The notes under the pieces were generated by a model. That model saw only the letters and a list, made by a program, of their open reading frames with translations, had not been told where the DNA came from and did no database searches. The translations under genes were made by a program, and so were the position numbers. Below, piece after piece: positions 1 through 64,000 of a stretch of DNA of 64,000 bases. Within the stretch, counting starts at the first letter, position 1. Every line of letters starts with the position of its first letter. Source of the stretch: a virus. The stretch lies in the IMG/VR virus record IMGVR_UViG_3300032080_000003, positions 1 to 64,000 of that record, one strand, 5' to 3'.

Positions 1-785
1 CGTTGTTGCTGCACACGGTCAAGTTTATTTACACGAGATAATTCAGAAAAACCCTTAAATATATTCTGAGATTGTTTTATACTCATTCCTGCACCCGTCA
101 AGCCGGATGTCAGTTTATTGTAATCAGCAGATGCATCTAAGTAATTAAAGCCGATCTTATCCCCTTGTTGCCTCAACCATTCAAAAGACTGCTTACCCTG
201 CTGCTGAGTGCCACCGGCTTGCTGAGTGACAGCAGTTGTTTGAAGCTGTGCAGATACTACCTGCTGGTTACGTTGATTGAGCTGAGAAAGCCCATAACCT
301 CCAAGTCCCAATGCTAAGGCAGGTCCATATAGTCTTGCCAATCCACCCCCAAAATAACCACCCGCAACTGCTGCTCTTCGACTACCCGGTGGTAGTGGTG
401 GATAGGGTCCGGGACGGGGTGGTGTTGGGGGTAAAGGTGGATGTGGAGGGTGTGGCCCCCCTCCTCCCGGAGGATAAGGCGGTAAACGTCTAGCCGCTCT
501 CAACAACGCAGCTTGAAGATTTCTATCATTTACAACAAACTTACTAATCTCAAAAGCTACACTCTTACTAGCCAGATCCAGAGAATTACCCAAAGCTGTT
601 CTTAGTTTTTTCTGGTCTACATTAAAAGCTGTAATGTCTAAGCTTATTCCAATCTTTTTATTGAAATTTTTACCAAAAAGCTTTAGTCTTTTCTCAAGAT
701 TCTTTAGTGTGTTATCAACTCTACGAACACTCTTTTGATCTATGTCAAACCCCAAAGAGGCAAAATAGCTTGCAATCTGAGTCAT
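1..785 (-). CDS. tail tape measure protein, N-terminal ~260 aa (gene runs off window start)
   Basis: ATG at 785 directly follows the TAA (786-788) of the chaperone -1 frame, and the frame stays open to position 1 (no stop, so absent from the ORF track). Translation starts MTQIASYFASLGFDIDQKSV and contains the Pro/Gly tract PPYPPGGGGPHPPHPPLPPTPP. Position after a G/GT pair is canonical for a tape measure protein. Confidence 0.7.
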   Translation of the reverse strand, partial: MTQIASYFASLGFDIDQKSVRRVDNTLKNLEKRLKLFGKNFNKKIGISLDITAFNVDQKKLRTALGNSLDLASKSVAFEISKFVVNDRNLQAALLRAARRLPPYPPGGGGPHPPHPPLPPTPPRPGPYPPLPPGSRRAAVAGGYFGGGLARLYGPALALGLGGYGLSQLNQRNQQVVSAQLQTTAVTQQAGGTQQQGKQSFEWLRQQGDKIGFNYLDASADYNKLTSGLTGAGMSIKQSQNIFKGFSELSRVNKLDRVQQQ

Positions 786-1045
786 TTACTTTTCCTTGGA
801 TTTGTCTATAGCAATCTTTTTCTGAGCGTCGTATACTGTAATGATTTCGAGAAGATTATAAGCTTGCTTTATGGAATATTTATTTTCTAAATCCCATAGT
901 GTACAAGGCTTTGTTTCATGCGTAACCAGTTTGTAAATTAACCAATCTTGTGAGAACTCTTCGTCTATCTGTTTTTCACTGTCAGTTAATTTTGAAACTG
1001 TTGACCCAGAAGTTTTTATTCCTCTGAATCGCTTACCGTAAAAAC
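786..1045 (-). CDS. -1 frame extension of the tail assembly chaperone (gpT-like part of a G/GT fusion)
   Basis: The -1 frame relative to 1016..1345 is open from about 1050 down to TAA 786-788. A T-run GTTTTTA (minus strand, 1039-1045) lies in the overlap. Confidence 0.55.
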
Positions 1046-1345
1046 ATCTTCAAAATTCCATTTGATGATTTCATCTACAAGCTTATAAAGATGTACGCTC
1101 TTACGTGCAAAATGATATTCAAAAAGATTCTTATCAATCACTTTACCTTCATACTGAATCTGACTACCAACAACAACCTTGCGTACAAGATCAATATCTG
1201 GGCGCCAGCCTTCAATATTACCATTCTCAATAAGAACGTTTTGAATATCTACAGCCAGTGTAGTAGGAAGTGCATTAAGCACATAATCCATATCATCAAT
1301 GCTCACTTCTGTCTGAGGAAGAAGTGAAAGTTTTGGTTGCGCCAT
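1016..1345 (-). CDS. tail assembly chaperone (gpG-like)
   Basis: 109-aa acidic ORF between the tube-like genes and the tape measure gene. Its 3' end overlaps an open -1 frame. Confidence 0.65.
   Translation of the reverse strand: MAQPKLSLLPQTEVSIDDMDYVLNALPTTLAVDIQNVLIENGNIEGWRPDIDLVRKVVVGSQIQYEGKVIDKNLFEYHFARKSVHLYKLVDEIIKWNFEDVFTVSDSEE
1039..1045 (-). other. candidate -1 slippery run GTTTTTA
   Basis: This is the only homopolymeric run between the last -1 frame stop (TGA in ..TTT GAA..) and the G-frame stop. It is not a canonical X_XXY_YYZ heptamer. Confidence 0.4.
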
Positions 1346-1370
1346 TATTTATCTCAATATTAAAATTAAA

Positions 1371-1868
1371 TTAGAAAAGGTTTGATATGAAGTCAGAAGC
1401 TTCTGTTACGGCAGAATCAAACATGTTTGTGGAAGGGCGGGTGTTACCACCTACAAAATAGTCTACGGTGGTTTGTGCAAATATCTCCCACACTGTAGTC
1501 TCAATTTGGCCAGTTTTACTTACAACTGGATAGCCTGTAATATACCCCTCATTGGTAGAAAATACACTAGAGCCAGAAATATCTTTAAGTGTCAGAGACA
1601 GCCTACCTGTACCCTCTTGCATATCAAGCTCGTGTATGTAGGAAAATACATCATTAGCTTGGCTACTAGCCATCAATGAAACAATAAGGGTTGCGGAAGT
1701 ATCTTGATTTCTAACTCTTGTGTTCTTGCCACGGATACCCTTTACAACAGTAAATCCACGACTATTTCTGCTTATCGCAATGGACATCCAACCGGATACT
1801 TGATAACCCCCAATGTTCAATATAACATCTTTTGGGGAGTAGGTTGCAACTGTAAATCCATTTGACAT
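1371..1868 (-). CDS. tail tube-like protein, paralog 3
   Basis: 165 aa. Shares TYSPxxV at the N-terminus, the LxLKDxSGSSVF core and a C-terminal GGN with 1868..2371 and 2414..2944. Confidence 0.55.
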   Translation of the reverse strand: MSNGFTVATYSPKDVILNIGGYQVSGWMSIAISRNSRGFTVVKGIRGKNTRVRNQDTSATLIVSLMASSQANDVFSYIHELDMQEGTGRLSLTLKDISGSSVFSTNEGYITGYPVVSKTGQIETTVWEIFAQTTVDYFVGGNTRPSTNMFDSAVTEASDFISNLF

Positions 1869-2371
1869 TAGAGAAGTCCTTCAAGAATGGGCAGGGATGC
1901 TACTCCAATATTAAACAAATCTTCAAGAAGACCAGATTCACCATTATTACTTCCAAGATTTATCACTGCTTGGGATGACTTCATAATCCATGTTCTGGGC
2001 TCATAATCATTACTTTTTACAAGCGAAGGTATATCTTCAATCCATGTATTTGTTGAGAAGAATAAATCACTACCACTACCATCTTTAATAAGAAGTGGGA
2101 ATTTACCTCTCTGAGTTATCTCGTCAATTTGCCATAGTTTTGTTAACACTGTGTTACTACGACTGCCGCTGTAAACAGTGATCCTTATTGTATAAGTCTG
2201 GTCACTATTATAAATTCTTGCAACTCTTCCATCAACACTCTTCTGTGTTGCATAAGGCATTACATCCTTACTGATAGAGATAAAAGAGCTGTCTACAAAA
2301 CCTTCCAGAGGTATAATACCTGCGACTAATACACTAACTTCAGCAGGTATATAGGTAGCTAAATCTGCCAT
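1868..2371 (-). CDS. tail tube-like protein, paralog 2
   Basis: 167 aa. The LLIKDGSGSDLFFSTNTWIEDIP core aligns with both neighbours. Start overlaps the stop of the upstream gene. Confidence 0.55.
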   Translation of the reverse strand: MADLATYIPAEVSVLVAGIIPLEGFVDSSFISISKDVMPYATQKSVDGRVARIYNSDQTYTIRITVYSGSRSNTVLTKLWQIDEITQRGKFPLLIKDGSGSDLFFSTNTWIEDIPSLVKSNDYEPRTWIMKSSQAVINLGSNNGESGLLEDLFNIGVASLPILEGLL

Positions 2372-2413
2372 TACTATCCCTCTAGGAAAAGGGTCTTTTC
2401 AGACCCTATGATA

Positions 2414-2944
2414 TTACAATTTCCAACGATTATCGATTTCACCACCAAGGGCTTCAACCACAGCAACAGCAGACTCATCCATCTTAGTGTTACCACCTTC
2501 AAGACGAATCAGGTTAACGCACTGAATATCCCATTGGCGGGTTTCACCAGTTTCAGAATCGGAATAAGCAGCATCAGGGACTGTCCCGATAAAAGCTTGT
2601 CGAGCATAATATAGGCTCTGTCCAGAATTATCTTTTACGGTGATACTAAAGACATATTCATCAGTAGCGTCATTCTCATCTGCAATTTGCATTTGTTGAA
2701 AGACACGATTACTGATTGAGGCTTGGTGCAGCGTGATGCTGATTGTGGAAGCTTTATTACGGCGTTTAACACGGAATGCTGATAGATCCGAGCCAACAAC
2801 AAGGCTGGCTGCTGGAACCATACGTGTTACGTTAATGAAAGTGCCTGATGCAAGACCGGAGACAATATGTGTCTGGTCAGCAACAGTAATGATTACAGCG
2901 ACTTCCTCAGGACTATACGTCCCGAGAATGGTATCAGATGCCAT
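2414..2944 (-). CDS. tail tube-like protein, paralog 1
   Basis: 176 aa, immediately downstream of the sheath-like gene. The ITVKDNSGQSLYYARQAFIGTVP core is paralogous to the next two ORFs. Confidence 0.6.
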   Translation of the reverse strand: MASDTILGTYSPEEVAVIITVADQTHIVSGLASGTFINVTRMVPAASLVVGSDLSAFRVKRRNKASTISITLHQASISNRVFQQMQIADENDATDEYVFSITVKDNSGQSLYYARQAFIGTVPDAAYSDSETGETRQWDIQCVNLIRLEGGNTKMDESAVAVVEALGGEIDNRWKL

Positions 2945-2962
2945 TTGTATTATTCCTTCTTA

Positions 2963-4246
2963 TTATGCGCTGACAGTCCCGACAATAGTAACAACTCTTA
3001 CTGAGCCTTGAAGACGTGCAGTGAAGGTGAAATTGCCAGCAATACGTTGAATTCGTTGAGAAGCTGCAATTGTAAGAGGGTCCGGAGAAATTACATTCCA
3101 ACCAGAATCATACAAACCATTAGCTTCCCCTTGAGAAAGAACACTACGCATTTCACTTTCAATAATCAGGAAACCATTACGTGTGTAAGGAACTTTCAGA
3201 AGATTTGTCAGACGGCTGTAAATAGCCTCTTGCATACGAGCATAAGTCCAGTCGATACCAATGATAATATCGATTGCATCCCCAACTCCAGTAGACATGT
3301 TACCATCTTGAAAGATAGCAACTCCAGCAACAGTAGTATACATGTTTGCATTCTTAAAACGCAAGTTTGTACGCTGTGTATCAGTCAAGCTCGATACTGT
3401 AACACCATTTGCTTTCTTGAAGTCCCAATCATTACTGCCGGGAGTACGAGGCAGTTGACTACCAACCCAAGCAGCTTCTGGATACTGAGTATCGGCAGTA
3501 GGCAGATAGATGATACCTGTACGACTATACCCCGCTGCTTTCAAAGCGCTTGCAACATCAGTGGTAGAAGTTGTTGGAACTGTTGCATCTTGTGTAGACG
3601 TAAAGTAAATCTTATGACGTGGCTGGATTGCAGCAGCCAAGGCAAGAACATCTGCTTGGACGTGAGTTTCTGCAATCAATGCATACCACTGATTGTTAAA
3701 GTCACTGACAGCATCAAACGCTTCAACCCAAGTTTCTGTGGGTGTGGCATTAACAGCAGTCAAGTTAGTTGAGGCGTTAACACTCCACGCATTACCAGCA
3801 AGACTAGGTGCTACTGTTAGGCTAGAAGTACCAGATACAGTGATACCTGTGACAGTGCCGATAGCAGTCTTAAGACCTGTTACAATAGTGGCAGCAGTGG
3901 CCCCGGTCCCGGATGTAAAACTATAATCTGTACCATTGATAGTTACAGTGTATACAGTTGCATCAGCAACAACAGGTGTAAATGTAACGCTATCTACTTG
4001 ACGACGGCCAACAATAATATAAGGAGGACGAACACCATCCTGACCAAACAGATTAGATGCAATCTTGTAGACATTGTCAGTACTATCAAAATCATCTGTC
4101 ACTGCATCAAAATCTGTGTAGATTCGAACTCGTTCTGCAAAGTTTGTAAATGTTGCCAAGACCAACGGAATCTGAAACGATGCAGTGCTGATCGCCGTAG
4201 TTTCCCTGTTGATTTGAATTTGTACGATTTGGTCCAATTCTGACAC
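2963..4246 (-). CDS. major tail protein, sheath-like
   Basis: 427 aa with Thr/Ala/Val-rich beta-type sequence. Lies between the neck genes and the tube-like genes. Assigned by position and general resemblance only. Confidence 0.5.
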   Translation of the reverse strand: MSELDQIVQIQINRETTAISTASFQIPLVLATFTNFAERVRIYTDFDAVTDDFDSTDNVYKIASNLFGQDGVRPPYIIVGRRQVDSVTFTPVVADATVYTVTINGTDYSFTSGTGATAATIVTGLKTAIGTVTGITVSGTSSLTVAPSLAGNAWSVNASTNLTAVNATPTETWVEAFDAVSDFNNQWYALIAETHVQADVLALAAAIQPRHKIYFTSTQDATVPTTSTTDVASALKAAGYSRTGIIYLPTADTQYPEAAWVGSQLPRTPGSNDWDFKKANGVTVSSLTDTQRTNLRFKNANMYTTVAGVAIFQDGNMSTGVGDAIDIIIGIDWTYARMQEAIYSRLTNLLKVPYTRNGFLIIESEMRSVLSQGEANGLYDSGWNVISPDPLTIAASQRIQRIAGNFTFTARLQGSVRVVTIVGTVSA

Positions 4247-4262
4247 TTGAGAATTCCTCTCA

Positions 4263-4811
4263 TTAAGGGGTTATGATAAAATCTGGAGGGATTGTTGAAA
4301 CTTCACCTGTCTGTGTATCTTTAATTACAACAGCCTCCACTACATCCACAATCTGCTGTGTATTCACAGCGTATGTAAATACTACATCCATATTGTGATA
4401 TTCAACCCACTTCGTATCTCGTTTCTGTGGTGCTCGGCGGATGTTTGTTTTTGTTTTAAGGTTCAATCCGTACTTCTGTAACTCTTCTCTAAAAAGAACG
4501 TTGTTTAATCTTTGTGTGAACGTGTGAGACATGTCACCAGACAAATCCCCAATAAAGCTGAACTGAACATAAACATTATAGTTAGCTTGTATTGTAAGTT
4601 CGTTAAGCTCGTTGGTAAAAGTTGATGTATAACCTTTACCGATCTGTTCAATTTGCAAAACATTGATAACTACATAATCTTGGTCAGGCTCTGTTCCATT
4701 AGCATGAGACAAGATTACATTTCTTCTAGATACTGTAGTTGGGAAGTATTCTTCTAAAGCGACAATGGCAGCTTTCCTTAAACCGTAGGTTACATCTGTC
4801 TGTATACCCAT
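4263..4811 (-). CDS. neck / tail-terminator protein (by position)
   Basis: 182-aa ORF. Its start overlaps the stop of the upstream gene (ATGA). Lies between the head-completion genes and the sheath-like gene. Confidence 0.45.
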   Translation of the reverse strand: MGIQTDVTYGLRKAAIVALEEYFPTTVSRRNVILSHANGTEPDQDYVVINVLQIEQIGKGYTSTFTNELNELTIQANYNVYVQFSFIGDLSGDMSHTFTQRLNNVLFREELQKYGLNLKTKTNIRRAPQKRDTKWVEYHNMDVVFTYAVNTQQIVDVVEAVVIKDTQTGEVSTIPPDFIITP

Positions 4812-5314
4812 CAGTTACTTCCTTTCTTAACGACTTTGGCTGTTACATTATCTATAAGCTCGCCGGTGTTTCTAAGAGGGTCATTAAACCCTTTCATTTC
4901 AATAGTCAAAGCTGCGTTTGGAGGTGTATCCCAATCCCTCATGACTCTCTTAAGAAGGTTTTCAAAGAAATTAGAAGACTGAGTTAGAGCTGTCATAACA
5001 GACTTCCCCGAAATCACTCTTTTAATCATCTTTTCAAATTCAGCTTTAGTGGGTGAAGTTTTCATGGCTTGATATAACCCCACCCTCATAAAAGGTCTTG
5101 GTGGTGTCGTAGCACCCGGTATTAATGCATCTGCTCCATTTATATGGCCTAGCTCGTTCAACATGGCAATGTAGGCCATTGGTTGATTAGAATTATCAGG
5201 TCCATATCGGTGCTCAGGAAACCAACCTAACTGGATTTCAAGTCCATTCTTAGGAGACATATCCCGCTTCAGCTTATCCCAAACTTTAGTGTCTTTCTTT
5301 AATCTGAAAGTCAT
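4811..5314 (-). CDS. HK97 gp10-like head-tail joining protein
   Basis: 167 aa with an IPGATTPPRPFMRV segment typical of gp10-type tail-attachment proteins. Synteny is consistent. Confidence 0.55.
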   Translation of the reverse strand: MTFRLKKDTKVWDKLKRDMSPKNGLEIQLGWFPEHRYGPDNSNQPMAYIAMLNELGHINGADALIPGATTPPRPFMRVGLYQAMKTSPTKAEFEKMIKRVISGKSVMTALTQSSNFFENLLKRVMRDWDTPPNAALTIEMKGFNDPLRNTGELIDNVTAKVVKKGSN

Positions 5315-5324
5315 ATACTGCCCT

Positions 5325-5699
5325 TTAGTTTGGTGTTGGGCCTATTTTGGCTGCTTTGGCTTCCCGATGATCCTGCACGCCCATCTTAAAATTCTGAGTT
5401 TTCATCACTTCATACATATCACCGTCCCACTCAAAAATATCGGGGCCGTGCCCATTAGGTCCTTCTTTCTTTGAACGAATCAAATCTGAAGTGAAAACCC
5501 ATAGCCAACTACGTGTACGATCTGATTCAGGTAGCATGCTTACTTGATAATCTGAGAAAGGGTGTACGTTGGCTTGGATAACAACTTGCTCTTCAACACC
5601 CTTTACAACTTTACCTGTATCATCATCATAGACATCTTGAGAGCGACGAAGGATAGTGACTGGAACTTTTCTTACTAGAGAAAATTGGGCTATGCTCAT
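5325..5699 (-). CDS. head closure / head-tail adaptor protein (by position)
   Basis: 124-aa ORF abutting 5700..6161, in the neck module. Confidence 0.45.
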   Translation of the reverse strand: MSIAQFSLVRKVPVTILRRSQDVYDDDTGKVVKGVEEQVVIQANVHPFSDYQVSMLPESDRTRSWLWVFTSDLIRSKKEGPNGHGPDIFEWDGDMYEVMKTQNFKMGVQDHREAKAAKIGPTPN

Positions 5700-6161
5700 T
5701 TATCGCCTCACAACCCAATAGGGTAGATCAGGAATTCCATATGCAAACCTGTCCATCCAGTGACCTTCCTTACAACCTACTTCATCAATAGTTTGTACAA
5801 TCTTACCTGAGTAGGCTCCACAATCCGCTCTGTTATTCCAAACATCCACTGTATCAATACCAGCAGCATAGATATTAAGACTACCTAATCCTAGTGTTGG
5901 GTTCTGTGTAATGTTGGACAATAGTAGCTTGTACCAATCTAGAGCATTACTCCAGACTTCATAGTGACCTGCTGTTTCGCGGTACACTGATTTATTCTTG
6001 GCAAGGTCTGCGAGGATTGCGTAGATAGCAAAAATAGATGCTTGTCTTACACTACCACCAGCCATATCAAGAAAATATTGAATTTCTTCATCCGTGAAAG
6101 TGTATGGTTCGCTGTTATCACCAATAAAAAGGCGAACCGCTTGAATTGGTGTTAGGGCCAT
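5700..6161 (-). CDS. head-tail connector (gp6-like) protein
   Basis: 153 aa. First gene after the capsid terminator. The N-terminus MALTPIQAVRLFIGDNSEPYTFTDEEIQYFL is typical of connector/adaptor proteins. Confidence 0.5.
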   Translation of the reverse strand: MALTPIQAVRLFIGDNSEPYTFTDEEIQYFLDMAGGSVRQASIFAIYAILADLAKNKSVYRETAGHYEVWSNALDWYKLLLSNITQNPTLGLGSLNIYAAGIDTVDVWNNRADCGAYSGKIVQTIDEVGCKEGHWMDRFAYGIPDLPYWVVRR

Positions 6162-6171
6162 ATCTTTTCCT

Positions 6172-6200
6172 TTGAAAATAAGGGGAGTATTTCATCCCCT
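6172..6200 (-). terminator. hairpin plus U-run after the major capsid gene
   Basis: Minus strand reads AGGGGA-tgaaatac-TCCCCT followed by TATTTTC. Lies between the capsid stop (6215) and the next start (6161). Confidence 0.6.
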
Positions 6201-6214
6201 ATCTTGTTTACAAC

Positions 6215-7288
6215 TTAGGTCAACGACAGACGAACAATCGCTTGTGGCCTGAGGCAAGCGTTCAACTGGTTGGATTCAGACATAATCTCAATCTTATCCA
6301 TCTTATCGCCCATGTACTCTGCGTAGTAAACAGACTGACCAGCAGTGTTAACACTTGGAAAAGTGAGAGCAGGAGCGAAGTAGGTCTGGAACATATCAGT
6401 TACACCTAGCGGGAACGCGTAAGCATCGCCAGCAGGGATAAAGCGTTGAACAACACCATTTTGATCAGTGTAAGTACCACGGTATTCGATGAAAGTCAGA
6501 CCACCAAAGTTGAAGACTTGGTAGTTGGCAGGCAGACCCATACCAGCAGCCGACAGACGATTAACCAGTGGATCTTGATCGCGACGGAAATACTTATAAA
6601 CTTCAGTGATATAAGGGTTGGTGATCAGAGCTTGGAAGTATTCTGGCGAGCAGATTACAACAAAGTTGTCAGCAATCTGACCATTCAACAGACCATCTTG
6701 GATACCCGAGATAATGTCGTTGGTGTAGCTCAGAGGATCAACGTTGACGTTACCCAGATCAGTAACAATCTCAGTACGAGTAACACCGAACTCATTGTAG
6801 TAGTTTACGGTTGGACCATAAGAACGGGTCAGAGTACCGCTTGGAGCATACACACCACCAGTGGTGATGATTTGCATACGGGATACTTCTGACAGACGCT
6901 CGTAACGATTGCGAATCTCTTGCATCTTACGCAGACGTACAGCAGCAACAGTTTCCAGTTCCAGACCTTGGGCAAAGTTAGTCCAAGAGATGATACCTTG
7001 CAGATCACGAGGAGTGATCATGGTATCCAGTGGGAAGTGAGGAATTGGGAAGCTTACCAGAGCACGCTGAGTAGGCTTGATGGTGCTGTTACGCTCATCC
7101 CAGTTACGGTCAACTGGCAGACCATCAACTTCAGTCAGCAGGGAAACCGATACGTTTTCTTGAGTAACACCCTGTTCATTAAACAGGCCCATGCTGTTGA
7201 TCAGGCCCCAACGGTTAGGAATGGTGACGATCTGGTTGGTAAGCTCAGTTACCTGAGTAGTGTTATTTGGTTGAAAAGCAATTGCCAT
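6215..7288 (-). CDS. major capsid protein (lambda gpE-like arrangement)
   Basis: 357 aa. Follows the protease/scaffold and decoration-like genes and is itself followed by a terminator. Codon usage looks like that of a highly expressed gene. Confidence 0.8.
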   Translation of the reverse strand: MAIAFQPNNTTQVTELTNQIVTIPNRWGLINSMGLFNEQGVTQENVSVSLLTEVDGLPVDRNWDERNSTIKPTQRALVSFPIPHFPLDTMITPRDLQGIISWTNFAQGLELETVAAVRLRKMQEIRNRYERLSEVSRMQIITTGGVYAPSGTLTRSYGPTVNYYNEFGVTRTEIVTDLGNVNVDPLSYTNDIISGIQDGLLNGQIADNFVVICSPEYFQALITNPYITEVYKYFRRDQDPLVNRLSAAGMGLPANYQVFNFGGLTFIEYRGTYTDQNGVVQRFIPAGDAYAFPLGVTDMFQTYFAPALTFPSVNTAGQSVYYAEYMGDKMDKIEIMSESNQLNACLRPQAIVRLSLT

Positions 7289-7329
7289 TTATTTAGCTCC
7301 GATTGTTTAGTGTTGTGAGAAAGCTTGAC

Positions 7330-7749
7330 TTAGCAAGCAATCTCAACAAGAATACCTTGTGCTTCCAGCAGACCTTTGAGGGTCACAATCTGAGCAGCGT
7401 TGAATTGAGTGTTAACAGCTTTGATCAAGAAATCAGACAAAATAACTTCATCACGAACAAAGGCAACGGCTGGGGTGTTAGTGGTTGCAGCTACATCGAA
7501 GGTAGGCTTCCAGCTAAGACGATCACCAAACACAACTGCAAACTGAGTACCAGCAGCGGTGAGGTCAGCAACAACAGCACGGTGGAAAGTGGTATCAGCA
7601 GCAGCACGAGCTACAACAGTACCCATAGGAACAGCACCAGCAGCAGCGAAGTTCAGAGTGATAACTTTACGAGCGTAACCAACACTTGGGTCCAACTCGT
7701 GAACAACCAGATCACCAAGGGTGCGGTAGGTCAGATTAACAATAGCCAT
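7330..7749 (-). CDS. head decoration-like protein
   Basis: 139-aa Ala/Val/Thr-rich ORF between the protease/scaffold and capsid genes, which is the lambda gpD position. Confidence 0.5.
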   Translation of the reverse strand: MAIVNLTYRTLGDLVVHELDPSVGYARKVITLNFAAAGAVPMGTVVARAAADTTFHRAVVADLTAAGTQFAVVFGDRLSWKPTFDVAATTNTPAVAFVRDEVILSDFLIKAVNTQFNAAQIVTLKGLLEAQGILVEIAC

Positions 7750-7763
7750 TAGGAATAGTCCTC

Positions 7764-9122
7764 TTACTTAGTTTTATAGGTTTTTTGGATAAGTTTAGCG
7801 AGAGCGTCTTCCATATCGGGGTTAGTCTCGACCTCTACATCAGCACCCATTTCTTTAAAGAGTGGGTTTTCTACAAGAGCAGCATTTGCTTTAGTAACAG
7901 CAGCAACTACAGCTTCGTATTGAGCGTCTGAAACACCTTCAAGGGATGCAGACAGGGCAGCAGCTTGATCTTCACCAATCGAAGCTACCAGAGCAGCTTT
8001 ACGAGTGGCAGCTACAGCTTCTTTAGCTTCAAGTGCTGCTTTATCTTGAGCAGCTTTGAATTCAGCTACAGCGCTTTGAGCTTCAGCCAGTTTAGCTTGC
8101 AAATCTTGTACACCAGCCAGAGCAAGTTGAAGATCAGCAGCTTGTGCTTCATATTTAGTGCCGAGTTCGGAGAGTTCCGACTTAGCGAGTTCTAGTTCGT
8201 TCATATCGAAACTTTGTCCTTCTTTATTCATTTTAAATAGTTTGTCTTTGAGCATTGATTTCTCATCACCTTTATGACTTTGCGCTGTATCTGCTAAGTA
8301 TTCGTAAAAACCCTCAAGGGTCATTACTTTATCAGCTAGACCAAGCTTCAAAGCATCCCCGGATAGGAAAGTCTTTGCTTCTGTGGCTCTAACTGCTTCT
8401 ACAGACATGTTCCGGTTACTGGCAACAAACTCTGTAAAACTTTCGTATAGTGTGTCTACTTTTGTTTGGATGTCTGCAAGAAACTCTGGTTTGAAAGAGC
8501 CATCATTTGCAAATGGAACCTTATCAGCCCCTGCTGTAATGAAGGTACGCTCATAACCATCTTTCTCAAGAGCTTTGCTATCATTCATAAGTCGAACAAC
8601 TACGCCGATGCTACCCAATTCCGACTGACTATTTGTGATGATTTCATCAGAGATTGCAGTGAGTGCATAGGCTGCCGATGCGCTGAGTCCGTCGATATAC
8701 GACAGAATCTTTACACCCTTGGTATCTGCATACGAGCGGATATAATTGGCGGCATCAAATACACCGTAAGCCTCGCCACCGCCGCTGTCAGTCATGAATG
8801 CAATTGTCTTGGCACCACTATCTGCAAGGTATGTAAAGTCTTCCTTAAGTTGCTGATAGCTAGTACCACCACAATCAAAGCCCATCATAGTTACAGGCTT
8901 ATCTGTAAGTGGACCTTGGAGATTCATAACAGCAACACCAATATCACTATTGAAAGAGTAGCGGTCTGTCACCTCATGTCTTTCTGAATCACCCTCTTCA
9001 AGCTTGAAGTCTTTCGAACAACGAGCATCTAGGTAATCACAGATATTCTCAAAGGATACCAAAGACATCAATTGAGGTGTGTTATATACTTTGTCACGAA
9101 GCCTAATCAATTGATGAGACAT
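7764..9122 (-). CDS. prohead protease (S49/SppA-type) fused to an Ala-rich coiled-coil scaffold domain
   Basis: S49 motifs GGGEAYGVFDAANYI, GLSASAAYALTAISD and ELGSIGVV. The C-terminus is a heptad-like Ala/Glu/Lys/Gln region, as in lambda gpC/Nu3. Confidence 0.85.
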   Translation of the reverse strand: MSHQLIRLRDKVYNTPQLMSLVSFENICDYLDARCSKDFKLEEGDSERHEVTDRYSFNSDIGVAVMNLQGPLTDKPVTMMGFDCGGTSYQQLKEDFTYLADSGAKTIAFMTDSGGGEAYGVFDAANYIRSYADTKGVKILSYIDGLSASAAYALTAISDEIITNSQSELGSIGVVVRLMNDSKALEKDGYERTFITAGADKVPFANDGSFKPEFLADIQTKVDTLYESFTEFVASNRNMSVEAVRATEAKTFLSGDALKLGLADKVMTLEGFYEYLADTAQSHKGDEKSMLKDKLFKMNKEGQSFDMNELELAKSELSELGTKYEAQAADLQLALAGVQDLQAKLAEAQSAVAEFKAAQDKAALEAKEAVAATRKAALVASIGEDQAAALSASLEGVSDAQYEAVVAAVTKANAALVENPLFKEMGADVEVETNPDMEDALAKLIQKTYKTK

Positions 9123-10613
9123 TTAGTTTTCCTTGTTTGAGACAGATGAATCACCAGAAGATCCGTTATTGTTTCCTGTGCCTGATGGCAACCCTTCCTT
9201 TAGGCCACTTCCGCTAGCCGATTCAGAAGGTCCAAGAAGTTCATTAAGATCCTCTTGAGACATACTTTCATCAACACGGTCTGGAAGACCTAGCGCTTCA
9301 GCAATGTAGTTAATATTCTTAGGAGAAGGGACAACAAGACCTGTTGCTTTAACTCGTTGAAGAGCACTTGCATACTCACCAATATCCTGATTATCAATAT
9401 CACCGTAAGCAAACTTAGGCATATCCACTGGATTCCAACCATTCAACTGAGCTAGTTGTCTGACTAGATCGTTGTTAAGTTGATCTTGAATCTCCATGAG
9501 GGCAGCTTCAATACGAGTAGCAATGATAGATGTTTTACTATCTGCTAGGCTATAGGAGCCTGTTGCACCTTGACCTAGCTTAAGAACATCTGCGAAAAAG
9601 GACATGAGGATTTCATTGGAATACCGATCAATAATATCTCCAACGTTGAAGCTCTTTGTGCCAGTAACACCGGCAAGCTCAAAGTTGAACATCTTATTAC
9701 CGGCATCATCGAAGATAGAAGGAATAATTAAACCTTCTTGCTCTTCACGGTGCAAGTTACGCATTACTTTCTTAAGGTACTCGTATGTCTGTTTATCAGA
9801 ATCAGATGCACCATCAACCATATACTGTACAGGGATAGTAAGAACTGGAAGACCTCTCATATCCTTACTGACACCAATAGCTTCTGCTTCTTCTAACGCC
9901 TTCTTAAACTTCCAACTTTCCCAGCAGTAGTTAAGAGGAGAAACACCAATTGGTGAGTTCTTCCTAACATTAGTACGGAACAGCATAAACTTTTCACGGG
10001 GAATCAAAACACCGGGATAGATTTCCATCTGTTGGACATCACCAGTTTTGGTTGTTGTCCACTGACGTACACCCTGAATCTCTCGGTTGTACTCATCCAT
10101 CTCCCACTTGGCAATTGTTTCTTGGCCTCGTGGAACAATCTTTTTAATACCAATCAAACCGTCATCATAATATGAACCATTTGATTTCAGCCTTTTGCGA
10201 AATACCTTTTCCATGACAGAAAAACCGTAGGTATTGAAAGAACTGATTTCTTTAATAGTTTGATAAAGGCTTGTGTCTAGATCAGCGATACACTCTTCCA
10301 AGAATTTCTTCTTGCGTTTCATATCGTCTGTAGCGTCGTGTGGGATTTCAATTTTCCACTTTACTTTACTAATCATTGTTTCAACTAACTGAATAGCTGA
10401 ACTAACAGTAGCATCACGACGCATGTTATTGTATGTGTTAATGCACCAAGGCCATTGGAGTTCTTTTGCACAACCGTCTAGGATAGTGCCACCAATAATG
10501 TTCATCCCCGGCTGACCATTTTCCGAGAACTTAATTCTGGGAATAGTTGAGTCAGCACCTGTTGTCAGAGGAACACTTAGTGCATCCACCACGGGAGCCT
10601 TTGTCCTAGCCAT
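9123..10613 (-). CDS. portal protein
   Basis: 496 aa between the large terminase and the prohead protease, with a Gly/Ser-rich acidic C-terminal tail. Confidence 0.8.
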   Translation of the reverse strand: MARTKAPVVDALSVPLTTGADSTIPRIKFSENGQPGMNIIGGTILDGCAKELQWPWCINTYNNMRRDATVSSAIQLVETMISKVKWKIEIPHDATDDMKRKKKFLEECIADLDTSLYQTIKEISSFNTYGFSVMEKVFRKRLKSNGSYYDDGLIGIKKIVPRGQETIAKWEMDEYNREIQGVRQWTTTKTGDVQQMEIYPGVLIPREKFMLFRTNVRKNSPIGVSPLNYCWESWKFKKALEEAEAIGVSKDMRGLPVLTIPVQYMVDGASDSDKQTYEYLKKVMRNLHREEQEGLIIPSIFDDAGNKMFNFELAGVTGTKSFNVGDIIDRYSNEILMSFFADVLKLGQGATGSYSLADSKTSIIATRIEAALMEIQDQLNNDLVRQLAQLNGWNPVDMPKFAYGDIDNQDIGEYASALQRVKATGLVVPSPKNINYIAEALGLPDRVDESMSQEDLNELLGPSESASGSGLKEGLPSGTGNNNGSSGDSSVSNKEN

Positions 10614-10625
10614 GTAGGCTCCTTG

Positions 10626-12113
10626 TTAACGAATATTATTTAAAGGGTTTGACTTCTCATCAAAGCCAAAGGATTTCATACCACTCAGGAAATTAGGAAC
10701 AAAGACTTTTTGAGCAAGAATCATGAACGCATCACTACAACAGTCAACGAGGTCGTCATGTCCATTTTGGCCGCTTTTTCTTTCGCCTGTGAACGTCTCC
10801 AGCTCCTTGTAAAAGAAACCTAACTCACTGTATATCTTGTTCTCGTAGTCTGTTCCACAATTGCGTAAAATTCTTATCCCCCCATTCATACACATTGACG
10901 CAAATGGGCGGAAACGGTCAACTTTCCGTGTATTCGCCTTCATAGTGCGAACAAAGAAACCTTCTTCTGATATCTCTCTTGCTAACATAGTAGTTGCTGC
11001 TTTGGATGCAGGGTTTGGGTCCACAGGCAAAACTATATCTACGTTTGATCCGTCCCTTCTAGCATTTTCTACTACAAAGTTTTTCCAATCACCAAATCTG
11101 ATCCGAATTCTCTGTACTTCGTGAACGAAAAAAGTACCATCTTTCATTTTAGAAAGTTTAACACAACTGGTGTAATCAGGATCGTAGGAACTATCTGAAG
11201 ATTTGAGTGTACCCGCGAAGTCATATGCACGAACAGTTTTTACTATATCTGTCCAAGCAGGTTCTTGATTTTCTTCTTTGAACCACTCCCGCTTTATTAG
11301 ACCTTGACCTTCTGGCCTTGCTTCCCAATTTCCGTGGAGAAGAATTTCTTTCTCAATCCTAGGAAGACCTTGCAAAAAGGCAATATAACTTTTTTCAATA
11401 TGAGGGTTATCGTAAACCGAAGCAGAAATAAACCTAAAGGAAAGAGCTACGTTCTCTGGATATCTTTCTTCTAACTCTTCCTTTGTATCAGCCCAGTACA
11501 TCTCATTATCTAAGCGAACAAACCATCTAATTACACCCTGTTTTGCAGGATCTGGTCTTCCAAACAGCTCATGACCTTCTGGATAAAGATACCAATCAAC
11601 CCATTTCCTGACCCATGAGTCAGGATCGGGGTTCATCGTTGCACGCATGTTAGGCTTCATGTTAGCCTTAGTCCGCAAACGAGACAGGATATAGTTAAAC
11701 TGGGATTCTTCAAATTGACACAATTCCTCCATCACACAACTGGAAATTTGTGCACCTTGAAAGTTGTCCGTATCATCAACACGTTCAAAGTGAGAAAAGA
11801 AAATCTCGGCATCAGAGCTTGCAATAATTTTTAAATCTTTAATTCTTACTCGACAATCCGGGTCAAGTAGTTTATACAGTTGTTTTGCTTCATCCCAAAC
11901 AGCACCGGGCTTTAGCAACATGGGTGTTGTGCGGCGGAGTGTCAAGCCCCTATACAGGGGATCATGCATATACTTTGCGTGGTGCGCAAGCCCTGCCCAA
12001 GTCTTCCCTCCGCCTGCCTGACCCCCATAAAAGCATATATCCACCCAATCAGGGGTGGATAAAAACATGGCCTGAGGGCGACTGGCGGGTGCGATTACAT
12101 TTTCCAAGTACAC
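10626..12113 (-). CDS. terminase large subunit
   Basis: Walker A motif FYGGQAGGGKTWAG near the N-terminus. 495 aa, upstream of the portal gene. The first ~65 nt overlap the HNH ORF, so the true start may be the internal Met (MFLSTPDW). Confidence 0.9.
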   Translation of the reverse strand: MYLENVIAPASRPQAMFLSTPDWVDICFYGGQAGGGKTWAGLAHHAKYMHDPLYRGLTLRRTTPMLLKPGAVWDEAKQLYKLLDPDCRVRIKDLKIIASSDAEIFFSHFERVDDTDNFQGAQISSCVMEELCQFEESQFNYILSRLRTKANMKPNMRATMNPDPDSWVRKWVDWYLYPEGHELFGRPDPAKQGVIRWFVRLDNEMYWADTKEELEERYPENVALSFRFISASVYDNPHIEKSYIAFLQGLPRIEKEILLHGNWEARPEGQGLIKREWFKEENQEPAWTDIVKTVRAYDFAGTLKSSDSSYDPDYTSCVKLSKMKDGTFFVHEVQRIRIRFGDWKNFVVENARRDGSNVDIVLPVDPNPASKAATTMLAREISEEGFFVRTMKANTRKVDRFRPFASMCMNGGIRILRNCGTDYENKIYSELGFFYKELETFTGERKSGQNGHDDLVDCCSDAFMILAQKVFVPNFLSGMKSFGFDEKSNPLNNIR

Positions 12114-13224
12114 TAACCTCTATTTGCTCAATATTGTTTTTGACCTCTAACCAGCGATCTTTATTTTCTAAAGTGTTTGAAACAGAATTCCTAGCAACGC
12201 CATACAATGACGCCAAGAATTTCTGTTCTACAAAACCCGAACGCCACAATATTAAAGCTTCGACCACATCTACTAAGGAAAATATAGCCTTACTATTTAA
12301 TTTATGTTTCTTGATTCCTAGGTCTTCTATAGCTTTAGAAATCTTATCTCTGTGAGAATTCCTGTGTAACATCCAGTCTTCAATATATTCTTTTTCAATA
12401 TCGCGAATAGTCTTGCTAAGGTCTTTTTCAAGACTTTGTAAGTATTGATCAGAGTTATTATTTAGAGCTTTGACTAAATAACCAGAACAAAGAGACGGAT
12501 CAAAGCCTTCTTGGAAACGTTCGGACATAGTTCTAAAATAGCTGGCACTAAAATCTCTACCGGAGACCTTATTAACTTTTGTAGAAAAATCCTTCGGACC
12601 CGTCTTTTCTGATCGTTCCCAAAAGTCTTTAAATACATTGAAAGCCAACCAATCTTTCAGCTCACCTTTATGGCGAAAGATTGGTACATGAGAGCCTACG
12701 TTTATTAAAAAGTCTTGATAACAATCTTTTTTATAAATAAACTGTTCCATGTATTTTGTATTATTTTGCTTCCAATTAATAAGCTTCTTCTTTCTTTCAG
12801 TAATTCTTCTGGATGCCTTGATTTGCTCAAGAAGTTCCGGCGGATGGGTTACGCCAAACATCGGATTATTTTCTCCAGAGCATTGGGCACTTACCGCTTG
12901 AGAATACTCTTCTCTGAGTTTAGAATAAACTTTAGAGTTAATACCTACGTGACTATTGCCCGCAATATTATTTACCCATCTTGAACTCATGATATGGGCG
13001 GCGCGCATCAAACTTACATTGTCAGGATTTGCTTTCCACAACAACATGTGTGCTATAAAATGCTCTCTACCTGAAAACAATACAAAATTTTCAGCAGAAT
13101 CTGTTCCGCCAATACATACAGGAATAATATGGTGAGCTTCGGTATAAAAAGGTACTTTAGATTTGTTCAGACCACGAACTTTAGCTTTTTCTACAAGTGC
13201 ATTGTAAATCTTTTCGTAATTCAA
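12049..13224 (-). CDS. HNH homing endonuclease
   Basis: N-terminal motif YTEAHHIIPVCIGGTDSAENFVLFSGREHFIAHMLLW. TTG start with GGAG upstream. Inserted just upstream of the terminase gene. Confidence 0.85.
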   Translation of the reverse strand: MNYEKIYNALVEKAKVRGLNKSKVPFYTEAHHIIPVCIGGTDSAENFVLFSGREHFIAHMLLWKANPDNVSLMRAAHIMSSRWVNNIAGNSHVGINSKVYSKLREEYSQAVSAQCSGENNPMFGVTHPPELLEQIKASRRITERKKKLINWKQNNTKYMEQFIYKKDCYQDFLINVGSHVPIFRHKGELKDWLAFNVFKDFWERSEKTGPKDFSTKVNKVSGRDFSASYFRTMSERFQEGFDPSLCSGYLVKALNNNSDQYLQSLEKDLSKTIRDIEKEYIEDWMLHRNSHRDKISKAIEDLGIKKHKLNSKAIFSLVDVVEALILWRSGFVEQKFLASLYGVARNSVSNTLENKDRWLEVKNNIEQIEVSVLGKCNRTRQSPSGHVFIHP

Positions 13225-13316
13225 AACTCAATATCTCCAACTAGATTAAATAGGCGAGAGCTAGCTAACTGAGTTGGCAGTTAGCGGGGATGGCCATCCG
13301 TTCGCTCTCATTGTAT

Positions 13317-13709
13317 TTACTTATCTTCAGAACTTTCTTCTTCAGAATCACCATCTTCGTGCATACCACCTGCCTCGACAGCAGCCAAATACTGTCGAAT
13401 CATTTTATCCTTTGCACGGCCTTTAATACCACGAGAAGCCACAATAGGACGCATCTCTTCGATTGGCATTGCTTCCAATTCATCTTTCGAGTAAACCTGT
13501 TCACCCAAAGGAACCGGAATAGTCTGCAAACCGGGAGCTTGCTCTACAGTTTTATCTGTCTCAATCACCAGACTTGCTGTAATAGGAAAACCTTTGAGAC
13601 GAGGGTAAGTGTTCTCATGAAGTGTATAACCTTCTTTACCCATCTCCAGCACCTTATTAACGAAGTCTACAGGACTCCCGAAAGTAAGGTTAACAATTTG
13701 CTTAGCCAT
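13317..13709 (-). CDS. hypothetical protein with SAP/HeH-like C-terminal motif (possible small terminase or DNA-binding protein)
   Basis: Start moved to MAKQIVNL (ATG 13709, AAAGG upstream) because the track start 13745 sits at the predicted transcription start. The segment SKDELEAMPIEEMRPIVASRGIKGRAKDKMIRQYL resembles an HeH fold. Acidic tail. Confidence 0.55.
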   Translation of the reverse strand: MAKQIVNLTFGSPVDFVNKVLEMGKEGYTLHENTYPRLKGFPITASLVIETDKTVEQAPGLQTIPVPLGEQVYSKDELEAMPIEEMRPIVASRGIKGRAKDKMIRQYLAAVEAGGMHEDGDSEEESSEDK

Positions 13710-13752
13710 GTGTTCGTACCTTTTAAATTCGTTTAGTTGCTTCAAGAAAGAT

Positions 13753-13782
13753 AATGTATCACTATCAACATATGAAAGTCAA
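13753..13782 (-). promoter_or_regulatory. sigma70-type promoter TTGACT-18-TACATT
   Basis: Read on the minus strand, between the fibre terminator and 13317..13709. Confidence 0.5.
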
Positions 13783-13807
13783 TAGCTTAATAAAATAAAC
13801 ATGAAAT

Positions 13808-13842
13808 AATTTTATTAAAGAACATTCATCCTTAAATGTTCT
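13808..13842 (-). terminator. rho-independent terminator after the tail fibre gene
   Basis: Minus strand reads AGAACATT-taaggatg-AATGTTCT followed by TTAATAAAATT. Confidence 0.6.
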
Positions 13843-13858
13843 CTGTAAAACTACTTAA

Positions 13859-16093
13859 TTATGCGCCCACTCCTTCAACTCTGACCCTGACTGTTGTGTT
13901 AGGTAGAAGTGTAAGTGTGTTAGCACCAAGACCAATCAGCACCGTTGTCAATACACTATTACCGTAAGTGAGACCTGTTAAGGCTGTACTTGTACTAGTA
14001 TAGGCATTCAAACTAGCTTGCCTAATCCCTGCAACAGTGTTTGCTGTACTTACAGGCTGAACTTGTACATCAAGAATCTCTGTGAAGTCAGTACCTGTTG
14101 TAACTGTCCAGACAGAAGATGTGCTGTCGCTCACCACTGTGTAATATTTAACCTTGACCCGAGCTACCAAACTATTATCAACACGTCTTGTGATAGGAAG
14201 TGTTGCGGATGTAATCTTGGTATCAAGGGTCATCTGAAGGCTTGTAATATCACTAATTACGTGGATATGAGCACTTGGTGTAAAGCTTGTAGGTTTGTTT
14301 GTGAGATCATTCCATGACCCTGAAAACAATACAGGTTTATTCAGAATCTGACTTACACCACTTGTAGCTACCCAATCACTATTAACCTGTGCAGCGGGTA
14401 TAGTTGGCAAACCTGTCAAACTTGAATAGGCACCGCTTGTAGCAACGCTACTCAATCCGCCTACGTCTGCTGCACTAAGAACAATTGCACCAGTTCTACC
14501 CGCAACAGAGGTGACGGGATAGTTAACTGTTGGGATTACTGGCTTATTTGTAAGGTCTGCATAACTACCAGTAGACGCAACAGTTGCATAAATAGGCTTG
14601 TTAATCAAGTCAGCATATGAGCCACTGAACAGTGTTGGCTTACCTGTCAAGTCATTATAAGCACCTGAGAACAGACTAGGCAGTCCAGTAAGACTTGAGT
14701 AAGCAATAGCATCAAGAGAGTTACGCTTGCTGTCAAGAGTTGCTTGAAGATTGGCTATATCGCTGATTGAATGGCTGTGAGATGATGGTGGAAATGTCAG
14801 AGGTTTATTCTGAACATCAGCCCAACTGATATTAACAGACGGAACCTGAGCCAATGTAATGTAAGCCGAATCATTCTCAAACGAACTTACTTTGGTTGGA
14901 AACATGGGTTTATTTGTAAGGTCTGTATATGAGCCACTTACAGCAACAGAAGATAAGCCTGTAACTTGACTTACTGGAACATTAGCTGTGTTTGAAAGCT
15001 TACTATCTAAAGCTGTCTGCAACCCTGTTACATCACTAATTGGATGCTTATGATCTATAGTAATGTAACCACTATTGTTTTCTATCTGATTTGTAGATGT
15101 TGGGATAACAGGTTTATTAATCAGATCAGAATAACTTCCAGTTTTAGCTACAGATGCCAATCCTGAGTTTTCAGATTTAAGATAGTTTATGTCTGTATTT
15201 ACAGAGGATAATTCACCCTGTAAACCTTCTACTTCTGAAATGGTATGCGTATGTGCAGATGGAGCAAACGTTGCTGGAACATCTGTTAAATCTGCATAAC
15301 TACCTGTGAATCCTTCACCAATCTCACTGATTTGTTTTTGAATGTCATCAAGATCATTTTGATCAGCAACGCCAATGAAAACACCCTCTTGAATATAGCC
15401 TGAAAACTTAGGCATTCCGTTTGTGCCAGCAAGAAACATCTGGTCAGCTTGGATATCAAAAACAATGTCTGTACCAGCTTGGAAGATTACGGCTGTATCC
15501 AAGAAGTCCAATACGTTTTCACCAATACCAAAACTTGTCCCGTCCTTACCTGTAGTCCATGAGGATTTGGAGGGAAAGTACTTAACTGCAACACCAGACT
15601 TCTTGTCTGTGATACGCAGCCTTACGTTAGTCATATTCCCAGTTGCAGTAAAAATAAGGGAGTTTGTACGTGCAGTAAACTGGGTGGTGTAATTAAAGGT
15701 GAGGGGGTTTGTCGAGATAGTGATACTACCATTGGCCTGAGCATCAACCCTACGTTCAGCTTCTTTCAAATAGAAATAATAGGGCTTGGAAGCTGGTGCA
15801 TTTCTGGGAGTAGCATAATCCAAAAGCTGATATTTAATATTATCAACCATGTTCTCAAATGCAAGAAAGCCTGCTGATTCAGAGAGTCTAATAACATCTC
15901 CGAAATCAATACTGCCAGACTCTACAGCAAAACCTACTGGAGCGAGAAGGGAACCAGAAGACAGCACCCGCATACCACTGCCTTGAATTGTACCATCAGC
16001 AGCTTTGTAAGGGAGTTGATCGATAGGCCACATTGAAAGGTCATTACCTTCACCTTCAATGATTGTAGTTTTGTTTCTGTTTGGGATAATCAT
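13859..16093 (-). CDS. tail fibre protein
   Basis: 744 aa. About 9 copies of G(S/A)Y(A/S/T)DL(T/I)NKP and 4 copies of HxHx(I)SD(V/I)xxLQ (SAHTHTISEV, DHKHPISDV, SSHSHSISDI, SAHIHVISDI), as in T4-type fibre repeats with His boxes. Confidence 0.85.
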   Translation of the reverse strand: MIIPNRNKTTIIEGEGNDLSMWPIDQLPYKAADGTIQGSGMRVLSSGSLLAPVGFAVESGSIDFGDVIRLSESAGFLAFENMVDNIKYQLLDYATPRNAPASKPYYFYLKEAERRVDAQANGSITISTNPLTFNYTTQFTARTNSLIFTATGNMTNVRLRITDKKSGVAVKYFPSKSSWTTGKDGTSFGIGENVLDFLDTAVIFQAGTDIVFDIQADQMFLAGTNGMPKFSGYIQEGVFIGVADQNDLDDIQKQISEIGEGFTGSYADLTDVPATFAPSAHTHTISEVEGLQGELSSVNTDINYLKSENSGLASVAKTGSYSDLINKPVIPTSTNQIENNSGYITIDHKHPISDVTGLQTALDSKLSNTANVPVSQVTGLSSVAVSGSYTDLTNKPMFPTKVSSFENDSAYITLAQVPSVNISWADVQNKPLTFPPSSHSHSISDIANLQATLDSKRNSLDAIAYSSLTGLPSLFSGAYNDLTGKPTLFSGSYADLINKPIYATVASTGSYADLTNKPVIPTVNYPVTSVAGRTGAIVLSAADVGGLSSVATSGAYSSLTGLPTIPAAQVNSDWVATSGVSQILNKPVLFSGSWNDLTNKPTSFTPSAHIHVISDITSLQMTLDTKITSATLPITRRVDNSLVARVKVKYYTVVSDSTSSVWTVTTGTDFTEILDVQVQPVSTANTVAGIRQASLNAYTSTSTALTGLTYGNSVLTTVLIGLGANTLTLLPNTTVRVRVEGVGA

Positions 16094-16104
16094 GGTCTAT
16101 CTCC

Positions 16105-16392
16105 TTATTCGTAAGTTTCTACGAAGAGACGACCACCAGATGCACCTTTAGCCCATACTCTAGATGATGCTGGGACTTTTTCAATAACAGTCCAATTACC
16201 ATCTAGATTACCTTGCTTCAAAGGCCAACCATCATTGGATGTACCTACTGGCTGACTTGCACGTACCAGGAGAAATACGGTGGCAGCAGATTTATTATTG
16301 ACGATCAGAGATGTTCCCGGAGCAATACCTGTGAGAGTGTATAAATCTACCCAAGTATTGGTCGTAAGGAATACATCATTCAGTGAATCCAT
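16105..16392 (-). CDS. hypothetical protein (fibre-associated by position)
   Basis: 95-aa ORF immediately upstream of the fibre gene on the same strand. Confidence 0.6.
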   Translation of the reverse strand: MDSLNDVFLTTNTWVDLYTLTGIAPGTSLIVNNKSAATVFLLVRASQPVGTSNDGWPLKQGNLDGNWTVIEKVPASSRVWAKGASGGRLFVETYE

Positions 16393-16474
16393 AAAATAAA
16401 CACCTTTATTATTTTTGTATTAGGTGCTTGACAAATTTATAGTGCAGTCAAAGCAAGGACACTTTAGGTAAAAA

Positions 16475-17134
16475 TTACAAGCTCAATGTTTCTAAATTTT
16501 GAGCAGCTTCTAATTTTATCTTTTGAATCCTTGCTTGCAGGGAATTTTCTACCCTTACATCATAGCCTTTTTCTAACTTATATCTTTCAATAGATATTTG
16601 TAAACATTCAATCTTTGCTACTTGCCACGCTTTATGTGCATCTTCTGGTGTAGAGTAGACACCCAAATACTCAAGGATAGATTTACCTTCCTTAAAAATA
16701 TTAACCGTGCTTACGAAAGGTTTTGATTTTTCATTCACCATATTCTTATCAGTTAAATAAGAAACACCCAGAGGATATTTTCCTCTAGCTTTGTCTGCGC
16801 AAATAACTACCTTATTTAGCCACTGTGGGATAAACACACAAGTATCTGGACCATATATCTTGTTGCCCGGTACTAGAATATCTTTATCTAAATCATAACC
16901 TTGCCAATGTTGATTCTCCATCCAAGATTTGAAGTTGCTAGCCCTAAGCCACTCTGGGTGAACTTCTTTATCTGCATAAACTCCCCGATCTTTTTCTTTA
17001 TACGTATCTGAGCATCGAGTTAGCATATGCTTCCATCTAAAATAGAATGGGCAACGTTCTTGTTTTCCATTAATAACGGCTGCAACAGCATAATCTAAAT
17101 CATTAATGCCTAAACCAGAAACTAATCTTGCCAA
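16475..17134 (-). CDS. homing endonuclease-like protein, family 1 (AP2-type DNA-binding region)
   Basis: Paralog of 49077..49817. Shared motifs: GIGINDxDYxV, CPFYxxWKxMxxRC, NFKxWMExQxWQG and LDKDILxPGNKxYGPDTCVF. TTG start. Confidence 0.7.
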   Translation of the reverse strand: MARLVSGLGINDLDYAVAAVINGKQERCPFYFRWKHMLTRCSDTYKEKDRGVYADKEVHPEWLRASNFKSWMENQHWQGYDLDKDILVPGNKIYGPDTCVFIPQWLNKVVICADKARGKYPLGVSYLTDKNMVNEKSKPFVSTVNIFKEGKSILEYLGVYSTPEDAHKAWQVAKIECLQISIERYKLEKGYDVRVENSLQARIQKIKLEAAQNLETLSL

Positions 17135-17140
17135 TTTATC

Positions 17141-17236
17141 AGACCTCTATAGTCAAGCTTCTTAATGTCTGCAACAGGGACATTGTAACAAACCCTTCAT
17201 CAAGGAACTTGCTATAGAGGTCTTACTGTTACAATG
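17141..17236 (-). promoter_or_regulatory. interleaved inverted repeats (pseudoknot-type) sequestering the SD of 16475..17134
   Basis: 12-bp pair agacctctatag (17141-17152) / ctatagaggtct (17212-17223), and 10-bp pair cattgtaaca (17181-17190) / tgttacaatg (17227-17236). In the mRNA the element CUAUAGAGGUCU contains the GAGG located 9 nt before the TTG start. Confidence 0.6.
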
Positions 17237-17272
17237 TTTTAAGCCATTGCAGCGGCCTAATTCTTTCAGATA

Positions 17273-17677
17273 CTACTCTTCATTCTCATCCGGGTCAACA
17301 AAAACCAGACTAAGACGTGGTTTCAATTCAGCTGCAATCTCTTTCGGAGTCTGTTCAGCTTCTTCTTCGTCCCTCTTACCCTTTAGTCGAGCATTAAAAC
17401 TACCGAGCTCTTCTGCCGTGGCATTCTTGATAACACTTACAATAGAGTTGAGTACCCACTTGGCAGAGGCAACGCTGTCAGCATTAACATCGGTGCCCGC
17501 CAGACTTTTATCCACCAGCTGAAGCGCAATATCTTGACGCTCCAGAAGCTTATCAGCAAGTTCTCGGAGCTTGCTCTTCTTGATTCGAGTGGAAGAATTA
17601 CCCTTTTCATTCCTATTGCTTTTCTCTCCATCAAAACGTGTTGCACGTTGCGCTGGGGTATGCGGTTGTTTAGCCAT
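17273..17677 (-). CDS. hypothetical basic/acidic protein (small terminase candidate, weak)
   Basis: 134 aa with a Lys/Arg-rich N-terminus and an acidic C-terminus. First ORF after the long untranslated region. Confidence 0.55.
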   Translation of the reverse strand: MAKQPHTPAQRATRFDGEKSNRNEKGNSSTRIKKSKLRELADKLLERQDIALQLVDKSLAGTDVNADSVASAKWVLNSIVSVIKNATAEELGSFNARLKGKRDEEEAEQTPKEIAAELKPRLSLVFVDPDENEE

Positions 17678-17706
17678 AATATTTATTTCCTGTAGTTTAG
17701 GATTTT

Positions 17707-17892
17707 CTTAAGCAGACTCGCAGGCTATGCCTTGCAGTATTCATTTAGAAGGAGAATGCTTAAGAAAAGACCCTGTTGCAAGCCTATGACAATATAGGAG
17801 AGGATACGTCACAGGCTATCAAGGTCTGAAAGAGATGTCCGGGAGAGGAGACAGACACTCTTTAATGCTGAAGGAGGAGAGAAAACTTCAGC
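17707..17892. other. four consecutive stem-loops with GGA/GGAG-rich loops (CU-rich loops if read on the minus strand)
   Basis: Stems: cttaagca/tgcttaag (17707-17764); agcctatgac/gtcacaggct (17781-17817); aaagag-tgtc/gaca-ctcttt (17829-17863); gctgaag/cttcagc (17867-17892). There are 8 GGA triplets between 17751 and 17899. Confidence 0.55.
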
Positions 17893-17954
17893 AGGTGGAA
17901 ACATAAACTTTATGTAGAATTTGATTCTTTTCGTTTATGTCGGTGAAACCAATC

Positions 17955-18006
17955 TTAGCTCAATCATCACTATTAGCTGTACAGCTAAAATAGACAGACA
18001 AGCTAA
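17955..18006. repeat. symmetric half-site array TTAGCT-12-TTAGCTGTACAGCTAA-12-AGCTAA
   Basis: Perfect 16-bp palindrome at 17973-17988, flanked at equal 12-nt spacing by the same hexamer (17955-17960) and its complement (18001-18006). Confidence 0.6.
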
Positions 18007-18256
18007 TCTAAAATTCGCAGAACTACCACACTTGTACGGCTCTCGTAGTCCGCCCTTTAATGTGGCATTGTGGTTGAACACACTGGTCTGCTGTCAACGT
18101 ACTACGCCGCGTATGAACGTAGTAGCCTATCCCTGTTCCCATCCTACCAACAAACTTATGGAAATTGCTAGAATCGTGCCATATCACCAAGGATTTGTTG
18201 CTCTTTAAAACCCTTCGTATTCTTCATTCATATCTTTTCTCCATCAATATATCTAA

Positions 18257-18284
18257 TTATTACACAGTTAAGGGTTTCTGTCAA
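18257..18284 (-). promoter_or_regulatory. sigma70-type promoter TTGACA-16-TAATAA
   Basis: Minus-strand reading, just downstream of the stop of 18290..18475. It would give a ~560-nt leader before 17677. Confidence 0.45.
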
Positions 18285-18289
18285 GCACT

Positions 18290-18475
18290 TTATTCATATT
18301 TTGGTAAGATAGTTTTGTACATAGTTTCGTCTGGGCAAGTTATACTTTCAAACGCCCATTCATTTCTGAACACTTCCATACTATCTTCCAAATATTCTAC
18401 TTCAATTTCACAGACGCAATATCCGTCAAGCCTGCCGCACTGTGAACAAAAACTTACTTCGCCCATAGTGGACAA
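18290..18475 (-). CDS. small Cys-rich protein
   Basis: 61 aa with CSQCGRLDGYCVC, a zinc-ribbon-like pattern. Co-oriented with its neighbours. Confidence 0.55.
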   Translation of the reverse strand: MSTMGEVSFCSQCGRLDGYCVCEIEVEYLEDSMEVFRNEWAFESITCPDETMYKTILPKYE

Positions 18476-18542
18476 CCTCTTTTGTTTAATTTATGTACTT
18501 AGTTAATCACAGACAATAGTTATTTGTCAAGTGTTAGTGAAA

Positions 18543-18806
18543 TTAATTATCAAACCCCCAGCAACTATCCCAATCATTAGCCTCAAAACAAATATAAAAA
18601 TACTGATCTAAATAGCCAGCATACTTACCTTTGTAGAATAGGACGGGGTCGTACCCAAAAGTTAAACCATCAATTTTTACTTTATTGTAATCCCACCCAG
18701 CGTTTTTACACACCCAATTAACTTCCTTTGTGTATTTCCTGATGTCTGCCCAATCTCTTTCTATAGATTCATACGCAGGTGCTTGTTCATGAAATTTATA
18801 CCTCAT
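18543..18806 (-). CDS. hypothetical protein
   Basis: 87 aa. Its start overlaps the stop of the upstream polymerase-like gene (ATGA). Confidence 0.65.
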   Translation of the reverse strand: MRYKFHEQAPAYESIERDWADIRKYTKEVNWVCKNAGWDYNKVKIDGLTFGYDPVLFYKGKYAGYLDQYFYICFEANDWDSCWGFDN

Positions 18807-20161
18807 TTCTTATCCACCTTGCAGAATGTTGTATCACCCAATACTGTTTTCCAAGCATTGATCATTGCATCATGCAAATCTTTCTCTGCTGACTCTTTCA
18901 CTAACACACTATCATGATAGGCAAGAACAGCGTGACCTTTCTCCCCCATTGCACCAACGATGTTCATCATAATCTTACTGTCAATATTCTGAAGCATAAT
19001 ACCGCCATCATTGAAGAACATGTCTCGAATAAAGTCATTATGGTCCCTGACAGCTTGCAAGACTTTACCGTAGTCGTTTGTTCCAGTCATAGCATAGAAC
19101 GACTGATCTTCTAGCTCTTTCTCACGGTCTAGCTTAACCTTGTTACCAAGTGTCCATGCTGCACTATTCATATCATCAGAATTCATACCAATGAGAATAG
19201 CAAGCTTTGCTAGCTGACGTCTTGGATTATGAGCATTTCCTGTAAATGTCTCCCAAACTGTTTTTAGTTTTTCATCAACTTGAATGAAAGATAGATCAGC
19301 ATCATAGGGAGAGAAATTCTTACCCTTCACATCGTAGATATTAAACCCATCATCATTAAGCATAAGTTGGTAACAAATACTTGGGTGAATTGCACTATAG
19401 TCAAGCTCTACAACACATTCACCATCAATCTTAAGAGAGGACGCTCGGATGTGTTGAGGCAACAACTGAACTCCACCTCCAAGCGTGTACAGACGTCCAC
19501 CTTTATCAAGATCACCAGAGAAGATACGACGATACGCAACATCAGCAATCGGCTTACCATCGAATGTAATCTGTGCACCTTCCAAACTGTTATTCATATT
19601 TCTCACCTCTGTCTTGATATCTTTAAAGCCTTTGTGACCACGTGTAGGCATCAATTCTTTTGTTTCTCTATTTCGGATGATGGCTAAGTCATTCTCTTCT
19701 AGCTCACGCCATAGGTTATAAGAAGTGTTAACGCCTTCCCACATATCTATTGTCCTCTTACGAAAGATAATACATGAGGGGATAACGTAGTCTGGTTTTG
19801 GCTTACCATTAACCATTTTCCAAGACTTAACATAGCCTTTGTAAAGATCAATATAACCCTTCTCTTCTAGAAAATCAACAAGTGATTTTACTTTTCTGTA
19901 TCCAATACCCTGTGATGACTTGGTGTATGTATTCTTATCCAGGCTAAAGATGAAACCACCAGCCTTATGTTTGATAGCACGAGCACTGTTGCTGATCCAC
20001 CATCTAACTGCCTCTTCCCATTTCTCTTCTGTATGAGCAAGCACTTGATCTACGATCTTCTTATAATACTTAGATTCATGGTAATACACGTAACTTCGTA
20101 CACATCTTAGATTGATAGAGTACACCTCTGACTCCTTCATCTTACTTAATTCATAAATCAA
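18803..20161 (-). CDS. minimal family-A polymerase / T7-type single-subunit RNA polymerase-like protein, paralog 1
   Basis: 452 aa. Ordered motifs: DLDKGGRLY (aa 217-225), VVELDYSAIHP (D254), RRQLAKLAILIGMN (K319), AYHDSVLV (D417). TTG start 6 nt after AGGAGG. Paralog of 46698..48071. Confidence 0.6.
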   Translation of the reverse strand: MIYELSKMKESEVYSINLRCVRSYVYYHESKYYKKIVDQVLAHTEEKWEEAVRWWISNSARAIKHKAGGFIFSLDKNTYTKSSQGIGYRKVKSLVDFLEEKGYIDLYKGYVKSWKMVNGKPKPDYVIPSCIIFRKRTIDMWEGVNTSYNLWRELEENDLAIIRNRETKELMPTRGHKGFKDIKTEVRNMNNSLEGAQITFDGKPIADVAYRRIFSGDLDKGGRLYTLGGGVQLLPQHIRASSLKIDGECVVELDYSAIHPSICYQLMLNDDGFNIYDVKGKNFSPYDADLSFIQVDEKLKTVWETFTGNAHNPRRQLAKLAILIGMNSDDMNSAAWTLGNKVKLDREKELEDQSFYAMTGTNDYGKVLQAVRDHNDFIRDMFFNDGGIMLQNIDSKIMMNIVGAMGEKGHAVLAYHDSVLVKESAEKDLHDAMINAWKTVLGDTTFCKVDKK

Positions 20162-20346
20162 TTACTTCCTCCTTCTCTTTCTGTTATCTGTATTGATATT
20201 AGTGGATAGATTGGTGGTGGTAATACGAGATACATGTATTCAAGTACATTTTATACATAAATATGCCCTACAAGCCACAGCCTGTATAGGTTTGTACATT
20301 TTACTACTCGGTACTTTCTACCTTTTTATGCCCCAAATCTCCAACC

Positions 20347-20375
20347 AATCTACACCCTCATTCATCCCCTGTCAA
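20347..20375 (-). promoter_or_regulatory. sigma70-type promoter TTGACA-17-TAGATT (leftward)
   Basis: Minus-strand reading, about 180 nt upstream of the 20161 start. The -10 is followed by GGTTGG. Confidence 0.6.
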
Positions 20376-20421
20376 GCAACACCACCACAAACCTCTCACA
20401 CAAATAAATCCCTTCAACCCC

Positions 20422-20450
20422 TTGCAATGCACAAAATAGCTTGGTATCAT
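20422..20450 (+). promoter_or_regulatory. sigma70-type promoter TTGCAA-17-TATCAT (rightward early)
   Basis: CTTGCAATGCACAAAA is near-identical to CTTGCAATGCATAAAT at 48712. Followed by the inverted repeat cgacaGATtgtcg (20461-20473). Confidence 0.65.
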
Positions 20451-20494
20451 GATTGCACAACGACAGATTGTCGATAATTGAGAGGAGATAAAAG

Positions 20495-20749
20495 ATGATC
20501 ACTAAAGACAGCCCAGAGTATGACGTACACAACACACATTGCTGCTATACACATGGTTGTGCTTATTTGGAGGATGCTGTATGTCCTGTTGTGAATGGTC
20601 TTGGGCAGGGTGTTGTTTGTCAGGATTGTGTTTATGATGATATTGAAATGGAAGCAGCAATTACTCTTTTAATCAGTAGGGGCTTTATTCCTGAAGGGTT
20701 CGATTATAGAACCCACACTCTGAAAAATGTTCCAAAGGAGAAAATTTGA
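20495..20749 (+). CDS. small Cys-rich early protein
   Basis: 84 aa. First gene after the early promoter, with SD GAGGAG upstream. Contains several Cys/His pairs. Confidence 0.7.
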   Translation: MITKDSPEYDVHNTHCCYTHGCAYLEDAVCPVVNGLGQGVVCQDCVYDDIEMEAAITLLISRGFIPEGFDYRTHTLKNVPKEKI

Positions 20750-21114
20750 TGCAAGCAATTACAAAAATAAATGATTGTTACACAGAGGCAATGTTTCATG
20801 CAACAGGTCATGTACACGCTGCACCTGTATGGGAACGCTTCAGTGTACAACGTGTGGTGAGTATGGCAGCCTGTATTGTTGATGGACATTTGATTGTGGG
20901 TAATCGTCACTTCTGCCCAATCATGCGGATGACAATTGAGAATCTTGGTATTGATCCTTTCGACAATCAGCATGATATGGACACTGATCAAGGTTTTGTT
21001 GATCAGTGGGGAGTGTACATGTCACGAGAAGAGGCTTGGGTTGTTGCTAAAGCTGCTGGTCAAATCAAGAAGGTTTATACTAAAGGTATCCTCTACTCCG
21101 AGTGCTACCTGTGA
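20746..21114 (+). CDS. hypothetical protein
   Basis: 122 aa. ATGA overlap with the upstream ORF. Confidence 0.7.
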   Translation: MMQAITKINDCYTEAMFHATGHVHAAPVWERFSVQRVVSMAACIVDGHLIVGNRHFCPIMRMTIENLGIDPFDNQHDMDTDQGFVDQWGVYMSREEAWVVAKAAGQIKKVYTKGILYSECYL

Positions 21115-21192
21115 AATCAACCCAAAACACCACAACATAGTGCAGTTTCCACCCCTTCCAGCAACGTTACATGAAAAGGCTTGTGCTGATGG

Positions 21193-21201
21193 TGCTAGAA
21201 T
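21193..21201 (+). promoter_or_regulatory. extended -10 element TGcTAGAAT
   Basis: Lies in the 130-nt gap before 21245. No good -35 element. Confidence 0.35.
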
Positions 21202-21244
21202 CTGATTTAAGCTAAATTACACATAGATAATTGAGGAGAATAAA

Positions 21245-21622
21245 ATGCTTTTGAAAGAAGGTGATGTAATCGAGATTAAAAATGGTCACACTGTGTACTC
21301 TACCGTGCCTAAACATTTCTTGTTTTCTAACCTAAAGGGTGATTTTAGCTTGGCGAGAGGGGAATGTACTGTGCAAGGAGAGCTGTCTTATCTGTGTGGT
21401 GAATATGTAGTGGATACTGTAAAATTTGAGGGTGGCGGAACGGGACACGGACCACATGATGTGTACCCAAATGGACACCATGTCTTCTGTAAATCTTTGA
21501 CATCTGGGAAAGAGCTTGACTTCTATCAGAGCGGTTGCTTTTCATGTATGATTACAGATATCCAACCTATAGGAAAAGCTGAAAGGTATTGGAAAATTAT
21601 TGATAAGGAAATCAGTAAATGA
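21245..21622 (+). CDS. hypothetical protein
   Basis: 125 aa with SD GAGGAG. Contains GGGTGHGPHDVYPNGHHV. Confidence 0.7.
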   Translation: MLLKEGDVIEIKNGHTVYSTVPKHFLFSNLKGDFSLARGECTVQGELSYLCGEYVVDTVKFEGGGTGHGPHDVYPNGHHVFCKSLTSGKELDFYQSGCFSCMITDIQPIGKAERYWKIIDKEISK

Positions 21623-21649
21623 AAACCCACACTGCTTCTCCATCATCTT

Positions 21650-21670
21650 GGGAATTCGTGTAGAATTCCC
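21650..21670 (+). other. 8-bp hairpin gggaattc-gtgta-gaattccc
   Basis: Intergenic, with no U-run. Possibly a processing or attenuation site. Confidence 0.4.
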
Positions 21671-21782
21671 TAAAACAATCCCTTGGACGAGCCTTGACAC
21701 AGAGAGAATGTTCCAAGTGTATGCAAGCATATATTAATAGTGTACCTTGGCAGGATGTTGCTAAGGAATTGGAGGGGGAAGA

Positions 21783-22022
21783 ATGAGCAGGGAATGGTAT
21801 CTAGATAATAATGGTAATGTTAAAACTTACACACTTATTGAGAAGTTTGATATTTTGTCTAAAGAAACTGGCTTAACAGAAAACCACAAAGATCTGTCTG
21901 ATTGGTTCAAATCAACATTAATGAGTTATGTGTATAGCACAGATAAAAGTATTTCTGACACAGGTTGGGCAGAGTCTGAATGTGCAAGAACTTATGTAGA
22001 TGATAGGTATTCTTGGAAATGA
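21783..22022 (+). CDS. hypothetical protein
   Basis: 79 aa with SD GGAGGGGG. Confidence 0.7.
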   Translation: MSREWYLDNNGNVKTYTLIEKFDILSKETGLTENHKDLSDWFKSTLMSYVYSTDKSISDTGWAESECARTYVDDRYSWK

Positions 22023-22324
22023 CCATCCTCCTAGCTCACATAATCTGTGCAATATGCTCGTTTCTATTGGCAAAATCATGGCTTGAAAACGTTTCTCGGC
22101 CATACGGAGGGATCATTAAGGCTTGGCGTAAGGCACACGAGAATGACCCAGAAACATCCAATGAAGATAGGCGCGACATGAGGAATACACCAGACAATAT
22201 TTTGAATGCAATTGTCTGGACCACTATCCTTGTTGCTAATTTAATTGCATGGCCTCTTGTGTTGTGTATGTTGGTGTGGTACAAAGTGTTTCCAGAGGAT
22301 TTTAGTGATGAGGGTTTGAAGTGA
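22019..22324 (+). CDS. small membrane protein (2 predicted TM helices)
   Basis: Start set to the ATG that overlaps the upstream stop (ATGA). Hydrophobic segments ILLAHIICAICSFLLA and VWTTILVANLIAWPLVLCMLVW. Confidence 0.65.
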   Translation: MTILLAHIICAICSFLLAKSWLENVSRPYGGIIKAWRKAHENDPETSNEDRRDMRNTPDNILNAIVWTTILVANLIAWPLVLCMLVWYKVFPEDFSDEGLK

Positions 22325-22590
22325 AGTATAAATTTGAAGATTATTATGGGAGTGGTAGGTTGGTAGCAGAGGATAAGAGTTTTCATACGATCCCAGAAAG
22401 TGGTGTTGCAGTGAGAGTTGCAGGTATAGACGGGATGTTGTACTCAATTCCAGACTCGTCTTCACACTGTGGTGGTCACGGTATGGGAGGTATGAAATCC
22501 TGTCAAGGTGTAGTAAGTCCAGCAGATATGAGACTTATTGTCATCAAGCACACTTGGGAAGATGTTTTTGATATTGAGGTGATTTTTTGA
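22321..22590 (+). CDS. hypothetical protein
   Basis: 89 aa. GTG start overlaps the upstream stop (GTGA). Confidence 0.6.
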   Translation: MKYKFEDYYGSGRLVAEDKSFHTIPESGVAVRVAGIDGMLYSIPDSSSHCGGHGMGGMKSCQGVVSPADMRLIVIKHTWEDVFDIEVIF

Positions 22591-22955
22591 ACATTTACAT
22601 CGTAACAGGCAGTCGTGGAGAATATGATGAGTATCAAACATTCAATGTCAAAGCTTTCTTTACAGAACAATCCGCACAAGAGTGGATTAACAAACAGCCT
22701 AGTATTAACTATGACGCTTTGAATGAGCTTTCCAGTCTTAAAGATGAGAATTGGGAATCAGCAAATTTACTACATACGCACGGAGAGATGGATAATTGGT
22801 CCGATGCTAAATGGGAGAAATTCTACGAATTTCGAGCTGAGCTAGATAATAAATCTGTTAAAATTATTCAAGAAAAGTATCCTGATGCAGACTTGACAGC
22901 GGATATAGATTTTCATGGATATTCAATTGAATGCATTGAGATGGAAGAAGCCTAA
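22587..22955 (+). CDS. hypothetical protein
   Basis: 122 aa. TTG start overlaps the upstream stop. SD GAGGTG. Confidence 0.65.
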   Translation: MNIYIVTGSRGEYDEYQTFNVKAFFTEQSAQEWINKQPSINYDALNELSSLKDENWESANLLHTHGEMDNWSDAKWEKFYEFRAELDNKSVKIIQEKYPDADLTADIDFHGYSIECIEMEEA

Positions 22956-23104
22956 TGACATTCACACAAGAGCAACGTAAGGCCATCCTTGAGAAATACC
23001 TTGACTACGTCAATGAAGTGAGCGATGATCTTGAGTACAAGAGTTATTTTAGTGCAGAGGAGCTTGTTATGATGGTGTTGGATATTGTTGAGGATCTTGT
23101 TTAA
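22955..23104 (+). CDS. hypothetical small acidic protein
   Basis: 49 aa, below the track cutoff. ATG overlaps the upstream TAA. Confidence 0.5.
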   Translation: MTFTQEQRKAILEKYLDYVNEVSDDLEYKSYFSAEELVMMVLDIVEDLV

Positions 23105-23166
23105 AGATGCACAACGTAAGCTGAGTGAGTTGATGGGTAATTAATTTAACTGAAAAGGAATATGAT

Positions 23167-23946
23167 ATGGGTTCTCGTGAAAAAGCAATTCTGGCTTTGG
23201 TTGACGGCGAAGAGGTTTTTACTACTCGCAAGAAAACCCGTGGCGACAAAAAGCCAACACAATCAAATCGAACAGATGAATGCTACGGGGTCCGGGAGTT
23301 TGTACCCACAATCTGGCAAAAAGAAGCACTGGATATTATTGATGAACATGATATCACCTTTGTGGACTCTGTAGCGGGTACGGGGAAGACTACAATGGCT
23401 CTATATTACGCTTGTAAGGAATATCTTGCAGACGTCAATAAGCAGATTGTATTTGTGCGTACTCCTGCTGAAGTTGGTCCTGATCGTATTGGATTTCTAC
23501 CGGGATCAGCTAAAACAGACTCTGAAAACAAACTTGGTCCACACTTTGAGTCCACGAAGTCTTTGCTTCAGGATTTCATTGGTAAGAATAAGATGGATGC
23601 TGATGAGGGCAAGCGTATTCACTTCTCGATTCCTAACTTTGAGCTAGGAAAGACCCGAGAGAATACTGTCTATATTCTGGACGAATGTCAGCTTCTACAG
23701 CCGCTTATTTTGAAGTTGCTGCTGGAACGTATTGGTCATGGCACTAAAACAATTGTACTCGGTTCTAGTGGTCAGCTTTATACAACTGACCGTGGGCGTA
23801 ACGGCTTGCGGGATGCCTATGCGCGATTCTTCACAGAAAATATGGAGAAAAAGTATGAGCGTATTGGTCACTATAAGTTTCCACTGGATGCGATTCAACG
23901 GGCGGATGTGGTCCGAGATGTTATTGAAGCTTACGAGAATGAATAA
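23167..23946 (+). CDS. phoH: PhoH-like ATPase
   Basis: Walker A VAGTGKTTMALYYA, Walker B-like VYILDECQ, and length and layout typical of phage PhoH. Confidence 0.85.
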   Translation: MGSREKAILALVDGEEVFTTRKKTRGDKKPTQSNRTDECYGVREFVPTIWQKEALDIIDEHDITFVDSVAGTGKTTMALYYACKEYLADVNKQIVFVRTPAEVGPDRIGFLPGSAKTDSENKLGPHFESTKSLLQDFIGKNKMDADEGKRIHFSIPNFELGKTRENTVYILDECQLLQPLILKLLLERIGHGTKTIVLGSSGQLYTTDRGRNGLRDAYARFFTENMEKKYERIGHYKFPLDAIQRADVVRDVIEAYENE

Positions 23947-23955
23947 GGAGGGGAT

Positions 23956-24723
23956 TTGAAAGAAATTAATGGGGTAAAGGTCGCGTCCAACGCTTTAGAT
24001 TGGACGGGTCACGAAGTGGGGAGATTGAAAATTACACATGTCGTTGGTAAGCATCCAACACGGCGTACTCTTTTATGGAATGCCGAATGCAGCTGTGGAA
24101 ATACTTCACAAGTTACCTCTGCTGAACTTTCTGCAAAAGATACTCAGTCATGCGGTTGCTTACACTTAGAAGTAATCGCTGTTACTAATAAAGCGTTTGC
24201 AGAAAAGTACAAAACACACGGGATGGCTGGGACGATTGAACAAAAAGCTTGGAAAAGGATTAAACAAAGATGTCTGAATCCTAATTCAGCCGAATATTAT
24301 ATATACTCTAAGATTGGTATTTCAGAGACTTTTGCTGAAAGTTTTATTAACTTTTATAATGATATCGGGCCTGTTCCAGAAGACCTAAAGGGCAGAATTT
24401 CTGTAGATCGAAAGGAAAACTCTTTAGGTTATGTTGAAGGGAATGTTCGGTGGGCAAACGACGATATGCAGGCCCGAAATAAAGGAATGTACGCCAGTAA
24501 TAAAAGTGGGGTAAATGGTGTTAGACTTCATCAAAATAAAAACGGTTCTATATATTGGTGTGCTACTTGGTATCCAATATCTGGTAAACATAAAAGTAAA
24601 TATTTTTCGATAACTAAATATGGAGACGATTTGGCTTTCTTTGCAGCTTGTGAGTATCGAACTTTGATGATTGATCGTTTAAACTTAGCGGGTGCTGGTT
24701 ATGCCCATGATCATGGTAAATAA
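23956..24723 (+). CDS. homing endonuclease-like protein, family 2 (HNH-like plus AP2-like region)
   Basis: Paralog of 56143..57087 and 62969..63634: CSCGNxxxV..SCGC, THGM, W..IKQRC, VDRKENSLGYVEGNVRWA. The C-terminal GVNGVRLHQNKNGSIYW segment is AP2-like. TTG start. Confidence 0.75.
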   Translation: MKEINGVKVASNALDWTGHEVGRLKITHVVGKHPTRRTLLWNAECSCGNTSQVTSAELSAKDTQSCGCLHLEVIAVTNKAFAEKYKTHGMAGTIEQKAWKRIKQRCLNPNSAEYYIYSKIGISETFAESFINFYNDIGPVPEDLKGRISVDRKENSLGYVEGNVRWANDDMQARNKGMYASNKSGVNGVRLHQNKNGSIYWCATWYPISGKHKSKYFSITKYGDDLAFFAACEYRTLMIDRLNLAGAGYAHDHGK

Positions 24724-24733
24724 GGAGTAACTT

Positions 24734-25540
24734 ATGTCTGAACTAACAATGATTCAACCGGCAAGTCAAGTGATTAGTAAAAGTTTCGTGAGTAACGAAT
24801 ATAACCTCTACCTTCACAATGAAATTTCAAGTGATGGGGATGCTTATCTTGAACACTTTGCTGTCTACCATCAAGCGGGCCCAGATGATCTTATCCGGCT
24901 ATGGATACAAAGTCCGGGTGGGTCTGTTTCGGTGGGTAATCAATACATCCAACATATGAACCGTTGCCCTGCAACTATTATTGCTGTAGTTGGTATGGGT
25001 ACGGCAAGCGAAGGCACAGCTATCTGCTTGGCTGCGGATGACTGGGAAGTGGATGATATGAGCACCTTTTTAGTGCACGGGTTCTCATACGGAGCTTACG
25101 GCCACGAGGCACAAGTTTATAACACCGCAACATTCAACAAGAAATTGAATGAACGATCTCTTCGTAACACTTATTCTGGGTTCTTGACAGAAGATGAAAT
25201 CATGGAAGCGTTGAAAGGGGTTGACTTGTTGTTTGATGGAGAGGAACTTGTGGAGCGGCTTGCTGCATTCAAGCAGTATCGTGCAAATAAACCTTGTCTT
25301 TGTGGGGAAGAAGGCTGCCCACAGAATGCACGTCTTGCACAGGAGGCTGAACAAGAACAATTCGAAGAAACATCCCTTGAAGACATCATTGCCGCAGCCG
25401 TAGAGAAAGGAATTGCAGCTTACGATAAACAACGCTTGCAACGTGAAGCCAAAGCCGCTAAAATGGCTCAACCAAAGCAGCCTTCCAGTCGCACAAAGAA
25501 AGCTTTGGAAGAATCTCAACAAATTATCGAGGGGAATTAA
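24734..25540 (+). CDS. ClpP-like serine protease with coiled-coil C-terminal tail
   Basis: IQSPGGSV, GMGTASEGTAICL (Ser), FLVHGFSYG (His) and GVDLLFDGEEL (Asp) align by eye with the ClpP triad context. The C-terminus is Ala/Gln/Glu/Lys-rich. Confidence 0.7.
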   Translation: MSELTMIQPASQVISKSFVSNEYNLYLHNEISSDGDAYLEHFAVYHQAGPDDLIRLWIQSPGGSVSVGNQYIQHMNRCPATIIAVVGMGTASEGTAICLAADDWEVDDMSTFLVHGFSYGAYGHEAQVYNTATFNKKLNERSLRNTYSGFLTEDEIMEALKGVDLLFDGEELVERLAAFKQYRANKPCLCGEEGCPQNARLAQEAEQEQFEETSLEDIIAAAVEKGIAAYDKQRLQREAKAAKMAQPKQPSSRTKKALEESQQIIEGN

Positions 25541-25542
25541 GA

Positions 25543-25712
25543 TGCAGTGTCTTGTAAAGCATGTCGGTATTGATGATTTTAAATTCAAAAATATAGATAA
25601 AATCACAGTTGAAAATGGCAAAATCAGACTTGAAAGAGAGGGTATTGCTCTAGCCAGCTACTCACTTGACTTCTTCGTCGAAGAAGTCGCAGAAATTATT
25701 ATTGAAAAATAA
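25543..25712 (+). CDS. hypothetical small protein
   Basis: 56 aa. Start set to the ATG after SD GAGGGGA. The longer track ORF 25413..25712 would overlap the ClpP-like gene. Confidence 0.5.
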
Positions 25713-25779
25713 TAATTGACAACACATTGCGTGCTGATTACAATTATGGCACGCATATTATTTAGTAAGGAGAGATTTA

Positions 25780-26024
25780 TGAAGTGGTTTAAAAAGCTGA
25801 TTGATGCCCCGTCTGGAGATAAAGTACAGCTTGAGGGTATCAGAACCTACACAGTCCGTTGGACATCACGTTATGGAGCGTTTAACTCTGAAGTCAAACC
25901 TGAAGTTCAAATGTTTACAAACATCGAGGATGCAGAGCATTTTGCTCAGGCACTTCGGGATGCTTTCAAGCTGATCAGGCACACAGCGGGTAATGTCGTT
26001 AAAGTCGAAAGCCAAGAGCCTTGA
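25780..26024 (+). CDS. hypothetical protein
   Basis: 81 aa from the ATG preceded by TAAGGAGAG. The track start 25716 is a TTG without an SD. Confidence 0.6.
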
Positions 26025-26025
26025 G

Positions 26026-26148
26026 ATGACTTACCCAACAGATGTAGACGACTACGCAGAGGATACACAAGCTATACTTGAGCCATCATTTGATCTTGAC
26101 CCACAAGACTGGCTAGAGTATGATTACACATCGGCTGCAATTGATTAA
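26026..26148 (+). CDS. hyper-acidic micro-protein
   Basis: 40 aa: MTYPTDVDDYAEDTQAILEPSFDLDPQDWLEYDYTSAAID. 12 Asp/Glu and no Lys/Arg. Confidence 0.5.
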   Translation: MTYPTDVDDYAEDTQAILEPSFDLDPQDWLEYDYTSAAID

Positions 26149-26168
26149 TAAATATTAGGAGAGATGAT

Positions 26169-26381
26169 ATGCACACAGAAGAAATGTATACACATGAAAA
26201 CAGCAGTCAAGAATTCCGTGAAGGTTATCGTGAAGGGTTGGAGAAAGCTAAAGAGCTAGTTGAAGAATACCTTAGTGAACTCCGTGTTGATCGTAAGATT
26301 AATGAAGCTTGTTGGGTTAGTGTTGCACTAGAACGACTTGATGACGAGCATTCAATGTACATTGTAGGAGATGAGCAATGA
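26169..26381 (+). CDS. acidic small protein
   Basis: 70 aa, Glu-rich, with SD GGAGAG. Confidence 0.65.
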   Translation: MHTEEMYTHENSSQEFREGYREGLEKAKELVEEYLSELRVDRKINEACWVSVALERLDDEHSMYIVGDEQ

Positions 26382-26536
26382 ACCAAACCATCCACAAGAC
26401 ACTAGCAGCATTGCTCAAAGTGATCAAAGCTGAAGACAATAAGCAATTTGCTGTTGTGATTGATTATAAAGAAGATGGGACTAAAGAATATATTTTGTCT
26501 CGTCCGTATAAGAAAGATGTGGAAGAAAAAGAATGA
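26378..26536 (+). CDS. hypothetical small protein
   Basis: 52 aa. ATGA overlaps at both ends. Confidence 0.5.
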   Translation: MNQTIHKTLAALLKVIKAEDNKQFAVVIDYKEDGTKEYILSRPYKKDVEEKE

Positions 26537-26667
26537 GCACAGAATTTACAGAGGAAGAACTAGAAAGTAGCCTTGAAGTATGGATGATCAATAATCGGGA
26601 TGAGGCTATTGATGTGTTTGGTGAGGACATCGTATACGCCATTACAGATGAGGTAGAGTATGAGTGA
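26533..26667 (+). CDS. hyper-acidic micro-protein
   Basis: 44 aa: MSTEFTEEELESSLEVWMINNRDEAIDVFGEDIVYAITDEVEYE. 15 Asp/Glu versus 1 Arg. Confidence 0.5.
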   Translation: MSTEFTEEELESSLEVWMINNRDEAIDVFGEDIVYAITDEVEYE

Positions 26668-26812
26668 TACGGCATATGACATATTCTTGGATCACGCCAT
26701 TGACGAATACTACGAGGAATTAGGAGAGCTTGATATTCCTTGGCCAGATGAGCCCAAAGTGATTCCTTCAGATGATTACGATAATTATGATGGTTGGGAT
26801 GATATGCAATGA
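26660..26812 (+). CDS. hyper-acidic micro-protein
   Basis: 50 aa: MSDTAYDIFLDHAIDEYYEELGELDIPWPDEPKVIPSDDYDNYDGWDDMQ. 17 Asp/Glu versus 1 Lys. Confidence 0.5.
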   Translation: MSDTAYDIFLDHAIDEYYEELGELDIPWPDEPKVIPSDDYDNYDGWDDMQ

Positions 26813-26991
26813 AGCTGGTTAAAATCATTCCACATATTCCATACTACTTAGCTGATGGTAATATCTTACTTAAGAAATGGAAAGAAAGCTTCACAGACAG
26901 ACTTGGTAACAAGGCAACACTTACAAAAGTAGAAGTCTTGACAAAGAAGAGCAAGACTAATGAATATGTAATTCAAGTGGAGTGGGAATGA
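26809..26991 (+). CDS. hypothetical protein
   Basis: 60 aa. ATGA overlap with the upstream ORF. Confidence 0.6.
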   Translation: MKLVKIIPHIPYYLADGNILLKKWKESFTDRLGNKATLTKVEVLTKKSKTNEYVIQVEWE

Positions 26992-27299
26992 TGAGTGGAG
27001 AGAAGAAGGCTAAAGAGGTTGAGGTGGTGATTGTTTCTTTTACGCAATACACTGACTACCAGTTCGTAGAACCGGGATCCTTCTTCAGTATGTCGGCTAT
27101 GCAAGATTATTATTTCTACAAGACTTCTGATCGTAAATTGGCTCAAGATAAGTGTGATGAAATATTTGGTGCTGGACGGTATGTAGTGAAGACCTCAAAG
27201 AACATTGCCACAAAGAGTAAAAGAGAGGATGGTGGAGTATCGGCATCAGGTGTTAATTCACGCAAATGCTTTGCACCACAACTGAAGACAATAAAATGA
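26988..27299 (+). CDS. hypothetical protein
   Basis: 103 aa from the ATG that overlaps the upstream stop. Confidence 0.6.
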   Translation: MMSGEKKAKEVEVVIVSFTQYTDYQFVEPGSFFSMSAMQDYYFYKTSDRKLAQDKCDEIFGAGRYVVKTSKNIATKSKREDGGVSASGVNSRKCFAPQLKTIK

Positions 27300-27703
27300 A
27301 AGAAAAATATTTACTGGCCCTCATGGATATGGCATGCAGATTTGGCGAGACTAGTGAAGCCAATCGACTGAAAGTAGGCAGCTTGCTCTACAAGAATGAT
27401 AATATCATCGCTTTAGGGACTAATGGTACTCGTGCTGGCTGGCACACAAACGAGTGTGAGGATGAGACTGGACAAACTTCCCCAGCCGTAAGGCACAGCG
27501 AAATTGCATGCCTAGATAAGCTTAGGAAATCAACAGAGACAAGTATTGGTGCAACATTATTCGTGAGTCATTGCCCATGCCTTGCATGTAGTGTAGAATT
27601 AGTTGAAGCTGGGATTGAGAAAGTTTTTTACAGGCACGAATATCGATCTGTTGATGGGATCGAGTATTTAAATAAACATGGTGTACCAACAATCAAGATT
27701 TAA
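27296..27703 (+). CDS. dCMP deaminase
   Basis: Zinc motifs HSEIACL and PCLACSVELVEAGIEKVFY (HxE ... PCxxC). Start at MKEKYLL (ATGA overlap). Confidence 0.85.
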   Translation: MKEKYLLALMDMACRFGETSEANRLKVGSLLYKNDNIIALGTNGTRAGWHTNECEDETGQTSPAVRHSEIACLDKLRKSTETSIGATLFVSHCPCLACSVELVEAGIEKVFYRHEYRSVDGIEYLNKHGVPTIKI

Positions 27704-27714
27704 GGAGAAACGAA

Positions 27715-28122
27715 ATGACTGAACAAGCTAATATGCTTTCACCGGAAGAAATTAAGGATACTACAGAGCTTCAATTTACAAGCCTTCGTAATTTTATGGC
27801 TGCACTCGACTATGAGACTATATATGGAATTACTGGTATTGAGTGTTTTGAGAGTGATGCCTACCATAATCGTGGCAGAAGTATTGTAAGTTTTCACAGT
27901 GCTGTACAGTGGCATAATGGGACACTTTATGAGCTTCACAGGAGTAAACTTAAGTTTGATTCGTATCGTCTTTTCAAAGCCTTCTATTCGAAAATTGTGA
28001 CAACAGTGAATCTTCAAAAGGCTAAGAAGACAGGATTCATAAAGCCCACTAGCAAATTTGTACAATTTATGTTCCCTGAATATTATAAAATGTGGATTTC
28101 ATCTAAATATTTCCCATTCTGA
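27715..28122 (+). CDS. hypothetical protein
   Basis: 135 aa with SD AAGGAG. Confidence 0.7.
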   Translation: MTEQANMLSPEEIKDTTELQFTSLRNFMAALDYETIYGITGIECFESDAYHNRGRSIVSFHSAVQWHNGTLYELHRSKLKFDSYRLFKAFYSKIVTTVNLQKAKKTGFIKPTSKFVQFMFPEYYKMWISSKYFPF

Positions 28123-28132
28123 GGATTATCTA

Positions 28133-28321
28133 ATGGACAAGACATCTGTATACCTCTTTAGTGATGGAAGCTGGTGCTGGGCTGCTGAAATGATGATCGA
28201 GAAGAATATTCTCAAAGGGGATGGTCATGAAGTGATCATTGGGACAGGCTGGCATAATTATGAAGTGAGTGAAATGCTTAAGAGTTATTTTGAGGAGAAT
28301 CGGGATCACATTTTTGGATAA
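28133..28321 (+). CDS. hypothetical small protein
   Basis: 62 aa from the ATG after GAGGA. The track start 28058 overlaps the previous gene. Confidence 0.55.
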   Translation: MDKTSVYLFSDGSWCWAAEMMIEKNILKGDGHEVIIGTGWHNYEVSEMLKSYFEENRDHIFG

Positions 28322-28327
28322 TTTTAG

Positions 28328-28360
28328 GCCCTCGATGTTGTATAGTCGAGGGTCTTCTGC
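28328..28360 (+). terminator. hairpin ccctcga-N10-tcgaggg with a weak U-run
   Basis: Intergenic, after 28321. Confidence 0.45.
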
Positions 28361-28395
28361 TATCATGTATTTTATAAATTAAAAGGTGAAAGTCT

Positions 28396-28584
28396 ATGAC
28401 GCTATTTGAATTCTTCAACTTACCTGAAGAGGAAAAAACATTCCTGATGCTTCAGGCTATAGAGAAATCCATAGAAGCTCAATTAGAGAGTCTAAAACAA
28501 ATTCAGGAGGATAGTGATGACACAAAACCAACTACTAAAACAGCTTCACAGCATCAACAAACAGCTTGTACTCTGCTCAAATAA
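28396..28584 (+). CDS. hypothetical small protein
   Basis: 62 aa with SD AAAGG. The 3' 68 nt overlap the next ORF. Confidence 0.5.
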   Translation: MTLFEFFNLPEEEKTFLMLQAIEKSIEAQLESLKQIQEDSDDTKPTTKTASQHQQTACTLLK

Positions 28585-28687
28585 AATGCATAGGATTAGT
28601 GAGAAACTTAATATCCCTGATAATGAAGATATCAAGAAAGTGATACAGGATGTTGAAGAATTGATTAGAATTGGAGAAGAGAAATGA
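28517..28687 (+). CDS. hypothetical small protein (out-of-frame overlap with 28396..28584)
   Basis: 56 aa. ATG lies 6 nt after AGGAGG, and the stop overlaps the ATG of 28684 (ATGA). Confidence 0.5.
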   Translation: MTQNQLLKQLHSINKQLVLCSNKMHRISEKLNIPDNEDIKKVIQDVEELIRIGEEK

Positions 28688-28932
28688 GTAGAGTTTACAC
28701 AAAAGATGGAATAGTTTACATATCTTTTCAAGACATAGTAGATTTTGCTTACTCTTGTGCTGTGTCAACATCAGCGCTATCTTGGGATGAAATGGAGATA
28801 TGGCACCAAGAAGAAATTAACAAAGAATATGGAATCTATACGGAAAAAGTTTATGAAGATGTACCTCAAGAAGAAATAGAAAAGTATGAAGATTGGTTAA
28901 AAGATCTTCTTGCTGACGAAGATAGCTATTAG
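28684..28932 (+). CDS. hypothetical acidic protein
   Basis: 82 aa, co-oriented. Confidence 0.65.
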   Translation: MSRVYTKDGIVYISFQDIVDFAYSCAVSTSALSWDEMEIWHQEEINKEYGIYTEKVYEDVPQEEIEKYEDWLKDLLADEDSY

Positions 28933-28952
28933 AATTTTACGAAGGAAGAGAA

Positions 28953-29051
28953 ATGAAATTTATAAATCTGGATGAACTAGATGCTAAAATTAAAGCTACA
29001 CCTTATGATGTTCTTGAAATCATCACAAAAATGAAGGAGAAGCTTCAATGA
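28953..29051 (+). CDS. hypothetical micro-protein
   Basis: 32 aa with SD GGAAGAG. Stop overlaps the ATG of 29048. Confidence 0.4.
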   Translation: MKFINLDELDAKIKATPYDVLEIITKMKEKLQ

Positions 29052-29464
29052 ACACATCCTTCATTCCTATGACTCAAGAACAACGTGCCCAAGCCAAGCT
29101 TAAACGTGAAGCTGATCAGCAATATGCACGGACACATCTTAAAACTGTATACGCTGACCAACAGCATTGGAGTGTGCTTTGTTCAAAGTATTCGTGTAAG
29201 CTTCCCGGATGGTGGTATCCGATTACAGATATCAAATACATGCGGCGTGTGGCTAAGAAGGCTAATTATGATATCAATCTATTCTTGGAAGCATCTGGTT
29301 TTAGTAATCTGAAAGAGTTTGCAAATACAAACAATACATTGACAGCTGTAGCTGGTGTAGGGATTCTTTTAGAGGAAATTGATGACTACTTTACACAGCA
29401 ACATAAATACCCTGTCAAAAACACCTTAGAATCAAAGAAGAATGGCAGTTGTTCAGGCAAATAG
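29048..29464 (+). CDS. hypothetical protein
   Basis: 138 aa. Confidence 0.7.
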   Translation: MNTSFIPMTQEQRAQAKLKREADQQYARTHLKTVYADQQHWSVLCSKYSCKLPGWWYPITDIKYMRRVAKKANYDINLFLEASGFSNLKEFANTNNTLTAVAGVGILLEEIDDYFTQQHKYPVKNTLESKKNGSCSGK

Positions 29465-29517
29465 TGGTATCTAGAACGGCGATAGATTAAAAACTATATC
29501 CGTCATTAGATCAGATT

Positions 29518-29545
29518 TTACAAGGTTGTTTTACTAGCATAAAAT
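29518..29545 (+). promoter_or_regulatory. sigma70-type promoter TTACAA-16-TAAAAT
   Basis: Lies in the 110-nt gap before 29595. Confidence 0.5.
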
Positions 29546-29594
29546 ACGCTATCTTCCCTTAAACAACAAATTAATGGGCTACAGGAGAAACAAG

Positions 29595-29840
29595 ATGATT
29601 CGTACACGAATGACAACTGACAAGAACGGTAAAGAATCTAGTGTATTCTATGAAACCACCACAGGAGCTACACTGAAACAAATTAATGCTGTAACAATCT
29701 TAATTGTCCCTAATGCTGTCATCACTGTTGTCTATAAAGCCTCTGTTCCCTATATTTACTTGCCTCATAGAGATATGGCCCTTGTAAGTCTTAAAGATGC
29801 TATTGAAAAACATTCTTTAATAATTGATCTTGTGAGCTAG
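29595..29840 (+). CDS. hypothetical protein
   Basis: 81 aa from the ATG after CAGGAGAAAC. Confidence 0.6.
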   Translation: MIRTRMTTDKNGKESSVFYETTTGATLKQINAVTILIVPNAVITVVYKASVPYIYLPHRDMALVSLKDAIEKHSLIIDLVS

Positions 29841-29844
29841 GGAT

Positions 29845-30072
29845 ATGGAACGTGACGAGGCATATGAAAGCATCCTTACACAAAAGCATAATCAAGCCCT
29901 GTGTGCCATACATTCTCTCTTTGAAGGAGATAAAGAGGCTGCACATGTGTGGATGATGCTCCCTAACAATGCTTTGGAAGGGGAAACACCTATTAGTCTC
30001 TTGTGGAGTCACTGTGGGTGTGATATGGTGGTGAGGTTAGTACATAAACTTGAGAATGGGGTGGTGGTGTGA
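29845..30072 (+). CDS. hypothetical protein
   Basis: 75 aa. Confidence 0.65.
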   Translation: MERDEAYESILTQKHNQALCAIHSLFEGDKEAAHVWMMLPNNALEGETPISLLWSHCGCDMVVRLVHKLENGVVV

Positions 30073-30347
30073 AATATTATATTGTAGCTATGGATGATGA
30101 TTTCAAAATGTCGGAGCCTTTTGAGAAAGTGAATATTGGAGGTTTTATTACGGGGGCGGGATCAGCACGTTTTACAGATGATAGTGAGAACCTTATGGAG
30201 ATTCATAGAATAGGAGGTAAGGTTACTGCGTTATCCGAAAACCTTGCTCGGACTGTTCGATTGGACTTAACTAAAATGATTCTTGAGGGTAAATGTCACT
30301 CTTGGAAATCTATAAAAACTGATCTGGGGATATTTGATGACCAGTAA
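30069..30347 (+). CDS. hypothetical protein
   Basis: 92 aa. GTG start overlaps the upstream stop. Confidence 0.6.
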   Translation: MKYYIVAMDDDFKMSEPFEKVNIGGFITGAGSARFTDDSENLMEIHRIGGKVTALSENLARTVRLDLTKMILEGKCHSWKSIKTDLGIFDDQ

Positions 30348-30501
30348 AACACCACAACCCATGCCAGAAGGTATTAATAGATCCAATCGACCTAAAGCGC
30401 CTGCTGCACCTCCCAGAGCAAACAATCTCACTGTCGAACAAGCTTTCCAAATGGTTTTGGATAGATATGAGGATGCCCTAGAGGAGTTAGCTGATAAATG
30501 A
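30337..30501 (+). CDS. hypothetical small Pro-rich protein
   Basis: 54 aa. Overlaps both neighbours. Confidence 0.45.
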   Translation: MTSKTPQPMPEGINRSNRPKAPAAPPRANNLTVEQAFQMVLDRYEDALEELADK

Positions 30502-30845
30502 ATAAATGCATATGTGGAAAGAGAGAACAGAATAAGTGTTGCGTGGAATCTGACACAAAGACTTGGAAGATGTGTTTGAAAGAAGATATGACACTATCAG
30601 ATCATGAGAAACGTCTTCTGAGTGATCCTGACTACCAGAGTCTTTGGTTTGAACAAATGACTAATTTAAACAAATCAATAACGATAACAGATGTAAAGAA
30701 ATTTCAATGGTGTGCAAAAATTGCCTTATATTTACAAGACTATGATTGGTCCCTTGAAGAAGCTTATACCTTAGCTGAAAATCTTCACTTTAGTTACGTA
30801 GTAGAACCTGAAGACTACGAGAAGCTGATCCGATTGAAACTATAA
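30498..30845 (+). CDS. hypothetical protein
   Basis: 115 aa. Confidence 0.65.
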   Translation: MNKCICGKREQNKCCVESDTKTWKMCLKEDMTLSDHEKRLLSDPDYQSLWFEQMTNLNKSITITDVKKFQWCAKIALYLQDYDWSLEEAYTLAENLHFSYVVEPEDYEKLIRLKL

Positions 30846-30860
30846 AAGAAGGAATGACTT

Positions 30861-31076
30861 ATGAAACACATAACAACAGTAATACTACTGGCGGTGTTCA
30901 CAACACTCCTCACAGGCTGCTCTCTATCCCTTGAGGATGTACAGCTACGTGAAGCTGCATGTCGATCACATGGCGGCAAAGTTGTACGGGTTGTGTCAGG
31001 CAACAGCATCAACCATATCAATTGTATTGTAGATGGGGCTGAGTATTGGGTGGCTCCAAGTGGGGTGTTGAAGTGA
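30861..31076 (+). CDS. small lipoprotein
   Basis: Signal peptide plus lipobox: MKHITTVILLAVFTTLLTGC. The ~51-aa mature part has 2 further Cys. Confidence 0.7.
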   Translation: MKHITTVILLAVFTTLLTGCSLSLEDVQLREAACRSHGGKVVRVVSGNSINHINCIVDGAEYWVAPSGVLK

Positions 31077-31327
31077 ATCCTTATGGTTATATTGAGTTTT
31101 GGAATCCAAAAGTTAGCCAGTTGGTAAACCTAATCCCATATCTTGAAGAAAATCGCACTGTAGCTTTTATTTGGATTTATGGGGAAGTTGCTAAACTGGT
31201 AGATGAGTATTCAGACTTGCCCAAGAGCCATCATCTAGCGAGGCCAACATTCCTAGGTTTTACTAAGGAAGAAGCTTATGCAAAATACACATTGAACAGA
31301 GAACTTCTGATGGGAGGTAGGATGTGA
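31073..31327 (+). CDS. hypothetical protein
   Basis: 84 aa from the GTG overlapping the lipoprotein stop. The track start 31046 is a TTG inside the lipoprotein gene. Confidence 0.5.
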   Translation: MNPYGYIEFWNPKVSQLVNLIPYLEENRTVAFIWIYGEVAKLVDEYSDLPKSHHLARPTFLGFTKEEAYAKYTLNRELLMGGRM

Positions 31328-31530
31328 TGAAAGGGCTAGTAAGATATGTCGGTGTAAAAGATAATGGGGTATACTACAGAGTTTATGAAAGTAGTTTGAA
31401 GGCATCAGTTACATATCAGAATGAGGATGGTGAGTTTCCTATAGACTTTGAAAAGCTTCCTGATGGAATTAAACAATTGTTTACAGTGAAAGAAGTACAT
31501 AAACAATTGGGAATAAACATTACAGTATAA
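31327..31530 (+). CDS. hypothetical protein
   Basis: 67 aa. The ATG overlaps the upstream TGA. Confidence 0.6.
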   Translation: MKGLVRYVGVKDNGVYYRVYESSLKASVTYQNEDGEFPIDFEKLPDGIKQLFTVKEVHKQLGINITV

Positions 31531-31579
31531 AATATGTAGCCTATGAGCATCAATAATACATGACATTCATTCTATTGTG

Positions 31580-31616
31580 GCCCTTGTGCATCATTGTGCA
31601 AGGGCTTTGTTTGTTA
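31580..31616 (+). terminator. rho-independent terminator
   Basis: gcccttgtgca-tcat-tgtgcaagggc followed by TTTGTTTGTT. Confidence 0.7.
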
Positions 31617-31647
31617 ATTGAAATATAGGGGATGTGGTAGATAAAAT

Positions 31648-32646
31648 ATGAGTAGTCTAGAAGAGTTGATTATAGATGGGGAACTTAGAACAGATGACGA
31701 TTTTGTTGGTAGATTATTTGGAAGTTCTACGGTTGTAGGTTGGAATGGAAGAATGGAGGGACAGACAAGTAAAAGATTTATTTTAAGATGTAGTGTTTGT
31801 GCTGAGGATATAGAGCTGTTTAAGGGCGGTTACTTTATCACAACAAAACACCATTTATTAAAAGGTCACAAGCCATGTGGTTGTTCTGGGAAATTCGCTT
31901 GGACAGAACATCAGTACAAAATCAGGGCCTCAAGATCTGCAAAATTAAAAGGGGTGAGATTTATAGGTTGGGCTTCAGAGTACAAGAAGTCTAACTTTAC
32001 TAAGGTGCTACTTGAATGTCCAGTACACGGAGAGTATTCAGGTTCTCTTCTGTGTGCGTTGTTGGACAAGAACTACGACTCTGGTTGTAATGGTTGTAAA
32101 GCCGTTAAGATGGGAGACTTTAAGAGAAAAGATGATGAGGTTATGATAAAACGCTTCATGGAGTCTGGATTCCCTTCAGGGACAATATTCACAAGAAGCT
32201 CCAGACTTGATAAGAACGGGCACAAGAAATATTGGAATGTTTATTGTCCTGAATGTGAAACTCACGGAGAGGGGCACATTGTAGGTTTGTATAAAGGCAG
32301 TAGGTGCTGTAAGTGTAGTCATCAACGACCTCAAGAAACCTATATAAACTTGGTAATGGATGACTCTCACACACTTGCAATTAAGTTTGGTGTGGCTAAC
32401 ATATCATCCGAGAGGATTAAGTCTCAGAATCTAAACTCCGTTTATTCCATTATTAATTATGGTGTATGGACTTATCCTGATATACAGTCATGTAAGGCAG
32501 CTGAAAGAACCTGTATGCATTCGATGACAGTAGGGGTTTTAAGTAAGTATGAAATGGCGGATGGATATACAGAAACTACTTTCCCCTCAAATATAGAACA
32601 TGTAATCAGAATATTTGAAGAGCATGGTGGAGTCAGAAATATCTAA
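31648..32646 (+). CDS. free-standing Cys-rich protein with T5orf172/GIY-YIG-like C-terminal region (homing-endonuclease-like)
   Basis: 332 aa with repeated CxxC/CxC pairs. The C-terminus TLAIKFGVANISSERIKSQ resembles the T5orf172 domain. Bracketed by terminators. Confidence 0.5.
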   Translation: MSSLEELIIDGELRTDDDFVGRLFGSSTVVGWNGRMEGQTSKRFILRCSVCAEDIELFKGGYFITTKHHLLKGHKPCGCSGKFAWTEHQYKIRASRSAKLKGVRFIGWASEYKKSNFTKVLLECPVHGEYSGSLLCALLDKNYDSGCNGCKAVKMGDFKRKDDEVMIKRFMESGFPSGTIFTRSSRLDKNGHKKYWNVYCPECETHGEGHIVGLYKGSRCCKCSHQRPQETYINLVMDDSHTLAIKFGVANISSERIKSQNLNSVYSIINYGVWTYPDIQSCKAAERTCMHSMTVGVLSKYEMADGYTETTFPSNIEHVIRIFEEHGGVRNI

Positions 32647-32657
32647 AGTACTTAATA

Positions 32658-32692
32658 ATAGGGCTTGCTTTCATAGGAGCCCTATTTTATTT
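32658..32692 (+). terminator. rho-independent terminator
   Basis: atagggct-N12-agccctat followed by TTTTATTTG. Confidence 0.75.
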
Positions 32693-33179
32693 GTCTGCAA
32701 GAAAATATCCCAATTCCCCTATAACCCAGATATCGAGTAGTTGCACTTAACGCACCAAGAGGGTGCACAAATATACCCTCCGTTGATTATAAAATATTAG
32801 AAGCTATCTTTCCAATTGATTGTCACTATCAGTTATAGCTTAACGATAGAATTAAATAGATAAGTTAGACAGCCACCTCGGCAAACCCCCTTAGCAAATA
32901 AACTGCTTGACTAATCACACTCACTATGATGAGACATACCTTGCACACTAACGTTACGTCGAACTGATATTATGTTCAAGTAATACTATAACACTTTCTC
33001 TGTTCACTCACAGATAGCACTACTTGTCAACACATTTACTTTACCCACTACCACACTCTACCTCAGTAAGCAACTCTCTTGCACTATCTTAGCTAATACC
33101 TATTGATTAGTACATTGTGATGAGATTATTCTATTATTGCATAATAATTGTTGACTATTATGTGTATGTGTGAGGTGGA

Positions 33180-33290
33180 ATGAAATCGTTACAGGGGATA
33201 ATGTCTGCCGTGCTTAATCGAATGATTAATCTCGGCTATCCTCACAGAGATAAAAAGTACACTGATGAGTGTAAGTTTACAGATGCTTAA
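33180..33290 (+). CDS. possible 36-aa peptide in the otherwise non-coding convergent region
   Basis: ATG lies 4 nt after GAGG. Sequence MKSLQGIMSAVLNRMINLGYPHRDKKYTDECKFTDA. The stop lies in the hairpin taaacct-N10-aggttta. Weak call. Confidence 0.25.
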   Translation: MKSLQGIMSAVLNRMINLGYPHRDKKYTDECKFTDA

Positions 33291-33313
33291 ACCTAGTTGC
33301 TATAAGGTTTAGA

Positions 33314-33372
33314 GGGAGATTTGACAGTAGAGATTTAGAAGGGATTATTGACTAATAGAGGATTACTTAGAA
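33314..33372. repeat. imperfect tandem duplication (27 + 32 nt)
   Basis: gggagatttgacagtagagatttagaa followed by gggattattgactaatagaggattacttagaa. Sub-motifs GGGAxxTTGAC and TAGAGxATTxxTTAGAA each occur twice. Confidence 0.5.
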
Positions 33373-33379
33373 CGAACTA

Positions 33380-33401
33380 AAGGCCACTACATAGTGGCCT
33401 T
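33380..33401. terminator. 9-10 bp GC-containing hairpin aaggccacta/tagtggcctt (candidate bidirectional terminator)
   Basis: Flanked by the direct repeat cttagaac (33366 and 33399). Poor U-runs on both strands. Confidence 0.4.
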
Positions 33402-33479
33402 AGAACATCCTGCTAATTGATTAATCTTCCCAAGAATGAAAACCTACAACACCGCCTGCATCATTGACAATCTTTTGAA

Positions 33480-33749
33480 TTACTTCCTTAGGAACCCAAC
33501 CAAACACAAGTTAGTCTGCACATCTGGACCATTCTTATACTGTTCCAAACTGTCGTAATGTTTACTTGGAAAACCGACTTCAAAAGAATCATAAAAACTG
33601 TAGTCGTCGAAAGTGTTTCTAGGGTTACAGTAGTGGTTTTTAGAAGCTTGAACAGAAAGTGTATTACCATCCGCAAGTTTCAAACTTCTTGTGTTAGGAA
33701 AGAATTGTTTAGTACGACCTTCTTGCATCCAATCGGTAAAAGTTTTCAT
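33480..33749 (-). CDS. hypothetical protein
   Basis: 89 aa, the last gene of the leftward block. SD GGAAGGA. Confidence 0.65.
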   Translation of the reverse strand: MKTFTDWMQEGRTKQFFPNTRSLKLADGNTLSVQASKNHYCNPRNTFDDYSFYDSFEVGFPSKHYDSLEQYKNGPDVQTNLCLVGFLRK

Positions 33750-33794
33750 CTCTGTATTCCTTCCTATTCAGTCTGTTTCGTTTCGATAAAGCCA

Positions 33795-33822
33795 ATTCTA
33801 ATCCTTTCAAAGCTAAGGTCAA
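33795..33822 (-). promoter_or_regulatory. sigma70-type promoter TTGACC-16-TAGAAT
   Basis: Minus-strand reading, upstream of 33749. Confidence 0.5.
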
Positions 33823-33958
33823 GAGCTATTTTCTTTCTTCTTTTCTATTGTTATTTGTAGATTGATAGAGAATGTTTATTACTTAAACCACTCCTCTGCG
33901 CTTATTTGCACCCTATTAAAGTATTACGGTTTAAAACTGCGCAGGGTGTTAAGTTGGA

Positions 33959-34651
33959 TTAGTAAGGGATGTCTCTAAGCCAGATGTCGTCAAGCTCTTT
34001 GTCTGTCAGTACATCTTTATCTTCTGTGTAAGGTTTGTCTGACACATCCTCATAATCACCTCTAAGAGTCTCAAAAGGTGCACCATAGTTAGTATTCTCT
34101 TGGCGTGTCACAAGTTCCTCGACATTATTCATGTTTCTATTAAGTCTGATGCTTAAAGGTTCTGGTAGCATATCCTCGTAGGCCAACCCTACAAGCTCTC
34201 TCAGTACACTATTACGACGTACATTAGGGAAGCTTTGCATGTAGTTGTCAGCCAAGTGTTGCATGGTTTCATAGAGTTCATGTGCGTAAGCATTAATCAA
34301 GATGTTAGCCTCTACAGGTTTATTAGTATCAAGCCAAGGGGGAATAAAAAGGCATCGTGGATCAATCTTTTTTGCTTTCTTCTTTATCGCGCTCATTGCA
34401 TCATATGTCACTTTCTTGTTTCTGTGCTTGAATACGATACCGTGCGCTTTGTAGCTGGAGCAACCTTGTGGTTTACTGGCTTCGGCAATAAGCTCTTCGA
34501 TCATTGGTTCAAGGTACGTGCCCTTACTGGCATTAGCAATGTTACGTCTTAGCCAGTGTACACTTAGTTCACCATTCAGGGCTTCAGAGATTTGTTGATA
34601 GGTGAGACCTTTCTTCCTAAGTGCGATAGCTTGTTCTTTAATGTCTGTCAC
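33959..34651 (-). CDS. HTH DNA-binding protein
   Basis: 230 aa from the GTG that overlaps the upstream stop (GTGA), with AGGAGG 4 nt upstream. N-terminal helix-turn-helix QAIALRKKGLTYQQISEALNG. Confidence 0.65.
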   Translation of the reverse strand: MTDIKEQAIALRKKGLTYQQISEALNGELSVHWLRRNIANASKGTYLEPMIEELIAEASKPQGCSSYKAHGIVFKHRNKKVTYDAMSAIKKKAKKIDPRCLFIPPWLDTNKPVEANILINAYAHELYETMQHLADNYMQSFPNVRRNSVLRELVGLAYEDMLPEPLSIRLNRNMNNVEELVTRQENTNYGAPFETLRGDYEDVSDKPYTEDKDVLTDKELDDIWLRDIPY

Positions 34652-34836
34652 TGTACCTCCTGATAATAAGGGTTGTTCCAAAGTTCATAAGTTAGGTTAT
34701 TATTTGTTTCTTTCCCTTTTAAAGAGTTCACAAAGCTCCTTGCTTTAGTCTTGTTGTTTGTATATTCAATGTGATCACTTATACCTGTTTCATAGTCAAT
34801 TACAACAACTATGTACTTCTGATTTTGATAGTTCAT
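34648..34836 (-). CDS. hypothetical protein
   Basis: 62 aa from the ATG after GGAGAGAAAGAG. Confidence 0.6.
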   Translation of the reverse strand: MNYQNQKYIVVVIDYETGISDHIEYTNNKTKARSFVNSLKGKETNNNLTYELWNNPYYQEVQ

Positions 34837-34902
34837 CTCTTTCTCTCCAATAACTAAGCCCACAATCAAGTGGGCTATTCTCGTTTAATAAACTTATTTC
34901 CC

Positions 34903-35082
34903 CTAGAATTCAATTGATAACCAATCCTCCGCATCGAACTCAGCTTTCCAAGTAATCAGATTTGTAGCGGTCTCATACTCAAGTTCGTTATCCTTGCATT
35001 GACCAATCACCGCTACCTGTTGAGCAATAGTATCGCAACGTACAAGGGCTACACCATTAACTACGATATCGAACATATTCAT
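34903..35082 (-). CDS. hypothetical small protein
   Basis: 59 aa, below the track cutoff. SD TGGAGA. Confidence 0.5.
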   Translation of the reverse strand: MNMFDIVVNGVALVRCDTIAQQVAVIGQCKDNELEYETATNLITWKAEFDAEDWLSIEF

Positions 35083-35125
35083 TCTCCATTAAAAGTTAAA
35101 TTAATTATCAACCACATTATTTCAA

Positions 35126-35359
35126 TCACCAATCCCTAACACACTTCAAGCTCACTCGCTCAATCTCCCCTTTCATTGCTACAGCCTGATAACGCCTTAC
35201 AGCATCCTTGTACAACACATCAAAGCTTTGCCCAGCAATATCAATAAGCTCTTCACGTTTACGTTCAATGCAATCTTGTTTAGAGAGATTGGAATCGATG
35301 ACATATTCTTCACAGATGTCAATAGAGCAGAACTTAAGGATGAGGGCTGAAGTGATCAT
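35126..35359 (-). CDS. hypothetical protein
   Basis: 77 aa, downstream of the promoter at 35402-35430. Confidence 0.65.
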   Translation of the reverse strand: MITSALILKFCSIDICEEYVIDSNLSKQDCIERKREELIDIAGQSFDVLYKDAVRRYQAVAMKGEIERVSLKCVRDW

Positions 35360-35401
35360 CCTTAAGTTCCTATTGAATACGTTTTTGGTTTCGATGGAAG
35401 A

Positions 35402-35430
35402 ATTATCTCTTTTCTGTACAAGCCTGTCAA
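35402..35430 (-). promoter_or_regulatory. sigma70-type promoter TTGACA-17-GATAAT
   Basis: Upstream context AATAAGTGTTGACAG is identical to that at 35718. Confidence 0.65.
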
Positions 35431-35433
35431 CAC

Positions 35434-35643
35434 TTATTTCACTTCTTCTTTCAAGCGCATTGCATATCCCATCATCATGTTGAAGTTAAAAGGTGTGTAA
35501 CCATGAAACTCGCTGGTAGGCCACTCAGCGTCCATCTTATTTTTACATTCTTCGACAGAAAGGGTTTTCAAATCTGTACAGGCAATTTCATAACCTTTGG
35601 CTTGGATTGCATCTTTTTCTTCGCGGGTCAGTTGATTGTTCAT
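35434..35643 (-). CDS. hypothetical protein
   Basis: 69 aa from MNNQL (SD AAAGGA). The track start 35721 lies upstream of the promoter. Confidence 0.6.
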   Translation of the reverse strand: MNNQLTREEKDAIQAKGYEIACTDLKTLSVEECKNKMDAEWPTSEFHGYTPFNFNMMMGYAMRLKEEVK

Positions 35644-35689
35644 GATTCTATCCTTTCTGTGTTGAGACATTTTGTCTCTGTATGGCTTT

Positions 35690-35718
35690 ATTATATGGGA
35701 TCGTGTGTAGGCTGTCAA
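35690..35718 (-). promoter_or_regulatory. consensus sigma70 promoter TTGACA-17-TATAAT
   Basis: Perfect hexamers and spacing on the minus strand. Confidence 0.75.
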
Positions 35719-35889
35719 CACTTATTTTCAGCTAATCGCCCACATCCCCAAGACAATCACAACACACGTCAATTGAACACTCATCTTGACATGCATTTTC
35801 TGCTTGTCTGTCGTGTTTGTGTAGGCTTTGATGAGAGAAGGCATTGTGACATCCTTTGTGTGTTGGCTTGATAGGATGAATTGTACAGC

Positions 35890-35915
35890 AACAAGAATAG
35901 GGGCGCAAGGCCCCT
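35890..35915 (-). terminator. GC hairpin aggggc-cttgc-gcccct plus U-rich tail
   Basis: Follows the stop of 35933..36241. Confidence 0.55.
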
Positions 35916-35932
35916 AAGAGAAATTGTTGAGA

Positions 35933-36241
35933 TTATTTAGGCTGAATCACCCAATCTTCTACATGAAGTACCCACTCACCTGATGTTGTAAGCTTCACCA
36001 TACAATCTTCACAGATTTGTTTGTACTCATCGTCATCTACTTGGACAGTATGCTCAAGATGTTCTGAGCAAAAGTATTTGTCACAAGAGTGCTCATCATC
36101 TCCATGCATACCACCACAAGCATAGGACAAACCTCTGTCTATCTCTGTTGTACAACCTTCATGGTCACATACAGCATCGTGTGCATAACCAATAGGACGG
36201 CCATTCTTATCTTCACCACAGTTAGACCAACTCATCACCAA
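35933..36241 (-). CDS. Cys/His-rich (zinc-binding type) protein
   Basis: 102 aa with CDHEGC, CGGMHGDDEHSC, CSEH and CEDC. Confidence 0.65.
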   Translation of the reverse strand: MVMSWSNCGEDKNGRPIGYAHDAVCDHEGCTTEIDRGLSYACGGMHGDDEHSCDKYFCSEHLEHTVQVDDDEYKQICEDCMVKLTTSGEWVLHVEDWVIQPK

Positions 36242-36480
36242 GCCCTCAATGAAATCGTATCACCTTTTTGCATCAACACTGTCTTGCCAGCTTGAATAGT
36301 GTGCTCTTTAGGCGATTCAGGCATGCTTTCATATGTAGCCGTATTCCTGATCCCGACAATACTCTTGTTCAATTTCATCACAGCATCAGCATGCCTGTAA
36401 GCCTTAGGCTGTGAAGTGAGCTTGTCACGCTCTTCAATCAGAAGAGACAGGATACGTTGATCGTGCTTGGAAAGATTCAT
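36235..36480 (-). CDS. hypothetical protein
   Basis: 81 aa with SD GAGGAG. Confidence 0.65.
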   Translation of the reverse strand: MNLSKHDQRILSLLIEERDKLTSQPKAYRHADAVMKLNKSIVGIRNTATYESMPESPKEHTIQAGKTVLMQKGDTISLRAW

Positions 36481-36491
36481 GATGTTGCTCC

Positions 36492-36653
36492 TCAGATTGA
36501 ATAGATAGACAAACCATCTTCTGTGTAGCCAATGAATTGATAGGCTTGCTCTTGCTTGAGCGATTGAATAGCTTCAGCTTTTATCACAGATGGTTGCTGA
36601 ACATCTTCGAATGCCTCAAGCTCTTCGTCTGTGATAGTGATGTCGTATGTCAT
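36492..36653 (-). CDS. hypothetical small acidic protein
   Basis: 53 aa with SD AAAGGA. Confidence 0.5.
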   Translation of the reverse strand: MTYDITITDEELEAFEDVQQPSVIKAEAIQSLKQEQAYQFIGYTEDGLSIYSI

Positions 36654-36744
36654 AATGTTTTCCTTTGTTCGGTTTAAATAACCTTACTGAAAAGCTCTCA
36701 ACGAATCAAGAGATTCTTTTCTTCGAAAAGAGCTTTTTATAAAA

Positions 36745-36906
36745 TTATTCAGACCAGACGTTGACAACGATATATCTTACCGCACCATAGGCTGAGTCTT
36801 TCTTGTCTGCAAAATTCATTGCAGCGTAACCTTTACCTTCTGGGTAGGATTTGATAACTTTATTGGTTTTGGTGTCAGTGACGTTGTATGCGATTACTTT
36901 TTTCAT
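36745..36906 (-). CDS. hypothetical small protein
   Basis: 53 aa from MKKVIAYN (SD AGGATTGAG). The track start lies upstream of the promoter at 36955-36983. Confidence 0.55.
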   Translation of the reverse strand: MKKVIAYNVTDTKTNKVIKSYPEGKGYAAMNFADKKDSAYGAVRYIVVNVWSE

Positions 36907-36954
36907 TTTCTCAATCCTTCTCGTTTGTAGAAGCTTTTTGCTTCTGATGTGTCT

Positions 36955-36983
36955 ATTTTCGTTCATTCCCCCTGGCCTGTCAA
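36955..36983 (-). promoter_or_regulatory. sigma70-type promoter TTGACA-17-GAAAAT
   Basis: Minus-strand reading, directly after the terminator at 37025-37048. Confidence 0.5.
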
Positions 36984-37024
36984 CAACAAAATGTGAAGAA
37001 ATTGAAAATAATTTATCGGCAGGC

Positions 37025-37048
37025 AAAAGAAAAGCGCCCGAAGGCGCT
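37025..37048 (-). terminator. rho-independent terminator
   Basis: Minus strand reads AGCGCC-ttcg-GGCGCT followed by TTTTCTTTT. Overlaps the stop of 37048..37296. Confidence 0.75.
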
Positions 37049-37296
37049 CAAGCTGCTGGATGCGCTGGAATTGGCATCCAGTGTGTAATTGTGTAACCAT
37101 ACTCATAAGCAAGTGAAAAGTATCCTGAAAGCTTACCTTGGTGTTTTCGTGAGTAACCACCAGTACCATACCGATCGCTCAGAATTTTACGGTTTTTCGA
37201 ATAGAGACAGAAATCAACCACAGTCTCCTCACAAGCTACAATTACATAACAAATAGAGTCTTCCGGTAGGGCATCCTCAACACTGATCCATTCCAT
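37048..37296 (-). CDS. DUF551-like protein
   Basis: 82 aa from MEWISVEDALPED, an N-terminus typical of DUF551 phage proteins. Confidence 0.5.
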   Translation of the reverse strand: MEWISVEDALPEDSICYVIVACEETVVDFCLYSKNRKILSDRYGTGGYSRKHQGKLSGYFSLAYEYGYTITHWMPIPAHPAA

Positions 37297-37412
37297 CACA
37301 CATCCTCCCACAACACTCGTTTGAGCGGCTTATCTGTCTTGTCATAGGCTGATTTCTTACGCTTGATGGCTTGGAATGTGGGCTGTGTTTCAAGATTGTT
37401 TGTGTATTTCAT
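37296..37412 (-). CDS. hypothetical micro-protein
   Basis: 38 aa, basic. Overlaps both neighbours at start and stop. Confidence 0.4.
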   Translation of the reverse strand: MKYTNNLETQPTFQAIKRKKSAYDKTDKPLKRVLWEDV

Positions 37413-37588
37413 TGCTCGGATTCCAATTGTTCGATATGGGCAAGAACTTCAACGTTTGCTTGAACGTACCCTGCACGATACGCTTTCTTCATCATTTCTT
37501 CAATGAATTCCCAACTGACAGCGTTGAGGTTTCTTTCTTGATCTGGACGATTATCTTTAATCCATTTTTTGAATTGAGGGTGGCTCAT
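37409..37588 (-). CDS. hypothetical small protein
   Basis: 59 aa with SD AAGGA. Confidence 0.5.
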   Translation of the reverse strand: MSHPQFKKWIKDNRPDQERNLNAVSWEFIEEMMKKAYRAGYVQANVEVLAHIEQLESEQ

Positions 37589-37593
37589 TTCAA

Positions 37594-37803
37594 TTAATCC
37601 TTATAAACACGAATGTTATTGTGGTGAATGCCTGAAGTCCTGCCAGACTGCCATTGAATCAGCGGAATAGCAAGTTCGGGGTCTCTCTGAACCTCACTGA
37701 GTACATTAAGCATACTGTTGGTAATCCCGACCACCATACCAACCTCACCGTGTTCACTAAGCTCTTGAACAAGGATTCCGTATTTGCATTCAGATAGTTT
37801 CAT
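37594..37803 (-). CDS. hypothetical protein
   Basis: 69 aa. Confidence 0.6.
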   Translation of the reverse strand: MKLSECKYGILVQELSEHGEVGMVVGITNSMLNVLSEVQRDPELAIPLIQWQSGRTSGIHHNNIRVYKD

Positions 37804-37985
37804 TGTTCATCTTCCGAGTAAGATAATACGTAGCCATTTCGTTGTGCTAAGTCATACCTAAATTGATCTGAGTCTAAGACAACACCATCTACTTCTAGAT
37901 GCCATTTACAGTCCATATGATACATCTGTACAGACCTAGCTAGATTAGAATAACAGTCATTATTCACAACATAAAGTTTCATCAC
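37800..37985 (-). CDS. hypothetical protein
   Basis: 61 aa with ATGA overlap. Confidence 0.6.
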   Translation of the reverse strand: MMKLYVVNNDCYSNLARSVQMYHMDCKWHLEVDGVVLDSDQFRYDLAQRNGYVLSYSEDEQ

Positions 37986-38125
37986 TCTTCCCCAAACATA
38001 GATTTATATTTCTCAGAATTCTTATCAGCAACACAATGCCAACCACTTGCATCTTTGTACAATTTGCAAGGAATAGAATGTGAAGCGAGAAGCTCTGCAA
38101 TGGAAAATGCTTTTTCGCAAGTCAT
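37982..38125 (-). CDS. hypothetical small protein
   Basis: 47 aa from MTCEKAF, starting just after the stop of 38127..38318. Confidence 0.45.
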   Translation of the reverse strand: MTCEKAFSIAELLASHSIPCKLYKDASGWHCVADKNSEKYKSMFGEE

Positions 38126-38126
38126 T

Positions 38127-38318
38127 TTACACACCCACTTTAGTAACTTCACCAATAGAGTAATCTTCAATAGGATAGCCGTTATCCACAAGATTACAAA
38201 TGAAAAGCACTGCCTGTTCTTTAGTGTTAAATAATGCTGCATCTCCAGCAAATGTCAGGCAAAGTTCAGGGTTAGGGTATTCTTCATTCTGAATCACAAC
38301 GACATAAAGATTTTTCAT
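38127..38318 (-). CDS. hypothetical protein
   Basis: 63 aa. Confidence 0.6.
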   Translation of the reverse strand: MKNLYVVVIQNEEYPNPELCLTFAGDAALFNTKEQAVLFICNLVDNGYPIEDYSIGEVTKVGV

Positions 38319-38319
38319 C

Positions 38320-38913
38320 TCATGCTTCCTTCAAGGTTTGAATGTAGGCCTTGGCCTGTTGCACACATCTTACCAACACACGACCTAGCTGTAAAGCCCT
38401 CTGAGCAAACAATTTCAGACTATTTTCCGAGGAAATTTCATCCAAGAACGTGCCTGTGACTATCTCCTCTTGTTGGGGGGTTGTAGCACAACCATCCCTA
38501 TTCTGCACATCACTTTCTACGCTATCTTCAGGCGATTCCTTGCGAGACTGAGCTACGTTGATAGCCTTTTTGTATAACTCAATAGCTCTGTCACGTTTCA
38601 TATAGAGTACTGCACGTAGCATTGTGTACTCTGCCTGAGACATTTCACCAGATTTATAGGCATTCTCAAGCTCGATGATTTGGTCTGTGAGTGTGTTGAC
38701 TCGGCGACGTTGTGGGAGGATTTTGTCTCTAATGCTTACAGAAGATTTAGGCTTGACTTGAGCAGGATCACCGTATGAGGCGACACATGCGGAACCGTCG
38801 GGATTGAAATGGACACGCTGAGAGCGTCCTTGATGACGTGAACCCCCCAGCATTTCTCCAGAATACTCATAACTATCCGCATTATTCCACGAGGCAACAA
38901 TATAATTTCTCAT
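38320..38913 (-). CDS. hypothetical protein
   Basis: 197 aa from MRNYIVASW (SD GAGGG). The upstream part of the track ORF runs into the terminator. Confidence 0.6.
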   Translation of the reverse strand: MRNYIVASWNNADSYEYSGEMLGGSRHQGRSQRVHFNPDGSACVASYGDPAQVKPKSSVSIRDKILPQRRRVNTLTDQIIELENAYKSGEMSQAEYTMLRAVLYMKRDRAIELYKKAINVAQSRKESPEDSVESDVQNRDGCATTPQQEEIVTGTFLDEISSENSLKLFAQRALQLGRVLVRCVQQAKAYIQTLKEA

Positions 38914-38965
38914 TTCTGTACCCTCAACCTCAAAAGCTTTTCTGTTTCGTTGGGGTGATTCTACA

Positions 38966-38995
38966 GGCAAAAAGAAAAGGCCGCAAGGGCCTTTT
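38966..38995 (-). terminator. rho-independent terminator (hairpin usable on both strands)
   Basis: Minus strand reads AAGGCC-cttgc-GGCCTT followed by TTCTTTTTG. Confidence 0.7.
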
Positions 38996-39015
38996 AATAG
39001 TATTTCTGAATTATT

Positions 39016-39243
39016 TTAAGCATTCACAAGGTCAAAGTAGTGCTTGACATATCCTTCTCCAATGAGGTTAAGAACATCATCCTTGTCAAGATTATTGATG
39101 ATGTCTTCCAGACTAATCTGTTGGAGGATGGCACTAATCTCTGTTGTCACCGTAACATCAATTTCGTCCCGGTTCCAAGTCTGGCACGATACAGCACTAG
39201 CCTTGAAGTTAATATCTCGTTGCATGTATTTACGACTCATCAC
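39016..39243 (-). CDS. hypothetical protein
   Basis: 75 aa. Confidence 0.6.
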   Translation of the reverse strand: MMSRKYMQRDINFKASAVSCQTWNRDEIDVTVTTEISAILQQISLEDIINNLDKDDVLNLIGEGYVKHYFDLVNA

Positions 39244-39650
39244 TTACTCTCCTTTGGTGCATCTTCAGTCAACTCTTTCTTGGCACGTGCCATCAATTGC
39301 TTCAGGACATCTACGCCGTCACTTGCTAGGTCTTGAGCAACAGGATTCTCAATCACTTTTTCAACACCATAGGCAGCAATCATGGTATATAGAGTTTCCT
39401 TGCTTGGACAGATAATAGTCACTACCACCAACACAAAAGGAATCCACAACTTATTCAAAAGAAACTTACATGCGGCCTTTGCTTTAATTGTATGAGGATC
39501 TTTTTCGTTAATCCCGTAGATATCCAATTCAATACGAGCATTTATAAACATGATCCCGCCTAAAACAACGGTGACAGCTAAGATAATTCCAGCCCACAAG
39601 CCAATCTTAGGAATAACTGCAATTATGTAAACCAACATTGCTAAACTCAT
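39240..39650 (-). CDS. membrane protein (3-4 predicted TM helices)
   Basis: 136 aa with hydrophobic segments LAMLVYIIAVIPKIGLWAGIILAVTVVLGGIMFI and LWIPFVLVVVTIICP. Confidence 0.65.
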   Translation of the reverse strand: MSLAMLVYIIAVIPKIGLWAGIILAVTVVLGGIMFINARIELDIYGINEKDPHTIKAKAACKFLLNKLWIPFVLVVVTIICPSKETLYTMIAAYGVEKVIENPVAQDLASDGVDVLKQLMARAKKELTEDAPKESK

Positions 39651-39664
39651 TTCACTTCTCCTAT

Positions 39665-39892
39665 TTAATTAAAAGTTTGTACATCAAACAACTTGAGAAC
39701 CATGACAGCGTGTGCTCTATCACTGATGCAACTTTTAGTGTTACCAATCTCAATCTCTACTGGACTGTATCGAGCCATAAGTCCCGCCCCTGTGAGAGTA
39801 AACATTGTGCGCTCATTATAAGCCTCAGTCAAGGCTTGAATGTCCTCGTCTTTCGTAACCCTAAGCTTTATCAGTTCTTGTGATTCAGTCAC
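39665..39892 (-). CDS. hypothetical protein
   Basis: 75 aa. Confidence 0.6.
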   Translation of the reverse strand: MTESQELIKLRVTKDEDIQALTEAYNERTMFTLTGAGLMARYSPVEIEIGNTKSCISDRAHAVMVLKLFDVQTFN

Positions 39893-40079
39893 GATAACCC
39901 CTCCACTTATTGACTCTATTCATTTCCTCAAGCGCCTCTGTGTTACGTCGCATCATCTCACGATCACGTTTCTTCTGTGAACTGCCGTAACACAGAGCAC
40001 ATATGATCCACAGAGGCAAGGCAAGCAAGCCCGTCAGCAATGTAAGGATAAACCATGCGAAATGCGCTCCACCACTCAC
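39885..40079 (-). CDS. small membrane protein
   Basis: 64 aa. The segment FAWFILTLLTGLLALPLWIICALCY is followed by a basic tail. Confidence 0.6.
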   Translation of the reverse strand: MSGGAHFAWFILTLLTGLLALPLWIICALCYGSSQKKRDREMMRRNTEALEEMNRVNKWRGYRD

Positions 40080-40264
40080 AGATCACCTCCAAAATGCTCT
40101 AGAAGAATACTGTTGAAATAATTATTTTCCACAGTACCATCAGGCTTAAACCAAGTCACATACACATAGTCCCTCTGTTCGTTGATAGCTTGTTTATACC
40201 TCACAACCATAACAGGCCCACCAGATTTCAATTGAACAAGATCGCCATCAATAAAGCTACTCAT
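40076..40264 (-). CDS. YodC/DUF2158-like small protein
   Basis: 62 aa. GDLVQLKSGGPVMVV matches the family hallmark as I recall it. Confidence 0.5.
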   Translation of the reverse strand: MSSFIDGDLVQLKSGGPVMVVRYKQAINEQRDYVYVTWFKPDGTVENNYFNSILLEHFGGDL

Positions 40265-40431
40265 GAAATTACCTCAAGTTCAGACGCCTCAAAGTACATC
40301 TGATCACCATTATCGAAAGTTACTGTATAGGGAAGGTCAGACGAGTGCAGAACATCTGTAATCACACCCTCCAAACCAGTGTACGGATCATATTGACCGG
40401 CATCCACTATCACTTCATCACCTAATTTCAT
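40261..40431 (-). CDS. hypothetical small protein
   Basis: 56 aa. ATGA overlaps at both ends. Confidence 0.5.
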   Translation of the reverse strand: MKLGDEVIVDAGQYDPYTGLEGVITDVLHSSDLPYTVTFDNGDQMYFEASELEVIS

Positions 40432-40637
40432 ACATTCCCCTCCAATTCAATATACTTATCAAAGATAATCTCTACAGCTTGGCTCAAGTCTTCTGTGTAG
40501 AAGAGTGTCTTGTCTTGCCCAAGCATATCGAAGTGTACCATGAAAGCTTGTCCAAAGCGAAGGTGTTTCCAATCTGTATTTGTGTAGAGCTGACTGACAA
40601 ACGCTGTATATTGGACAGGTGTGATCTTTTTCATCAT
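40428..40637 (-). CDS. hypothetical protein
   Basis: 69 aa. Confidence 0.6.
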   Translation of the reverse strand: MMKKITPVQYTAFVSQLYTNTDWKHLRFGQAFMVHFDMLGQDKTLFYTEDLSQAVEIIFDKYIELEGNV

Positions 40638-40837
40638 TCTTTTCCCACTATCTCAAAATAATCAGACCACTTCTGTGGCCCATCTGTGTAGAACACATGA
40701 ACACGTACACGTCCTTGCTCATCAACTTGTGTACGTGCTATCTGTGTAACGCTCATGACAAAATCATAGACCTTTCCTTCATGGAAGGCAACAGTGTTGT
40801 CTGACATTATCACAGAGCGTGTGCATAGGAGTTTCAT
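40634..40837 (-). CDS. hypothetical protein
   Basis: 67 aa. Confidence 0.6.
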   Translation of the reverse strand: MKLLCTRSVIMSDNTVAFHEGKVYDFVMSVTQIARTQVDEQGRVRVHVFYTDGPQKWSDYFEIVGKE

Positions 40838-40865
40838 TGGTTTAGTCTACCGGGCCTGAAAAATC

Positions 40866-41054
40866 TTAGTTGAGTGGAACTACGTATGTATCGCCTTCTG
40901 TTGAATAACCTGCCACATTTCCCTCATCGTCAGCTAGCCATTCTGTCAATCCATCTTCATCAACAGAACCGAAAATAACAGGAATACCCATTGGAAATGC
41001 TTCTCTGCAGTTGCTTTCAGCTGCATAGTGGAAAGTGTGAGTTGGCTTGAACAT
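40866..41054 (-). CDS. hypothetical protein
   Basis: 62 aa, downstream of the promoter at 41100-41128. Confidence 0.6.
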   Translation of the reverse strand: MFKPTHTFHYAAESNCREAFPMGIPVIFGSVDEDGLTEWLADDEGNVAGYSTEGDTYVVPLN

Positions 41055-41099
41055 AGTGTTTCTCCATTGTCAGAAGCTTTTTGCTTCCTGTTGATATGA

Positions 41100-41128
41100 A
41101 TTCTATAGCGCTGACCTTTTTGTGTCAA
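41100..41128 (-). promoter_or_regulatory. sigma70-type promoter TTGACA-17-TAGAAT
   Basis: Minus-strand context AAAAATGTGTTGACA. Confidence 0.65.
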
Positions 41129-41155
41129 CACATTTTTCAGATTGTTTTCTTACGG

Positions 41156-41183
41156 GCAAAAAGAAAGGGACCACATGGTCCCT
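41156..41183 (-). terminator. rho-independent terminator
   Basis: Minus strand reads AGGGACC-atgt-GGTCCCT followed by TTCTTTTTG. Confidence 0.75.
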
Positions 41184-41192
41184 ATTCGCTCT

Positions 41193-41396
41193 CTAGTTGG
41201 CTCTTTTTATTGTGGCGAAAGCTGCTGCCAATGTATCTTTATTCCTAACTTTACCATCAGAGAATCGCCTCACTTGATAACCACCCTCTGGACGCTTAAC
41301 AATCAGTCCAATAAACTCACCATTATCATTAAACACACGTCTTGTGCCTGTCCCAGCAACAGGAGAAAATTCACCACGTACATTCGATCTAGCCAT
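41193..41396 (-). CDS. hypothetical basic protein
   Basis: 67 aa from MARSNVRG (SD GAGGA). The track start 41513 coincides with the -35 of the promoter. Confidence 0.6.
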   Translation of the reverse strand: MARSNVRGEFSPVAGTGTRRVFNDNGEFIGLIVKRPEGGYQVRRFSDGKVRNKDTLAAAFATIKRAN

Positions 41397-41484
41397 CTCA
41401 TTATCCTCAAAATTAGAATTGTAAGCAATTTTGAGATTCCTTGTGACTTCCTCTACAAACACATACTTCGCTCTCTTGTGTTGA

Positions 41485-41513
41485 ATATTAGACGTGTTGC
41501 ATGATTCTGTCAA
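41485..41513 (-). promoter_or_regulatory. sigma70-type promoter TTGACA-17-TAATAT
   Basis: Minus-strand reading. Confidence 0.65.
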
Positions 41514-41527
41514 GAATAATTTTCAAT

Positions 41528-41731
41528 TTATTTGCACATGACACAATGTTCATACAGCCAATTGCCCTGAGCATCCTTTTCAAAGGCAAATTCTACGGTG
41601 TATTCTTGCACAGGCTGCCAATCTCTACCATTGATGTGGTTCGACACTGTACCGTTCTGCGTCATCTTAAAACCAATACCCTTAGGGACAAGAATGTCCC
41701 CTGTCAAATTATCTCTCAGCCGATAGTGCAT
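41528..41731 (-). CDS. hypothetical protein
   Basis: 67 aa with SD GAGAGGGA. Confidence 0.65.
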   Translation of the reverse strand: MHYRLRDNLTGDILVPKGIGFKMTQNGTVSNHINGRDWQPVQEYTVEFAFEKDAQGNWLYEHCVMCK

Positions 41732-41786
41732 GATTATTCCCTCTCATCAATGATCAATTTACCAACATTATCTGTGATTCGCCATT

Positions 41787-42104
41787 TCATACCTGCTCGC
41801 TCCCGGCTGGCTTGTAGCCTGCGTATGCGGTTGCTCTCCCGATGATGGTTGTGCAGGGCATGACGTGGATTCCATGCTGGCCGTACAAGCCAGAGTCATA
41901 CAGCAGCCATGCTGCGTCAGCGCATCCGGGTACGCGGCTTGAGTTGACCGACAGTACTTTTAGGCCAAAGGACAGCGTCTACGCGGATTGCTTCGCGGGA
42001 ATCAATACACCATCTTCCCCCATGCTGTATTCAGAAAAACTGTAATGACAGCAGCCACAGGTATCGGCTACAACATTATATTGGTATTCAATCAATCGTG
42101 TCAT
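41787..42104 (-). pseudogene. G+C-rich ORF interrupted by a single in-frame TAG (41979-41981)
   Basis: ATG 42104 overlaps the end of 42088..42303. 41 codons (MTRLIEYQYNVVADTCGCCHYSFSEYSMGEDGVLIPAKQSA), then TAG, then 63 further open codons (TLSFGLKVLSVNSSRVPGCADAAW...AGSEQV) to TGA 41787-41789. Confidence 0.4.
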
Positions 42105-42303
42105 CTGACGCTCCTAATATAGATTTCAATTCCTCCCATTGAATCACGATCTCATCCGTCTTAGGATCAAGGAATTCAAAGTATTTCAATCCTCTCTCTG
42201 GGTCCTTCGTAATAGGATCAACTGGAAATCCTCTAGACTGTAGAAGTTTCATATCCATGCTGTGGCTCATTATGTCTCCTACAGCAATTCTAATCTCTTT
42301 CAT
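42088..42303 (-). CDS. hypothetical protein
   Basis: 71 aa from MKEIRIAV (SD AGGAGAG), starting 1 nt after the upstream stop. Confidence 0.6.
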   Translation of the reverse strand: MKEIRIAVGDIMSHSMDMKLLQSRGFPVDPITKDPERGLKYFEFLDPKTDEIVIQWEELKSILGASDDTID

Positions 42304-42304
42304 C

Positions 42305-42499
42305 TCAACTCTCCTTTGCACAAAACATAGCTTCTTCACAGTAATCAATACATGCTTGTGAGTATTCACTACGACACAGTTTAAGCTTATCCTTTGCAGC
42401 AATCAACATGTTTCCATTATCGTCTAGCATAGATTTGGCAGATTTATAATCTTTCTCTGCGTTGATAAGGTTTTCACGAATTTCTAGGATTGTACTCAT
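42305..42499 (-). CDS. hypothetical protein
   Basis: 64 aa. Confidence 0.6.
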   Translation of the reverse strand: MSTILEIRENLINAEKDYKSAKSMLDDNGNMLIAAKDKLKLCRSEYSQACIDYCEEAMFCAKES

Positions 42500-42516
42500 G
42501 ATTATTTATCCTTTGA

Positions 42517-42936
42517 TCAATAACGTCTGTATGAAGATTCAAGTTGATGTTTTAGCTGCCTAACTTCATCCTTAAGACTAGTAATTACATTGTTCTCAAT
42601 ATCACCCTTGAATTTTTCATATAGACTTTCACACATCTTCGAGTATTCTGACATATGGATATGAACATGCATACCATAATCATCACTAACACGAAAGTAT
42701 GGTTTAAATGTTTCTGTAGAGATATCTTTAAAGTTACCTTCGATAAGATTCTTCACAACACCCTCAACACGATGGGTAATGTTGAATTCTGTGTCAGATG
42801 CAATATGCGGTAGAACGTCTGTATAGACATTACCCATTGCTTCATCCGCAATCAGCTTCATACTCTCGCGGAATTTATCAAGCTCTTGTGTAAGCTTGTT
42901 TTCAATGTATTCGTAACGCTCTTGATCAATGTTCAT
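42517..42936 (-). CDS. hypothetical protein
   Basis: 139 aa. Confidence 0.7.
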   Translation of the reverse strand: MNIDQERYEYIENKLTQELDKFRESMKLIADEAMGNVYTDVLPHIASDTEFNITHRVEGVVKNLIEGNFKDISTETFKPYFRVSDDYGMHVHIHMSEYSKMCESLYEKFKGDIENNVITSLKDEVRQLKHQLESSYRRY

Positions 42937-43172
42937 TTCAATTTCTCCATATCATCTTGAATAGCAATATCAATTAGTCGAACAAGTTCTGTACTGGCTG
43001 TCTGTGGATCAGATTGGGCCGAGAAAAATTCAAGCCAATCCTCGCTAAGCTGATCATAAGGCAACCCACTTGCCTTGATAAAGCTTGTCCAGCGAATAGC
43101 ATTCAAAGCATCTTGAAGACGATCACTTGGGCAAACTTTCTTTGTTACTGTGGCTTTCTTGGGTGTTTTCAT
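42933..43172 (-). CDS. hypothetical protein
   Basis: 79 aa. Confidence 0.65.
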   Translation of the reverse strand: MKTPKKATVTKKVCPSDRLQDALNAIRWTSFIKASGLPYDQLSEDWLEFFSAQSDPQTASTELVRLIDIAIQDDMEKLK

Positions 43173-43379
43173 TTAAACATACTCAAAATGAACAGAGTTA
43201 AACCGGCGATTACCAAATCCTTTTAGAAGTACATCTGTATTCCAATTACCAACTTTAGTTTGTTCAACAATGTAAATTGAATCAACCTTCAGATACTGTG
43301 AGGCGTAGGCGAGGTCTGATTCATAACCACCCTGACCTGTGTATTTTACTTTAGTCCCTTCTTCTGCATGGATATTCAT
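43173..43379 (-). CDS. hypothetical protein
   Basis: 68 aa. Confidence 0.65.
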   Translation of the reverse strand: MNIHAEEGTKVKYTGQGGYESDLAYASQYLKVDSIYIVEQTKVGNWNTDVLLKGFGNRRFNSVHFEYV

Positions 43380-43588
43380 TTAACTTTCTCCAGATCACTG
43401 ACCATTGGGAAAACTTGAAAAGGATGTTTTTTAGGATCCGCCAATTTCCAAATTTCTTCGCCTTTAATTTTGTATGCAATGATATCATTATCAATGTCAA
43501 CCATGTAATCTGCTGCATAAAATTCTACAGTTTCTTTCCCTCTATGAGTAGTCATATATTCAAATCCATCGTTCATTATTCTCTCCAA
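43376..43588 (-). CDS. hypothetical protein
   Basis: 70 aa. Confidence 0.6.
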   Translation of the reverse strand: MERIMNDGFEYMTTHRGKETVEFYAADYMVDIDNDIIAYKIKGEEIWKLADPKKHPFQVFPMVSDLEKVK

Positions 43589-43761
43589 TCAATTCCAAAA
43601 TTAATAGAACAAATTCTCATCAACTGCCCAAGAGATTTATTCCTGTACAATTCTTTTGTATTTTCACTCACTTGCCACACATTGTCAACAAGACATTTAG
43701 ATATTGTGTAGCCAGCTTGTGTGAGCTGAGAACGGATGTGAGCAGCGAATGTGTGGTTCAC
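43576..43761 (-). CDS. hypothetical protein
   Basis: 61 aa. Confidence 0.55.
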   Translation of the reverse strand: MNHTFAAHIRSQLTQAGYTISKCLVDNVWQVSENTKELYRNKSLGQLMRICSINFGIDWRE

Positions 43762-43952
43762 AAATCCACCATGTTAATTTCTACAAGGATTACTTCAAAA
43801 TCCTCGTCAAGAAACCAGTCTTCTCCATAAGCTTCATCCATCAACTCACAACAACCTTGCTTACTCTTATTGGCACTGAACAACATAACATCGTCATTCT
43901 GTTTGTGATGACCCATCCAATACTTTGGTGGCAAACCTTTACCTTGTTTCAT
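43758..43952 (-). CDS. hypothetical protein
   Basis: 64 aa. Confidence 0.6.
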   Translation of the reverse strand: MKQGKGLPPKYWMGHHKQNDDVMLFSANKSKQGCCELMDEAYGEDWFLDEDFEVILVEINMVDL

Positions 43953-44011
43953 CTGAATTCCCTTAGCCTCTCAAGGCTTTCTATTTGTGTATGTCTGTAT
44001 TCTATCTGAAC

Positions 44012-44058
44012 AAAAAAGCCTGCACAACACAAAGATATTAATCGTGGAGGGCAGGCTT
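44012..44058 (-). terminator. hairpin aagcctgc ... gcaggctt plus TTTTTTG
   Basis: Minus-strand U-run directly follows the 3' arm. The loop is long (27 nt). Confidence 0.45.
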
Positions 44059-44079
44059 ATAGGGAGTGACTATGAATAA

Positions 44080-44355
44080 TCAGGTGTAGCTCACCTTCTC
44101 TGTTAGCACTTGTTCAACTTTACGGGTCAATCCGGCACGAAGAACTTCACCCGAATGCCAGCCATGATCATAACTAACAAGAACACTAACTTCTGCAAAA
44201 GTATTTGTCTCAGCATTCTTGACATAGAAAGATTGCCAAGTGTCTCGGGTCAGACTCTCTTCAGTTTCATCATAAACATCGTCTGGGTTATAACCATTCT
44301 GTTCGCACCAATCAGCGAAGTCTGAATAACCATTGAAACTAAATACATTGCTCAT
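44080..44355 (-). CDS. hypothetical acidic protein
   Basis: 91 aa. Confidence 0.65.
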   Translation of the reverse strand: MSNVFSFNGYSDFADWCEQNGYNPDDVYDETEESLTRDTWQSFYVKNAETNTFAEVSVLVSYDHGWHSGEVLRAGLTRKVEQVLTEKVSYT

Positions 44356-44531
44356 TGATAATCACTCCAAAAATTTACAGATTCTGTATCCACTTCATAT
44401 GGACCTTCTGATACATGGACAAAACCCTCGGCTTCAATTTCATCAGCATATGCTTTTGCTGAATTAAAAGTCCTAAATCGATAAGGCGTGTAATATCCAT
44501 CACATCCTGTTACTACCTGAAACCATTTCAT
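44352..44531 (-). CDS. hypothetical small protein
   Basis: 59 aa. ATGA overlaps at both ends. Confidence 0.5.
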   Translation of the reverse strand: MKWFQVVTGCDGYYTPYRFRTFNSAKAYADEIEAEGFVHVSEGPYEVDTESVNFWSDYQ

Positions 44532-44758
44532 ACAAATTTCTCCTCTAGAATATCTTCAAGTTTATTAGGAAATGTGCCGCCCGAAACTTCCAACCACTCT
44601 GATTTAACTTCAAATTCACTACGATCCGAACAAACCCCAGTCACAGCAAACCAAACATAGGCTGGGATAGAATGCCCCTCATGATGCAGTTTCCCATCGA
44701 TGTAGATAGCCTCCCAATCGCCGTCAGTGTTTGTTACATAAGTTAGTGTGCTCATCAC
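44528..44758 (-). CDS. hypothetical protein (GDW..IY.D..L..EGHSI family)
   Basis: 76 aa. Shares DGDWEAIYIDGKLHHEGHSI with 45375..45509. Confidence 0.65.
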   Translation of the reverse strand: MMSTLTYVTNTDGDWEAIYIDGKLHHEGHSIPAYVWFAVTGVCSDRSEFEVKSEWLEVSGGTFPNKLEDILEEKFV

Positions 44759-44982
44759 TCTTGATTCTCCTCAATCCAAAACTGATAGTAATTACCTTTG
44801 AAGCCATGACACAACCTAATCTTGGACAAATCAGCATTAGGATTTTGAATCAACCAATGAGCAATGAAGCATTCTTGATTAGAATTTACAGCATTCATTA
44901 CTCGTTTGGTAATCTCCGCTCGGATGTCCTTTGATATGTCTTCAGCGATACAGTCCATTCTATATGTATATTCATTTGTCAT
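44755..44982 (-). CDS. hypothetical protein
   Basis: 75 aa from MTNEYTY (SD GAGGG). Confidence 0.6.
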   Translation of the reverse strand: MTNEYTYRMDCIAEDISKDIRAEITKRVMNAVNSNQECFIAHWLIQNPNADLSKIRLCHGFKGNYYQFWIEENQE

Positions 44983-45146
44983 CAACTGACCCTCAAATAC
45001 CAATCAATAATTTCATCGTCATCCTGCAAAGAATACTTCAACTCTTTATAATCGTAGTCAAGAATCTTTTTCTTCAAAAAGATAGATATTTCTTTGCCAA
45101 CATTGATTAAGAAAATCTTGGAGTAGCTCTTTCTTTTCTCTCTTTG

Positions 45147-45344
45147 TCATTTCTTATTCACCACTTCTGTGAGCCATTTATAAAACATTACAATACATAG
45201 ACACACAACACTAACAGGCCAAGTAGTAGCCATGAAAGTGAACAGTACTAAAGTGCCTGTCTCAACATAGCCAGTCTTCTTATCTATGTGGATTAGCCAG
45301 AAGAATGTGATGATTGCAACGATTGTGTATAGGGATGGGATCAT
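45147..45344 (-). CDS. small membrane protein (2 predicted TM helices)
   Basis: 65 aa with segments LYTIVAIITFFWLI and LVLFTFMATTWPVSVVCLCIVMFY. Confidence 0.6.
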   Translation of the reverse strand: MIPSLYTIVAIITFFWLIHIDKKTGYVETGTLVLFTFMATTWPVSVVCLCIVMFYKWLTEVVNKK

Positions 45345-45374
45345 TTCAATTCCTCAATCTGTTGAATGTATCAT

Positions 45375-45509
45375 TCAATACTCAGCCCAATCAAATTGTG
45401 TGATTGAATGCCCCTCTACGCACAATTCATAGTCAAGATAAATCCCTGACCAATCCCCTAATGAGCTATTGACTACAATGATTTTCTTGTAGATGCGGTG
45501 ATCGTTCAT
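45375..45509 (-). CDS. hypothetical micro-protein (GDW..IY.D..L..EGHSI family)
   Basis: 44 aa with SD GGAG. LGDWSGIYLDYELCVEGHSI is paralogous to 44528..44758. Confidence 0.5.
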   Translation of the reverse strand: MNDHRIYKKIIVVNSSLGDWSGIYLDYELCVEGHSITQFDWAEY

Positions 45510-45512
45510 TTG

Positions 45513-45767
45513 TTATTCTCCAGTAACAATCTTGAAATAATCATCAGACCACTCGACAATGTTTAGCAAATCGTGTGTAACTAAAGCGCATTTCCTATCT
45601 GAACGGTATCCAATACCAAGAGCATGTTTACCTTTCACATCGGCTCCAAAATCACAACAAGCAATACCGCCTTCATATCCTTCACAGAACATTACGTCAT
45701 CTTTGAATTCAGGGTTTATTGCAATTTTGATTTCTTTATTGGTTAGGTCGATATCATAGTTAATCAT
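45513..45767 (-). CDS. hypothetical protein
   Basis: 84 aa. Confidence 0.65.
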   Translation of the reverse strand: MINYDIDLTNKEIKIAINPEFKDDVMFCEGYEGGIACCDFGADVKGKHALGIGYRSDRKCALVTHDLLNIVEWSDDYFKIVTGE

Positions 45768-45928
45768 TCCTTTCCTCCGATAACCTTACTAACAGTAATC
45801 TCTTTAGCACACTTATAACATTTCTCAATATGCTGAGCTAAACACGGCCAGCTATCATTAAGAGGAAGTGATAGGTTGCATAAGTGTACGTATTCGTGTT
45901 TACAGAATAGCTGTTTGCATAATCTCAT
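45764..45928 (-). CDS. small Cys-rich protein
   Basis: 54 aa from MRLCKQLFCKHEY (SD GGAGG), with a CYKC pair. Confidence 0.5.
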   Translation of the reverse strand: MRLCKQLFCKHEYVHLCNLSLPLNDSWPCLAQHIEKCYKCAKEITVSKVIGGKE

Positions 45929-45944
45929 TTTAACCTCCGGTTTG

Positions 45945-46118
45945 TTAAGTTGTAGGTGACGGGCCAGGGCAAGGCTCTCTACGTAAATCTTGCGGAATAT
46001 CTTCAACCTTAATCCAATTACTCTGATGACCAAACTTATTCCAAATTGTGCCATCGTTACACAATGATGTCAAGATGAAATCAGCCTGTGTTTGCTGTGT
46101 GCATTCTTTCATTTTCAT
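45945..46118 (-). CDS. hypothetical small protein
   Basis: 57 aa. ATG lies 2 nt after the stop of the nucleotidyltransferase gene. Confidence 0.45.
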   Translation of the reverse strand: MKMKECTQQTQADFILTSLCNDGTIWNKFGHQSNWIKVEDIPQDLRREPCPGPSPTT

Positions 46119-46120
46119 TA

Positions 46121-46696
46121 TTAAATCTCCATTAAAGCTTTAGATACCAAAGAATTCTTCGCTTGGTCTGCCGTACCACAAGAGAACTTACCTTGAAAAG
46201 GTTCTTTCATTTTCTGGCCATGTTTATCAGACCAACGATAGTTTTCTTTTAAGAACATAACTCCACTTATGATAGTAAGCTTGAAATCCCGATGTAAGTG
46301 AATACCCCCAGTTTGACTGTACCAAGCTTTACAAATAGAAATGTCCATATTATCGACAACTTTAAACCGGTGTTTAGGGTCTTGCATCTCAATCAGTTGA
46401 ACTTTCATACCGTCAAGTTCGGCATTCCAAATACGTTTCAATCCCTCCATTGATTGATAAAGCCCTGATTGGGCGGGACAAACAGAGGCTTTAGCTTGAA
46501 TACCCACACGAGATAGTTGTTTTTCTGTACGAGCTACAGTTGAGGCTGTAGAACAGAAATAGAAATCAAGGTCATTAGCTTCATTTCCAAGATACCAATC
46601 TCGTGGAGCACCACCAGCAAGCACGCAGCTTGGGTCAATGATGGTGAGCATTTCGTAAACTTTGTCTGCAATCTGTTTCTGTTTTTCGATAGTCAT
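46121..46696 (-). CDS. minimal Pol-beta-superfamily nucleotidyltransferase (CCA-adding / poly(A) polymerase head-domain type)
   Basis: 191 aa from MTIEKQ. GGAPRDWYLGNEANDLDFYF matches GGxVRDxLLGxxxxDxD. ATG lies 1 nt after the stop of 46698..48071, with GGAG upstream. Confidence 0.65.
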   Translation of the reverse strand: MTIEKQKQIADKVYEMLTIIDPSCVLAGGAPRDWYLGNEANDLDFYFCSTASTVARTEKQLSRVGIQAKASVCPAQSGLYQSMEGLKRIWNAELDGMKVQLIEMQDPKHRFKVVDNMDISICKAWYSQTGGIHLHRDFKLTIISGVMFLKENYRWSDKHGQKMKEPFQGKFSCGTADQAKNSLVSKALMEI

Positions 46697-46697
46697 C

Positions 46698-48071
46698 TTA
46701 TTTCTTCTCCACATAACAAAATTTATCTGATCCCATCACTTTAAGATAGGCGTCTTTCATGTATTGTAGCGCAACACCCTCCAACTCTTCAAGGACAATC
46801 ACACTGTCATGTTCAGGTAAAAGCACTTCTCCTTGCATAATCAATTTGCTCATCACATCTGATAGAATTTCGCTATCAATATATTGAAGATGAACGCCTT
46901 GATCCTTGAAGAAATACTTTGCAATAGGGCTGTTATGGTAGGCAATAGCTTGTACAGAATGCCCGCTTCGAAATTCAAGTTCGCCCTTCTTGTCAAAGTC
47001 TGGCTCAATACCAAAGTACAGACAGTCAACCTCTTGTTCAGTCCCTCGTTTGTCATAGTCATTCTTGTAATGAGTGGTAATGTTTGTACAAGTCTTTGTG
47101 TAGGACTTCGCATTCAGTGCAATCATTACTGTACGTTTTTGAAGATTCCGCACAGGATCATAAGATGGTTTATTGTACTTAACTTTAAACCAATCAATCT
47201 TCTCTTGATCAACACTCAAGAAAGACAAGTCAGCACCATACGGGTTGTAAACCCCATTCCACTCTGTGGCAATCCAACTCTCAAGACTCTCTTTGTCTTC
47301 TTGCCACTCTTTCTCATAAAGCAAAGAGGCGTGCATAGCTTTAAAGTCCAGCTCTACAACGGCTTTACCATTAAGTTTCAATTCAGCTCTCTCCTCTTGA
47401 CTCAAGGTTTGTACACCACCAGTTGTGTTATACATGCGACCACCTAAAGTTAAACTATCAATGAACGATCTTTTATACATCTGAACAGGGAGGATATTAC
47501 CTTCATGCTCAATCTCCACTTCAGACAGTAAGTTATTAAATGTTGCCATCTGATGCCTAATATCTTTAATTCCCGAGAAACCTTTGTTACTTTTTAACTC
47601 TTTTGTCTTACGATCTTTAATCTCAACCACATTAACCACATCAATTTCATCGGATATGTCTGTACCTTGCCACAAAGACATGTATTTTTCTGTAAACACA
47701 GCGCGGCTAGTTACGACATCCATCTCTTTCCAATCTGTGATACCACCGATATAGGAAACAAGGTAATCTATATCTGTGAGTCTGTCAACAAGATAAACCA
47801 TCTTCCTGTGACTAATCTTCTGTTCATTACCTTTATAGGGTAGAAAATGACGAGGAATACACAGACCTTGGGCACCATACTTGATGGCTCTTGCTGTGTT
47901 AGTGACCAGACACCATATCTCTTTTGTATAACCCATACCTACATGATTCTCTATCTCTTCTTGTATGTGCTTATATTTATTTGTTCTGTTGTAGTGAATG
48001 TTAAAGTGAGTGCATAAGGTAAATACATTCTTCCTCTCTTCTTTATTCATAGTCCATAGCTTTAATATCAA
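46698..48071 (-). CDS. minimal family-A polymerase / T7-type single-subunit RNA polymerase-like protein, paralog 2
   Basis: 457 aa. Motifs: DSLTLGGRMY (aa 205-214), VVELDFKAMHAS (D242), RNLQKRTVMIALNA (K312; compare T7 RNAP RSVTKRSVMTLAYG), PEHDSVIV (D422). TTG start 9 nt after AGGAGG. Confidence 0.6.
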   Translation of the reverse strand: MILKLWTMNKEERKNVFTLCTHFNIHYNRTNKYKHIQEEIENHVGMGYTKEIWCLVTNTARAIKYGAQGLCIPRHFLPYKGNEQKISHRKMVYLVDRLTDIDYLVSYIGGITDWKEMDVVTSRAVFTEKYMSLWQGTDISDEIDVVNVVEIKDRKTKELKSNKGFSGIKDIRHQMATFNNLLSEVEIEHEGNILPVQMYKRSFIDSLTLGGRMYNTTGGVQTLSQEERAELKLNGKAVVELDFKAMHASLLYEKEWQEDKESLESWIATEWNGVYNPYGADLSFLSVDQEKIDWFKVKYNKPSYDPVRNLQKRTVMIALNAKSYTKTCTNITTHYKNDYDKRGTEQEVDCLYFGIEPDFDKKGELEFRSGHSVQAIAYHNSPIAKYFFKDQGVHLQYIDSEILSDVMSKLIMQGEVLLPEHDSVIVLEELEGVALQYMKDAYLKVMGSDKFCYVEKK

Positions 48072-48097
48072 TCTCTTTAACCTCCTTTAAGATATAC

Positions 48098-48124
48098 TAA
48101 TAATAATAGTAGTAATAGTAGTGA
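48098..48124. repeat. triplet-periodic tract (TAA)3(TAG)2TAA(TAG)2TGA
   Basis: Nine consecutive in-phase stop triplets on the plus strand, equivalent to (YTA)n on the minus strand. Lies in the leader/promoter of 46698..48071. Confidence 0.6.
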
Positions 48125-48140
48125 TGTAGTTAAGTTGTAA
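48112..48140 (-). promoter_or_regulatory. sigma70-type promoter TTACAA-17-TATTAC
   Basis: Minus-strand reading, about 40 nt upstream of the TTG start at 48071. Confidence 0.45.
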
Positions 48141-48162
48141 GATAGTGAATCAAATTAGGCTG

Positions 48163-48186
48163 CAAGCCCCGCAGTATAAGGGCTTG
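48163..48186 (-). terminator. 7-bp GC hairpin caagccc-N10-gggcttg (attenuator/terminator candidate)
   Basis: Lies between 48196..48390 and the polymerase-like gene. No clear U-run. Confidence 0.4.
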
Positions 48187-48195
48187 AGCTGGTTA

Positions 48196-48390
48196 CTACC
48201 CCTTCCACACCACATCATACTTAGGACACACATCAGATAGCTTCTGCATGCCCATGTAGTAGTCATTCAGCCCACCAACCAAGAAAAACATTCCCTGATT
48301 ACTCATGACAACCATCTGTCCTTCAGAAAGTTGTAGCTTCTCACCAGTGGATGCGTCAATGATTTTGAATTCCTTTTTCATTACATCCAA
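48196..48390 (-). CDS. hypothetical protein
   Basis: 64 aa. Confidence 0.65.
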   Translation of the reverse strand: MDVMKKEFKIIDASTGEKLQLSEGQMVVMSNQGMFFLVGGLNDYYMGMQKLSDVCPKYDVVWKG

Positions 48391-48626
48391 TCCTCATTGA
48401 CAGTAGCAAAACTTAAATGCCCCCAATGCTTCAGCTCGTGTAGAGCCTCGCTAATCACGTATGCTCGATAACTGTCGCGAGAACCCTCTCCCTTCAGGAA
48501 CAAGGTGATTGCCGACGCCTTAAGGGCCTCTGGAAGATCCATTTTAGCAATTTTGGCATGAGGTACGATTTCCTCCACTTTAGACCAGACGTATTCATAA
48601 GACCATTTCATAGTGCTTCTTCTCAT
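48381..48626 (-). CDS. hypothetical protein
   Basis: 81 aa, the first gene of the leftward block. Confidence 0.65.
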   Translation of the reverse strand: MRRSTMKWSYEYVWSKVEEIVPHAKIAKMDLPEALKASAITLFLKGEGSRDSYRAYVISEALHELKHWGHLSFATVNEDWM

Positions 48627-48712
48627 TAATTTCCACTAGCTTACCACACCAAACCACCTTGTCAACCCCTTTCTCCTCACCATCCCTACAGAAATTATTT
48701 TCACACACAGGC

Positions 48713-48741
48713 TTGCAATGCATAAATTTGTAGGGTAGATT
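48713..48741 (+). promoter_or_regulatory. sigma70-type promoter TTGCAA-17-TAGATT (rightward)
   Basis: CTTGCAATGCATAAAT is shared with 20421. The -10 plus discriminator TAGATTGGTGG is shared with 20207 and, on the minus strand, with 20352. Confidence 0.65.
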
Positions 48742-48797
48742 GGTGGCAAGCAAATGAGAGAGCTTGCATTGTGCGGGCTTGTGATGGGAGAATTGAG

Positions 48798-48995
48798 ATG
48801 AAAATTTACAGCTGTCAAGTGGATAAACAAGACACCTTAGTAGCCTATGAGGCAGACAACGAGGTGGTAAATAAATTTTTGTTGGCTTTAGTTATGGAGA
48901 ACCGTCACGATGGTCGGAAAGTCAGTGTTCTACTATCTCCAGATGATGTCCACTCGCTGCTGGAACAGATGACTTCATTTTTGAGTAAGGTTTGA
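48798..48995 (+). CDS. hypothetical protein
   Basis: 65 aa from MKIYSCQ (SD GGGAGAA). Confidence 0.6.
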   Translation: MKIYSCQVDKQDTLVAYEADNEVVNKFLLALVMENRHDGRKVSVLLSPDDVHSLLEQMTSFLSKV

Positions 48996-49076
48996 CACAC
49001 AAACCAAATCAGTGTACAAAGGATTCTACACAAATACACACAACAGCTTATGCTGAATTACTGATTGGAGAGAAGA

Positions 49077-49817
49077 ATGAAACTAAATAAAAGAACTAAG
49101 CTTATACATGGTATTGGTATTAACGACGCTGACTATAATGTAGTCAGATATGGTCTAGTTGACGACAAGAATAAAATAATCTGGCACTGCCCATTTTACG
49201 TAAAATGGAAAAGTATGGTACGAAGATGCTATTCGGAAAACTACAAAGAAAAGAAACCAAGCTACATTGGCTGCTCAGTTGTAAAAGAGTGGCATCTGTT
49301 TTCTAATTTCAAAGCTTGGATGGAAACTCAAGATTGGCAAGGTAAGCATCTTGATAAAGATATTCTATTCCCGGGTAATAAAGTATACGGTCCAGATACT
49401 TGTGTGTTTGTGGATGCTAGGATCAATCTGTTTTTAACTGAGAGTACAGCAAATAGGGGTGAGTTTCCTATAGGAGTTTATTGGGATAAAGACAGTAAGC
49501 GTTATAAAGCCCAGGGTAATAACCCCGCAACCGGTAAACGTAAGTATCTTGGACTTTTTGAAGACCCTGAGGAAGCCCACGAGGCATGGCTTACTTTCAA
49601 ACTTGAGCAAGCGTATATTCTAGCAGCAGAGCAAACAGATGAACGTGTAGCTAAGGCGTTGATTGAAAGGTATGAAAATTACACAGTTGAACCTGAACAG
49701 CTTCTTTTCAATTCAACAGGCAAAGTGGATGAGAAGTATTTGCTTACAGATGCTCAGCGGGAAGCTGAATTGGCGAAGATTGATTGTGAACATAAAACTG
49801 AACAGGAGAATGTGTGA
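49077..49817 (+). CDS. homing endonuclease-like protein, family 1 (AP2-type region)
   Basis: Paralog of 16475..17134. GVYWDKDSKRYKAQ is AP2-like. SD GGAGAG. Confidence 0.7.
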   Translation: MKLNKRTKLIHGIGINDADYNVVRYGLVDDKNKIIWHCPFYVKWKSMVRRCYSENYKEKKPSYIGCSVVKEWHLFSNFKAWMETQDWQGKHLDKDILFPGNKVYGPDTCVFVDARINLFLTESTANRGEFPIGVYWDKDSKRYKAQGNNPATGKRKYLGLFEDPEEAHEAWLTFKLEQAYILAAEQTDERVAKALIERYENYTVEPEQLLFNSTGKVDEKYLLTDAQREAELAKIDCEHKTEQENV

Positions 49818-49972
49818 TGGAAGAGAAAGAAGTTTTGGAGAGTGTTCTTGATAGCCTCAACGATGCTCTTGAGGTTTTTACCAGTCTAGATGATGATCAA
49901 GCTCATGCTGATATTTACTGGGAAATTAAAGATATCACCAGTAACCTTATAAAAAGAATTGAGGCTGCATAA
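49817..49972 (+). CDS. hypothetical small acidic protein
   Basis: 51 aa. The ATG overlaps the upstream TGA. Confidence 0.5.
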   Translation: MEEKEVLESVLDSLNDALEVFTSLDDDQAHADIYWEIKDITSNLIKRIEAA

Positions 49973-50194
49973 ATGAAAATTATTGATAAGAAGATTGAAC
50001 AGAAAGTGTATAGCATGTCAGAGCTTGAACAAGGTGAGGTTTACAAAGATAACTCTGGTCATTATTTGATTGCAACAGACGAGCACACGATTGTTGATTT
50101 ATTGAATGGGGCTGTTTATTCAATGGATAACTCTGGTTTCTATAAAGAAAACAATGCATTTACATTGGTGAATGCTGTATTGGAAATTCAATAA
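49973..50194 (+). CDS. hypothetical protein
   Basis: 73 aa. Confidence 0.65.
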   Translation: MKIIDKKIEQKVYSMSELEQGEVYKDNSGHYLIATDEHTIVDLLNGAVYSMDNSGFYKENNAFTLVNAVLEIQ

Positions 50195-50436
50195 TGTCTG
50201 TAGTCGATATCAGCCAAGGCTTTGCTCACATCTCGCCTCAGGAGCTAATAAACTATGCTGAACGAGGCGTATTATTTGCAGGAATGGTGGACTTGTCAGA
50301 GTTTGTGGAGTATCTTGTTGGGCAACAAGAGCTTAGGCAAGAATACAAGTACACAGAAGAGGATCTTGACAACGCCCAAGAAGAGGGTTATCGTGACGGA
50401 ATTCGTCATTGTATTGGAAGGTTGGAGGATTTGTAA
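50194..50436 (+). CDS. hypothetical protein
   Basis: 80 aa. Confidence 0.65.
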   Translation: MSVVDISQGFAHISPQELINYAERGVLFAGMVDLSEFVEYLVGQQELRQEYKYTEEDLDNAQEEGYRDGIRHCIGRLEDL

Positions 50437-50621
50437 TGATCAGTGAACAAGGTAAAAAGCTTGTATCAGACTTGATGATGAACACAGGCGGTGATCCTGT
50501 AGAGTGGAAACAGAACTATGACAATCTGATTAACTTTATTGAACAATTGGAGAAAAGTGTTATTGACGCAGCTATCACTGATACTTTTAGTCCTGTAGAA
50601 GAAGTAGAGTGCTTACAATGA
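50436..50621 (+). CDS. hypothetical protein
   Basis: 61 aa from the ATG after GGAGG. Confidence 0.6.
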   Translation: MISEQGKKLVSDLMMNTGGDPVEWKQNYDNLINFIEQLEKSVIDAAITDTFSPVEEVECLQ

Positions 50622-50899
50622 AAACTTATCCCTTGGAGATTGAAATCTGTCACACAGAGGACGAGAAGATTTATCGTACAAAGGGTCACCACAGCACAGA
50701 AGATATGGTTGCAGCGCTGAAAGAGTTTGGCGTTACTGGTAAGTGGAGTTTACCAAAGCAACTCTATGTCAAAACAACTCCGGCACACAAAGACTCATGG
50801 TATGATTGCTTTTATGTTGTAGTTGATAAGAGTGTCCGTGGTTCATATCCGGCTACTTATGTTTATGAATATGGTGAAGAATATATGGAGGTTTTGTAA
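50618..50899 (+). CDS. hypothetical protein
   Basis: 93 aa with ATGA overlap. An alternative GTG start exists at 50609. Confidence 0.6.
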   Translation: MKTYPLEIEICHTEDEKIYRTKGHHSTEDMVAALKEFGVTGKWSLPKQLYVKTTPAHKDSWYDCFYVVVDKSVRGSYPATYVYEYGEEYMEVL

Positions 50900-51864
50900 T
50901 GAGCACACCAGCAATGGCAACACAAGTTGTAAAAGTGATCAGTATTGACGATCTTGGGATTAATGTTGTAGAACTACCCCATGGTACATATCTTATTGAT
51001 GGCGAAGTTGTAGATAATTCAGGATATAACTTTTACAACTCTAAACGTCAGATCAGTGTAAAGGACATTGATGGTATCCAATCAATCAGCACTACAAATG
51101 TGCTTACTGGTTATCTGTCTGATTCAGGCGAAACTATCTCTTTTTCTGATTACCAAGAGAAGCTTGAAGCTATTTGTAAAAATGCAACGGCGTATGATGG
51201 TGAGTTTGAATGGGCAAGTCTTGAAGATGAATTTGCATACCGTAAGTTTATGCAGACGTGGAAAGCTCAGTACAAAACAGAGACAACATATTCAGAGCCT
51301 TTGTTGATTGATCGTACACACATTCTGCAAGACACAGGCAACCGTTATATTAAGGCAGGGTTCTTGACAGGTGAAGCTAATATACCTTTATACAGCTATT
51401 CTCGCACCAATGCTGTGGCATCCCTTATGGCTAAGAAGTTTGAAAGTCTTGGTATGGAACGTAAAGAGAAGCTAAGCTATTCACAAACAGAGGGTAAGAA
51501 GGTCTGGAGTAACTCTGATCATTCTGGATTGGAATATGTGACAGCATTTGGTCGGTACATTATGGGTAAACCTAATCTGCCTAAGACACGAGGTGAATTT
51601 AAAGGTAGTCTTGACTATCTGACCAAGATTTATGAAGAAGATAAAAAGTGGATTGAAGATTTGATTCAAGTGGGCTATAATCTTCACTTTCGAAATGAAG
51701 GCGCTTCAAGTGTTCTAATTAAAGAACTGCACGATGGGCTCAAGACTTGTATTGCTTATATCAATACAATGGATGTCAAAGTGAAGTCTGAGACAAGTAA
51801 ACGCAGTGCTTTGGCACAGATTAATAAGTTACTTGAGAGTGTTAATCAAGAAGTGCTTAAATGA
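50899..51864 (+). CDS. hypothetical protein (replication-module associated)
   Basis: 321 aa, immediately upstream of the primase-helicase operon genes. No motif recognised. Confidence 0.7.
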   Translation: MSTPAMATQVVKVISIDDLGINVVELPHGTYLIDGEVVDNSGYNFYNSKRQISVKDIDGIQSISTTNVLTGYLSDSGETISFSDYQEKLEAICKNATAYDGEFEWASLEDEFAYRKFMQTWKAQYKTETTYSEPLLIDRTHILQDTGNRYIKAGFLTGEANIPLYSYSRTNAVASLMAKKFESLGMERKEKLSYSQTEGKKVWSNSDHSGLEYVTAFGRYIMGKPNLPKTRGEFKGSLDYLTKIYEEDKKWIEDLIQVGYNLHFRNEGASSVLIKELHDGLKTCIAYINTMDVKVKSETSKRSALAQINKLLESVNQEVLK

Positions 51865-52067
51865 CAATCGACATCGTAAAATGTCATCCTGTCAATTGCT
51901 CCCGTAAAGAAACCTGCCTGAGGTACACCCACCCACCACGTTCCAGATGGCAGGCTTATTTGACAGAGGGTGTTGTCAAGCTTGGTGATGCGGATAATGG
52001 GGAAGTGTGTCTTTGGTGGGTGGGAGATTATGAGGGGTTTGTTGTGAAGGGCGTGGGCTATGAATAA
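51861..52067 (+). CDS. hypothetical protein
   Basis: 68 aa. Confidence 0.6.
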   Translation: MTIDIVKCHPVNCSRKETCLRYTHPPRSRWQAYLTEGVVKLGDADNGEVCLWWVGDYEGFVVKGVGYE

Positions 52068-52082
52068 GGGTGAGGAGGGGTT

Positions 52083-53942
52083 GTGAGTAATATCAGAGAG
52101 ATTATCAGTCACTACCTAGATGTTTCGGGAGATAAGTGTTGCTGCCCTTTCCACAAAGAGCGCACTCCATCACTTAATATCTTTGATGCCACCAATTCTT
52201 TTTATTGTTTTGGTTGTGGTCAATCTGGTGATGAGATTGAATTTGTAAAAGAATACAAAGGGTTGACATTTCCCAACGCTGTAAAGGAAGTGTGTTCAAT
52301 TCTAAAACTGACTAAAGAGGAGCTTATGGAAAGTAAAGATAAAGAAAAAGTTGCTGAGAAAGTAGCTATTGAAAATGCTGAAGTTATGGATATTGAAGAG
52401 GTTAAATCCCTTATTCAATCTACAGGCTACGTTAGCAACGGATATCGTGGTATCCGAGATGAGATTAATAAATTCTTTGGTCATTTGAGTAAAGTTGATA
52501 ATCAAGGTAATGTTCTTGCTCGTTACTATCCTGAAACAAATAACAACGGTAAGTTGACAGGCTACAAATGCCGAAACACACCAAAGGACTTTAGTCACGG
52601 TAATCAAGGCATTACAGGTAGTAAAAGTCAGTTAAGTGGTCAGGTTAAGTTCAAGTCTCCGGCTAAATACGTCCTTTACGTCGGCGGTGAAGAAGACAAA
52701 GCAGCAGCTTTTCAGATGCTCAAGGATAACCGTAAGGATCAAGAGTTTGATTCCATTCCGGTTGTGAGTTCTACGGTTGGTGAATTGACAGCAGCAAAAC
52801 AAGCTGCTCAACAATACGACTGGTTTGATCAATATGATATCATCGTAATTGGTATGGATAACGATGAAGCTGGGCGAGTAGCAGCTAAAAAGATTGCTGA
52901 TGTACTCCCTAAAGAGAAAGTTCGTATTGCTACATGGTCTGGTAAAGATCCAAATCAAATGCTGATTGATGGGAAAGAGAAACAGTTTGTACGTGACTTC
53001 TACAACGCCAAGGAGTTCATCAGCAGTGGTATTTCTTCCTCCGGTGATGCTGAAGCGGGTTTGGCTGAATTCCTGACAGCACCTAAGATTGGCCTACCTC
53101 CTCAACTGAGTAAGCTTGAAGCTGCAATGCGTGGTGGTATTAAATCTACCGGATCAGTCGTGAATATCATTGGTGATACAAGTATTGGTAAGAGTTTTCT
53201 GTCTGATACCTTGATTTATCACTGGCTTTTCAATAGTCCTCGTGTACCAACTATCGTTAGCCTTGAACGTACAAAAGAAGAGTTAACAATTGATTTGTTG
53301 TCGATGCATCTTAAGAAAAACCTCATGTGGTTTACAGATGGTCACGATGCTGTTGACTATTTGAATCAGCCTGAAGTTCAGCTTCTAAAGAATAATCTAC
53401 TTTATAATGAGGTAGGTGAGCCACGGTTCTACATCATCGATGAAAGGGAAGGTGAGATTGAACTACTGAAGCGCCAGATGGAGAAAAGTGGTAAAGTCAA
53501 TGATTCTCGATTGATGGTTATTGACCCTCTCACTGACTTCTTGCGGTCCTTGGGTACGGAAGTGCAAGAAAACTTTATGATGTGGCAGAAATTGCAGAAG
53601 AAGAATGGGTTCGTGTTCATTAACATCCTGCACACCCGTAAGCCACCCACTGATAAAGATGGTAATGTACGAAAAGTAACGGAATATGATGCGTTAGGCT
53701 CCGGGACATTTATCCAGTCAGCAGACGTGAATATTGTGATCAATCGTGATAAGATGGCTAGTGATCCGATTGAAAAGAATACTACATACGTTGACATGCC
53801 AAAATGCCGTGGAGGTATCACTGGCGAGATTTGTGCGCTATACTATGACGCTGAAACTCGTCAACAGTATGATCGGGATGAGTATTTTAATAACCCAGTA
53901 GAAGAACCTCCGCAACATCATGCGGATGAGATTGATTTTTAA
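52083..53942 (+). CDS. bifunctional primase-helicase (T7 gp4-like)
   Basis: N-terminal CHC2 zinc finger CCPFHKERTPSLNIFDATNSFYCFGCG, a TOPRIM-like VIGMDNDEAG, and a C-terminal Walker A GDTSIGKSF. GTG start. Confidence 0.85.
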   Translation: MSNIREIISHYLDVSGDKCCCPFHKERTPSLNIFDATNSFYCFGCGQSGDEIEFVKEYKGLTFPNAVKEVCSILKLTKEELMESKDKEKVAEKVAIENAEVMDIEEVKSLIQSTGYVSNGYRGIRDEINKFFGHLSKVDNQGNVLARYYPETNNNGKLTGYKCRNTPKDFSHGNQGITGSKSQLSGQVKFKSPAKYVLYVGGEEDKAAAFQMLKDNRKDQEFDSIPVVSSTVGELTAAKQAAQQYDWFDQYDIIVIGMDNDEAGRVAAKKIADVLPKEKVRIATWSGKDPNQMLIDGKEKQFVRDFYNAKEFISSGISSSGDAEAGLAEFLTAPKIGLPPQLSKLEAAMRGGIKSTGSVVNIIGDTSIGKSFLSDTLIYHWLFNSPRVPTIVSLERTKEELTIDLLSMHLKKNLMWFTDGHDAVDYLNQPEVQLLKNNLLYNEVGEPRFYIIDEREGEIELLKRQMEKSGKVNDSRLMVIDPLTDFLRSLGTEVQENFMMWQKLQKKNGFVFINILHTRKPPTDKDGNVRKVTEYDALGSGTFIQSADVNIVINRDKMASDPIEKNTTYVDMPKCRGGITGEICALYYDAETRQQYDRDEYFNNPVEEPPQHHADEIDF

Positions 53943-53953
53943 GGAGAAAAGTT

Positions 53954-56143
53954 TTGGATAAGAAGTGGTATGAATCAGATTTCATTTACGACCTTGAAAG
54001 TTACCCGAACGTATTCTCTATGAGTATTATCCATGCTTCGGGTAAGCATATGCGAGTCTTTGAGATTAGTGACCGTAAGAATGAGATTGAAGGGATTGCT
54101 AAATGTTTGCGTTATCTGGTTCAGAATAAATGTCGTATGGTAGGTTTTAATAATCTCTCATATGACTACACTCTTATCCATGAAATCATTAAGTCTTTGA
54201 AAGAAGCTAAAGAAACAGGTAAAGCTTCAAAGATCACTGCTCAAAAGCTTTACAATCTAACAACACAAATCATAACAAAGATGCAGAATTCTGATGATAA
54301 GTGGTATGGTATTAAAGAGTCCGATCATTTTATTCAGCAAGTAGATTTGTATAAGATTCACCATATGGATAATATTGCAAAGGCTACATCTTTGAAGATG
54401 CTTGAAGTGAATATGCGTTCTACTAACGTAGAGGATTTACCTTTTCCTGTTGGTAAGAAGCTTTCAAGTTCTGAGATTGATACACTTTTACACTATAACA
54501 AACACGATGTTAATGAGACATTAAAATTCTATTACTACTCCTATGAGGCAATTGAGCTACGTAAAGAATTGTCAGAAAAGTTTGGTTTCGATTGCACAAA
54601 CTCAAGTGATTCAAAGATCGGTGAAACTCTGTTTATTAATCGACTTGAGCAAGCACAGAAAGGTTTATGCTACACAACAGGGAAGTTTGGACGTAAGATT
54701 AATCAGACAAAACGAGACAGTATTCCTCTAAAAGATTGTCTGTTTAAATACTTGAAGTTTGAACGTCCAGAGTTTAAAGCTGTACATCAATGGTTGATGG
54801 GTCAAACTGTCAGTGAAACCAAAGGTGTGTTTAATGACTATGAGGAACACCAGATTGGTGAGCTTGCTAAATACGCTCAGATGAAAACCAAGAAGGTGTT
54901 GTTCAAGAATAAATTGAATCTGGATAAGAATGGTAAAGCAAAACCAGACTTTGATTTTACAGATATCAAACATCTTGAAGAACTTCAGAATCAGAAAGAG
55001 TTATTCCTTAAAGATCACCCTATGGGATTGTTTGAGGAGAAAGAAACAAAAACTTCACGTTCACACAAGATTAAAGTAAGCGGTACATACCGTGTAGTCG
55101 AGGCAATCAATACAGTTATTGATGGGAAAGTGTATGTCTACGGTACTGGTGGTATCCATATGTCTATTGAAAGTCAGACTGTACGCTCTGATGATGAATG
55201 GATGATTCTGGACGCTGATGTTACCTCGATGTACCCTTCGATTTCTATTGCAAACAATGTATATCCTGAACATTTAGGTCAAACATTCTGTAAGGTGTAT
55301 AAGGACCTGTTTAATGAACGAGGTCGATATCCTAAAGGTAGCGGTCCAAATGGTGCCATCAAGCTTGCATTGAACTCTGTGTATGGTAAGTCCAACAGTG
55401 AGTTTAGTCCGCTGTATGATCCAAAATACACACTGACAATCACGCTTAATGGTCAACTTTGCTTGTCTATGCTAGCGGAACAATTGATTGGTTTGGGTTG
55501 TCAGATGATTCAGTGCAATACAGATGGCGTTACAGCCTTGGTTCCACGTAGTAAGGAAGCTGAGTATTATGCAATCACAAAAGCTTGGGAAGAAACTGTT
55601 GGACTTAAGCTTGAGTATGCTGTATATTCAATGATGGCATTAGGGAACGTAAATAATTACGTAGCGGTGTATGCGGATGGTAAAGTAAAGAGTAAAGGTC
55701 AATATGAAGTTGCACACTTTGAGAAGCTTGGATGGTCTAAAAACCACTCTGCGATGATTGTGGCAAAAGCAGCTTTGGATTACATTGTTTATGGTATTGA
55801 TATTGAAAAGACTATTCGTGAATGTAAAGATGAATTTGACTTTTGTTTGAGAGCCAAAGTACCACGTAGTTCACAGTTGTATTTGTGCTACGAAGATGGT
55901 CGAGAGGTTCAACAACAGAATATCTGTCGATACTACCCTTCAGAACAAGGTGGTAAACTTGTTAAGCTGATGCCAGCTTTAATTGCTGGTGGTGATTGGA
56001 GGAGACTCGGACTTGATACGGAATGGACAGTAGAGACTTGTAACAATATTAAAGAGTTTGATTGGACTAAACTTAACTACAATTATTACATCAAAGAAGC
56101 ACAGAAGCTGATCAATGGTGTGGGAATAAATACTGGTGATTAA
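53954..56143 (+). CDS. family B DNA polymerase
   Basis: Exo I FIYDLESYPN, Exo II GFNNLSYDYTLI, Exo III YNKHDVNETL, motif A DADVTSMYPSI, motif B KLALNSVYGKS, motif C QCNTDGV. TTG start after AAGGAG. Confidence 0.9.
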   Translation: MDKKWYESDFIYDLESYPNVFSMSIIHASGKHMRVFEISDRKNEIEGIAKCLRYLVQNKCRMVGFNNLSYDYTLIHEIIKSLKEAKETGKASKITAQKLYNLTTQIITKMQNSDDKWYGIKESDHFIQQVDLYKIHHMDNIAKATSLKMLEVNMRSTNVEDLPFPVGKKLSSSEIDTLLHYNKHDVNETLKFYYYSYEAIELRKELSEKFGFDCTNSSDSKIGETLFINRLEQAQKGLCYTTGKFGRKINQTKRDSIPLKDCLFKYLKFERPEFKAVHQWLMGQTVSETKGVFNDYEEHQIGELAKYAQMKTKKVLFKNKLNLDKNGKAKPDFDFTDIKHLEELQNQKELFLKDHPMGLFEEKETKTSRSHKIKVSGTYRVVEAINTVIDGKVYVYGTGGIHMSIESQTVRSDDEWMILDADVTSMYPSISIANNVYPEHLGQTFCKVYKDLFNERGRYPKGSGPNGAIKLALNSVYGKSNSEFSPLYDPKYTLTITLNGQLCLSMLAEQLIGLGCQMIQCNTDGVTALVPRSKEAEYYAITKAWEETVGLKLEYAVYSMMALGNVNNYVAVYADGKVKSKGQYEVAHFEKLGWSKNHSAMIVAKAALDYIVYGIDIEKTIRECKDEFDFCLRAKVPRSSQLYLCYEDGREVQQQNICRYYPSEQGGKLVKLMPALIAGGDWRRLGLDTEWTVETCNNIKEFDWTKLNYNYYIKEAQKLINGVGINTGD

Positions 56144-57087
56144 TGGATATTATTGGACAGAAATTTAATAGGCTAACGGTAATTGGAGAAGCACCACATA
56201 AAGTTTTTCCAACTGGTCGAAAGAGACAAGTAGAGGCTATTTGTGAATGCGGTACAATGGGTATCTATGTTCTTGCAGCAATGAGGAACGGTAATACTAA
56301 ATCGTGTGGCTGCTACAATAAAGAACGCATCACCACTCACGGTATGAATGAAACACGTCAGTATCAAACTTGGGCTGATATGAAGACACGGTGTGATAAT
56401 GTTAAACATGCATGGTATCCAGAGTATGGAGAGCGTGGTATTGGTTACCAAGATTCTTGGGTTAAATTTGAATCCTTTTGGGAGGATATGAAAGAAACTT
56501 ATCAACATCATTTGACACTTGACCGTATTGATAATGATAAAGGATATTCTAAAGATAATTGTCGTTGGGCTGAAGCTAAATACCAAAGTCATAATCAGCG
56601 TAAATCTAAGAATGCTAAAAATAAATATATTGGTGTCCGTATAGATGATAAGTGTGATAACATAGGCGTGCGTATTAAGAACAATGGTAAAAATCTGCAC
56701 CTTGGAACTTTTGAAACTGAAGAATTGGGCGCAAAGGCTTATGATGATGCTTCAGAGATACTTTATGGTGATAGACCTAACAAAACATCACCAGTGGAGG
56801 ATTTTATCCTAGAGAAGGTTACTGCGCGTATTGAAGGTCATTTGAGAGGTGAAAAATTCACTGCATCAGGGTCTACTTTTAAAAATGCTACAATTAATGA
56901 GCAACAAGCTGTAGAAATCTATCTGTTAGCTCATGAAGGTGTGTTGACACAGAAAGAGATTGCTGCTAGATTTAACGTGATTCAGAGTCAAGTTTCAGCA
57001 ATAAAACGCGGAGCATCTTGGACACAGGCTACAAAAGAGGTAAGAGAAATAAAAAGTACTTCCCATCCCTCAACAAATGCTTTATAA
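56143..57087 (+). CDS. homing endonuclease-like protein, family 2
   Basis: Paralog of 23956..24723 and 62969..63634: FNRLTVIGEAP, CECGT..TKSCGC, THGM, MKTRCDN, LDRIDNDKGYSKDNCRWA. The ATG overlaps the polymerase stop. Confidence 0.75.
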   Translation: MDIIGQKFNRLTVIGEAPHKVFPTGRKRQVEAICECGTMGIYVLAAMRNGNTKSCGCYNKERITTHGMNETRQYQTWADMKTRCDNVKHAWYPEYGERGIGYQDSWVKFESFWEDMKETYQHHLTLDRIDNDKGYSKDNCRWAEAKYQSHNQRKSKNAKNKYIGVRIDDKCDNIGVRIKNNGKNLHLGTFETEELGAKAYDDASEILYGDRPNKTSPVEDFILEKVTARIEGHLRGEKFTASGSTFKNATINEQQAVEIYLLAHEGVLTQKEIAARFNVIQSQVSAIKRGASWTQATKEVREIKSTSHPSTNAL

Positions 57088-57131
57088 TAGATGTGTACAA
57101 ATTAATTCAATGATGTAAATAGGAGAGAAAG

Positions 57132-57353
57132 ATGAAAATTGAGAAAGCTAAGAAAGAGTTTACTCCGGTGACTCTTACATTTGAGACTCAGGCAGAACTT
57201 GATTTCTTTGCGGAAGTGTTTTATCGTGTAGGTGGAAGTAAAGTCAAAGAGGTATTTGGCGAAGAAGAGACAGTCTATAATCTGCTGGCAGATATGGGTG
57301 GCTATGTCAATGATGAATGCCCTAAGACGACTGGAAGTATCCACGTAAACTAA
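57132..57353 (+). CDS. hypothetical protein
   Basis: 73 aa with SD AGGAGAG. Confidence 0.65.
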   Translation: MKIEKAKKEFTPVTLTFETQAELDFFAEVFYRVGGSKVKEVFGEEETVYNLLADMGGYVNDECPKTTGSIHVN

Positions 57354-57373
57354 TTTAAAACTGGAGAACCAAA

Positions 57374-57544
57374 ATGTATAAATTTACATATGCTGTACAA
57401 AACACTGATAGCATCTTCGCACAAGATATCCCTTCGCGCTCTATGGCTCGCGAGGAGTTGCGCAACATCAAAGCATGTGGCTACAAGGATGCACAGATTG
57501 TGAGAACGGAGTGGATCGTTGTTAACTCTAAGCAAATTCGGTGA
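57374..57544 (+). CDS. hypothetical small protein
   Basis: 56 aa with SD TGGAGAA. Confidence 0.5.
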   Translation: MYKFTYAVQNTDSIFAQDIPSRSMAREELRNIKACGYKDAQIVRTEWIVVNSKQIR

Positions 57545-57547
57545 CTT

Positions 57548-57772
57548 ATGAAACCACTTGTTAATCAGCATCAAGTTAACTACCACTATAAGAAGTGGCA
57601 AGAAGCTCTTGAGGCAGTGGGTAAGGAAGCTGATCACTTGTTTGAAACTAAAGGTGAAGCTGTAATCGGCCCTGAGAACCCCTACTTCGTCAGTCTTGTG
57701 TTTCATGAAATTGATTGTGAACAACGTTATAATATGGCTGCTGGGATTCCTGAGCCTGAACATATTCATTAA
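57548..57772 (+). CDS. hypothetical protein
   Basis: 74 aa. Confidence 0.6.
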   Translation: MKPLVNQHQVNYHYKKWQEALEAVGKEADHLFETKGEAVIGPENPYFVSLVFHEIDCEQRYNMAAGIPEPEHIH

Positions 57773-57784
57773 GGAGACTTTACA

Positions 57785-58081
57785 TTGAAAGCTATTTTGT
57801 TGATTCTGGGCGCTGTAGTGGGACTGGCCTTGCTAGGTATTTGGTGGGGTTATGCAATTCATGTTCTATGGGCTTGGTTTGTAGTTCCAATCGGCCTCCC
57901 TGCAATCAGTATTGCTCAAGCTTATGGTTTGAGTGTCCTGTTTGGTCTGTTCATGAATACACGTGGCCTAGATGTTGGTAAAGAAAAGACTAGTGATGAA
58001 TGGGCAGTAAGTGTTACAATTGGTGTTCTCATGCCGGCAGTTGCACTGTTGTTTGGTTGGATTGCTGTAGGGTTTATGTAA
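57785..58081 (+). CDS. membrane protein (3 predicted TM helices)
   Basis: 98 aa with a TTG start. Almost entirely hydrophobic (ILLILGAVVGLALLGIWWGYAIHVLWAWFVVPIGL...). Confidence 0.6.
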   Translation: MKAILLILGAVVGLALLGIWWGYAIHVLWAWFVVPIGLPAISIAQAYGLSVLFGLFMNTRGLDVGKEKTSDEWAVSVTIGVLMPAVALLFGWIAVGFM

Positions 58082-58174
58082 AGATACATGTAAAGAATTT
58101 GTCTTCGGATAAATAAGCAACAAATGTCTCACAAACGCGACAAAATTAAACGCAAACTAAATAGAGAGAAATAA

Positions 58175-58876
58175 ATGACTAGTATTATCCTGAAAGACCT
58201 GCCTAAAACTGGTGGCTTGGAATCTGCAAACCTTTACATCCTGAACACTCCTGTATTTTACGCAGCAGTTCATGAAGTTAAAAAGAAGTTCCAATCTGAG
58301 GATCGTGAATATAGCCTTACAGCTTTTATTGATGAGGAGACTAAAGACAAACTGCTTGATGAGGTGATGGTTAACAAGACCTTTGCACAAGTTGGCATCA
58401 CCAAAACATCTAAACCCCCACGTCGGATTAAATATCCGCTGTCTTCTCAAGTTGAAGAAGGTAAGGTGAATTATGATGCTGTTGATGGTCTGTGGGGTTT
58501 TAACCTTGCTAAACCTGAGTTCTCGAAAAAAGGTAATCTCATGTCGGTTAATGTTATCGACAAAGAAGGTAATGCTTTTACAGACAACATTGGTAATGGC
58601 TCCGTAGTCACATTGAAACTGTTCGGCTACCGTAATCAAGATGGTCAATTGGTTGTAACTCTGGATACTGTGCAGGTTGTAGAGCACGTACCATATGAAG
58701 GTAAGACTTCCTCTGATGAGGTTGTTGATGATGTACTTGGCAGCTACAAAGTTAAGAAGGTTGAAGCTAAGGCTGCTGCTGAGGAGAAAGAAGAAGCTGA
58801 TGTTCCAACGCCTAAGTCTAAAGCTAAACCTGCTCCATTGGAAATTGACGAGGAAGAAGATCCACTTCCGTTCTGA
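58175..58876 (+). CDS. single-stranded DNA-binding protein (T7 gp2.5-like)
   Basis: IGNGSVVTLKLFGY and VTLDTVQVVE align by eye with gp2.5 IGGGSKLKVKYSLVPY and LQLESVMLVE. Acidic C-terminal tail ends in an aromatic residue (EIDEEEDPLPF). Confidence 0.7.
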   Translation: MTSIILKDLPKTGGLESANLYILNTPVFYAAVHEVKKKFQSEDREYSLTAFIDEETKDKLLDEVMVNKTFAQVGITKTSKPPRRIKYPLSSQVEEGKVNYDAVDGLWGFNLAKPEFSKKGNLMSVNVIDKEGNAFTDNIGNGSVVTLKLFGYRNQDGQLVVTLDTVQVVEHVPYEGKTSSDEVVDDVLGSYKVKKVEAKAAAEEKEEADVPTPKSKAKPAPLEIDEEEDPLPF

Positions 58877-58890
58877 TCTAACAACCAATT

Positions 58891-58912
58891 GAGGCAAGGA
58901 TGCCTCTCATTT
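58891..58912 (+). terminator. hairpin gaggca-agga-tgcctc plus a U-rich tail
   Basis: Lies after the SSB gene. Confidence 0.5.
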
Positions 58913-58927
58913 AATTAGGAGAGATTT

Positions 58928-59179
58928 ATGACTGTAGATATTCAAGCTGTATTGAATTGTCCACTAGAAGAAAATGATTCTGGAGCAGATACAGTAAAAG
59001 GCTACCTTAAAGCGCTTCTATTTACGCTGTGGGATGAGGATGAAGGGTTCAGTGGTAAACGTCCATTTGGTAATTCTGGCTGGGAATACGAGCTTACAGA
59101 ACCATTGATTGAAAAACAGCTAGCAAAAACACATGCTGAAGCTAAGAAACTGATTTTCAAAGCTATTCAGGCCCTTTAA
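58928..59179 (+). CDS. hypothetical protein
   Basis: 83 aa with SD AGGAGAG. Confidence 0.65.
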   Translation: MTVDIQAVLNCPLEENDSGADTVKGYLKALLFTLWDEDEGFSGKRPFGNSGWEYELTEPLIEKQLAKTHAEAKKLIFKAIQAL

Positions 59180-59197
59180 ATTATTAGGAGAAACAAA

Positions 59198-59473
59198 ATG
59201 AGCATTACACTGTCGAAAGAATCCCTGTACGAACGAGCCAAAGCACTGTACCAAGAAGTAGTAACACTTGAGCAAGACTTGGAAGCACTAGGTGATGAAT
59301 TTACTTTTGTAAAAGAAGAGAACCAATTGGGCCTTGAAAAGAAGTTGGTTAAAGCCACTCTTAAAGCTGCTGAAACTTACGTTCGTAATAACGTTGATAA
59401 AGTTGAAGATAAGATTGTAAAAGATCAGGAGTTCTTGGAATTCTATAAAGAGATTTCTGGCGAGTATCAGTAA
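59198..59473 (+). CDS. hypothetical protein
   Basis: 91 aa with SD AGGAGAA. Confidence 0.65.
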   Translation: MSITLSKESLYERAKALYQEVVTLEQDLEALGDEFTFVKEENQLGLEKKLVKATLKAAETYVRNNVDKVEDKIVKDQEFLEFYKEISGEYQ

Positions 59474-59480
59474 ACAATAT

Positions 59481-59505
59481 AGGGGCTTTGTGGCCCCTTT
59501 TCTTT
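59481..59505 (+). terminator. rho-independent terminator
   Basis: aggggc-tttgtg-gcccct followed by TTTTCTTTGG. Confidence 0.7.
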
Positions 59506-59519
59506 GGAGGTAACTATGT

Positions 59520-60464
59520 GTGAGTAAGCTACTCTTGATTGATGCGGACACGATCCTCTATGCCGCTGCATCACAACAACAAACCAACAAGTGCCTTGCA
59601 ACTAACATTGAATACGGGACACAACGACTGTTTGATTCAAAAACCCTGTTCAATGATTGGCTTAAGATTACCCCAAATCGCACAAAGGATATGTACAGCT
59701 TTGAAACTGTAAGCGAAGTTGTGGGTGAGCCTAAGTTTGCATTCCAAACAATCAAGCAGAAAGTCGAAGCGATTGTTGAAGCATCTGGTTGTAAAGATTA
59801 TCGTGTATGCATCCAAGGTGAAGGGAACTTCAGGAAGTATTATGAATCACAGTTTGTGAACTACAAAGGACAACGTACAGCTAAGCCTCTATTGTTCCAA
59901 GAATGCTTTGACTTCATGGAGAAAAAGTACAAGACAAAGTGCGTTGTGTCTAAAGGTATAGAGACGGATGACTATGTTAATATCTTCGCTTGGGCGGGCT
60001 ATAATGCCGCTGTAAAGAGCGGGAATAAGGATGATTCAGAGTTTGTTGTAGCCTATGTAGACAAGGATATTGTGAGTAATGGTCGTGGATGGTTTCTGAA
60101 CTACAATAAGCTTGAGAATGGTGTATTCTGGAATGATGCTGTAAGTCAATACACAAAGTATTGGTCTCAAGTGTTGCATGGTGATTCGGCAGATAATATC
60201 TTAGGGCTTGAAAAGCTTACACAAGAGACCAAAGAGAAGTATGGCATTAAAACCAATGGTGTTGGTGAAGTAGCATCTGCAAAGATTCTTGAAGGTGCTA
60301 AGACAGAGTTGGAAATGTTTCAACGTGTTGAGGAAGCTTACAAGTTTTCTTGGCCTGAAGATTATCAAGAGCGATTAGCTGACAACTGTTTCTTCTTGTA
60401 CTTGCAACGTAAGGAAGGAGAGATGTTTAACCTTTATGAATATGTGGAGAGTTTGAATGCCTGA
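59520..60464 (+). CDS. 5'-3' exonuclease (T7 gp6 / FEN-like)
   Basis: LLLIDADTILYAAA, NYKGQRTAKP, GIETDDYVNI, YVDKDI and HGDSADNILGL parallel the T7 gp6 motifs. GTG start after GGAGG. Confidence 0.75.
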   Translation: MSKLLLIDADTILYAAASQQQTNKCLATNIEYGTQRLFDSKTLFNDWLKITPNRTKDMYSFETVSEVVGEPKFAFQTIKQKVEAIVEASGCKDYRVCIQGEGNFRKYYESQFVNYKGQRTAKPLLFQECFDFMEKKYKTKCVVSKGIETDDYVNIFAWAGYNAAVKSGNKDDSEFVVAYVDKDIVSNGRGWFLNYNKLENGVFWNDAVSQYTKYWSQVLHGDSADNILGLEKLTQETKEKYGIKTNGVGEVASAKILEGAKTELEMFQRVEEAYKFSWPEDYQERLADNCFFLYLQRKEGEMFNLYEYVESLNA

Positions 60465-60630
60465 ACCACAATACAGACAACTTCAACGAGACGGATATTG
60501 CCGGATCTGTGAAGAAGTAATTGAAGCTAAAAAGGATTGGTGTGCTAGTTGGTATAGTAGTTGTAATAGAGGAACACACATACACATCTGCCCAAAGTGT
60601 GTTCGGGATCTTTATGAGCTACTGCCATGA
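60457..60630 (+). CDS. small zinc-ribbon protein
   Basis: 57 aa with CRIC ... CPKC. Overlaps both neighbours. Confidence 0.5.
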   Translation: MPEPQYRQLQRDGYCRICEEVIEAKKDWCASWYSSCNRGTHIHICPKCVRDLYELLP

Positions 60631-61175
60631 ACGCCCCTTGGCTAACACCACAAGGGCTTAAGATATGGAAGACTGAATCACAATACTGGAACTGGCTGCG
60701 TGGGTCACTTAGACGCTTGTGGGGAGACTATCCACTCCGTAAGCAATGGAAAGCTGACCAACTCCGTTTGATTACACCAGAGGAGAAGGCTAGTAAAAAG
60801 TTTCACCCTTCCACAAAGAATCTTGGACAATGCTTTTATTGTGAACAGTGGTTTGCAGGAAGTAAGCTTGAGTGCGACCACAAGACACCATCTGGCGGGT
60901 GTAGAACAAAAGAGACAGCAGAGAGTTTTCTGTGGTATTGTGGTGGTGGTACAGGAGATGATTGGGTGTTATCTTGCAAACCATGCCACAAAGTGAAGAC
61001 CCATGGTGAAAGACAAGGGTTGACAATGGAAGAAAGTCGAATAGACAAAGAAGTCATTGCAATCATGAGCAGCAAGCTTGACAAAGAATGGCTTAAAGAA
61101 CGTAACATCATCCCTAAGAGTAATGCAAAACTTAGGCGTGAACAAATAGAGGAGTATATGAAGAATGCCGAGTGA
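60627..61175 (+). CDS. HNH endonuclease
   Basis: CFYCEQWFAGSKLECDHKTP ... CKPCHKVKTHGE (HNH with flanking Cys pairs). Confidence 0.8.
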   Translation: MNAPWLTPQGLKIWKTESQYWNWLRGSLRRLWGDYPLRKQWKADQLRLITPEEKASKKFHPSTKNLGQCFYCEQWFAGSKLECDHKTPSGGCRTKETAESFLWYCGGGTGDDWVLSCKPCHKVKTHGERQGLTMEESRIDKEVIAIMSSKLDKEWLKERNIIPKSNAKLRREQIEEYMKNAE

Positions 61176-61344
61176 AATTGACATCAACCTAATCTTCCTC
61201 AGGCTAGAGAAGCTTGAAGAACGTATTAAAGTGTTGGAAGCTGATGTGAATAATCTTAAGCCTGATGATTATTATCAAGTTAAGGCTTATTCTGCAACTA
61301 AACCTAAATGGCCGATACCACAATGGAAAGAGGATCTGAAATGA
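61165..61344 (+). CDS. hypothetical small protein
   Basis: 59 aa with a coiled-coil-like N-terminus. Confidence 0.5.
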   Translation: MPSEIDINLIFLRLEKLEERIKVLEADVNNLKPDDYYQVKAYSATKPKWPIPQWKEDLK

Positions 61345-61691
61345 AAGTAAAAACTTACTGCCCATACGAAACAAAGATATCTATTAATGGCACACAAATA
61401 ACAGGGCTTGCTGACGAGTATCTTTGTGATGCAAATCAAAGGCAATTCACATTGAAGCTACATGTAGCTAGTGACTCAGTAGAGTATATTAAGAGTCTTA
61501 CGAAAAATCAACACAATCCAGTTGTACGTGTAGATATTTATGTTGATCTTTCAGAACAAGGTGTTCATATTGATGTTTTTGATATAAAAGGTGAGTACAT
61601 CTTGGTTGATCAGTCTTACAATTTGAGTACAGATTTCCCGTTATATCAGTTCAAGTTTTTTAAGCTTATTGAAAAGTTGGATCTAAAATGA
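61341..61691 (+). CDS. hypothetical protein
   Basis: 116 aa from MKVKTYCPY (ATGA overlap). Confidence 0.6.
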   Translation: MKVKTYCPYETKISINGTQITGLADEYLCDANQRQFTLKLHVASDSVEYIKSLTKNQHNPVVRVDIYVDLSEQGVHIDVFDIKGEYILVDQSYNLSTDFPLYQFKFFKLIEKLDLK

Positions 61692-61782
61692 ACATCTTTA
61701 AAGACTACACAATGTGGCAATTGATTGTAGAATTTTCAGTCCACTATTCAATCTTCGTTAATCAAGTTGTAGGAATTTAGCT

Positions 61783-62025
61783 ATGAGCATTATTCTTGAG
61801 TTTCCTAAGTGTGTTAAGAAAGTGAGTGTTCAAGAAACTAAAGAGCTAACATACAAGGAAGCTCAGGATATGTTGATGGCTGAGTGGAATGAAAGGAATC
61901 AAGTGATTAGTGAGCAGTTCTGTACAATGAGTGTGTGGCAGAAGCAAGAGACATTGGACACAATTTTACAGATGAATTCTGATTTGTATAAAATTATTAT
62001 TGAGATGAAGGGGAAAGTGGAGTGA
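61783..62025 (+). CDS. hypothetical protein
   Basis: 80 aa. Confidence 0.6.
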   Translation: MSIILEFPKCVKKVSVQETKELTYKEAQDMLMAEWNERNQVISEQFCTMSVWQKQETLDTILQMNSDLYKIIIEMKGKVE

Positions 62026-62960
62026 TTAGTAAAGAATGGCACAATGAAGCACTAAGTTTGCGTGACAAGGGTTTTAGTGGTAGAGCTATTGCCAATATGA
62101 TTGGTAAGAGTAAGAGTCAAGTTAATGACTTGTTTAAGTTTATGTTTGATACAAAACAAGAAGTTAAACAGAAAAGTAAATCAATCATCCCTGATGGTCC
62201 TAAGGTACTAGTATACGATATTGAGACTGCTCCGATGCTCAGCTATTGCTGGGGATTGTGGGATCAAAACATCGGACTGAATCAAATCCACACAGACTGG
62301 CACGTCCTAAGTTGGGCCGCGAAATGGCTTCACAGTGACGATATCTTCTATGAAGATCAACGATTTGCTGAAAACATTGAGGACGACAAGAAACTTCTTG
62401 AAGGTATTTGGAAGCTGTTGGATGAAGCTGATTTTGTCATTACACAGAATGGTAAGAAATTTGACCAACGCAAACTGAACGCCCGTTTTGTCTTTCACGG
62501 TATGCAGCCACCAAGCAGTTATCGTCATATCGATGTGCTGTTGATTGCCAAAGCACAGTTTGGGTTTAGCTCAAATAAGCTTGAATTCATGACAGACAAG
62601 CTTTGCACTAAATACAAAAAATCTACTCATGCAAAGTTCCACGGTTTTTCTCTCTGGCGTGAGTGCCTCGCAGGCAACGAAGAAGCTTTCGATGAGATGA
62701 TGGATTACAATTGCCTAGATATTCTAAGCCTTCAGGAGTTGTTTGAAATTCTCGCTCCGTGGGACACTAAACTTCCGGTGTTTGAAGTCTATAAAGATTT
62801 AGTTTCTGAAAACGAAGAGTGGGTTAAGTCTGGATATGTCTACTCTAATGCTGGTAAGTATGATAGGTATAGAAATACAGTGACTGGACAACAACGTCGA
62901 GGTAAGGTAAACTTGTTGTCGAAAGATAAACGTCAAAGTCTGTTGTCTAATATTGTGTAG
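62022..62960 (+). CDS. DnaQ/PolB-exo-like 3'-5' exonuclease with N-terminal HTH
   Basis: LVYDIETAPM (Exo I), ITQNGKKFDQRKL (Exo II-like) and YNCLDILSLQE (Exo III-like). N-terminus has LRDKGFSGRAIANMIGKSKSQV. GTG start. Confidence 0.7.
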   Translation: MISKEWHNEALSLRDKGFSGRAIANMIGKSKSQVNDLFKFMFDTKQEVKQKSKSIIPDGPKVLVYDIETAPMLSYCWGLWDQNIGLNQIHTDWHVLSWAAKWLHSDDIFYEDQRFAENIEDDKKLLEGIWKLLDEADFVITQNGKKFDQRKLNARFVFHGMQPPSSYRHIDVLLIAKAQFGFSSNKLEFMTDKLCTKYKKSTHAKFHGFSLWRECLAGNEEAFDEMMDYNCLDILSLQELFEILAPWDTKLPVFEVYKDLVSENEEWVKSGYVYSNAGKYDRYRNTVTGQQRRGKVNLLSKDKRQSLLSNIV

Positions 62961-62968
62961 AGGGTGCT

Positions 62969-63634
62969 ATGGGTGTAAAGAGAAAGGATTTGGTGGGACA
63001 GAGATTCGAGCGGTGGGTGGTAGTATCAGAAGGAGAGGATTATATCTATCCTAAATCTGGTGATCGTTCTGCAAGATGGATTTGCCTCTGTGATTGTGGT
63101 AAAGAAAAGCTAGTTCATGGAGCACACCTTAAGAACGGTACAAGCCAATCCTGTGGATGCTACAACATTGAACAAAGCTCTACTCACGGCCTTTCTCAAA
63201 CACGAGCTTATGCAGCTTTCTGTCACATGAAGCGACGTTGTTCTGAAGATGCACCGCCCAAAGATAAAGAACTCTACTTTGATAAAGGAATTGGTATTTG
63301 TGATAGATGGAATGATGTGGTTGTATTTGTAGAGGATATGGGTGAATGTCCTGAAGGTTATGAACTTGAACGGGTTGATGGTACTTTAGGCTACAGTCCT
63401 GACAACTGCATTTGGGCAAGCGAGTTTACTCAAGCACAGAACAGGTCAACATTCAAGAATAATACTTCAGGTAAAACTGGTGTTGCTTGGAGTCCTCAAC
63501 ATGAAAAATGGCGAGTAGGTTTATCCCACAACAAAGTAAGGTATGAGGGAGGTTTATATTCTGACTTTAATGAGGCTGTTGAAGCCAGAGAAAAACTTGA
63601 ACTTAAGTTTCTAGGAAAGATAAAAGTAAAATAA
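62969..63634 (+). CDS. homing endonuclease-like protein, family 2
   Basis: Third paralog: FERWVVVSEG, CDCGKE..SQSCGC, THGL, MKRRC, LERVDGTLGYSPDNCIWA, plus AP2-like GVAWSPQHEKWRV. Confidence 0.75.
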   Translation: MGVKRKDLVGQRFERWVVVSEGEDYIYPKSGDRSARWICLCDCGKEKLVHGAHLKNGTSQSCGCYNIEQSSTHGLSQTRAYAAFCHMKRRCSEDAPPKDKELYFDKGIGICDRWNDVVVFVEDMGECPEGYELERVDGTLGYSPDNCIWASEFTQAQNRSTFKNNTSGKTGVAWSPQHEKWRVGLSHNKVRYEGGLYSDFNEAVEAREKLELKFLGKIKVK

Positions 63635-63638
63635 CCCT

Positions 63639-63662
63639 TGACTCATTCACATGAATGAGTCA
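63639..63662 (+). terminator. perfect 10-bp hairpin tgactcattc-acat-gaatgagtca
   Basis: Lies immediately after the stop of 62969..63634. No strong U-run. Confidence 0.45.
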
Positions 63663-63716
63663 TAATCCCTACGTACACACTATAAATAATCTGTAGAAAT
63701 AAATAGGAGAGAACAA

Positions 63717-64000
63717 TGAACACGAACACGCTTAAATTGGGGGATGTTGTAGTTGTCAAGAAAGGTGGTTGGGGCCTTGGTGATCACGATATTGATAAAT
63801 GTGTGACCCTTATGGTTGAAGAATACCCTTATGGTTGGACAGTTGAGGGTTACGATTGCGAACTTAGTAGTAGCCACCTCAGTAATATATGGGAACAAGC
63901 TTTTGGAGAAAACCCTCTAGTTCTGTTGAATGTGTTTGATAAACCTGAAAAAGAAACCATCGCCAAACCAATCCTTGAAGAACGTAAGGTTGGTAAAGTG
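63717..64000 (+). CDS. hypothetical protein (partial, runs off window end)
   Basis: ATG after AGGAGAG. The frame stays open to position 64000 (MNTNTLKLGDVVVVKKGGWGLGDH...). Confidence 0.6.

Follow-up and report, generated by a model that had tools for sequence, protein, structure and literature searches.

The untranslated region at positions 17678-18289 of the phage sequence analyzed here raises the question of what its series of hairpins represents, and on which strand. The window is a stretch of 64,000 nucleotides (positions 1 to 64,000 of IMG/VR record IMGVR_UViG_3300032080_000003) from a phage genome of ~40% G+C. The large terminase is 40-46% identical to those of Pseudomonas phages M1 (Ounavirinae), phiPMW and the PAK_P1-like phages, and searches with megablast and blastn revealed no nucleotide similarity to cultured phages. 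All genes from position 1 to 20161 are on the minus strand; among their products are the virion and packaging proteins, two HNH endonucleases and a tail fiber. Among them, the untranslated region separates two minus-strand genes, one encoding a 134-residue protein (17273-17677) and the other a 61-residue protein (18290-18475). Neither protein has a family match, and the smaller one is zinc-ribbon-like. The original prediction placed four hairpins in this region and offered three readings of them: a rightward transcript whose GGA-containing loops titrate CsrA/RsmA, a leftward leader with CUCC-rich loops resembling an anti-Shine-Dalgarno (anti-SD) sequence, or a terminase recognition (cos/pac) structure. 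We show here that the hairpins belong to a minus-strand phage RNA of a genuine and strongly conserved family that had not been catalogued before, and we establish its structure, loop motif, genomic context and distribution.

Folding of either strand of 17690-17910 recovered the four hairpins where they had been predicted, with free energies of -73.6 kcal/mol (z = -7.6) for the minus strand and -64.5 kcal/mol (z = -3.2) for the plus strand. The GGA richness noticed on the plus strand is equally real: nine GGA triplets lie in 17700-17900, which is the maximum per 201-nt window over the whole stretch (mean 2.4), reached by 0.08% of such windows. No credible coding sequence was found in 17678-18289, in agreement with the original reading of the region. 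None of the mechanical ORFs (31, 48, 55 and 95 aa) gave a significant match in PHROG, the sole listing being the 95-aa ORF at E = 0.28, and the stem variation in the RNA is compensatory, not codon-wise. The 31-aa ORF inside the RNA (17809-17904) was rejected, its ATG lying within a covarying stem and being missing from most homologues.

Comparative analysis defined an RNA of five helical domains preceded by a conserved tail, with the following components in the window:

17702..17949, minus strand: whole structured RNA of ~248 nt, comprising the 5′ tail, H0, H1-H3 and H4 (282 bits with the model CM R1 described below)
17942..17949, minus strand: conserved single-stranded 5′ end GUUUCACC, identical in 25 of the 35 full-length homologues
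17900..17941, minus strand: hairpin H0, which contains an internal loop and ends in a small apical stem (AGAAU-CAA-AUUCU), supported by compensatory changes
17866..17893, minus strand: hairpin H1, with a 12-nt loop UUUUCUCUCCUC at 17874-17885 (originally predicted at 17867-17892)
17829..17863, minus strand: hairpin H2, with a 10-nt loop UCUCCUCUCC at 17842-17851, supported by folding and covariation
17768..17827, minus strand: hairpin H3, with an outer 8-bp stem, an inner stem and the loop CCUCUCCU at 17796-17803 (originally 17781-17817)
17704..17767, minus strand: long hairpin H4 with a branched tip (originally 17707-17764)

The extents assigned to the hairpins from the single sequence thus held up in part: H2 is the same, and of H3 only the inner part had been seen. 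Hairpin H0, the outer stem of H3 and the conserved 5′ tail had been overlooked. H0 shows compensatory changes in nine of nine outer pairs and five of five apical pairs (36-sequence alignment A6). Every stem pair of H1 covaries (helices 3-4), as do all 12 pairs of H2 (helix 5), where the changes are compensatory. The two helices of H3 are paired in 100% (helix 6) and 90.5% (helix 7) of cases, and its loop CCUCUCCU is the most frequent H3 loop in the family. The base of H4 is an 11-bp stem (UUUCUUAAGC.../...GCUUAAGAAA), with a further UUCUCCUU in the internal loop; helix 8 of this hairpin is 98.8% paired, with compensatory changes in 10 of 14 pairs. Since no U-tract follows H4, it is not an intrinsic terminator.

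To trace the family, the 134-aa protein was used as the anchor of a search against IMG/VR and the JGI metagenomes, which yielded 30 loci. Upstream of the 134-aa gene, most of them carry the same hairpin series, built from entirely different stems and with the same CU-rich loops. MAFFT alignment of seven such arrays misaligned the variable stems, and RNAalifold recovered H4 only. Because MAFFT was unable to align the arrays, a covariance model (CM R1) was built from three close sequences, namely the window and two close relatives, on the minimum free energy structure of the window. CM R1 detects the RNA in 20 protein-anchored loci and confirmed 24 of the 55 loci fetched by a DNA pattern combining the loop and H4. 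The total is at least 36 distinct RNA sequences from uncultured related phages of ~89 kb (contigs of ~84-92 kb), with CM scores of 50-282 bits and RNA lengths of ~215-255 nt. Near-full-length contigs bearing the RNA are 78-92 kb long, and in every case the RNA is on the strand of its flanking genes. The distance to the 134-aa-type gene can be larger than in the window, reaching 1-3 kb in three loci (L002, L010 and L034).

Searches outside this group were negative. The exact H1 string has no match in IMG/VR, and the H0 loop string gave just two extra matches there, both in coding DNA and attributable to chance. The RNA was not found in the first 50 kb of the 89-kb genome of the cultured Pseudomonas phage M1, in 50 kb of the cultured phage phiPMW around its tRNA region and structural genes, or in the tRNA region of T4. 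At least 80 loci in bacterial and archaeal genomes fit the motif pattern, none of them a CM match among the matches listed.

Single-sequence folding of all 36 RNAs gave the same five domains with the CU loops left unpaired. The shared layout starts with the GUUUCACC tail, followed by H0, three hairpins with open CU loops and the long branched H4. The CU loops are 7-19 nt long and fully open, and the hairpins that carry them number three in most of the 36 homologues (range about 2 to 4). Covariation in the related phages is pervasive, with 67 of 74 pairs changed on both sides in the CM-based alignment of the 36 sequences. Standard pairs account for 91.8% of the 2290 pair cells, a percentage somewhat inflated by fitting of the family alignment to the model structure. 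Covariation scores 0.55, compared to 0.16 after shuffling, with none of 500 shuffles reaching the observed values, and sliding the 3′ partners by 1-3 columns lowers pairing to 34-45%. Despite the model-fitted alignment, the conclusion on structure is safe, since it is also carried by the independent single-sequence folds and by wholesale replacement of the stems. Such replacement is seen most directly in locus L001, whose flanks are 94-95% identical to the window and in whose RNA BLAST can align nothing but part of H0 with the window copy. One RNA “allele” has here been exchanged for another between phages that are nearly identical, and structure and loops have been retained.

The transcribed strand is settled by several independent measures. 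Read as the minus strand, the paired columns of the family alignment contain 112 G·U/U·G cells versus 26 A·C/C·A cells. Because the 112 become mismatches when read from the plus strand, this asymmetry indicates a minus-strand RNA. The sense strand folded better in 16 of 16 instances, with z-scores of -4.6 to -12 compared to -1.2 to -5.8 for the antisense strand. Strong sigma-70-like promoters, defined by at least 10 of 12 matches, lie within 1.5 kb upstream in the sense direction in 25 of 33 loci, versus 7 of 33 in the antisense direction. No plus-strand promoter or terminator bracketing the hairpins was found in the window. Moreover, the tRNA genes of the related loci are all on the strand of the RNA, and in six of these loci (L002, L007, L029, L030, L069 and L081) the gap between the tRNA 3′ end and the RNA 5′ end is 0-1 nt.

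The surroundings of the RNA on this strand contain further conserved elements, listed here in the direction of transcription:

18256..18284, minus strand: near-consensus promoter of the extended -10 sigma-70 type, which would drive the RNA island leftwards
18131..18196, minus strand: third conserved module (CCUUGGUGAUAUGGCACGA...), ~85% identical to stretches of two related loci (L085 and L070)
18014..18127, minus strand: second conserved RNA-like module, located downstream of the promoter and upstream of the main RNA, recognized by sequence identity
17273..17677, minus strand: first downstream gene, 134 aa, with a basic N-terminus and an acidic C-terminus; its ATG lies 24 nt past the RNA

The promoter had been predicted at 18257-18284 and was found running from 18284 to 18256 (TTGACA-17-AATAAT with an upstream TG, 11 of 12 matches). 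The second module is 77-88% identical to stretches of four loci (L068, L056, L019 and L089), and its predicted hairpins are kept by paired changes; the third shows 86% identity over 37 nt in locus L047. Folding of the segment 17950-18250, the remainder of the untranslated region, is no more stable than that of shuffled sequences (z = -0.14), although parts of it are conserved. On the downstream side, the next ORF after the RNA is an apparent homologue of the 134-aa gene in 27 of 33 loci as judged by size (129-141 aa), and 11 homologues were confirmed by alignment. No tRNA genes were found in the window. In locus L039, a tRNA follows the RNA at a distance of 9 nt. Given the agreement in strand and the tRNA adjacency in related loci, the RNA is one unit of a co-transcribed tRNA/small-RNA island. 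Two side observations concern other loci. Upstream of the RNA in locus L009 lies a match to the hammerhead core. The equivalent site of a more distant relative (L011) carries three hairpins with UCUCCUCC/UUCCUCCU loops, preceded by a consensus promoter and ending in a U-tail, a layout of the classical free-standing sRNA type with a weak CM match of 13.5 bits.

The loops are the constant part of the RNA, while the stems are freely replaced across the family. Among 98 CU-rich loops, 82 contain UCUCCU and 68 contain CUCUCCU, compared to only 17 with the canonical CCUCC. The consensus is C(C)UCUCCU, and the complement of CUCUCCU is AGGAGAG. The heptamer includes CUCCU, which is the core of the 16S rRNA anti-SD sequence and occurs within the 16S 3′ tail CCUCCUUA. 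GGAG is absent from all 36 RNAs, which fits such a motif because the loops would have to stay free, and the RNAs are C-rich and G-poor (24% versus 15%). On the transcribed strand of the window, CUCUCCU is found only inside the RNA. AGGAGAG occurs at 12 sites in the sense mRNA of the window, eight of them at a distance from a start codon that resembles that of a ribosome-binding site (RBS), and these eight precede small non-structural genes.

SDs of the GGAG type precede 56 of 107 non-structural versus 3 of 20 structural genes in the window (p = 0.003), and the genes downstream of the RNA have weak SDs of the AAGGA/AGGU type. Predicted loop-RBS duplexes average -7.1 kcal/mol for non-structural and -4.9 kcal/mol for structural genes. 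This split in SD class is not specific evidence for an action of the RNA, since the same trend is seen in the control phage M1, which lacks the RNA in the part searched (GGAG SDs in 13 of 34 structural versus 89 of 143 other genes). The ratio of GGAGA to GGAGG is 111:32 in RNA-positive loci compared to 25:36 in M1 at the same G+C, and 33:19 in the RNA-negative phiPMW. At the level of sequence, complementarity of the loops to the RBSs of the phage's own non-structural genes is real; co-evolution of the RBSs with the RNA is hypothetical.

Comparison with Rfam 15 gave no match at the gathering score in the whole window, including the models for GOLLD, ROOL, 6S, tmRNA and riboswitches, and only tRNAs and group I introns were matched in 17 related loci. 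The closest known architecture is that of the cuckoo RNAs (αr14/ar14, RF02344), which include RSs0680/CcsR1-4 of Rhodobacter and SmelC397/NfeR1 of Sinorhizobium. These RNAs have 2-4 adjacent hairpins with variable stems, each presenting a C-rich anti-SD-like loop CCUCCUCCC (PMC4615179). Similarly, the phage RNA has about 2-4 adjacent variable-stem hairpins that share a C-rich loop motif, and ar14 is the only Rfam model that weakly matches the right strand (14.1 bits versus a gathering score of 58.8, E = 6.1). However, the phage loop is CUCUCCU rather than CCUCCUCCC, and the phage RNA adds H0, the branched H4 and the conserved 5′ tail and lacks a terminator. It resides in the tRNA island of a virulent-type phage of ~40% G+C, not in an alphaproteobacterial replicon, whereas cuckoo RNAs are free-standing sRNA genes made up of the hairpin modules alone. 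By loop motif, score, extra domains, terminator and context, the phage RNA therefore falls outside the cuckoo/αr14 family. Cuckoo RNAs are Hfq-associated and repress translation by RBS pairing, a function for which the phage RNA shows the complementarity to RBSs.

By position, the RNA resembles the small stable RNAs species 1 and 2 of phage T4 (rnaC and rnaD), which are cut out of a tRNA precursor. These RNAs are encoded where the T4 tRNA cluster ends, directly after a tRNA gene and in its orientation; the corresponding contiguity in the present family was found in the six related loci described above. Nevertheless, there is no similarity in sequence or structure and no CM match, and T4 species 1 and 2 have tRNA-like acceptor/T-arm ends and no CU loops. 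GOLLD and ROOL are structured phage-associated noncoding RNAs of unknown function, typically located beside tRNA genes, compared to which the phage RNA is far smaller. The sRNA2 of PAK_P3 has an 11-nt stretch in common with the TψC loops of host tRNAs, and neither PAK_P3 sRNA1 nor sRNA2 is described as having CU-rich loops (PMC4933390). A 2025 review of phage sRNAs contains nothing comparable (PMC12197685), and a literature search on the loop motif found nothing relevant. The T4 protein RegB inactivates early mRNAs through their GGAG SDs, its strong sites being GGAGRAYARAA (PMC1702504, PMC3014915). Such sites resemble the AGGAGA(A/G) sites common in the non-structural genes of the present phage. 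As RegB is a protein nuclease and the phage element an RNA, any likeness would be one of functional analogy.

From these features we infer the processing, mode of base-pairing, targets and biological role of the RNA as follows. The preferred reading, to which we give somewhat less than an even chance, is that the RNA is excised from a tRNA-type precursor and pairs through multiple seeds with RBSs of the GGAG(A) type. The host RNA polymerase would transcribe the tRNA/small-RNA island from the consensus sigma-70 promoter, with the RNA as its last member. Processing of the tRNA type would then free the RNA from the precursor, as suggested by the position of the GUUUCACC 5′ end exactly after the tRNA 3′ CCA end in several relatives. 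CUCUCCU in the open loops of the three central hairpins would provide multiple seeds for RBSs of the AGGAG(AG) type, with the caveat for such an anti-SD function that the conserved heptamer is CUCUCCU and not the canonical CCUCC. Paired RBSs would be masked, and the duplex might be exposed to RNase III. Translation would consequently be shifted away from mRNAs with GGAG SDs, a class that comprises most of the non-structural genes of the phage and, presumably, mRNAs of the host, in favor of the virion genes, which mostly have AAGGA-type sites. Precedents for such an action are the cuckoo RNAs with their repeated anti-SD loops and the attack of T4 RegB on GGAG SDs, and the hairpins of L011, with their own promoter and U-tail, also speak for this reading. 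The farther-reaching proposal, that a stable tRNA-precursor-derived RNA with 3-4 anti-SD mimics reprograms translation initiation in a virulent phage, is more doubtful. Such an RNA would soak up, or mark for cleavage, the GGAG(A) RBSs of host and early phage mRNAs, and the virion operon would escape by avoiding RBSs of this type.

Other explanations of the hairpins differ in strand, in molecule and in partner. The original suggestion of a rightward transcript, whose AGGAGAG loops would titrate host CsrA, draws on the A(N)GGA core contained in this sequence and on the plus-strand GGA triplets (nine in 200 nt), the densest stretch of the window. It is nevertheless very unlikely, as the conserved structure is that of a minus-strand RNA: this is the strand that the wobble counts support, and every homologue tested folds less well on the plus strand. 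The hairpins are not bracketed by a plus-strand promoter and terminator, and the antisense promoters present in 7 of 33 loci are distant. A comparison of 17500-18600 with Rfam gave no match to any model of the Csr/Rsm family (CsrB/RsmX/Y/Z type), even at E ≤ 10. In addition, all of the flanking genes and tRNAs are encoded by the minus strand. The phage RNA does resemble CsrB, RsmY and RsmZ in that several of its hairpin loops share a single short motif, but on the transcribed strand the motif is pyrimidine rather than GGA, and the loops number only three to four. A DNA element, either the terminase recognition (cos/pac) structure originally considered or a replication origin made of inverted repeats, would suit a non-coding stretch that precedes the large terminase gene by ~5.6 kb. 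We give this explanation practically no credence, since selection on a duplex or cruciform cannot produce strand-asymmetric wobble pairs; the asymmetry and the compensatory stem changes point to selection on RNA and not on DNA. Moreover, stems have been replaced wholesale with the single-stranded loop sequences kept, and tRNA genes adjoin the RNA.

With a minus-strand RNA, two further explanations differ from multi-seed pairing in the role of the loops. The element might be a cis-acting 5′ leader of the virion-gene operon, not a free RNA, serving in stabilization of late mRNA or in control of read-through by Rho-dependent attenuation or processive antitermination. Such a plain leader is conceivable because no intrinsic terminator separates the RNA from the next gene in 33 of 33 loci and the next start codon is so near, with an ORF, whatever its identity, beginning 20-32 nt downstream in about 19 of the 33. 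The RNA also always heads the structural block, and its C-rich, G-poor composition would be in keeping with this role. We nevertheless consider a leader improbable. About 10 loci have insertions of 100-290 nt, consisting of tRNA-like or other RNA modules, that separate the RNA from the gene, and the spacing to the promoter ranges from 0.14 to >1 kb. The 5′ end is set by a tRNA 3′ end in six loci, and the tRNA of L039 follows closely on the other side; RNA ends that adjoin tRNA genes fit excision from a tRNA-type precursor. Stabilization, for its part, needs no invariant loop heptamer repeated three times, and such a motif implies a sequence-specific partner. Thus, the predicted leftward transcript with CUCC-rich, anti-SD-like loops stands with regard to strand and loop chemistry but not as a mere leader, the element being a discrete family of five helical domains embedded in a tRNA/small-RNA island.

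The sequence-specific partner might also be a protein, recruited or titrated by three identical pyrimidine loops; candidates are ribosomal protein S1 or the 30S subunit (as a standby site or enhancer for virion genes with weak SDs), Rho (given the YC-rich loops) or a phage protein. One motif repeated in several loops on variable stems is the hallmark of protein-titrating RNAs such as CsrB and CrcZ. The conserved motif differs from the anti-SD core and exceeds it in length, the C-rich and G-poor RNA without GGAG is of the kind bound by Rho, and the downstream genes have the weak AAGGA/AGGU-type SDs that an enhancer would assist. However, no candidate gene for an RNA-binding protein co-varies with the RNA, the 134-aa and 61-aa neighbors having no family match, and we know of no bacterial RNA-binding protein with a CUCUCCU hairpin-loop consensus. 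A protein-binding platform or sponge is accordingly judged unlikely, and pairing of the loops with RBSs is kept as the preferred reading.

To our knowledge, virulent phages have yielded very few regulatory RNAs so far, and small RNAs encoded in phage tRNA clusters, such as T4 species 1/2 and PAK_P3 sRNA1/2, have been without an assigned function for decades. The support for the present family is unusually clean: it has 36 members, and nearly all of its stems show compensatory changes. Its three invariant anti-SD-like loops provide a functional handle that makes the mechanism directly testable. If the loops act on RBSs, a phage would have arrived at the “cuckoo” design by convergence, and the shut-off of host or early genes would have an RNA route; if the anti-SD-mimic reading is true, the RNA would be an RNA-only counterpart of T4 RegB/RegA. 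If the loops do not act on RBSs, the hairpins would still constitute a new and well-supported phage RNA family for Rfam.

The DNA between the sigma-70-type promoter of the window (18256-18284, minus strand) and the ~248-nt structured RNA (17702-17949, minus strand; hairpins H0-H4) carries two further conserved modules, which are as follows.

Window 18014-18127, minus strand: second conserved module, hairpin-rich, between the promoter and the RNA
Window 18131-18196, minus strand: third conserved module, CCUUGGUGAUAUGGCACGAUUCUAGC...

The former is matched at 77-88% identity by stretches in four related loci (L068, L056, L019 and L089), against which its predicted stems show paired changes, and it is probably one more small RNA of the island, the tRNA/small-RNA cluster that holds the structured RNA. 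For the latter, identity is ~85% to stretches in L085 and L070; in L047 it is 86% across 37 nt. A candidate mini-ORF of eight codons (MNEEYEGF; window 18205-18231, minus strand), with a GGAGA Shine-Dalgarno, lies ~25 nt downstream of the -10 element of the promoter.

Related islands hold additional elements. In L009, an element that resembles a tRNA and has a long variable arm (4891-4970) begins 10 nt 3' of the RNA; it scored 34 bits with the tRNA-Sec model and received no call from ARAGORN. The cultured Pseudomonas phage M1 (L090) has a 107-nt non-coding stretch upstream of its tRNA genes (39196-39302), with 84% identity to part of the RNA island of L004 (4583-4685). This stretch is a candidate for a further conserved small RNA that is present in cultured phages, too. 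In addition, a hammerhead ribozyme core, CUGAUGAG...CGAAAC...GUU, lies ~125 nt upstream of the RNA in L009 (4469-4515); its match to the HH9 model (21 bits, E = 0.02, under the gathering score) suggests that self-cleaving ribozymes aid the processing of the RNA island. Cores resembling that of L009 were spotted by eye in L020 and L031.

Downstream of the homologues of the 134-aa gene, the first gene after the RNA in the window (17273-17677, minus strand), L004 and L007 carry group I introns scoring 76-88 bits (L004 6833-7098 and 8291-8535, L007 9729-9992). The window itself has no introns at the gathering score, and contains two HNH endonuclease genes.

Window 16475-17134: HNH endonuclease gene
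Window 12049-13224: HNH endonuclease gene

Shine-Dalgarno usage differs along the window: the GGAG type is rare in structural genes (3/20, mostly AAGGA; 1-17677) and frequent in non-structural genes (56/107, mostly AGGAGA; 20200-64000). Phage M1 follows the same direction but more weakly, with the GGAG type in 13 of 34 structural versus 89 of 143 non-structural genes.

In a more distant phage, L011, the equivalent position (4574-4790) holds three hairpins with UCUCCUCC/UUCCUCCU loops downstream of a consensus promoter, and a U-tract comes after the third hairpin. This region scored just 13.5 bits against the covariance model of the RNA, built from the window and two close relatives, and may be a free-standing analogue. 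The DNA flanking the RNA is 94-95% identical between the window and L001 and the 134-aa protein 99% identical; the BLAST alignment of their RNA copies (window 17702-17949, L001 4534-4765) reaches no further than part of H0. The RNA and its neighbouring modules seem to be exchanged as cassettes among near-identical phages.

Follow-up and report, generated by a model that had tools for sequence, protein, structure and literature searches.

Two compact family-A polymerase paralogs in a phage genome are divergent members of the divPolA2 family and possible site-targeted primase-polymerases

Two full-length polymerase paralogs in a phage with a family-B replicase

We analyzed a 64,000-nucleotide (64-kb) stretch of viral DNA, hereafter the window, in which two related genes had been proposed from sequence to encode miniature family-A polymerases or T7-like RNA polymerases. 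The following features define the two genes and the replication genes that bear on them.

18803..20161, minus strand: divPolA2 paralog 1, 452 aa, TTG start (ORF, PHROG, AF2, Foldseek, and residue conservation)
19517..20161, minus strand: N-terminal globular domain of paralog 1, residues 1-215
18806..19516, minus strand: palm and fingers of paralog 1, residues 216-452, with R223, D254, R315/K319, and H416-D417-S418
46698..48071, minus strand: divPolA2 paralog 2, 457 aa, TTG start, catalytic D242 and D422
52083..53942: primase-helicase (gp4-like), upstream of PolB
53954..56143, plus strand: family-B replicase (PolB), 729 aa (PHROG match, PDB family-B matches, and motifs)

Both ORFs have the lengths, minus-strand orientation, and TTG starts given in the original prediction, and the AGGAGG noted before each start lies 6 nt upstream of the TTG for paralog 1 and 9 nt upstream for paralog 2. 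Their paralogy also holds, with BLASTP aligning the two proteins over their full length at 30% identity (E 9e-66). Both match phrog_4756 ("unknown function") end to end, with E values of 1.7e-81 for paralog 1 and 5e-71 for paralog 2, and no third divPolA2 copy was found within the 64-kb window. An 89.4-kb relative keeps both paralogs, at ~88% identity and with comparable spacing. A search of isolate phages gave no near-identical DNA. The window proteins are at most ~30% identical to isolate-phage proteins, except that paralog 2 shares 51% identity with a homolog in Pseudomonas phage vB_PsaM_M1, the only copy in that phage, which carries the annotation "DNA polymerase." Describing the two proteins as half-size is correct relative to T7 RNAP, but Pol I itself has a polymerase domain of only ~400 aa.

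The PolB gene displays the motifs DxxSMYPS, KxxxNSxYG, and NTDG, and PHROG 1252 and PHROG 239 are matched by the family-B replicase and primase-helicase genes. Because the window encodes these two replication proteins separately, the divPolA2 paralogs are accessory, as expected from the earlier view that they are not the replicative polymerase.

The active site is intact, and its nucleotide pocket is specific to the family

The polymerase motifs are found at the predicted residues of paralogs 1 and 2, namely GGRLY and GGRMY, ELD254Y and ELD242F in motif A, R315xxxK319 and RNLQK in motif B, and H416-D417-S and H421-D422-S in motif C. In an alignment of 303 family members, conservation is 100% at R223, R239, and D254 and >99% at K319, H416, and D417, and the ordered series formed by the hairpin Arg R223, D254, R315/K319, and H416/D417 is invariant or >98% conserved. 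By these counts, the motifs are conserved far beyond chance, purifying selection on the active sites is strong, and both paralogs have an intact active site.

The same alignment defines a family-specific nucleotide pocket. The steric-gate position of Pol I, which had been noted to be His in the two paralogs, is His in 95% of the 303 members, and the position of Y766, noted to be Asn, is Asn family-wide (282/303, or 93%), with Tyr in 4/303. The F762 position is occupied by Leu/Met in 86% of the family, and motif C of the family reads HDS, not HDE. Paralog 2 reads KRTVM, with a Met at the F762-equivalent position. Compared with Pol I, His thus takes the place of Glu in the pocket, Leu/Met that of Phe/Tyr, Asn that of Tyr, and Ser that of the motif C Glu, and the family has an extra, near-invariant Glu two residues N-terminal to the motif A Asp, which is not seen in Pol I/Klenow. 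As aligned, this pocket (His gate, O-helix Asn, ExD, and HDS) is conserved, yet its sugar-reading residues are those of neither Pol I nor T7 RNAP, which makes the nature of the product (DNA, RNA, or mixed primers) a directly testable question.

The fold is that of a minimal Pol I-like enzyme with its own N-terminal domain

The AF2 model has a pLDDT of 91.8 and a pTM of 0.85. When it was compared to the PDB using Foldseek, the top 50 matches were all family-A DNA polymerases (Pol I, T7 DNAP, or apicoplast Pol), with probabilities of 0.99-1.00 and E values of 2e-6 to 8e-5, and T7-type RNA polymerase was absent from these 50. The global TM of the PDB matches is only ~0.3 because the N-terminal half differs from solved polymerases. 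In a BFVD search, family members ranked first and phage PolAs next, and Foldseek matched the Barba31A protein with an E of 1.6e-23. Searching the PDB with a family profile returned Taq/Pol I as the sole matches, across TGR..QNIP..R..LDYSQIE, in an alignment that spans TGR to motif A with an E of just ~0.07-0.1. The predicted family-A polymerase fold is thus supported by both structure and profile searches.

Other searches were silent. Neither the two paralogs nor 10 remote members had any match in Pfam and NCBIfam, the family being too divergent for the curated Pfam models, and a PADLOC scan of the paralogs and remote members gave nothing useful. Nothing was found by phmmer of each paralog against the PDB, and hhalign of the family profile against single T7 RNAP and T7 DNAP sequences gave uninformative probabilities of 0.3-0.4%. 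With a broader 110-sequence profile, the weak Pol I matches in the PDB were lost, and there were only sub-threshold matches to PadR winged-helix proteins.

The N-terminal domain is mixed alpha/beta in the AF2 model. On its own, it matched nothing in the PDB at E<=0.001 using Foldseek, and its weak matches were winged-helix proteins only (best Foldseek E 0.03, PadR E 0.095), which fall below significance. From the model, the domain thus looks weakly winged-helix-like. Of the earlier suggestion that the N-terminal region supplies DNA binding, a nucleic-acid-binding role is plausible.

As modeled, the protein is therefore a minimal family-A (Pol I-like) enzyme with palm and fingers, no exonuclease, no canonical thumb, and a family-specific N-terminal domain. 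Pol I/Klenow provides its best sequence and structure matches, with an alignment covering TGR..Q..P..R..(V/L)xLDYSxI, but differs in having 5'-3' and 3'-5' exonuclease domains and a canonical thumb, which the window proteins lack.

Both genes belong to divPolA2, a very large family

By sequence, both genes are members of divPolA2, a family that is not new since it was described computationally by Yutin, Tolstoy, Mutz, Wolf, Krupovic, and Koonin (2024, Virol J 21:200; PMC11348598). The type member, Barba18A gp034, matches our window-based family profile over its full length (positions 37-454, 146 bits, E 4e-45), and tblastn matched 115 Rheinheimera phage records. Published divPolA2 traits are a co-occurring PolB, two to three paralogs, a variable neighborhood, an intact palm, no exonuclease, no homologous thumb, and a novel N-terminal domain, and all 110 barbaviruses have a copy (PMC11348598). 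The window similarly has a regular PolB (53954..56143) and two paralogs, and its model shows an intact palm, no exonuclease, no homologous thumb, and an unrelated N-terminal globular domain. The window proteins differ in being new, divergent members. As to function, Yutin et al. proposed either a repair DNA polymerase or an RNA polymerase (PMC11348598), and we came across no publication in which an activity of the divPolA2 branch had been assayed.

Clustered at 50% identity, the family falls into no fewer than 10,847 clusters (E<=1e-3), with relatives of ~400 to 650 aa. It is thus huge, spans phages and bacterial integrative elements, and is not represented by a curated model in Pfam, NCBIfam, or PADLOC. 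Phage members include cholera phage ICP1 (gp102 homolog); the ICP1 literature that we searched never mentions gp102, and the ICP1 transcriptome papers are silent on it. The search by Yutin et al. covered Caudoviricetes only (PMC11348598), and the searched text of PMC11348598 holds no link of divPolA2 to bacterial integrase/resolvase elements or TV-Pol. New here are the size of the family, its bacterial mobile-element context, the family-specific pocket, the winged-helix hint, and a leader element shared by the two window genes.

Bacterial relatives are found in integrase and resolvase elements

Bacterial members align nearly full length, with 160-330 bits. Individual members adjoin or overlap integrases, are found near a resolvase, or belong to an island that also bears integrases. 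Among the Pfam domains of the 130 nearest neighbors at 47 loci, Resolvase ranks first (10) and Phage_integrase second (8). Such a context is the one from which Iyer, Abhiman, and Aravind (2008, Biol Direct 3:39) predicted a primase-polymerase function for TV-Pol (PMC2579912), and the integrase/resolvase neighbors of these relatives point to starting DNA synthesis rather than to T7-style transcription. TV-Pols are built on a minimal 400-600 aa core of superfamily A, in which the hairpin Arg is invariant and two catalytic Asp and RxxxK are present, and they are never linked to nucleases. A subset has an extra N-terminal domain and occurs with a lambda-type integrase, gamma-delta resolvase, or transposase, and TV-Pols are also found in phage genomes that retain a normal replicase (PMC2579912).

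The window proteins resemble TV-Pols in size (452/457 aa) and in having no exonuclease domain in the model, while the integrase/resolvase context holds for their bacterial relatives, not for the window genes themselves. There are two further differences. Iyer et al. predicted an all-helical N-terminal domain whereas ours is modeled as mixed alpha/beta, and the window has no fused or adjacent D5-like helicase. A TV-Pol element is inserted in phage Ma-LMM01 (PMC2579912), and the candidate TV-Pol gene there, which adjoins transposases, matches the family weakly (15.6 bits, E 0.35 scaled to 1e6 sequences) and shares GRxY..GGGxQ, the D+5 His, KxxxLxxxN, and HDG with it. Moreover, the genomes matched by the family include Reinekea blandensis MED297 and alpha proteobacterium HTCC2255, names that are entries in the species list of the Iyer alignment legend (PMC2579912). 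On the basis of context, matching genome names, and the weak Ma-LMM01 match, we place divPolA2 in a very large family as its phage branch; the bacterial members of this family would be the TV-Pol cargo of small resolvase/integrase elements.

The sole TV-Pol tested biochemically is CcPol, from the CcPol-MP pair of SCCmec (Bebel et al. 2020 eLife, PMC7581432; Rice 2023, PMC10061031). This DNA polymerase and its partner MP together prime synthesis de novo close to the CcPol operon (PMC7581432, PMC10061031), while CcPol alone extends primers only (PMC7581432). Like the window proteins, CcPol is a truncated A-family polymerase, in this case of a mobile element, and its thumb is shortened. It keeps the dNTP selectors of Pol I, Glu and Phe (E710 and F762 equivalents) (PMC7581432, PMC10061031), in contrast to His (95%) and Leu/Met (86%) in the window family. 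Because the pocket differs (His, Leu/Met, Asn for Tyr, and HDS for HDE), CcPol is a weak guide to the substrate of the window proteins. Nor does CcPol have the N-terminal domain of TV-Pols; it depends on the OB-fold MP and the helicase Cch2, whose genes adjoin its own, whereas no conserved partner or helicase accompanies the window genes, and none of the genes adjacent to either paralog in the window is a helicase. Two candidate partners were rejected: an 87-aa downstream ORF, considered as MP-like, is kept in 1/7 paralog-1 relatives, and an NTase, considered as a partner of paralog 2, is kept in 0/7 paralog-2 relatives.

Divergent junctions carry promoter-like sites and a shared leader element

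Upstream of each gene, we noted a promoter-like site, a divergent counterpart, and a leader element.

20347..20375, minus strand: sigma-70-like promoter of paralog 1, TTGACA-N17-TAGATT (consensus match)
20422..20450, plus strand: divergent rightward promoter-like site, TTGCAA-N17-TATCAT (repeat family D5 and scan)
20264..20309, minus strand: leader element of paralog 1, GAGTAG.AA...CAAACC.TATA..C.GTGGC.TGTAG, between promoter and RBS
48638..48665, minus strand: candidate promoter of the paralog 2 block, TTGACA-N16-TAAGCT (read from sequence)
48713..48741, plus strand: counterpart rightward promoter-like site, TTGCAA-N17-TAGATT (repeat family D5)
48156..48201, minus strand: leader element of paralog 2, GGGTAGTAA...CAAGCCCTTATACTGCGGGGCTTGCAG, overlapping the stop codon of the upstream small ORF

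In an alignment of related phage contigs, the GGTTGAC -35 region of the paralog 1 promoter is conserved. The candidate at 48638..48665 has a weak -10 hexamer and is absent from the promoter scan list, sigma-70 promoter scans as such being not above shuffled controls; at this position, two relatives (L074 and L075) have GGGGTTGACA-N17-TAGTCT. The two genes had been placed each at the head of a leftward block, which is correct for paralog 1, the first gene after its promoter, but not for paralog 2, which is third, after the small ORFs 48381..48626 and 48196..48390. A position among the first few genes after a divergent junction recurs in the window (twice), vB_PsaM_M1, Barba18A, and ICP1, and both divergent junctions of the window are cumulative GC-skew minima.

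The paralog 1 leader element is the best-conserved stretch of its intergenic region in an alignment of seven related contigs, and joint alignment shows that it is homologous to that of paralog 2. Using nhmmer, we found just two copies within the window, one per paralog. The element is a candidate recognition site of the two enzymes, for autoregulation or priming. An RNA hairpin in it was rejected (RNAalifold, -0.5 kcal/mol), as was a hairpin seen by eye in paralog-2 relatives, which is not kept in paralog-1 relatives. Elsewhere in the vicinity, an HNH gene (16475..17134) and a gene for an AP2-domain protein (49065..49817) are homing-endonuclease-like, no recombinase or transposase was seen beside either copy among the scanned window neighbors, and tRNA and Rfam scans of the window were both empty.

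A possible role in starting strands at specific sites

We favor, with a probability of roughly 0.4, a site-targeted primase-polymerase or initiator of the divPolA2/TV-Pol type. Each gene would be expressed early by host RNA polymerase, from the sigma-70-like promoter at its divergent junction. The N-terminal domain, possibly winged-helix-like, would carry the catalytic core to a specific nucleic-acid site, where the enzyme would start or extend a short strand before handing over to the PolB/primase-helicase replisome. It would be neither a bulk replicase nor a T7-type transcriptase. In this scheme, the use of dNTPs or NTPs, initiation de novo, and the biological role are putative. Two observations count against an initiator: the phage already has a gp4-like primase-helicase, and there is no conserved partner gene beside the polymerase. 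If de novo initiation were true, it would broaden a third kind of primase that has so far been shown for CcPol-MP alone.

In a bolder form, which we regard as doubtful, the proteins would constitute a distinct functional class of family-A polymerase, i.e., site-specific, de novo-initiating enzymes, either winged-helix-guided primase-polymerases or mini RNA polymerases, forming two initiator-plus-site pairs in which each paralog acts at a cognate element next to its own gene, at the divergent junctions. Well-studied phages held to be without an RNA polymerase, among them ICP1 with its gp102 homolog, would in that case possess an unrecognized polymerase that initiates nucleic acids.

The first alternative, which we consider unlikely, is that the paralogs are miniature DNA-dependent RNA polymerases, made early by host RNAP and transcribing middle/late phage genes, with the two serving different gene classes and the N-terminal domain replacing the promoter-binding elements of T7. 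Many phages thought to be wholly host-RNAP-dependent would then need reexamination. There are likenesses to T7-type RNAPs, including the right-hand palm and fingers, the order of the T/DxxGR, A, B, and C motifs, early gene positions, and predicted early expression. T7 RNAP has HDS in motif C and M635 at the F762 position, and in the window family HDS replaces HDE, the steric-gate Glu is lost, and Leu/Met occupies the F762 position (Met, within KRTVM, in paralog 2). In addition, a scan of the coding strand upstream of the structural block 12114..12473 gave no sigma-70-type promoter.

However, the leaning of the original prediction toward T7-type RNA polymerases is not borne out, since the nearest relatives in sequence and structure are Pol I-type DNA polymerases. 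Besides being absent from the best 50 fold matches, RNAPs gave no match to the family profiles in the PDB at E<=10. T7 Y639 selects ribonucleotides and, to our knowledge, this motif-B Tyr is used by all characterized single-subunit RNAPs; unlike T7 RNAP, N4 RNAPII, vRNAP, and mitochondrial RNAP, the window proteins lack it, with Asn instead in 93% of members. The GR motif and motif A are 31 residues apart, a Pol I-like spacing (~37 in Taq), far below T7 RNAP with its long insertion (>110). The window proteins have no N-terminal domain homologous to that of T7-type RNAPs, and in the secondary structure of the AF2 model the stretch from motif B to motif C, the site of the T7 specificity loop, contains no beta-hairpin. 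Nor is there a recurrent phage-specific promoter-like motif, as intergenic regions contain no repeated motif >=16 nt and no enriched 10-mer, a test that a phage with few promoters would escape, and the sole conserved element is restricted to the two genes' own leaders. Finally, full-length bacterial homologs adjoin integrases/resolvases, and a replication enzyme fits such small elements better. The earlier statement that no characterized single-subunit RNAP this small is known leaves aside N4 RNAPII, in which two small subunits form a heterodimer.

We hold it to be quite unlikely that the proteins are primer-dependent accessory DNA polymerases without proofreading, acting in repair, in the filling of gaps, in lesion bypass, or in recombination-dependent synthesis and taking no part in initiation. 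The Pol I-type folds fit, the missing exonuclease domain and, by published comparison, homologous thumb (PMC11348598) suggest low processivity, repair is among the options of Yutin et al. (PMC11348598), and CcPol on its own just extends primers (PMC7581432). Such a role leaves unexplained the conserved family-specific N-terminal domain and the gene-specific leader element, the retention of two or three divergent paralogs, and the tight link to recombinases in small mobile elements, in which one expects a replication function specific to the element.

It is very unlikely that the two genes are remnants or passengers of self-spreading TV-Pol elements inserted in the phage genome and of little use to it, as could be suggested by the Ma-LMM01 element of Iyer et al. 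(PMC2579912) with its neighboring transposases, the variable neighborhoods of phage copies, and the nearby homing-endonuclease-like genes, because no recombinase or transposase is beside either copy among the scanned neighbors, both paralogs are kept in the 89.4-kb relative, a copy is present in all 110 barbaviruses (PMC11348598), and purifying selection acts strongly on the active sites.

Two paralogous genes with intact polymerase cores

Two ORFs of the window encode small polymerase-like proteins.

18803..20161, minus strand: paralog 1, 452 aa, TTG start, AGGAGG 6 nt upstream of the start
46698..48071, minus strand: paralog 2, 457 aa, TTG start, AGGAGG 9 nt upstream of the start

Coordinates and lengths are as in the original prediction, and all the polymerase motifs that it quoted, as well as the TTG starts and the AGGAGG of both genes, are found where it placed them. 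The paralogy that it claimed is borne out by pairwise protein alignment (30% identity end to end, E 9e-66). Its placement of each gene at the head of a block stands for paralog 1 but fails for paralog 2, which comes third in its block. A family HMM search found no third polymerase copy within the 64-kb window. Both proteins match phrog_4756 (a PHROG of unknown function) end to end and are unrecognized by any curated library (Pfam, NCBIfam, and PADLOC).

In a profile alignment of 303 family members, R223, R239, and D254 (paralog 1 numbering) were invariant, and K319, H416, and D417 were each present in >99%. The position of the Pol I steric gate is His in 95% of these proteins, the Y766-equivalent position is Asn in 93%, and the residue after the motif C Asp is Ser in 93%. 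A Glu two residues ahead of the motif A Asp (VELDY; E252 in paralog 1, E240 in paralog 2) is found in 289 of the 303 (95%) and may act as the third carboxylate, a role filled in Pol I by the HDE Glu, whose place is taken by Ser in this family. The polymerase cores are intact and under strong purifying selection.

The fold is that of family-A DNA polymerases

When a profile of 44 sequences was run over every sequence in the PDB, Taq and further Pol I enzymes were the sole matches. Their E values are weak (0.07-1), yet the alignment is specific, starting at the TGR hairpin and extending via Q..P..R as far as LDYSQIE. The best 50 Foldseek matches in the PDB for an AlphaFold2 model made from the 44-sequence alignment (pLDDT 91.8, pTM 0.85) are all family-A DNA polymerases (E 2e-6 to 8e-5), including Aquifex and Taq Pol I, Bst, T7 DNAP, and apicoplast Pol. 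In a viral structure library, the model matches family members first and phage PolAs next; single-subunit RNA polymerases are absent from the best 50 in the PDB and in this library. The spacing between GR and motif A, 31 residues, resembles that of Pol I (~37 in Taq) and is unlike that of T7 RNAP (>110). The Pol I matches in the PDB and the fold matches to family-A DNA polymerases show that the predicted family-A relationship is correct. So is the prediction that these are not the replicative polymerase, with a separate replicase in the window.

53954..56143, plus strand: family-B replicase with DxxSMYPS, KxxxNSxYG, and NTDG motifs, divergent but clear

This replicase, which adjoins a gp4-like primase-helicase, has diverged too far to get a Pfam match; its motif C is CNTDG versus the usual DTDS, and its best PDB match reaches only E 1e-5. 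Both small polymerases are accessory to the PolB replisome.

The window genes are members of divPolA2

Homologs were detected by tblastn in 238 isolate phage genomes, many with two or three copies; 115 of these are Rheinheimera 'Barba' phages, and others are phages of Vibrio (including ICP1), Aeromonas, Pseudoalteromonas, and Shewanella. Yutin et al. 2024 described this group as divPolA2, with an active palm, no exonuclease, no homologous thumb, a novel N-terminal domain, and a variable gene neighborhood (PMC11348598). The copy of the type phage, Barba18A gp034, aligns along its entire length with the window-based profile (146 bits, E 4e-45). The window genes are thus members of a family published in 2024, which the original prediction rediscovered independently with the same two hypotheses as Yutin et al. 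No later mention of divPolA2 was found in the literature searched, nor any of the ICP1 member.

58951..60618 of Vibrio phage ICP1_2006_E (locus L002): ICP1 gp102/ORF100, 555 aa, annotated as hypothetical, 200 bits to the profile

According to a paper of 2026 on ICP1, the phage has no RNA polymerase gene, although gp102 is a divPolA2 homolog.

Both paralogs are retained in an 89.4-kb relative (88% identity), and the genes flanking either paralog are not conserved among relatives. At five phage loci, the polymerase gene is among the first few genes past a divergent junction. In Barba18A (locus L062, 15463..26086), the divPolA2 gene is second in its block, a same-direction run that passes via a macro-domain gene to primase and PolB, ~3-5 kb downstream of divPolA2.

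Bacterial relatives and the link to TV-Pol

At E<=1e-3, a profile search over 1.84 billion cluster representatives returned 10,847 clusters, of which 4,793 reach E<=1e-30. Bacterial members align over nearly their full length, most of the N-terminal domain included (160-330 bits), and sit in mobile-element contexts: 1) the polymerase gene overlaps or comes after a tyrosine integrase, 2) one setting has a resolvase nearby, and 3) another is an island carrying integrases and conflict-system genes. Of the Pfam families matched by 130 nearest-neighbor ORFs from 47 genome loci, Resolvase (10) and Phage_integrase (8) occur most often. This is the integrase/resolvase context described by Iyer et al. 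2008 for TV-Pols, minimal polymerases of superfamily A that occur in transposons and viruses and have a predicted primase-polymerase function (PMC2579912). The genomes matched include Reinekea blandensis MED297, alpha proteobacterium HTCC2255, and Alteromonas, names that also appear in the species list of their alignment legend (PMC2579912). In the first 50 kb of phage Ma-LMM01, the sole ORF matched, weakly (15.6 bits), is MAP_030, which adjoins transposases and shares with the family GRxY..GGGxQ, a His at motif A Asp +5, KxxxLxxxN, and HDG; we take it to be the candidate TV-Pol of that phage. Given the bacterial mobile-element context, the overlap in genome names, and the weak match of MAP_030, we see in divPolA2 the probable phage branch of TV-Pol, an identification that is not fully proven.

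The only assayed TV-Pol, CcPol of SCCmec, is a DNA polymerase that with its OB-fold partner MP primes DNA synthesis de novo (PMC7581432, PMC10061031). CcPol keeps the Pol I sugar selectors Glu and Phe, whereas the family of the window polymerases has lost them.

A possible site-targeted primase-polymerase

Residues 1-215 modeled alone (pLDDT 91.0) yielded no significant structural neighbor in the PDB. The weak best matches of this N-terminal domain are nearly all winged-helix (MarR, Fur, eS10, and a relaxosome oriT-binding protein), and a 110-sequence profile gave only sub-threshold PadR matches, over LE..GYI and the wing. A winged-helix nature is suggested by these matches, not established.

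A homologous ~45-nt element precedes both polymerase genes, and nhmmer found only these two copies in the 64-kb window.

20264..20309, minus strand: leader element of paralog 1
48156..48201, minus strand: leader element of paralog 2

In related 84-92-kb phage contigs, it is the best-conserved intergenic part, above promoters. A hairpin common to both elements is unsupported as RNA structure; the element might serve as an operator for autoregulation or as a priming/origin site. In the cumulative GC skew, two V-shaped minima (~20000 and ~48000) fall exactly at the divergent junctions beside the paralogs. Such minima are a classical signature of replication origins, but these may reflect only the switch in gene orientation.

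The reading that we favor, at a probability of about 0.4, is that the N-terminal domain would bring the enzyme to a specific site, where it would start or extend a short strand as a primase-polymerase or initiator, with the leader element as candidate recognition site for autoregulation or priming. Action as a primase-polymerase or initiator is predicted for TV-Pols and was shown for CcPol-MP.

That these are mini RNA polymerases is unlikely: the HDS of motif C, the loss of the Glu steric gate, a Met or Leu where Pol I has F762, and early expression fit such an enzyme, but the motif-B Tyr and RNAP-type recognition elements are absent, no promoter set was found, and relatives occur in a mobile-element context. 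Promoters are weak evidence either way: sigma-70-like sites are no commoner in window scans than in shuffled sequence, and a few specific promoters would escape a motif search. A plain repair polymerase is somewhat less probable still, and a selfish passenger is improbable. What keeps these polymerases of interest is the question of their enzymatic product and role, the large family, and its unusual pocket.

Other features of the window

46121..46714, minus strand: nucleotidyltransferase, 197 aa, phrog_10174, motif GGAPRDW...DLDF
16475..17134, minus strand: HNH endonuclease
49065..49817, plus strand: AP2-domain protein
14529..15318: direct repeats, four degenerate copies of ~55 nt (60-73% identity), inside a 744-aa tail-fiber gene

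The nucleotidyltransferase gene shares 17 nt with the end of paralog 2, and its motif recalls the head of CCA-adding enzymes; none of the seven paralog-2 relatives compared has it at the same position. Two gaps of ~0.9 kb (17678..18542 and 32647..33557) are empty of convincing ORFs, tRNAs, and Rfam matches, and the first holds a strong sigma-70-like site at 18284..18256 on the minus strand (11/12 consensus plus extended TG). The HNH endonuclease and the AP2-domain protein, probable homing endonucleases close to each paralog block, match one and the same ORF in vB_PsaM_M1, and likewise in a related phage contig (L074). The direct repeats probably encode repeated structural units of the tail fiber.

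Follow-up and report, generated by a model that had tools for sequence, protein, structure and literature searches.

Two genes at positions 46121 to 48071 of a viral DNA stretch of 64 kb, hereafter the window, raise the question of whether a polymerase-like protein and the small nucleotidyltransferase (NTase) encoded directly behind it form a dedicated functional pair, or are neighbours through modular recombination. A preliminary description had proposed a translationally coupled unit of polymerase and tailing enzyme. Its statements about the sequence itself were all correct, with the amendment that both are minus-strand genes. The features relevant to the question are the following.

46121..46696, minus strand: stand-alone NTase gene, 191 aa (MTIEKQKQ...), predicted class II CCA-adding/poly(A) polymerase (PAP)-type head fold; open reading frame and translation
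46556..46615, minus strand: NTase catalytic motif A, GGAPRDWYLGNEANDLDFYF, residues 28-47, read directly from the sequence
46694..46710, minus strand: junction of the two genes, with GGAG at 46710..46707, TAA at 46700..46698, G at 46697 and ATG at 46696..46694
46698..48071, minus strand: polymerase-like paralog 2, 457 aa, TTG start at 48071, TAA stop, phrog_4756 (unknown function); open reading frame and translation
46794..46814, minus strand: motif C-like EHDSVIV, residues 420-426, H421 and D422 invariant
47112..47150, minus strand: motif B-like RNLQKRTVMIALN, residues 308-320, R308 and K312 invariant, N320 nearly so
47331..47360, minus strand: motif A-like VVELDFKAMH, residues 238-247, D242 and H247 invariant in 46 members
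48081..48086, minus strand: AGGAGG, a strong Shine-Dalgarno sequence, 8 nt before the polymerase-like TTG
48157..48169, minus strand: hairpin resembling a terminator, within the 124-nt spacer that precedes the polymerase-like gene, from a consensus scan only
18803..20161, minus strand: polymerase-like paralog 1, 452 aa, with a 4-nt overlap with an unrelated 87-aa downstream ORF (18543..18806)

The junction reads ...GTG GAG AAG AAA TAA G ATG ACT ATC... on the minus strand. Direct reading confirms the reported gap of 1 nt between the polymerase-like TAA and the NTase ATG, as well as the GGAG within the 3' end of the polymerase-like gene, where it lies inside the last codons, 10 nt upstream of the ATG. 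The MTIEK start is common to homologues, which supports an NTase start at 46696 over an alternative ATG at 46714. The hallmarks of translational coupling are present: stop and start codons are adjacent, the Shine-Dalgarno sequence lies inside the upstream ORF, and a consensus scan found no terminator-like site between the two genes. The hairpin in the upstream spacer suggests that a transcription unit begins there and runs through the NTase gene. No convincing sigma-70 promoter was found upstream of the polymerase-like gene, promoter-like sites being no commoner than in shuffled sequences, and alignment of the leaders of the two polymerase-like paralogs revealed no meaningful conservation of a common regulatory element. 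Rfam searches for a structured RNA or intron gave no match, either in positions 42000-50000 or in the HNH-interrupted polymerase-like gene of a related contig (L010). Within its gene string, however, the tightness of the NTase junction is not distinctive. Junctions of at most 4 nt or with overlapping genes make up 12 of the 17 in the same minus-strand string (42517..48626), most of them with GGAG(A) inside the upstream gene. The same packing is seen elsewhere: of 38 polymerase-like loci, 25 have a following ORF that overlaps the stop codon or begins within 1 nt of it, and the identity of that ORF varies.

Conservation of the pair as neighbours, which the preliminary description had named as a check, is essentially lacking among relatives, and this argues against a dedicated module of polymerase and tailing enzyme. 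Polymerase-like orthologues at 72-89% identity have no NTase gene downstream, and none of the 38 polymerase-like loci has an NTase within 3 kb. Taken from the side of the NTase, a polymerase-like gene is nearby in one of about 27 viral loci and in one of 37 metagenomic loci. Among cultured phages, the nearest relative of the polymerase-like gene is that of Pseudomonas phage vB_PsaM_M1 (51% identity), and no NTase follows it there. Both genes are present tens of kilobases apart in ICP1 (about 65 kb), VnaP, PhAER-4 and vB_CoeS_P1, and more than 100 Escherichia phage records possess the NTase and lack the polymerase-like gene. The NTase does not co-occur consistently with the polymerase-like family, and its presence is patchy even in close relatives.

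Homology at the locus breaks at the gene border. DNA similarity to five contigs (L015, L016, L017, L018 and L055) takes in the polymerase-like gene and ends at 46693-46700, its stop codon; similarity to L012 and L013 is confined to the NTase ORF, beginning at 46696/46699; and similarity to L010 spans 46739..46092. To judge by these sequence comparisons, the junction is a recombination joint between gene modules. The order seen in the window recurs in two related contigs, L010, where the NTase follows the polymerase-like gene after an 8-nt spacer, and L013, where the two overlap by ATGA. The identities of the two genes are uncoupled in both cases: the NTase is 96% identical in L010, against 43% for the C-terminus of the polymerase-like protein, and 74% identical in L013, against 31%. 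The three related contigs, including the window, thus carry the NTase right behind three different polymerase-like alleles, while sister genomes have NTase genes at 73% and 55% identity located elsewhere. Paralog 1 had been noted to be without such a partner, which was taken as a sign of functional divergence between the paralogs. The observation is true of the window, but it says nothing on divergence, because the NTase in L010 and L013 follows alleles that are at least as close to paralog 1 as to paralog 2. A weak NTase-like match downstream of the polymerase-like gene in L059 proved spurious, and a megablast search of positions 45000-49000 against phage records found no near-identical DNA.

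The upstream protein had been described as polymerase-like, and both its predicted fold and its motif A, B and C residues, of which D242, R308, K312, H421 and D422 are invariant across 46 family members, bear this out. The AF2 model of paralog 2 (pLDDT 92.7) has 110 Foldseek matches in the PDB at E<=1e-3, and each of the 50 listed is a family A DNA polymerase; a Foldseek search against BFVD was also run, and the polymerase-domain fold agrees with family A. As modelled, paralog 2 lacks an exonuclease domain and has a minimal fold like that of family A DNA polymerases. It has the polymerase-domain fold of Pol I, T7 gp5, apicoplast apPOL and Pol theta, and the Asp positions of motifs A and C and the R...K positions of motif B in these enzymes are also invariant in its family. 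Unlike them, it measures only 457 aa, lacks the exonuclease domain and has no Pfam DNA_pol_A match. We take H247 to stand in place of the Glu at motif A +5 of family A polymerases, and N320 to stand where these carry the conserved Tyr of motif B, the latter assignment assuming the usual motif spacing. Searches of Pfam (including DNA_pol_A), NCBIfam and the PDB gave no sequence match to paralog 2, even with a 46-sequence profile; SKP1 matches in the PDB searches are noise. The two paralogs are 30% identical (E 9e-66). The window encodes a separate replicative polymerase at 53954..56143, and hhalign aligns it with the polymerase-like proteins over 14 columns only, at motif A, with probability 0.2, which indicates that the paralogs are not recent copies of the replicative enzyme. 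This uncharacterised, phage-specific and minimal family, with its catalytic residues intact, deserves a study of its own.

The NTase is a 191-aa product with a CCA-type motif at residues 28-47, as initially reported. The class II head pattern GGxVRDxLLGxxxxDxD is found in it as GGAPRDWYLGNEANDLD, and Foldseek matches agree. G28, G29, R32, D33, D42 and D44 are invariant in 53 NTase homologues, and these residues make up the GG...RD...DxD signature. Structure prediction yielded a Pol-beta fold of class II CCA-adding/PAP type, the absence of which had been named as evidence against the original reading. The AF2 model (pLDDT 93.6, pTM 0.88) retrieves class II CCA-, CC- and A-adding enzymes and bacterial PAP as all of its top 42 matches in the PDB; E-values go down to 2e-6 and TMq is 0.42-0.59, with target-normalised TM-scores of only 0.21-0.33. 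The model thus supports the assignment of the protein to the class II CCA-adding/poly(A) polymerase type of the Pol-beta superfamily. The suggestion that only the head domain is present also stands, as the NTase is without body and tail domains and has 191 aa against 342-517 aa in the matched PDB enzymes.

At the sequence level, motif A is the sole stretch that aligns to CCA-adding enzymes or to the PolyA_pol head domain. Profile and sequence searches of the PDB confine the similarity to residues 7-46 (E 0.3), and the Pfam PolyA_pol match covers residues 25-57 only, its 15.3 bits (E 0.025) falling short of the cut-off of 23 bits. By that family's own criteria, the NTase is not a member of PF01743. 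NCBIfam and PADLOC searches returned nothing useful, a PAPS-reductase match lying far below its cut-off. The third catalytic carboxylate is not strictly kept: the residue at D118 is Asp in 37 of the 53 homologues and Ser in 16, and position 100 is Gln. The residue at D157 is likewise Asp in 37 of 53, and S120, C122, H159 and K162 are invariant. In class II CCA-adding enzymes and PAP, motif B (RRD) and motif D (EDxxR) serve ribose and base selection. The NTase contains no RRD, and no counterpart of either motif is conserved among the 53 homologues, with positional equivalence judged by eye. The likeness to these enzymes (PF01743 superfamily) therefore lies in the catalytic head fold and the GGxxRDxxxGxxxxDxD motif A, and the differences lie in the body, the tail, RRD and EDxxR, of which the NTase has no conserved counterparts.

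A profile of the NTase retrieves 1355 cluster representatives at E<=1e-3, with a median length of 199 aa, which shows that the small protein is not a chance ORF. The family is large and mostly stand-alone at about 200 aa. Fusion to a polymerase-like domain is not seen among the best 150 representatives, and the longer members (240-400 aa) neither contain an informative Pfam domain nor resemble the polymerase-like family. The PHROG matches of the NTase, phrog_10174 (E 2.3e-29) and phrog_1614 (E 6.7e-15), are both annotated 'nucleotidyltransferase'. Precomputed matches to PF26128 (Gad2) exist for many homologues of 53-96% identity, among them P0001 (96% identical), P0004 and P0017; these matches are unmarked, meaning E<=1e-5. 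The local Pfam copy returned no PF26128 match for the window NTase or for three homologues, giving only the sub-threshold PolyA_pol head match (E 0.015-0.025), and the Gad2 label consequently rests on the precomputed matches and on pairwise comparison.

Gad2 (Gabija anti-defence 2) is ORF_159 of Bacillus phage SPbetaL7, and its sequence for direct comparison was taken from the supplement of the Gad2 paper. Like the window NTase, it is phage-borne and accessory and has a Pol-beta-type NTase domain, which is N-terminal in Gad2. NTase residues 24-138 align with Gad2 residues 27-127 (BLASTP E 4e-5, 22% identity over about 115 residues), a weak similarity restricted to the N-terminal domain; hhalign gives E 3.8e-5 and a probability of 71%. 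The common patterns are AGGA...ND(L/V)D(F/I)YF, K(V/L)Q(L/M)I, D(I/F)(S/T)(I/V)C and LH(R/E)DF. Gad2 lacks the RD of GGxxRD, which the window NTase has. It is also longer, at 400 aa against 191, and its C-terminal ~260 residues are missing from the window NTase: nothing aligns to Gad2 residues 130-400. SPbetaL7 becomes Gabija-sensitive on Gad2 knockout (10.1101/2023.05.01.538930), and how Gad2 acts had not been settled as late as February 2026 (PMC12904381).

When other phage lineages are included, the NTase gene is typically found amid genes for replication proteins such as helicase and DNA polymerase. A DnaB-type helicase or primase-helicase and/or a DNA polymerase is encoded within 4 kb of it in 18 of 37 metagenomic loci and in about 18 of 34 others. 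The order in phAPEC8 is PolI, three small ORFs and NTase, and in Curvibacter phage P26059A it is NTase, HNH, primase/helicase, HNH and DNA polymerase. In two contigs the NTase directly adjoins a true family A DNA polymerase, with a spacer of 9 nt (L046) or 3 nt (L039), so a looser functional tie to polymerases is conceivable. Other small phage NTases, namely Klebsiella phage fHe-Kpn01 Gp22 (182 aa), Pectobacterium phage PP47 gp28, phAPEC8 gp083 and Pseudomonas phage Emajogi gp22, are likewise stand-alone CCA-type heads of ~180-200 aa. They sit in or beside the replication gene block, unlike the window NTase, which sits behind a polymerase-like paralog. Homology to the window NTase is found for phAPEC8 gp083 (33% identity, E 1e-16), and the Autographiviridae proteins are likened by description only.

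These observations bear differently on the possible roles of the gene. A dedicated, translationally coupled machine, in which the NTase tails or primes a nucleic acid made by the polymerase, or in which the two act jointly in tRNA repair or anti-defence, would fit the stop/start arrangement with its internal Shine-Dalgarno sequence and uninterrupted transcription, the identical order in L010 and L013, and the NTase beside true family A polymerases in L046 and L039. We nevertheless regard it as very improbable, given the orthologues that are free of an NTase (0 of 38 loci), the NTase relatives placed elsewhere and the uncoupled identities, the break of homology at the gene border, the equally tight junctions that are the rule in this operon, the lack of fusion proteins among the best representatives, and the many phage records with the NTase alone. 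A genuine miniaturised CCA-adding or repair enzyme, acting on phage tRNAs whose genes do not encode CCA or against CCA-trimming host nucleases, also appears improbable. CCA-adding enzymes are its best structural matches, some of them tRNA-bound, motif A is nearly canonical, and relatives in Phapecoctavirus and Curvibacter phages are annotated as 'tRNA nucleotidyl transferase / poly(A) polymerase'. The window NTase, however, lacks the tRNA-holding body and tail domains, invariant H159 and K162 are found instead of conserved RRD and EDxxR counterparts, and the sequence similarity to CCA-adding enzymes hardly extends beyond motif A. The 64-kb window contains no tRNA gene, and such a gene lies within 4 kb of the NTase in only 5 of 31 loci. 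The usual setting of the family in replication modules points to nucleic-acid ends and not to tRNA repair.

A functional equivalent of Gad2, that is, an NTase-dependent inhibitor of Gabija (GajAB) or of another DNA-end-sensing defence, would be compatible with the explanation that we favour below, and we consider it unlikely. The PF26128 matches on close homologues, the alignment with the N-terminal NTase domain of a validated Gad2, the knockout phenotype of SPbetaL7, and the patchy, cassette-like spread of the gene in a hypervariable region, a pattern typical of anti-defence genes, speak for such a role. Against it, the alignment is short and divergent, and over half of Gad2 is missing from the window NTase, a part that may carry the target specificity. 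PADLOC gave no match and no other defence-related match was found, and a family as broad as 1355 clusters is unlikely to have a single common target.

With moderate confidence, we read the 191-aa gene as an accessory cassette that is complete in itself, encodes a minimal template-independent NTase and was put behind a polymerase-like allele by modular recombination. The cassette would encode the catalytic head of a class II CCA-adding/PAP-type enzyme, from a family named by Pfam after the anti-Gabija protein Gad2. In what appears to be a FelixO1-like myovirus, recombination would have set it behind one allele of the family A polymerase-like gene, with which it is presumably co-transcribed, packed as tightly as nearly every gene in the early/middle string. 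The NTase may be active, transferring a nucleotide from an NTP to the 3'-OH of a nucleic acid. Its fold makes RNA or tRNA the most likely substrate, while a DNA or primer end is a possible one because helicase and DNA polymerase genes adjoin the NTase in other phages. The enzyme would work without the polymerase-like protein, and its role may be to help take over the nucleic-acid metabolism of the host or, like Gad2, to counter defences, and not to serve essential phage functions.

Taken as first written, the two-gene reading pointed to a new machine that joins a polymerase with a tailing enzyme. The evidence instead describes familiar phage mosaicism, an accessory cassette inserted behind another gene, and makes the NTase a further member of a large known family and not a dedicated partner of the polymerase-like gene. 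CCA-type NTase heads of ~200 aa constitute a large unstudied enzyme family, with Gad2 as the sole experimentally characterised relative, and the substrate of the family, once found, would probably also explain how Gad2 works. The placement of these genes among replication genes is a lead worth following. The family may conceivably be a general replication accessory at the substrates of polymerases, for example adding untemplated (ribo)nucleotides onto DNA or primer 3' ends, and so hiding the ends from defences that sense them, such as Gabija, or feeding a family A-type polymerase; we hold this to be a long shot. If true, the presence of the NTase beside family A-type polymerases here and in unrelated podovirus-like contigs would be the mark of a partnership that is real but facultative. 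Two of the small phage NTases likened by description to the window NTase, the 182-aa Gp22 of fHe-Kpn01 (PMC7291057) and gp22 of Emajogi (10.64898/2026.09.15.751885), are toxic when over-expressed.

The polymerase-like paralog 2 and the nucleotidyltransferase (NTase) ORF that follows it are both encoded on the minus strand, with the following junction:

48071 to 46698, minus strand: polymerase-like paralog 2, 457 aa, TTG start 8 nt after AGGAGG, 3' end GTG GAG AAG AAA TAA
46710..46707, minus strand: GGAG within the last codons of paralog 2, 10 nt ahead of the NTase ATG
46696 (ATG) to 46121, minus strand: NTase ORF, 191 aa, a single G between the upstream TAA and the ATG

Direct reading of the sequence confirms the 1-nt TAA/ATG spacing and the GGAG inside the polymerase 3' end reported in the preliminary description. 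The start at 46696 is favoured over an in-frame ATG at 46714 because NTase homologues begin at the same MTIEK; residues 28-47 read GGAPRDWYLGNEANDLDFYF. The window holds a single NTase gene and two polymerase-like genes; 30% identity (E 9e-66) links paralog 2 with paralog 1, which lies at 18803..20161 on the minus strand. A junction this tight is nothing special: 12 of the 17 junctions in the minus-strand string 42517..48626 are overlaps or spacings of ≤4 nt, usually preceded at 8-10 nt by GGAG(A), paralog 1 has a 4-nt overlap with an unrelated 87-aa ORF, and in 25 of 38 polymerase-like loci elsewhere the following ORF, not always the same one, overlaps the stop or starts ≤1 nt from it. The 124-nt spacer upstream of paralog 2 (48072..48195) contains an odd AT-rich triplet-like run (plus strand TAATAATAATAGTAGTAATAGTAGTGATGTAG, about 48100..48131) and a terminator-like hairpin (48169..48157, minus strand); no sigma-70-like promoter was found in it on the minus strand.

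The two genes are seldom neighbours in other phages. They lie about 65 kb apart in ICP1 and tens of kb apart in VnaP, PhAER-4 and vB_CoeS_P1; Escherichia phages carry the NTase in 107 records and the polymerase-like gene in none, and in vB_PsaM_M1 the polymerase-like gene is followed by unrelated small ORFs. No NTase was found within 3-6 kb downstream of polymerase-like orthologues (50-89% identity) at six IMG/VR loci, or within 3 kb of the polymerase-like gene at any of 38 loci in a wider scan, where one marginal match was spurious. Conversely, a polymerase-like gene occurs within 4 kb of the NTase in one (L013) of about 27 distinct IMG/VR contigs and, on the opposite strand, at one (L101) of 37 metagenomic loci with enough flank. 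NTases of 73%, 55% and 46% identity in sister genomes have other neighbours. The gene order of the window recurs in contigs L010 and L011, where the NTase is 96% identical and the C-terminal piece of the polymerase-like protein shares 43% identity with paralog 2 and 47% with paralog 1, and in L013, with 74% for the NTase and 31-33% to either paralog. Co-inherited partners would not diverge so unequally. DNA homology between the window and related contigs is distributed as follows:

46693-46700, end of homology to L015, L016, L017, L018 and L055: polymerase-like gene and its leader
46696..46174 and 46699..46114, homology to L012 and L013: NTase ORF only
46739..46092, homology to L010

These breakpoints fall at the gene border, and the junction therefore represents a recombination joint between modules. 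The L010 homology begins about 40 nt inside the polymerase-like 3' end, which encodes a conserved ...GSD.FC..EKK motif; this end may act as a recombination patch, which would explain a cassette behind three different alleles without any functional link. On the locus counts in both directions, the uncoupled identities and the border breakpoints, we reject the two-gene unit that had been proposed: the NTase is very likely an independent cassette and not a dedicated partner of paralog 2, and a dedicated polymerase plus NTase machine, for all the closeness of the two genes, is highly improbable.

The NTase had also been described as a CCA-adding-type head only, which is right at the level of the fold. 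The top 42 PDB matches of its AlphaFold2 model (pLDDT 93.6, pTM 0.88) are class II CCA-adding, CC-adding and A-adding enzymes or bacterial poly(A) polymerase, with E down to 2e-6 and query TM-scores of 0.42-0.59; because these enzymes have 342-517 aa, the protein corresponds to the catalytic head, perhaps with part of the neck. Both PHROG matches, phrog_10174 (E 2.3e-29) and phrog_1614 (E 6.7e-15), are labelled nucleotidyltransferase, and the sole match in a Pfam scan is a sub-threshold PolyA_pol head (residues 25-57). Residues G28, G29, A30, R32, D33, W34, D42, D44, S120, C122, F138, W155, H159 and K162 are invariant in a 53-sequence alignment, which has no conserved counterparts of RRD and EDxxR (positions equated by eye). 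By family criteria the NTase was rejected as a CCA-adding enzyme, as it misses the Pfam cut-off and lacks conserved RRD/EDxxR and the tRNA-binding domains.

The family profile retrieved 1355 clusters at E<=1e-3, 96 of them at E<=1e-30, from 1.84 billion representatives. The median length is 199 aa, and the few longer members among the best 150 representatives, checked for fusions, showed no informative domain and no polymerase-like resemblance. Homologues occur in 196 phage records, mostly Phapecoctavirus, phi92-like coliphages and Vibrio phages including ICP1, besides some phages of Klebsiella, Campylobacter and Aeromonas. Several of these homologues bear the annotation "tRNA nucleotidyl transferase / poly(A) polymerase". 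The NTase belongs to a kind already annotated (PHROG nucleotidyltransferase; Pfam Gad2 family) and functionally uncharacterised. PF26128 (Gad2) is given as a precomputed Pfam match for close homologues (53-96% identical); a separate Pfam scan did not reproduce it. Gad2 is a 400-aa anti-Gabija protein of Bacillus phage SPbetaL7 and a predicted nucleotidyltransferase (10.1101/2023.05.01.538930), with a mechanism still unresolved in February 2026 (PMC12904381). Compared directly with the Gad2 sequence from the supplement of 10.1101/2023.05.01.538930, NTase residues 24-138 align with Gad2 27-127 (BLASTP E 4e-5, 22% identity), and the family profile aligns at E 3.8e-5 and 71% probability in hhalign. 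The two have in common AGGA...ND(L/V)D(F/I)YF, K(V/L)Q(L/M)I, D(I/F)(S/T)(I/V)C and LH(R/E)DF; however, only the N-terminal domain of Gad2 aligns, its C-terminal ~260 residues having no counterpart. Judged by these alignments, the kinship is real but distant.

The neighbours of the NTase point to DNA replication. A helicase (DnaB-type or primase-helicase), a DNA polymerase or both lie within 4 kb at 18 of 37 metagenomic loci and at ~18 of 34 loci from viral contigs and elsewhere, some of which are not independent. The enrichment is moderate in these raw counts, which ignore kinship, because such genes and the 4 kb around them already take up an estimated 10-30% of a phage genome. The association recurs across several unrelated gene orders:

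L046, a comparison locus: DNA polymerase (614 aa) 2045..3889, then NTase 3899..4522
L039, likewise: helicase, 170-aa ORF, NTase 3986..4630, DNA polymerase 4634..6571
L033, likewise: helicase, 172-aa ORF, NTase, 173-aa ORF, DNA polymerase
phAPEC8: primase/helicase ... DNA polymerase I, three small ORFs, NTase
Curvibacter phage P26059A, L005 and L014: NTase, (HNH or small ORF), primase/helicase, DNA polymerase
ICP1 and VnaP: DNA ligase 1-2 kb upstream of NTase

Maps of Pectobacterium T7-like phages likewise place the NTase gene between helicase and DNA polymerase (PMC7693777). Such a context may mean that the protein works on nucleic-acid ends while DNA is replicated or, just as well, that accessory and anti-defence genes tend to occupy the middle-gene block. 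A tRNA gene lies near the NTase at 5 of 31 loci, and the 64-kb window contains none. Five of the more distant NTase loci (L030, L045, L046, L047, L049) have a tRNA-Arg(UCU) gene within ~4 kb, downstream of the NTase in L030 and upstream in the other four; no other tRNAs were seen near NTase loci.

The NTase has a confident class II-type head with invariant GG...RD...DxD, stands alone, shows cassette-like mobility and occurs independently of the polymerase-like family. Such a protein would use NTP to add nucleotides untemplated to a 3'-OH. Its substrate would most likely be RNA or tRNA, by analogy with every close structural match, and the genomic context makes DNA or primer ends possible. It would act alone, as an accessory to host takeover or counter-defence. 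In E. coli, an excess of poly(A) polymerase I is toxic because tRNAs become polyadenylated. Similar small phage NTases, likened to the window protein by description, are reported to be toxic when over-expressed (PMC7291057; 10.64898/2026.09.15.751885), which would agree with promiscuous tailing of host RNA. Chances are about even that the NTase is an active nucleic-acid 3'-end nucleotidyltransferase; an independent cassette encoding such an enzyme is the best explanation as a whole, and a reasonably probable one. A true miniature CCA-repair enzyme would suit the fold and the phage annotations; with neither RRD/EDxxR nor tRNA-binding domains conserved, we consider it improbable. An inhibitor that acts, like Gad2, on Gabija or on a similar defence would fit the shared N-terminal motifs and is compatible with the independent 3'-end NTase; with the C-terminal part of Gad2 lacking, it is unlikely, less so than CCA repair.

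Two leads are left: the association of the NTase family with replication modules, and a minimal family A polymerase-like family with two paralogs, itself uncharacterised. Paralog 2 matches phrog_4756 (unknown function, E 5e-71) and gave no match in Pfam, NCBIfam, PADLOC or PDB sequences, even with a 46-sequence profile. Its predicted model (pLDDT 92.7) has 110 PDB matches at E<=1e-3, and every one of the 50 listed is a family A DNA polymerase, among them Aquifex Pol I, apicoplast apPOL, Taq, Bst, T7 gp5 and Pol theta; the TM-scores are low (0.22-0.34), as expected for domains that are oriented differently. Its first matches in BFVD are uncharacterised proteins of 400-450 aa from phages of Aeromonas and others (TM 0.7-0.8), followed by mainly viral proteins annotated DNA polymerase. 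D242, H247, R308, K312, H421 and D422 are invariant among 46 members, within stretches reading as motif A (ELDFKAMH), motif B (RNLQK...N) and motif C (EHDS). Fold matches and motif residues therefore support the earlier label "polymerase-like", and paralog 2 is probably catalytically active, as predicted from both.

Homing endonucleases usually aim at conserved, important genes. In L010 (1..931, a Logan SRR25078848 contig; NTase 96% identical), a 236-aa HNH-type ORF (40..750) interrupts the polymerase-like gene just ahead of its conserved motif C stretch, IDSxI...HDS; the C-terminal piece continues at ~737..928, the contig ends short of the N-terminal part, and an Rfam intron search of the interrupted gene gave no match. 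The 87-aa ORF overlapping the paralog 1 stop (18543..18806, minus strand) has a homologue in locus L059 (4916..5200), ~570 nt downstream of a paralog-2-type gene, and homologues of window ORFs 18290..18475 and 17273..17677 are also there; these are thus different polymerase-like allele types in the same genomic slot. Contigs L012/L004 and L067 are one 84.7-kb sister genome, IMGVR_UViG_3300032004_000002, with a paralog-1-type gene; no polymerase-like gene lies within 6 kb of its NTase, and among the 38 loci of the wider scan this contig has no second copy. Paralog 2 may thus be an accessory gene too, present in some genomes and not in others.

PHROG matches to terminase, portal, head protease, major head, tail sheath and tail fibre genes, related contigs of 82-92 kb, and the closest cultured relative by polymerase-like gene, Pseudomonas phage vB_PsaM_M1 (classified Ounavirinae), identify the window as part of a FelixO1-like myovirus. 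It encodes its own replication genes:

52083..53942: primase/helicase (PHROG match)
53954..56143, plus strand: replicative DNA polymerase (phrog_1252, E 2.5e-178)

The two polymerase-like genes are therefore extra to a separate replicative polymerase. A Pfam scan of the latter gave no match at all; its DADVTSMYPS motif resembles family B DxxSLYPS, its homologue in P26059A is annotated 'DNA polymerase B', and the region is split or HNH-flanked in P26059A, L005 and L014. ORFs 49065..49817 (plus strand, 250 aa; weak AP2-domain match, E 2e-4) and 16475..17134 (minus strand, 219 aa) are paralogous, with similar N-termini (..GIGINDxDY..), and are probably HNH/AP2-type homing endonucleases, one by each polymerase-like locus region. 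A 391-aa homing-endonuclease ORF (12049..13224, minus strand; phrog_655) overlaps the large terminase gene region at its start. This ORF and the HNH genes of relatives show that homing endonucleases abound in the lineage, and they may be what drives mosaicism around the NTase/polymerase-like locus.
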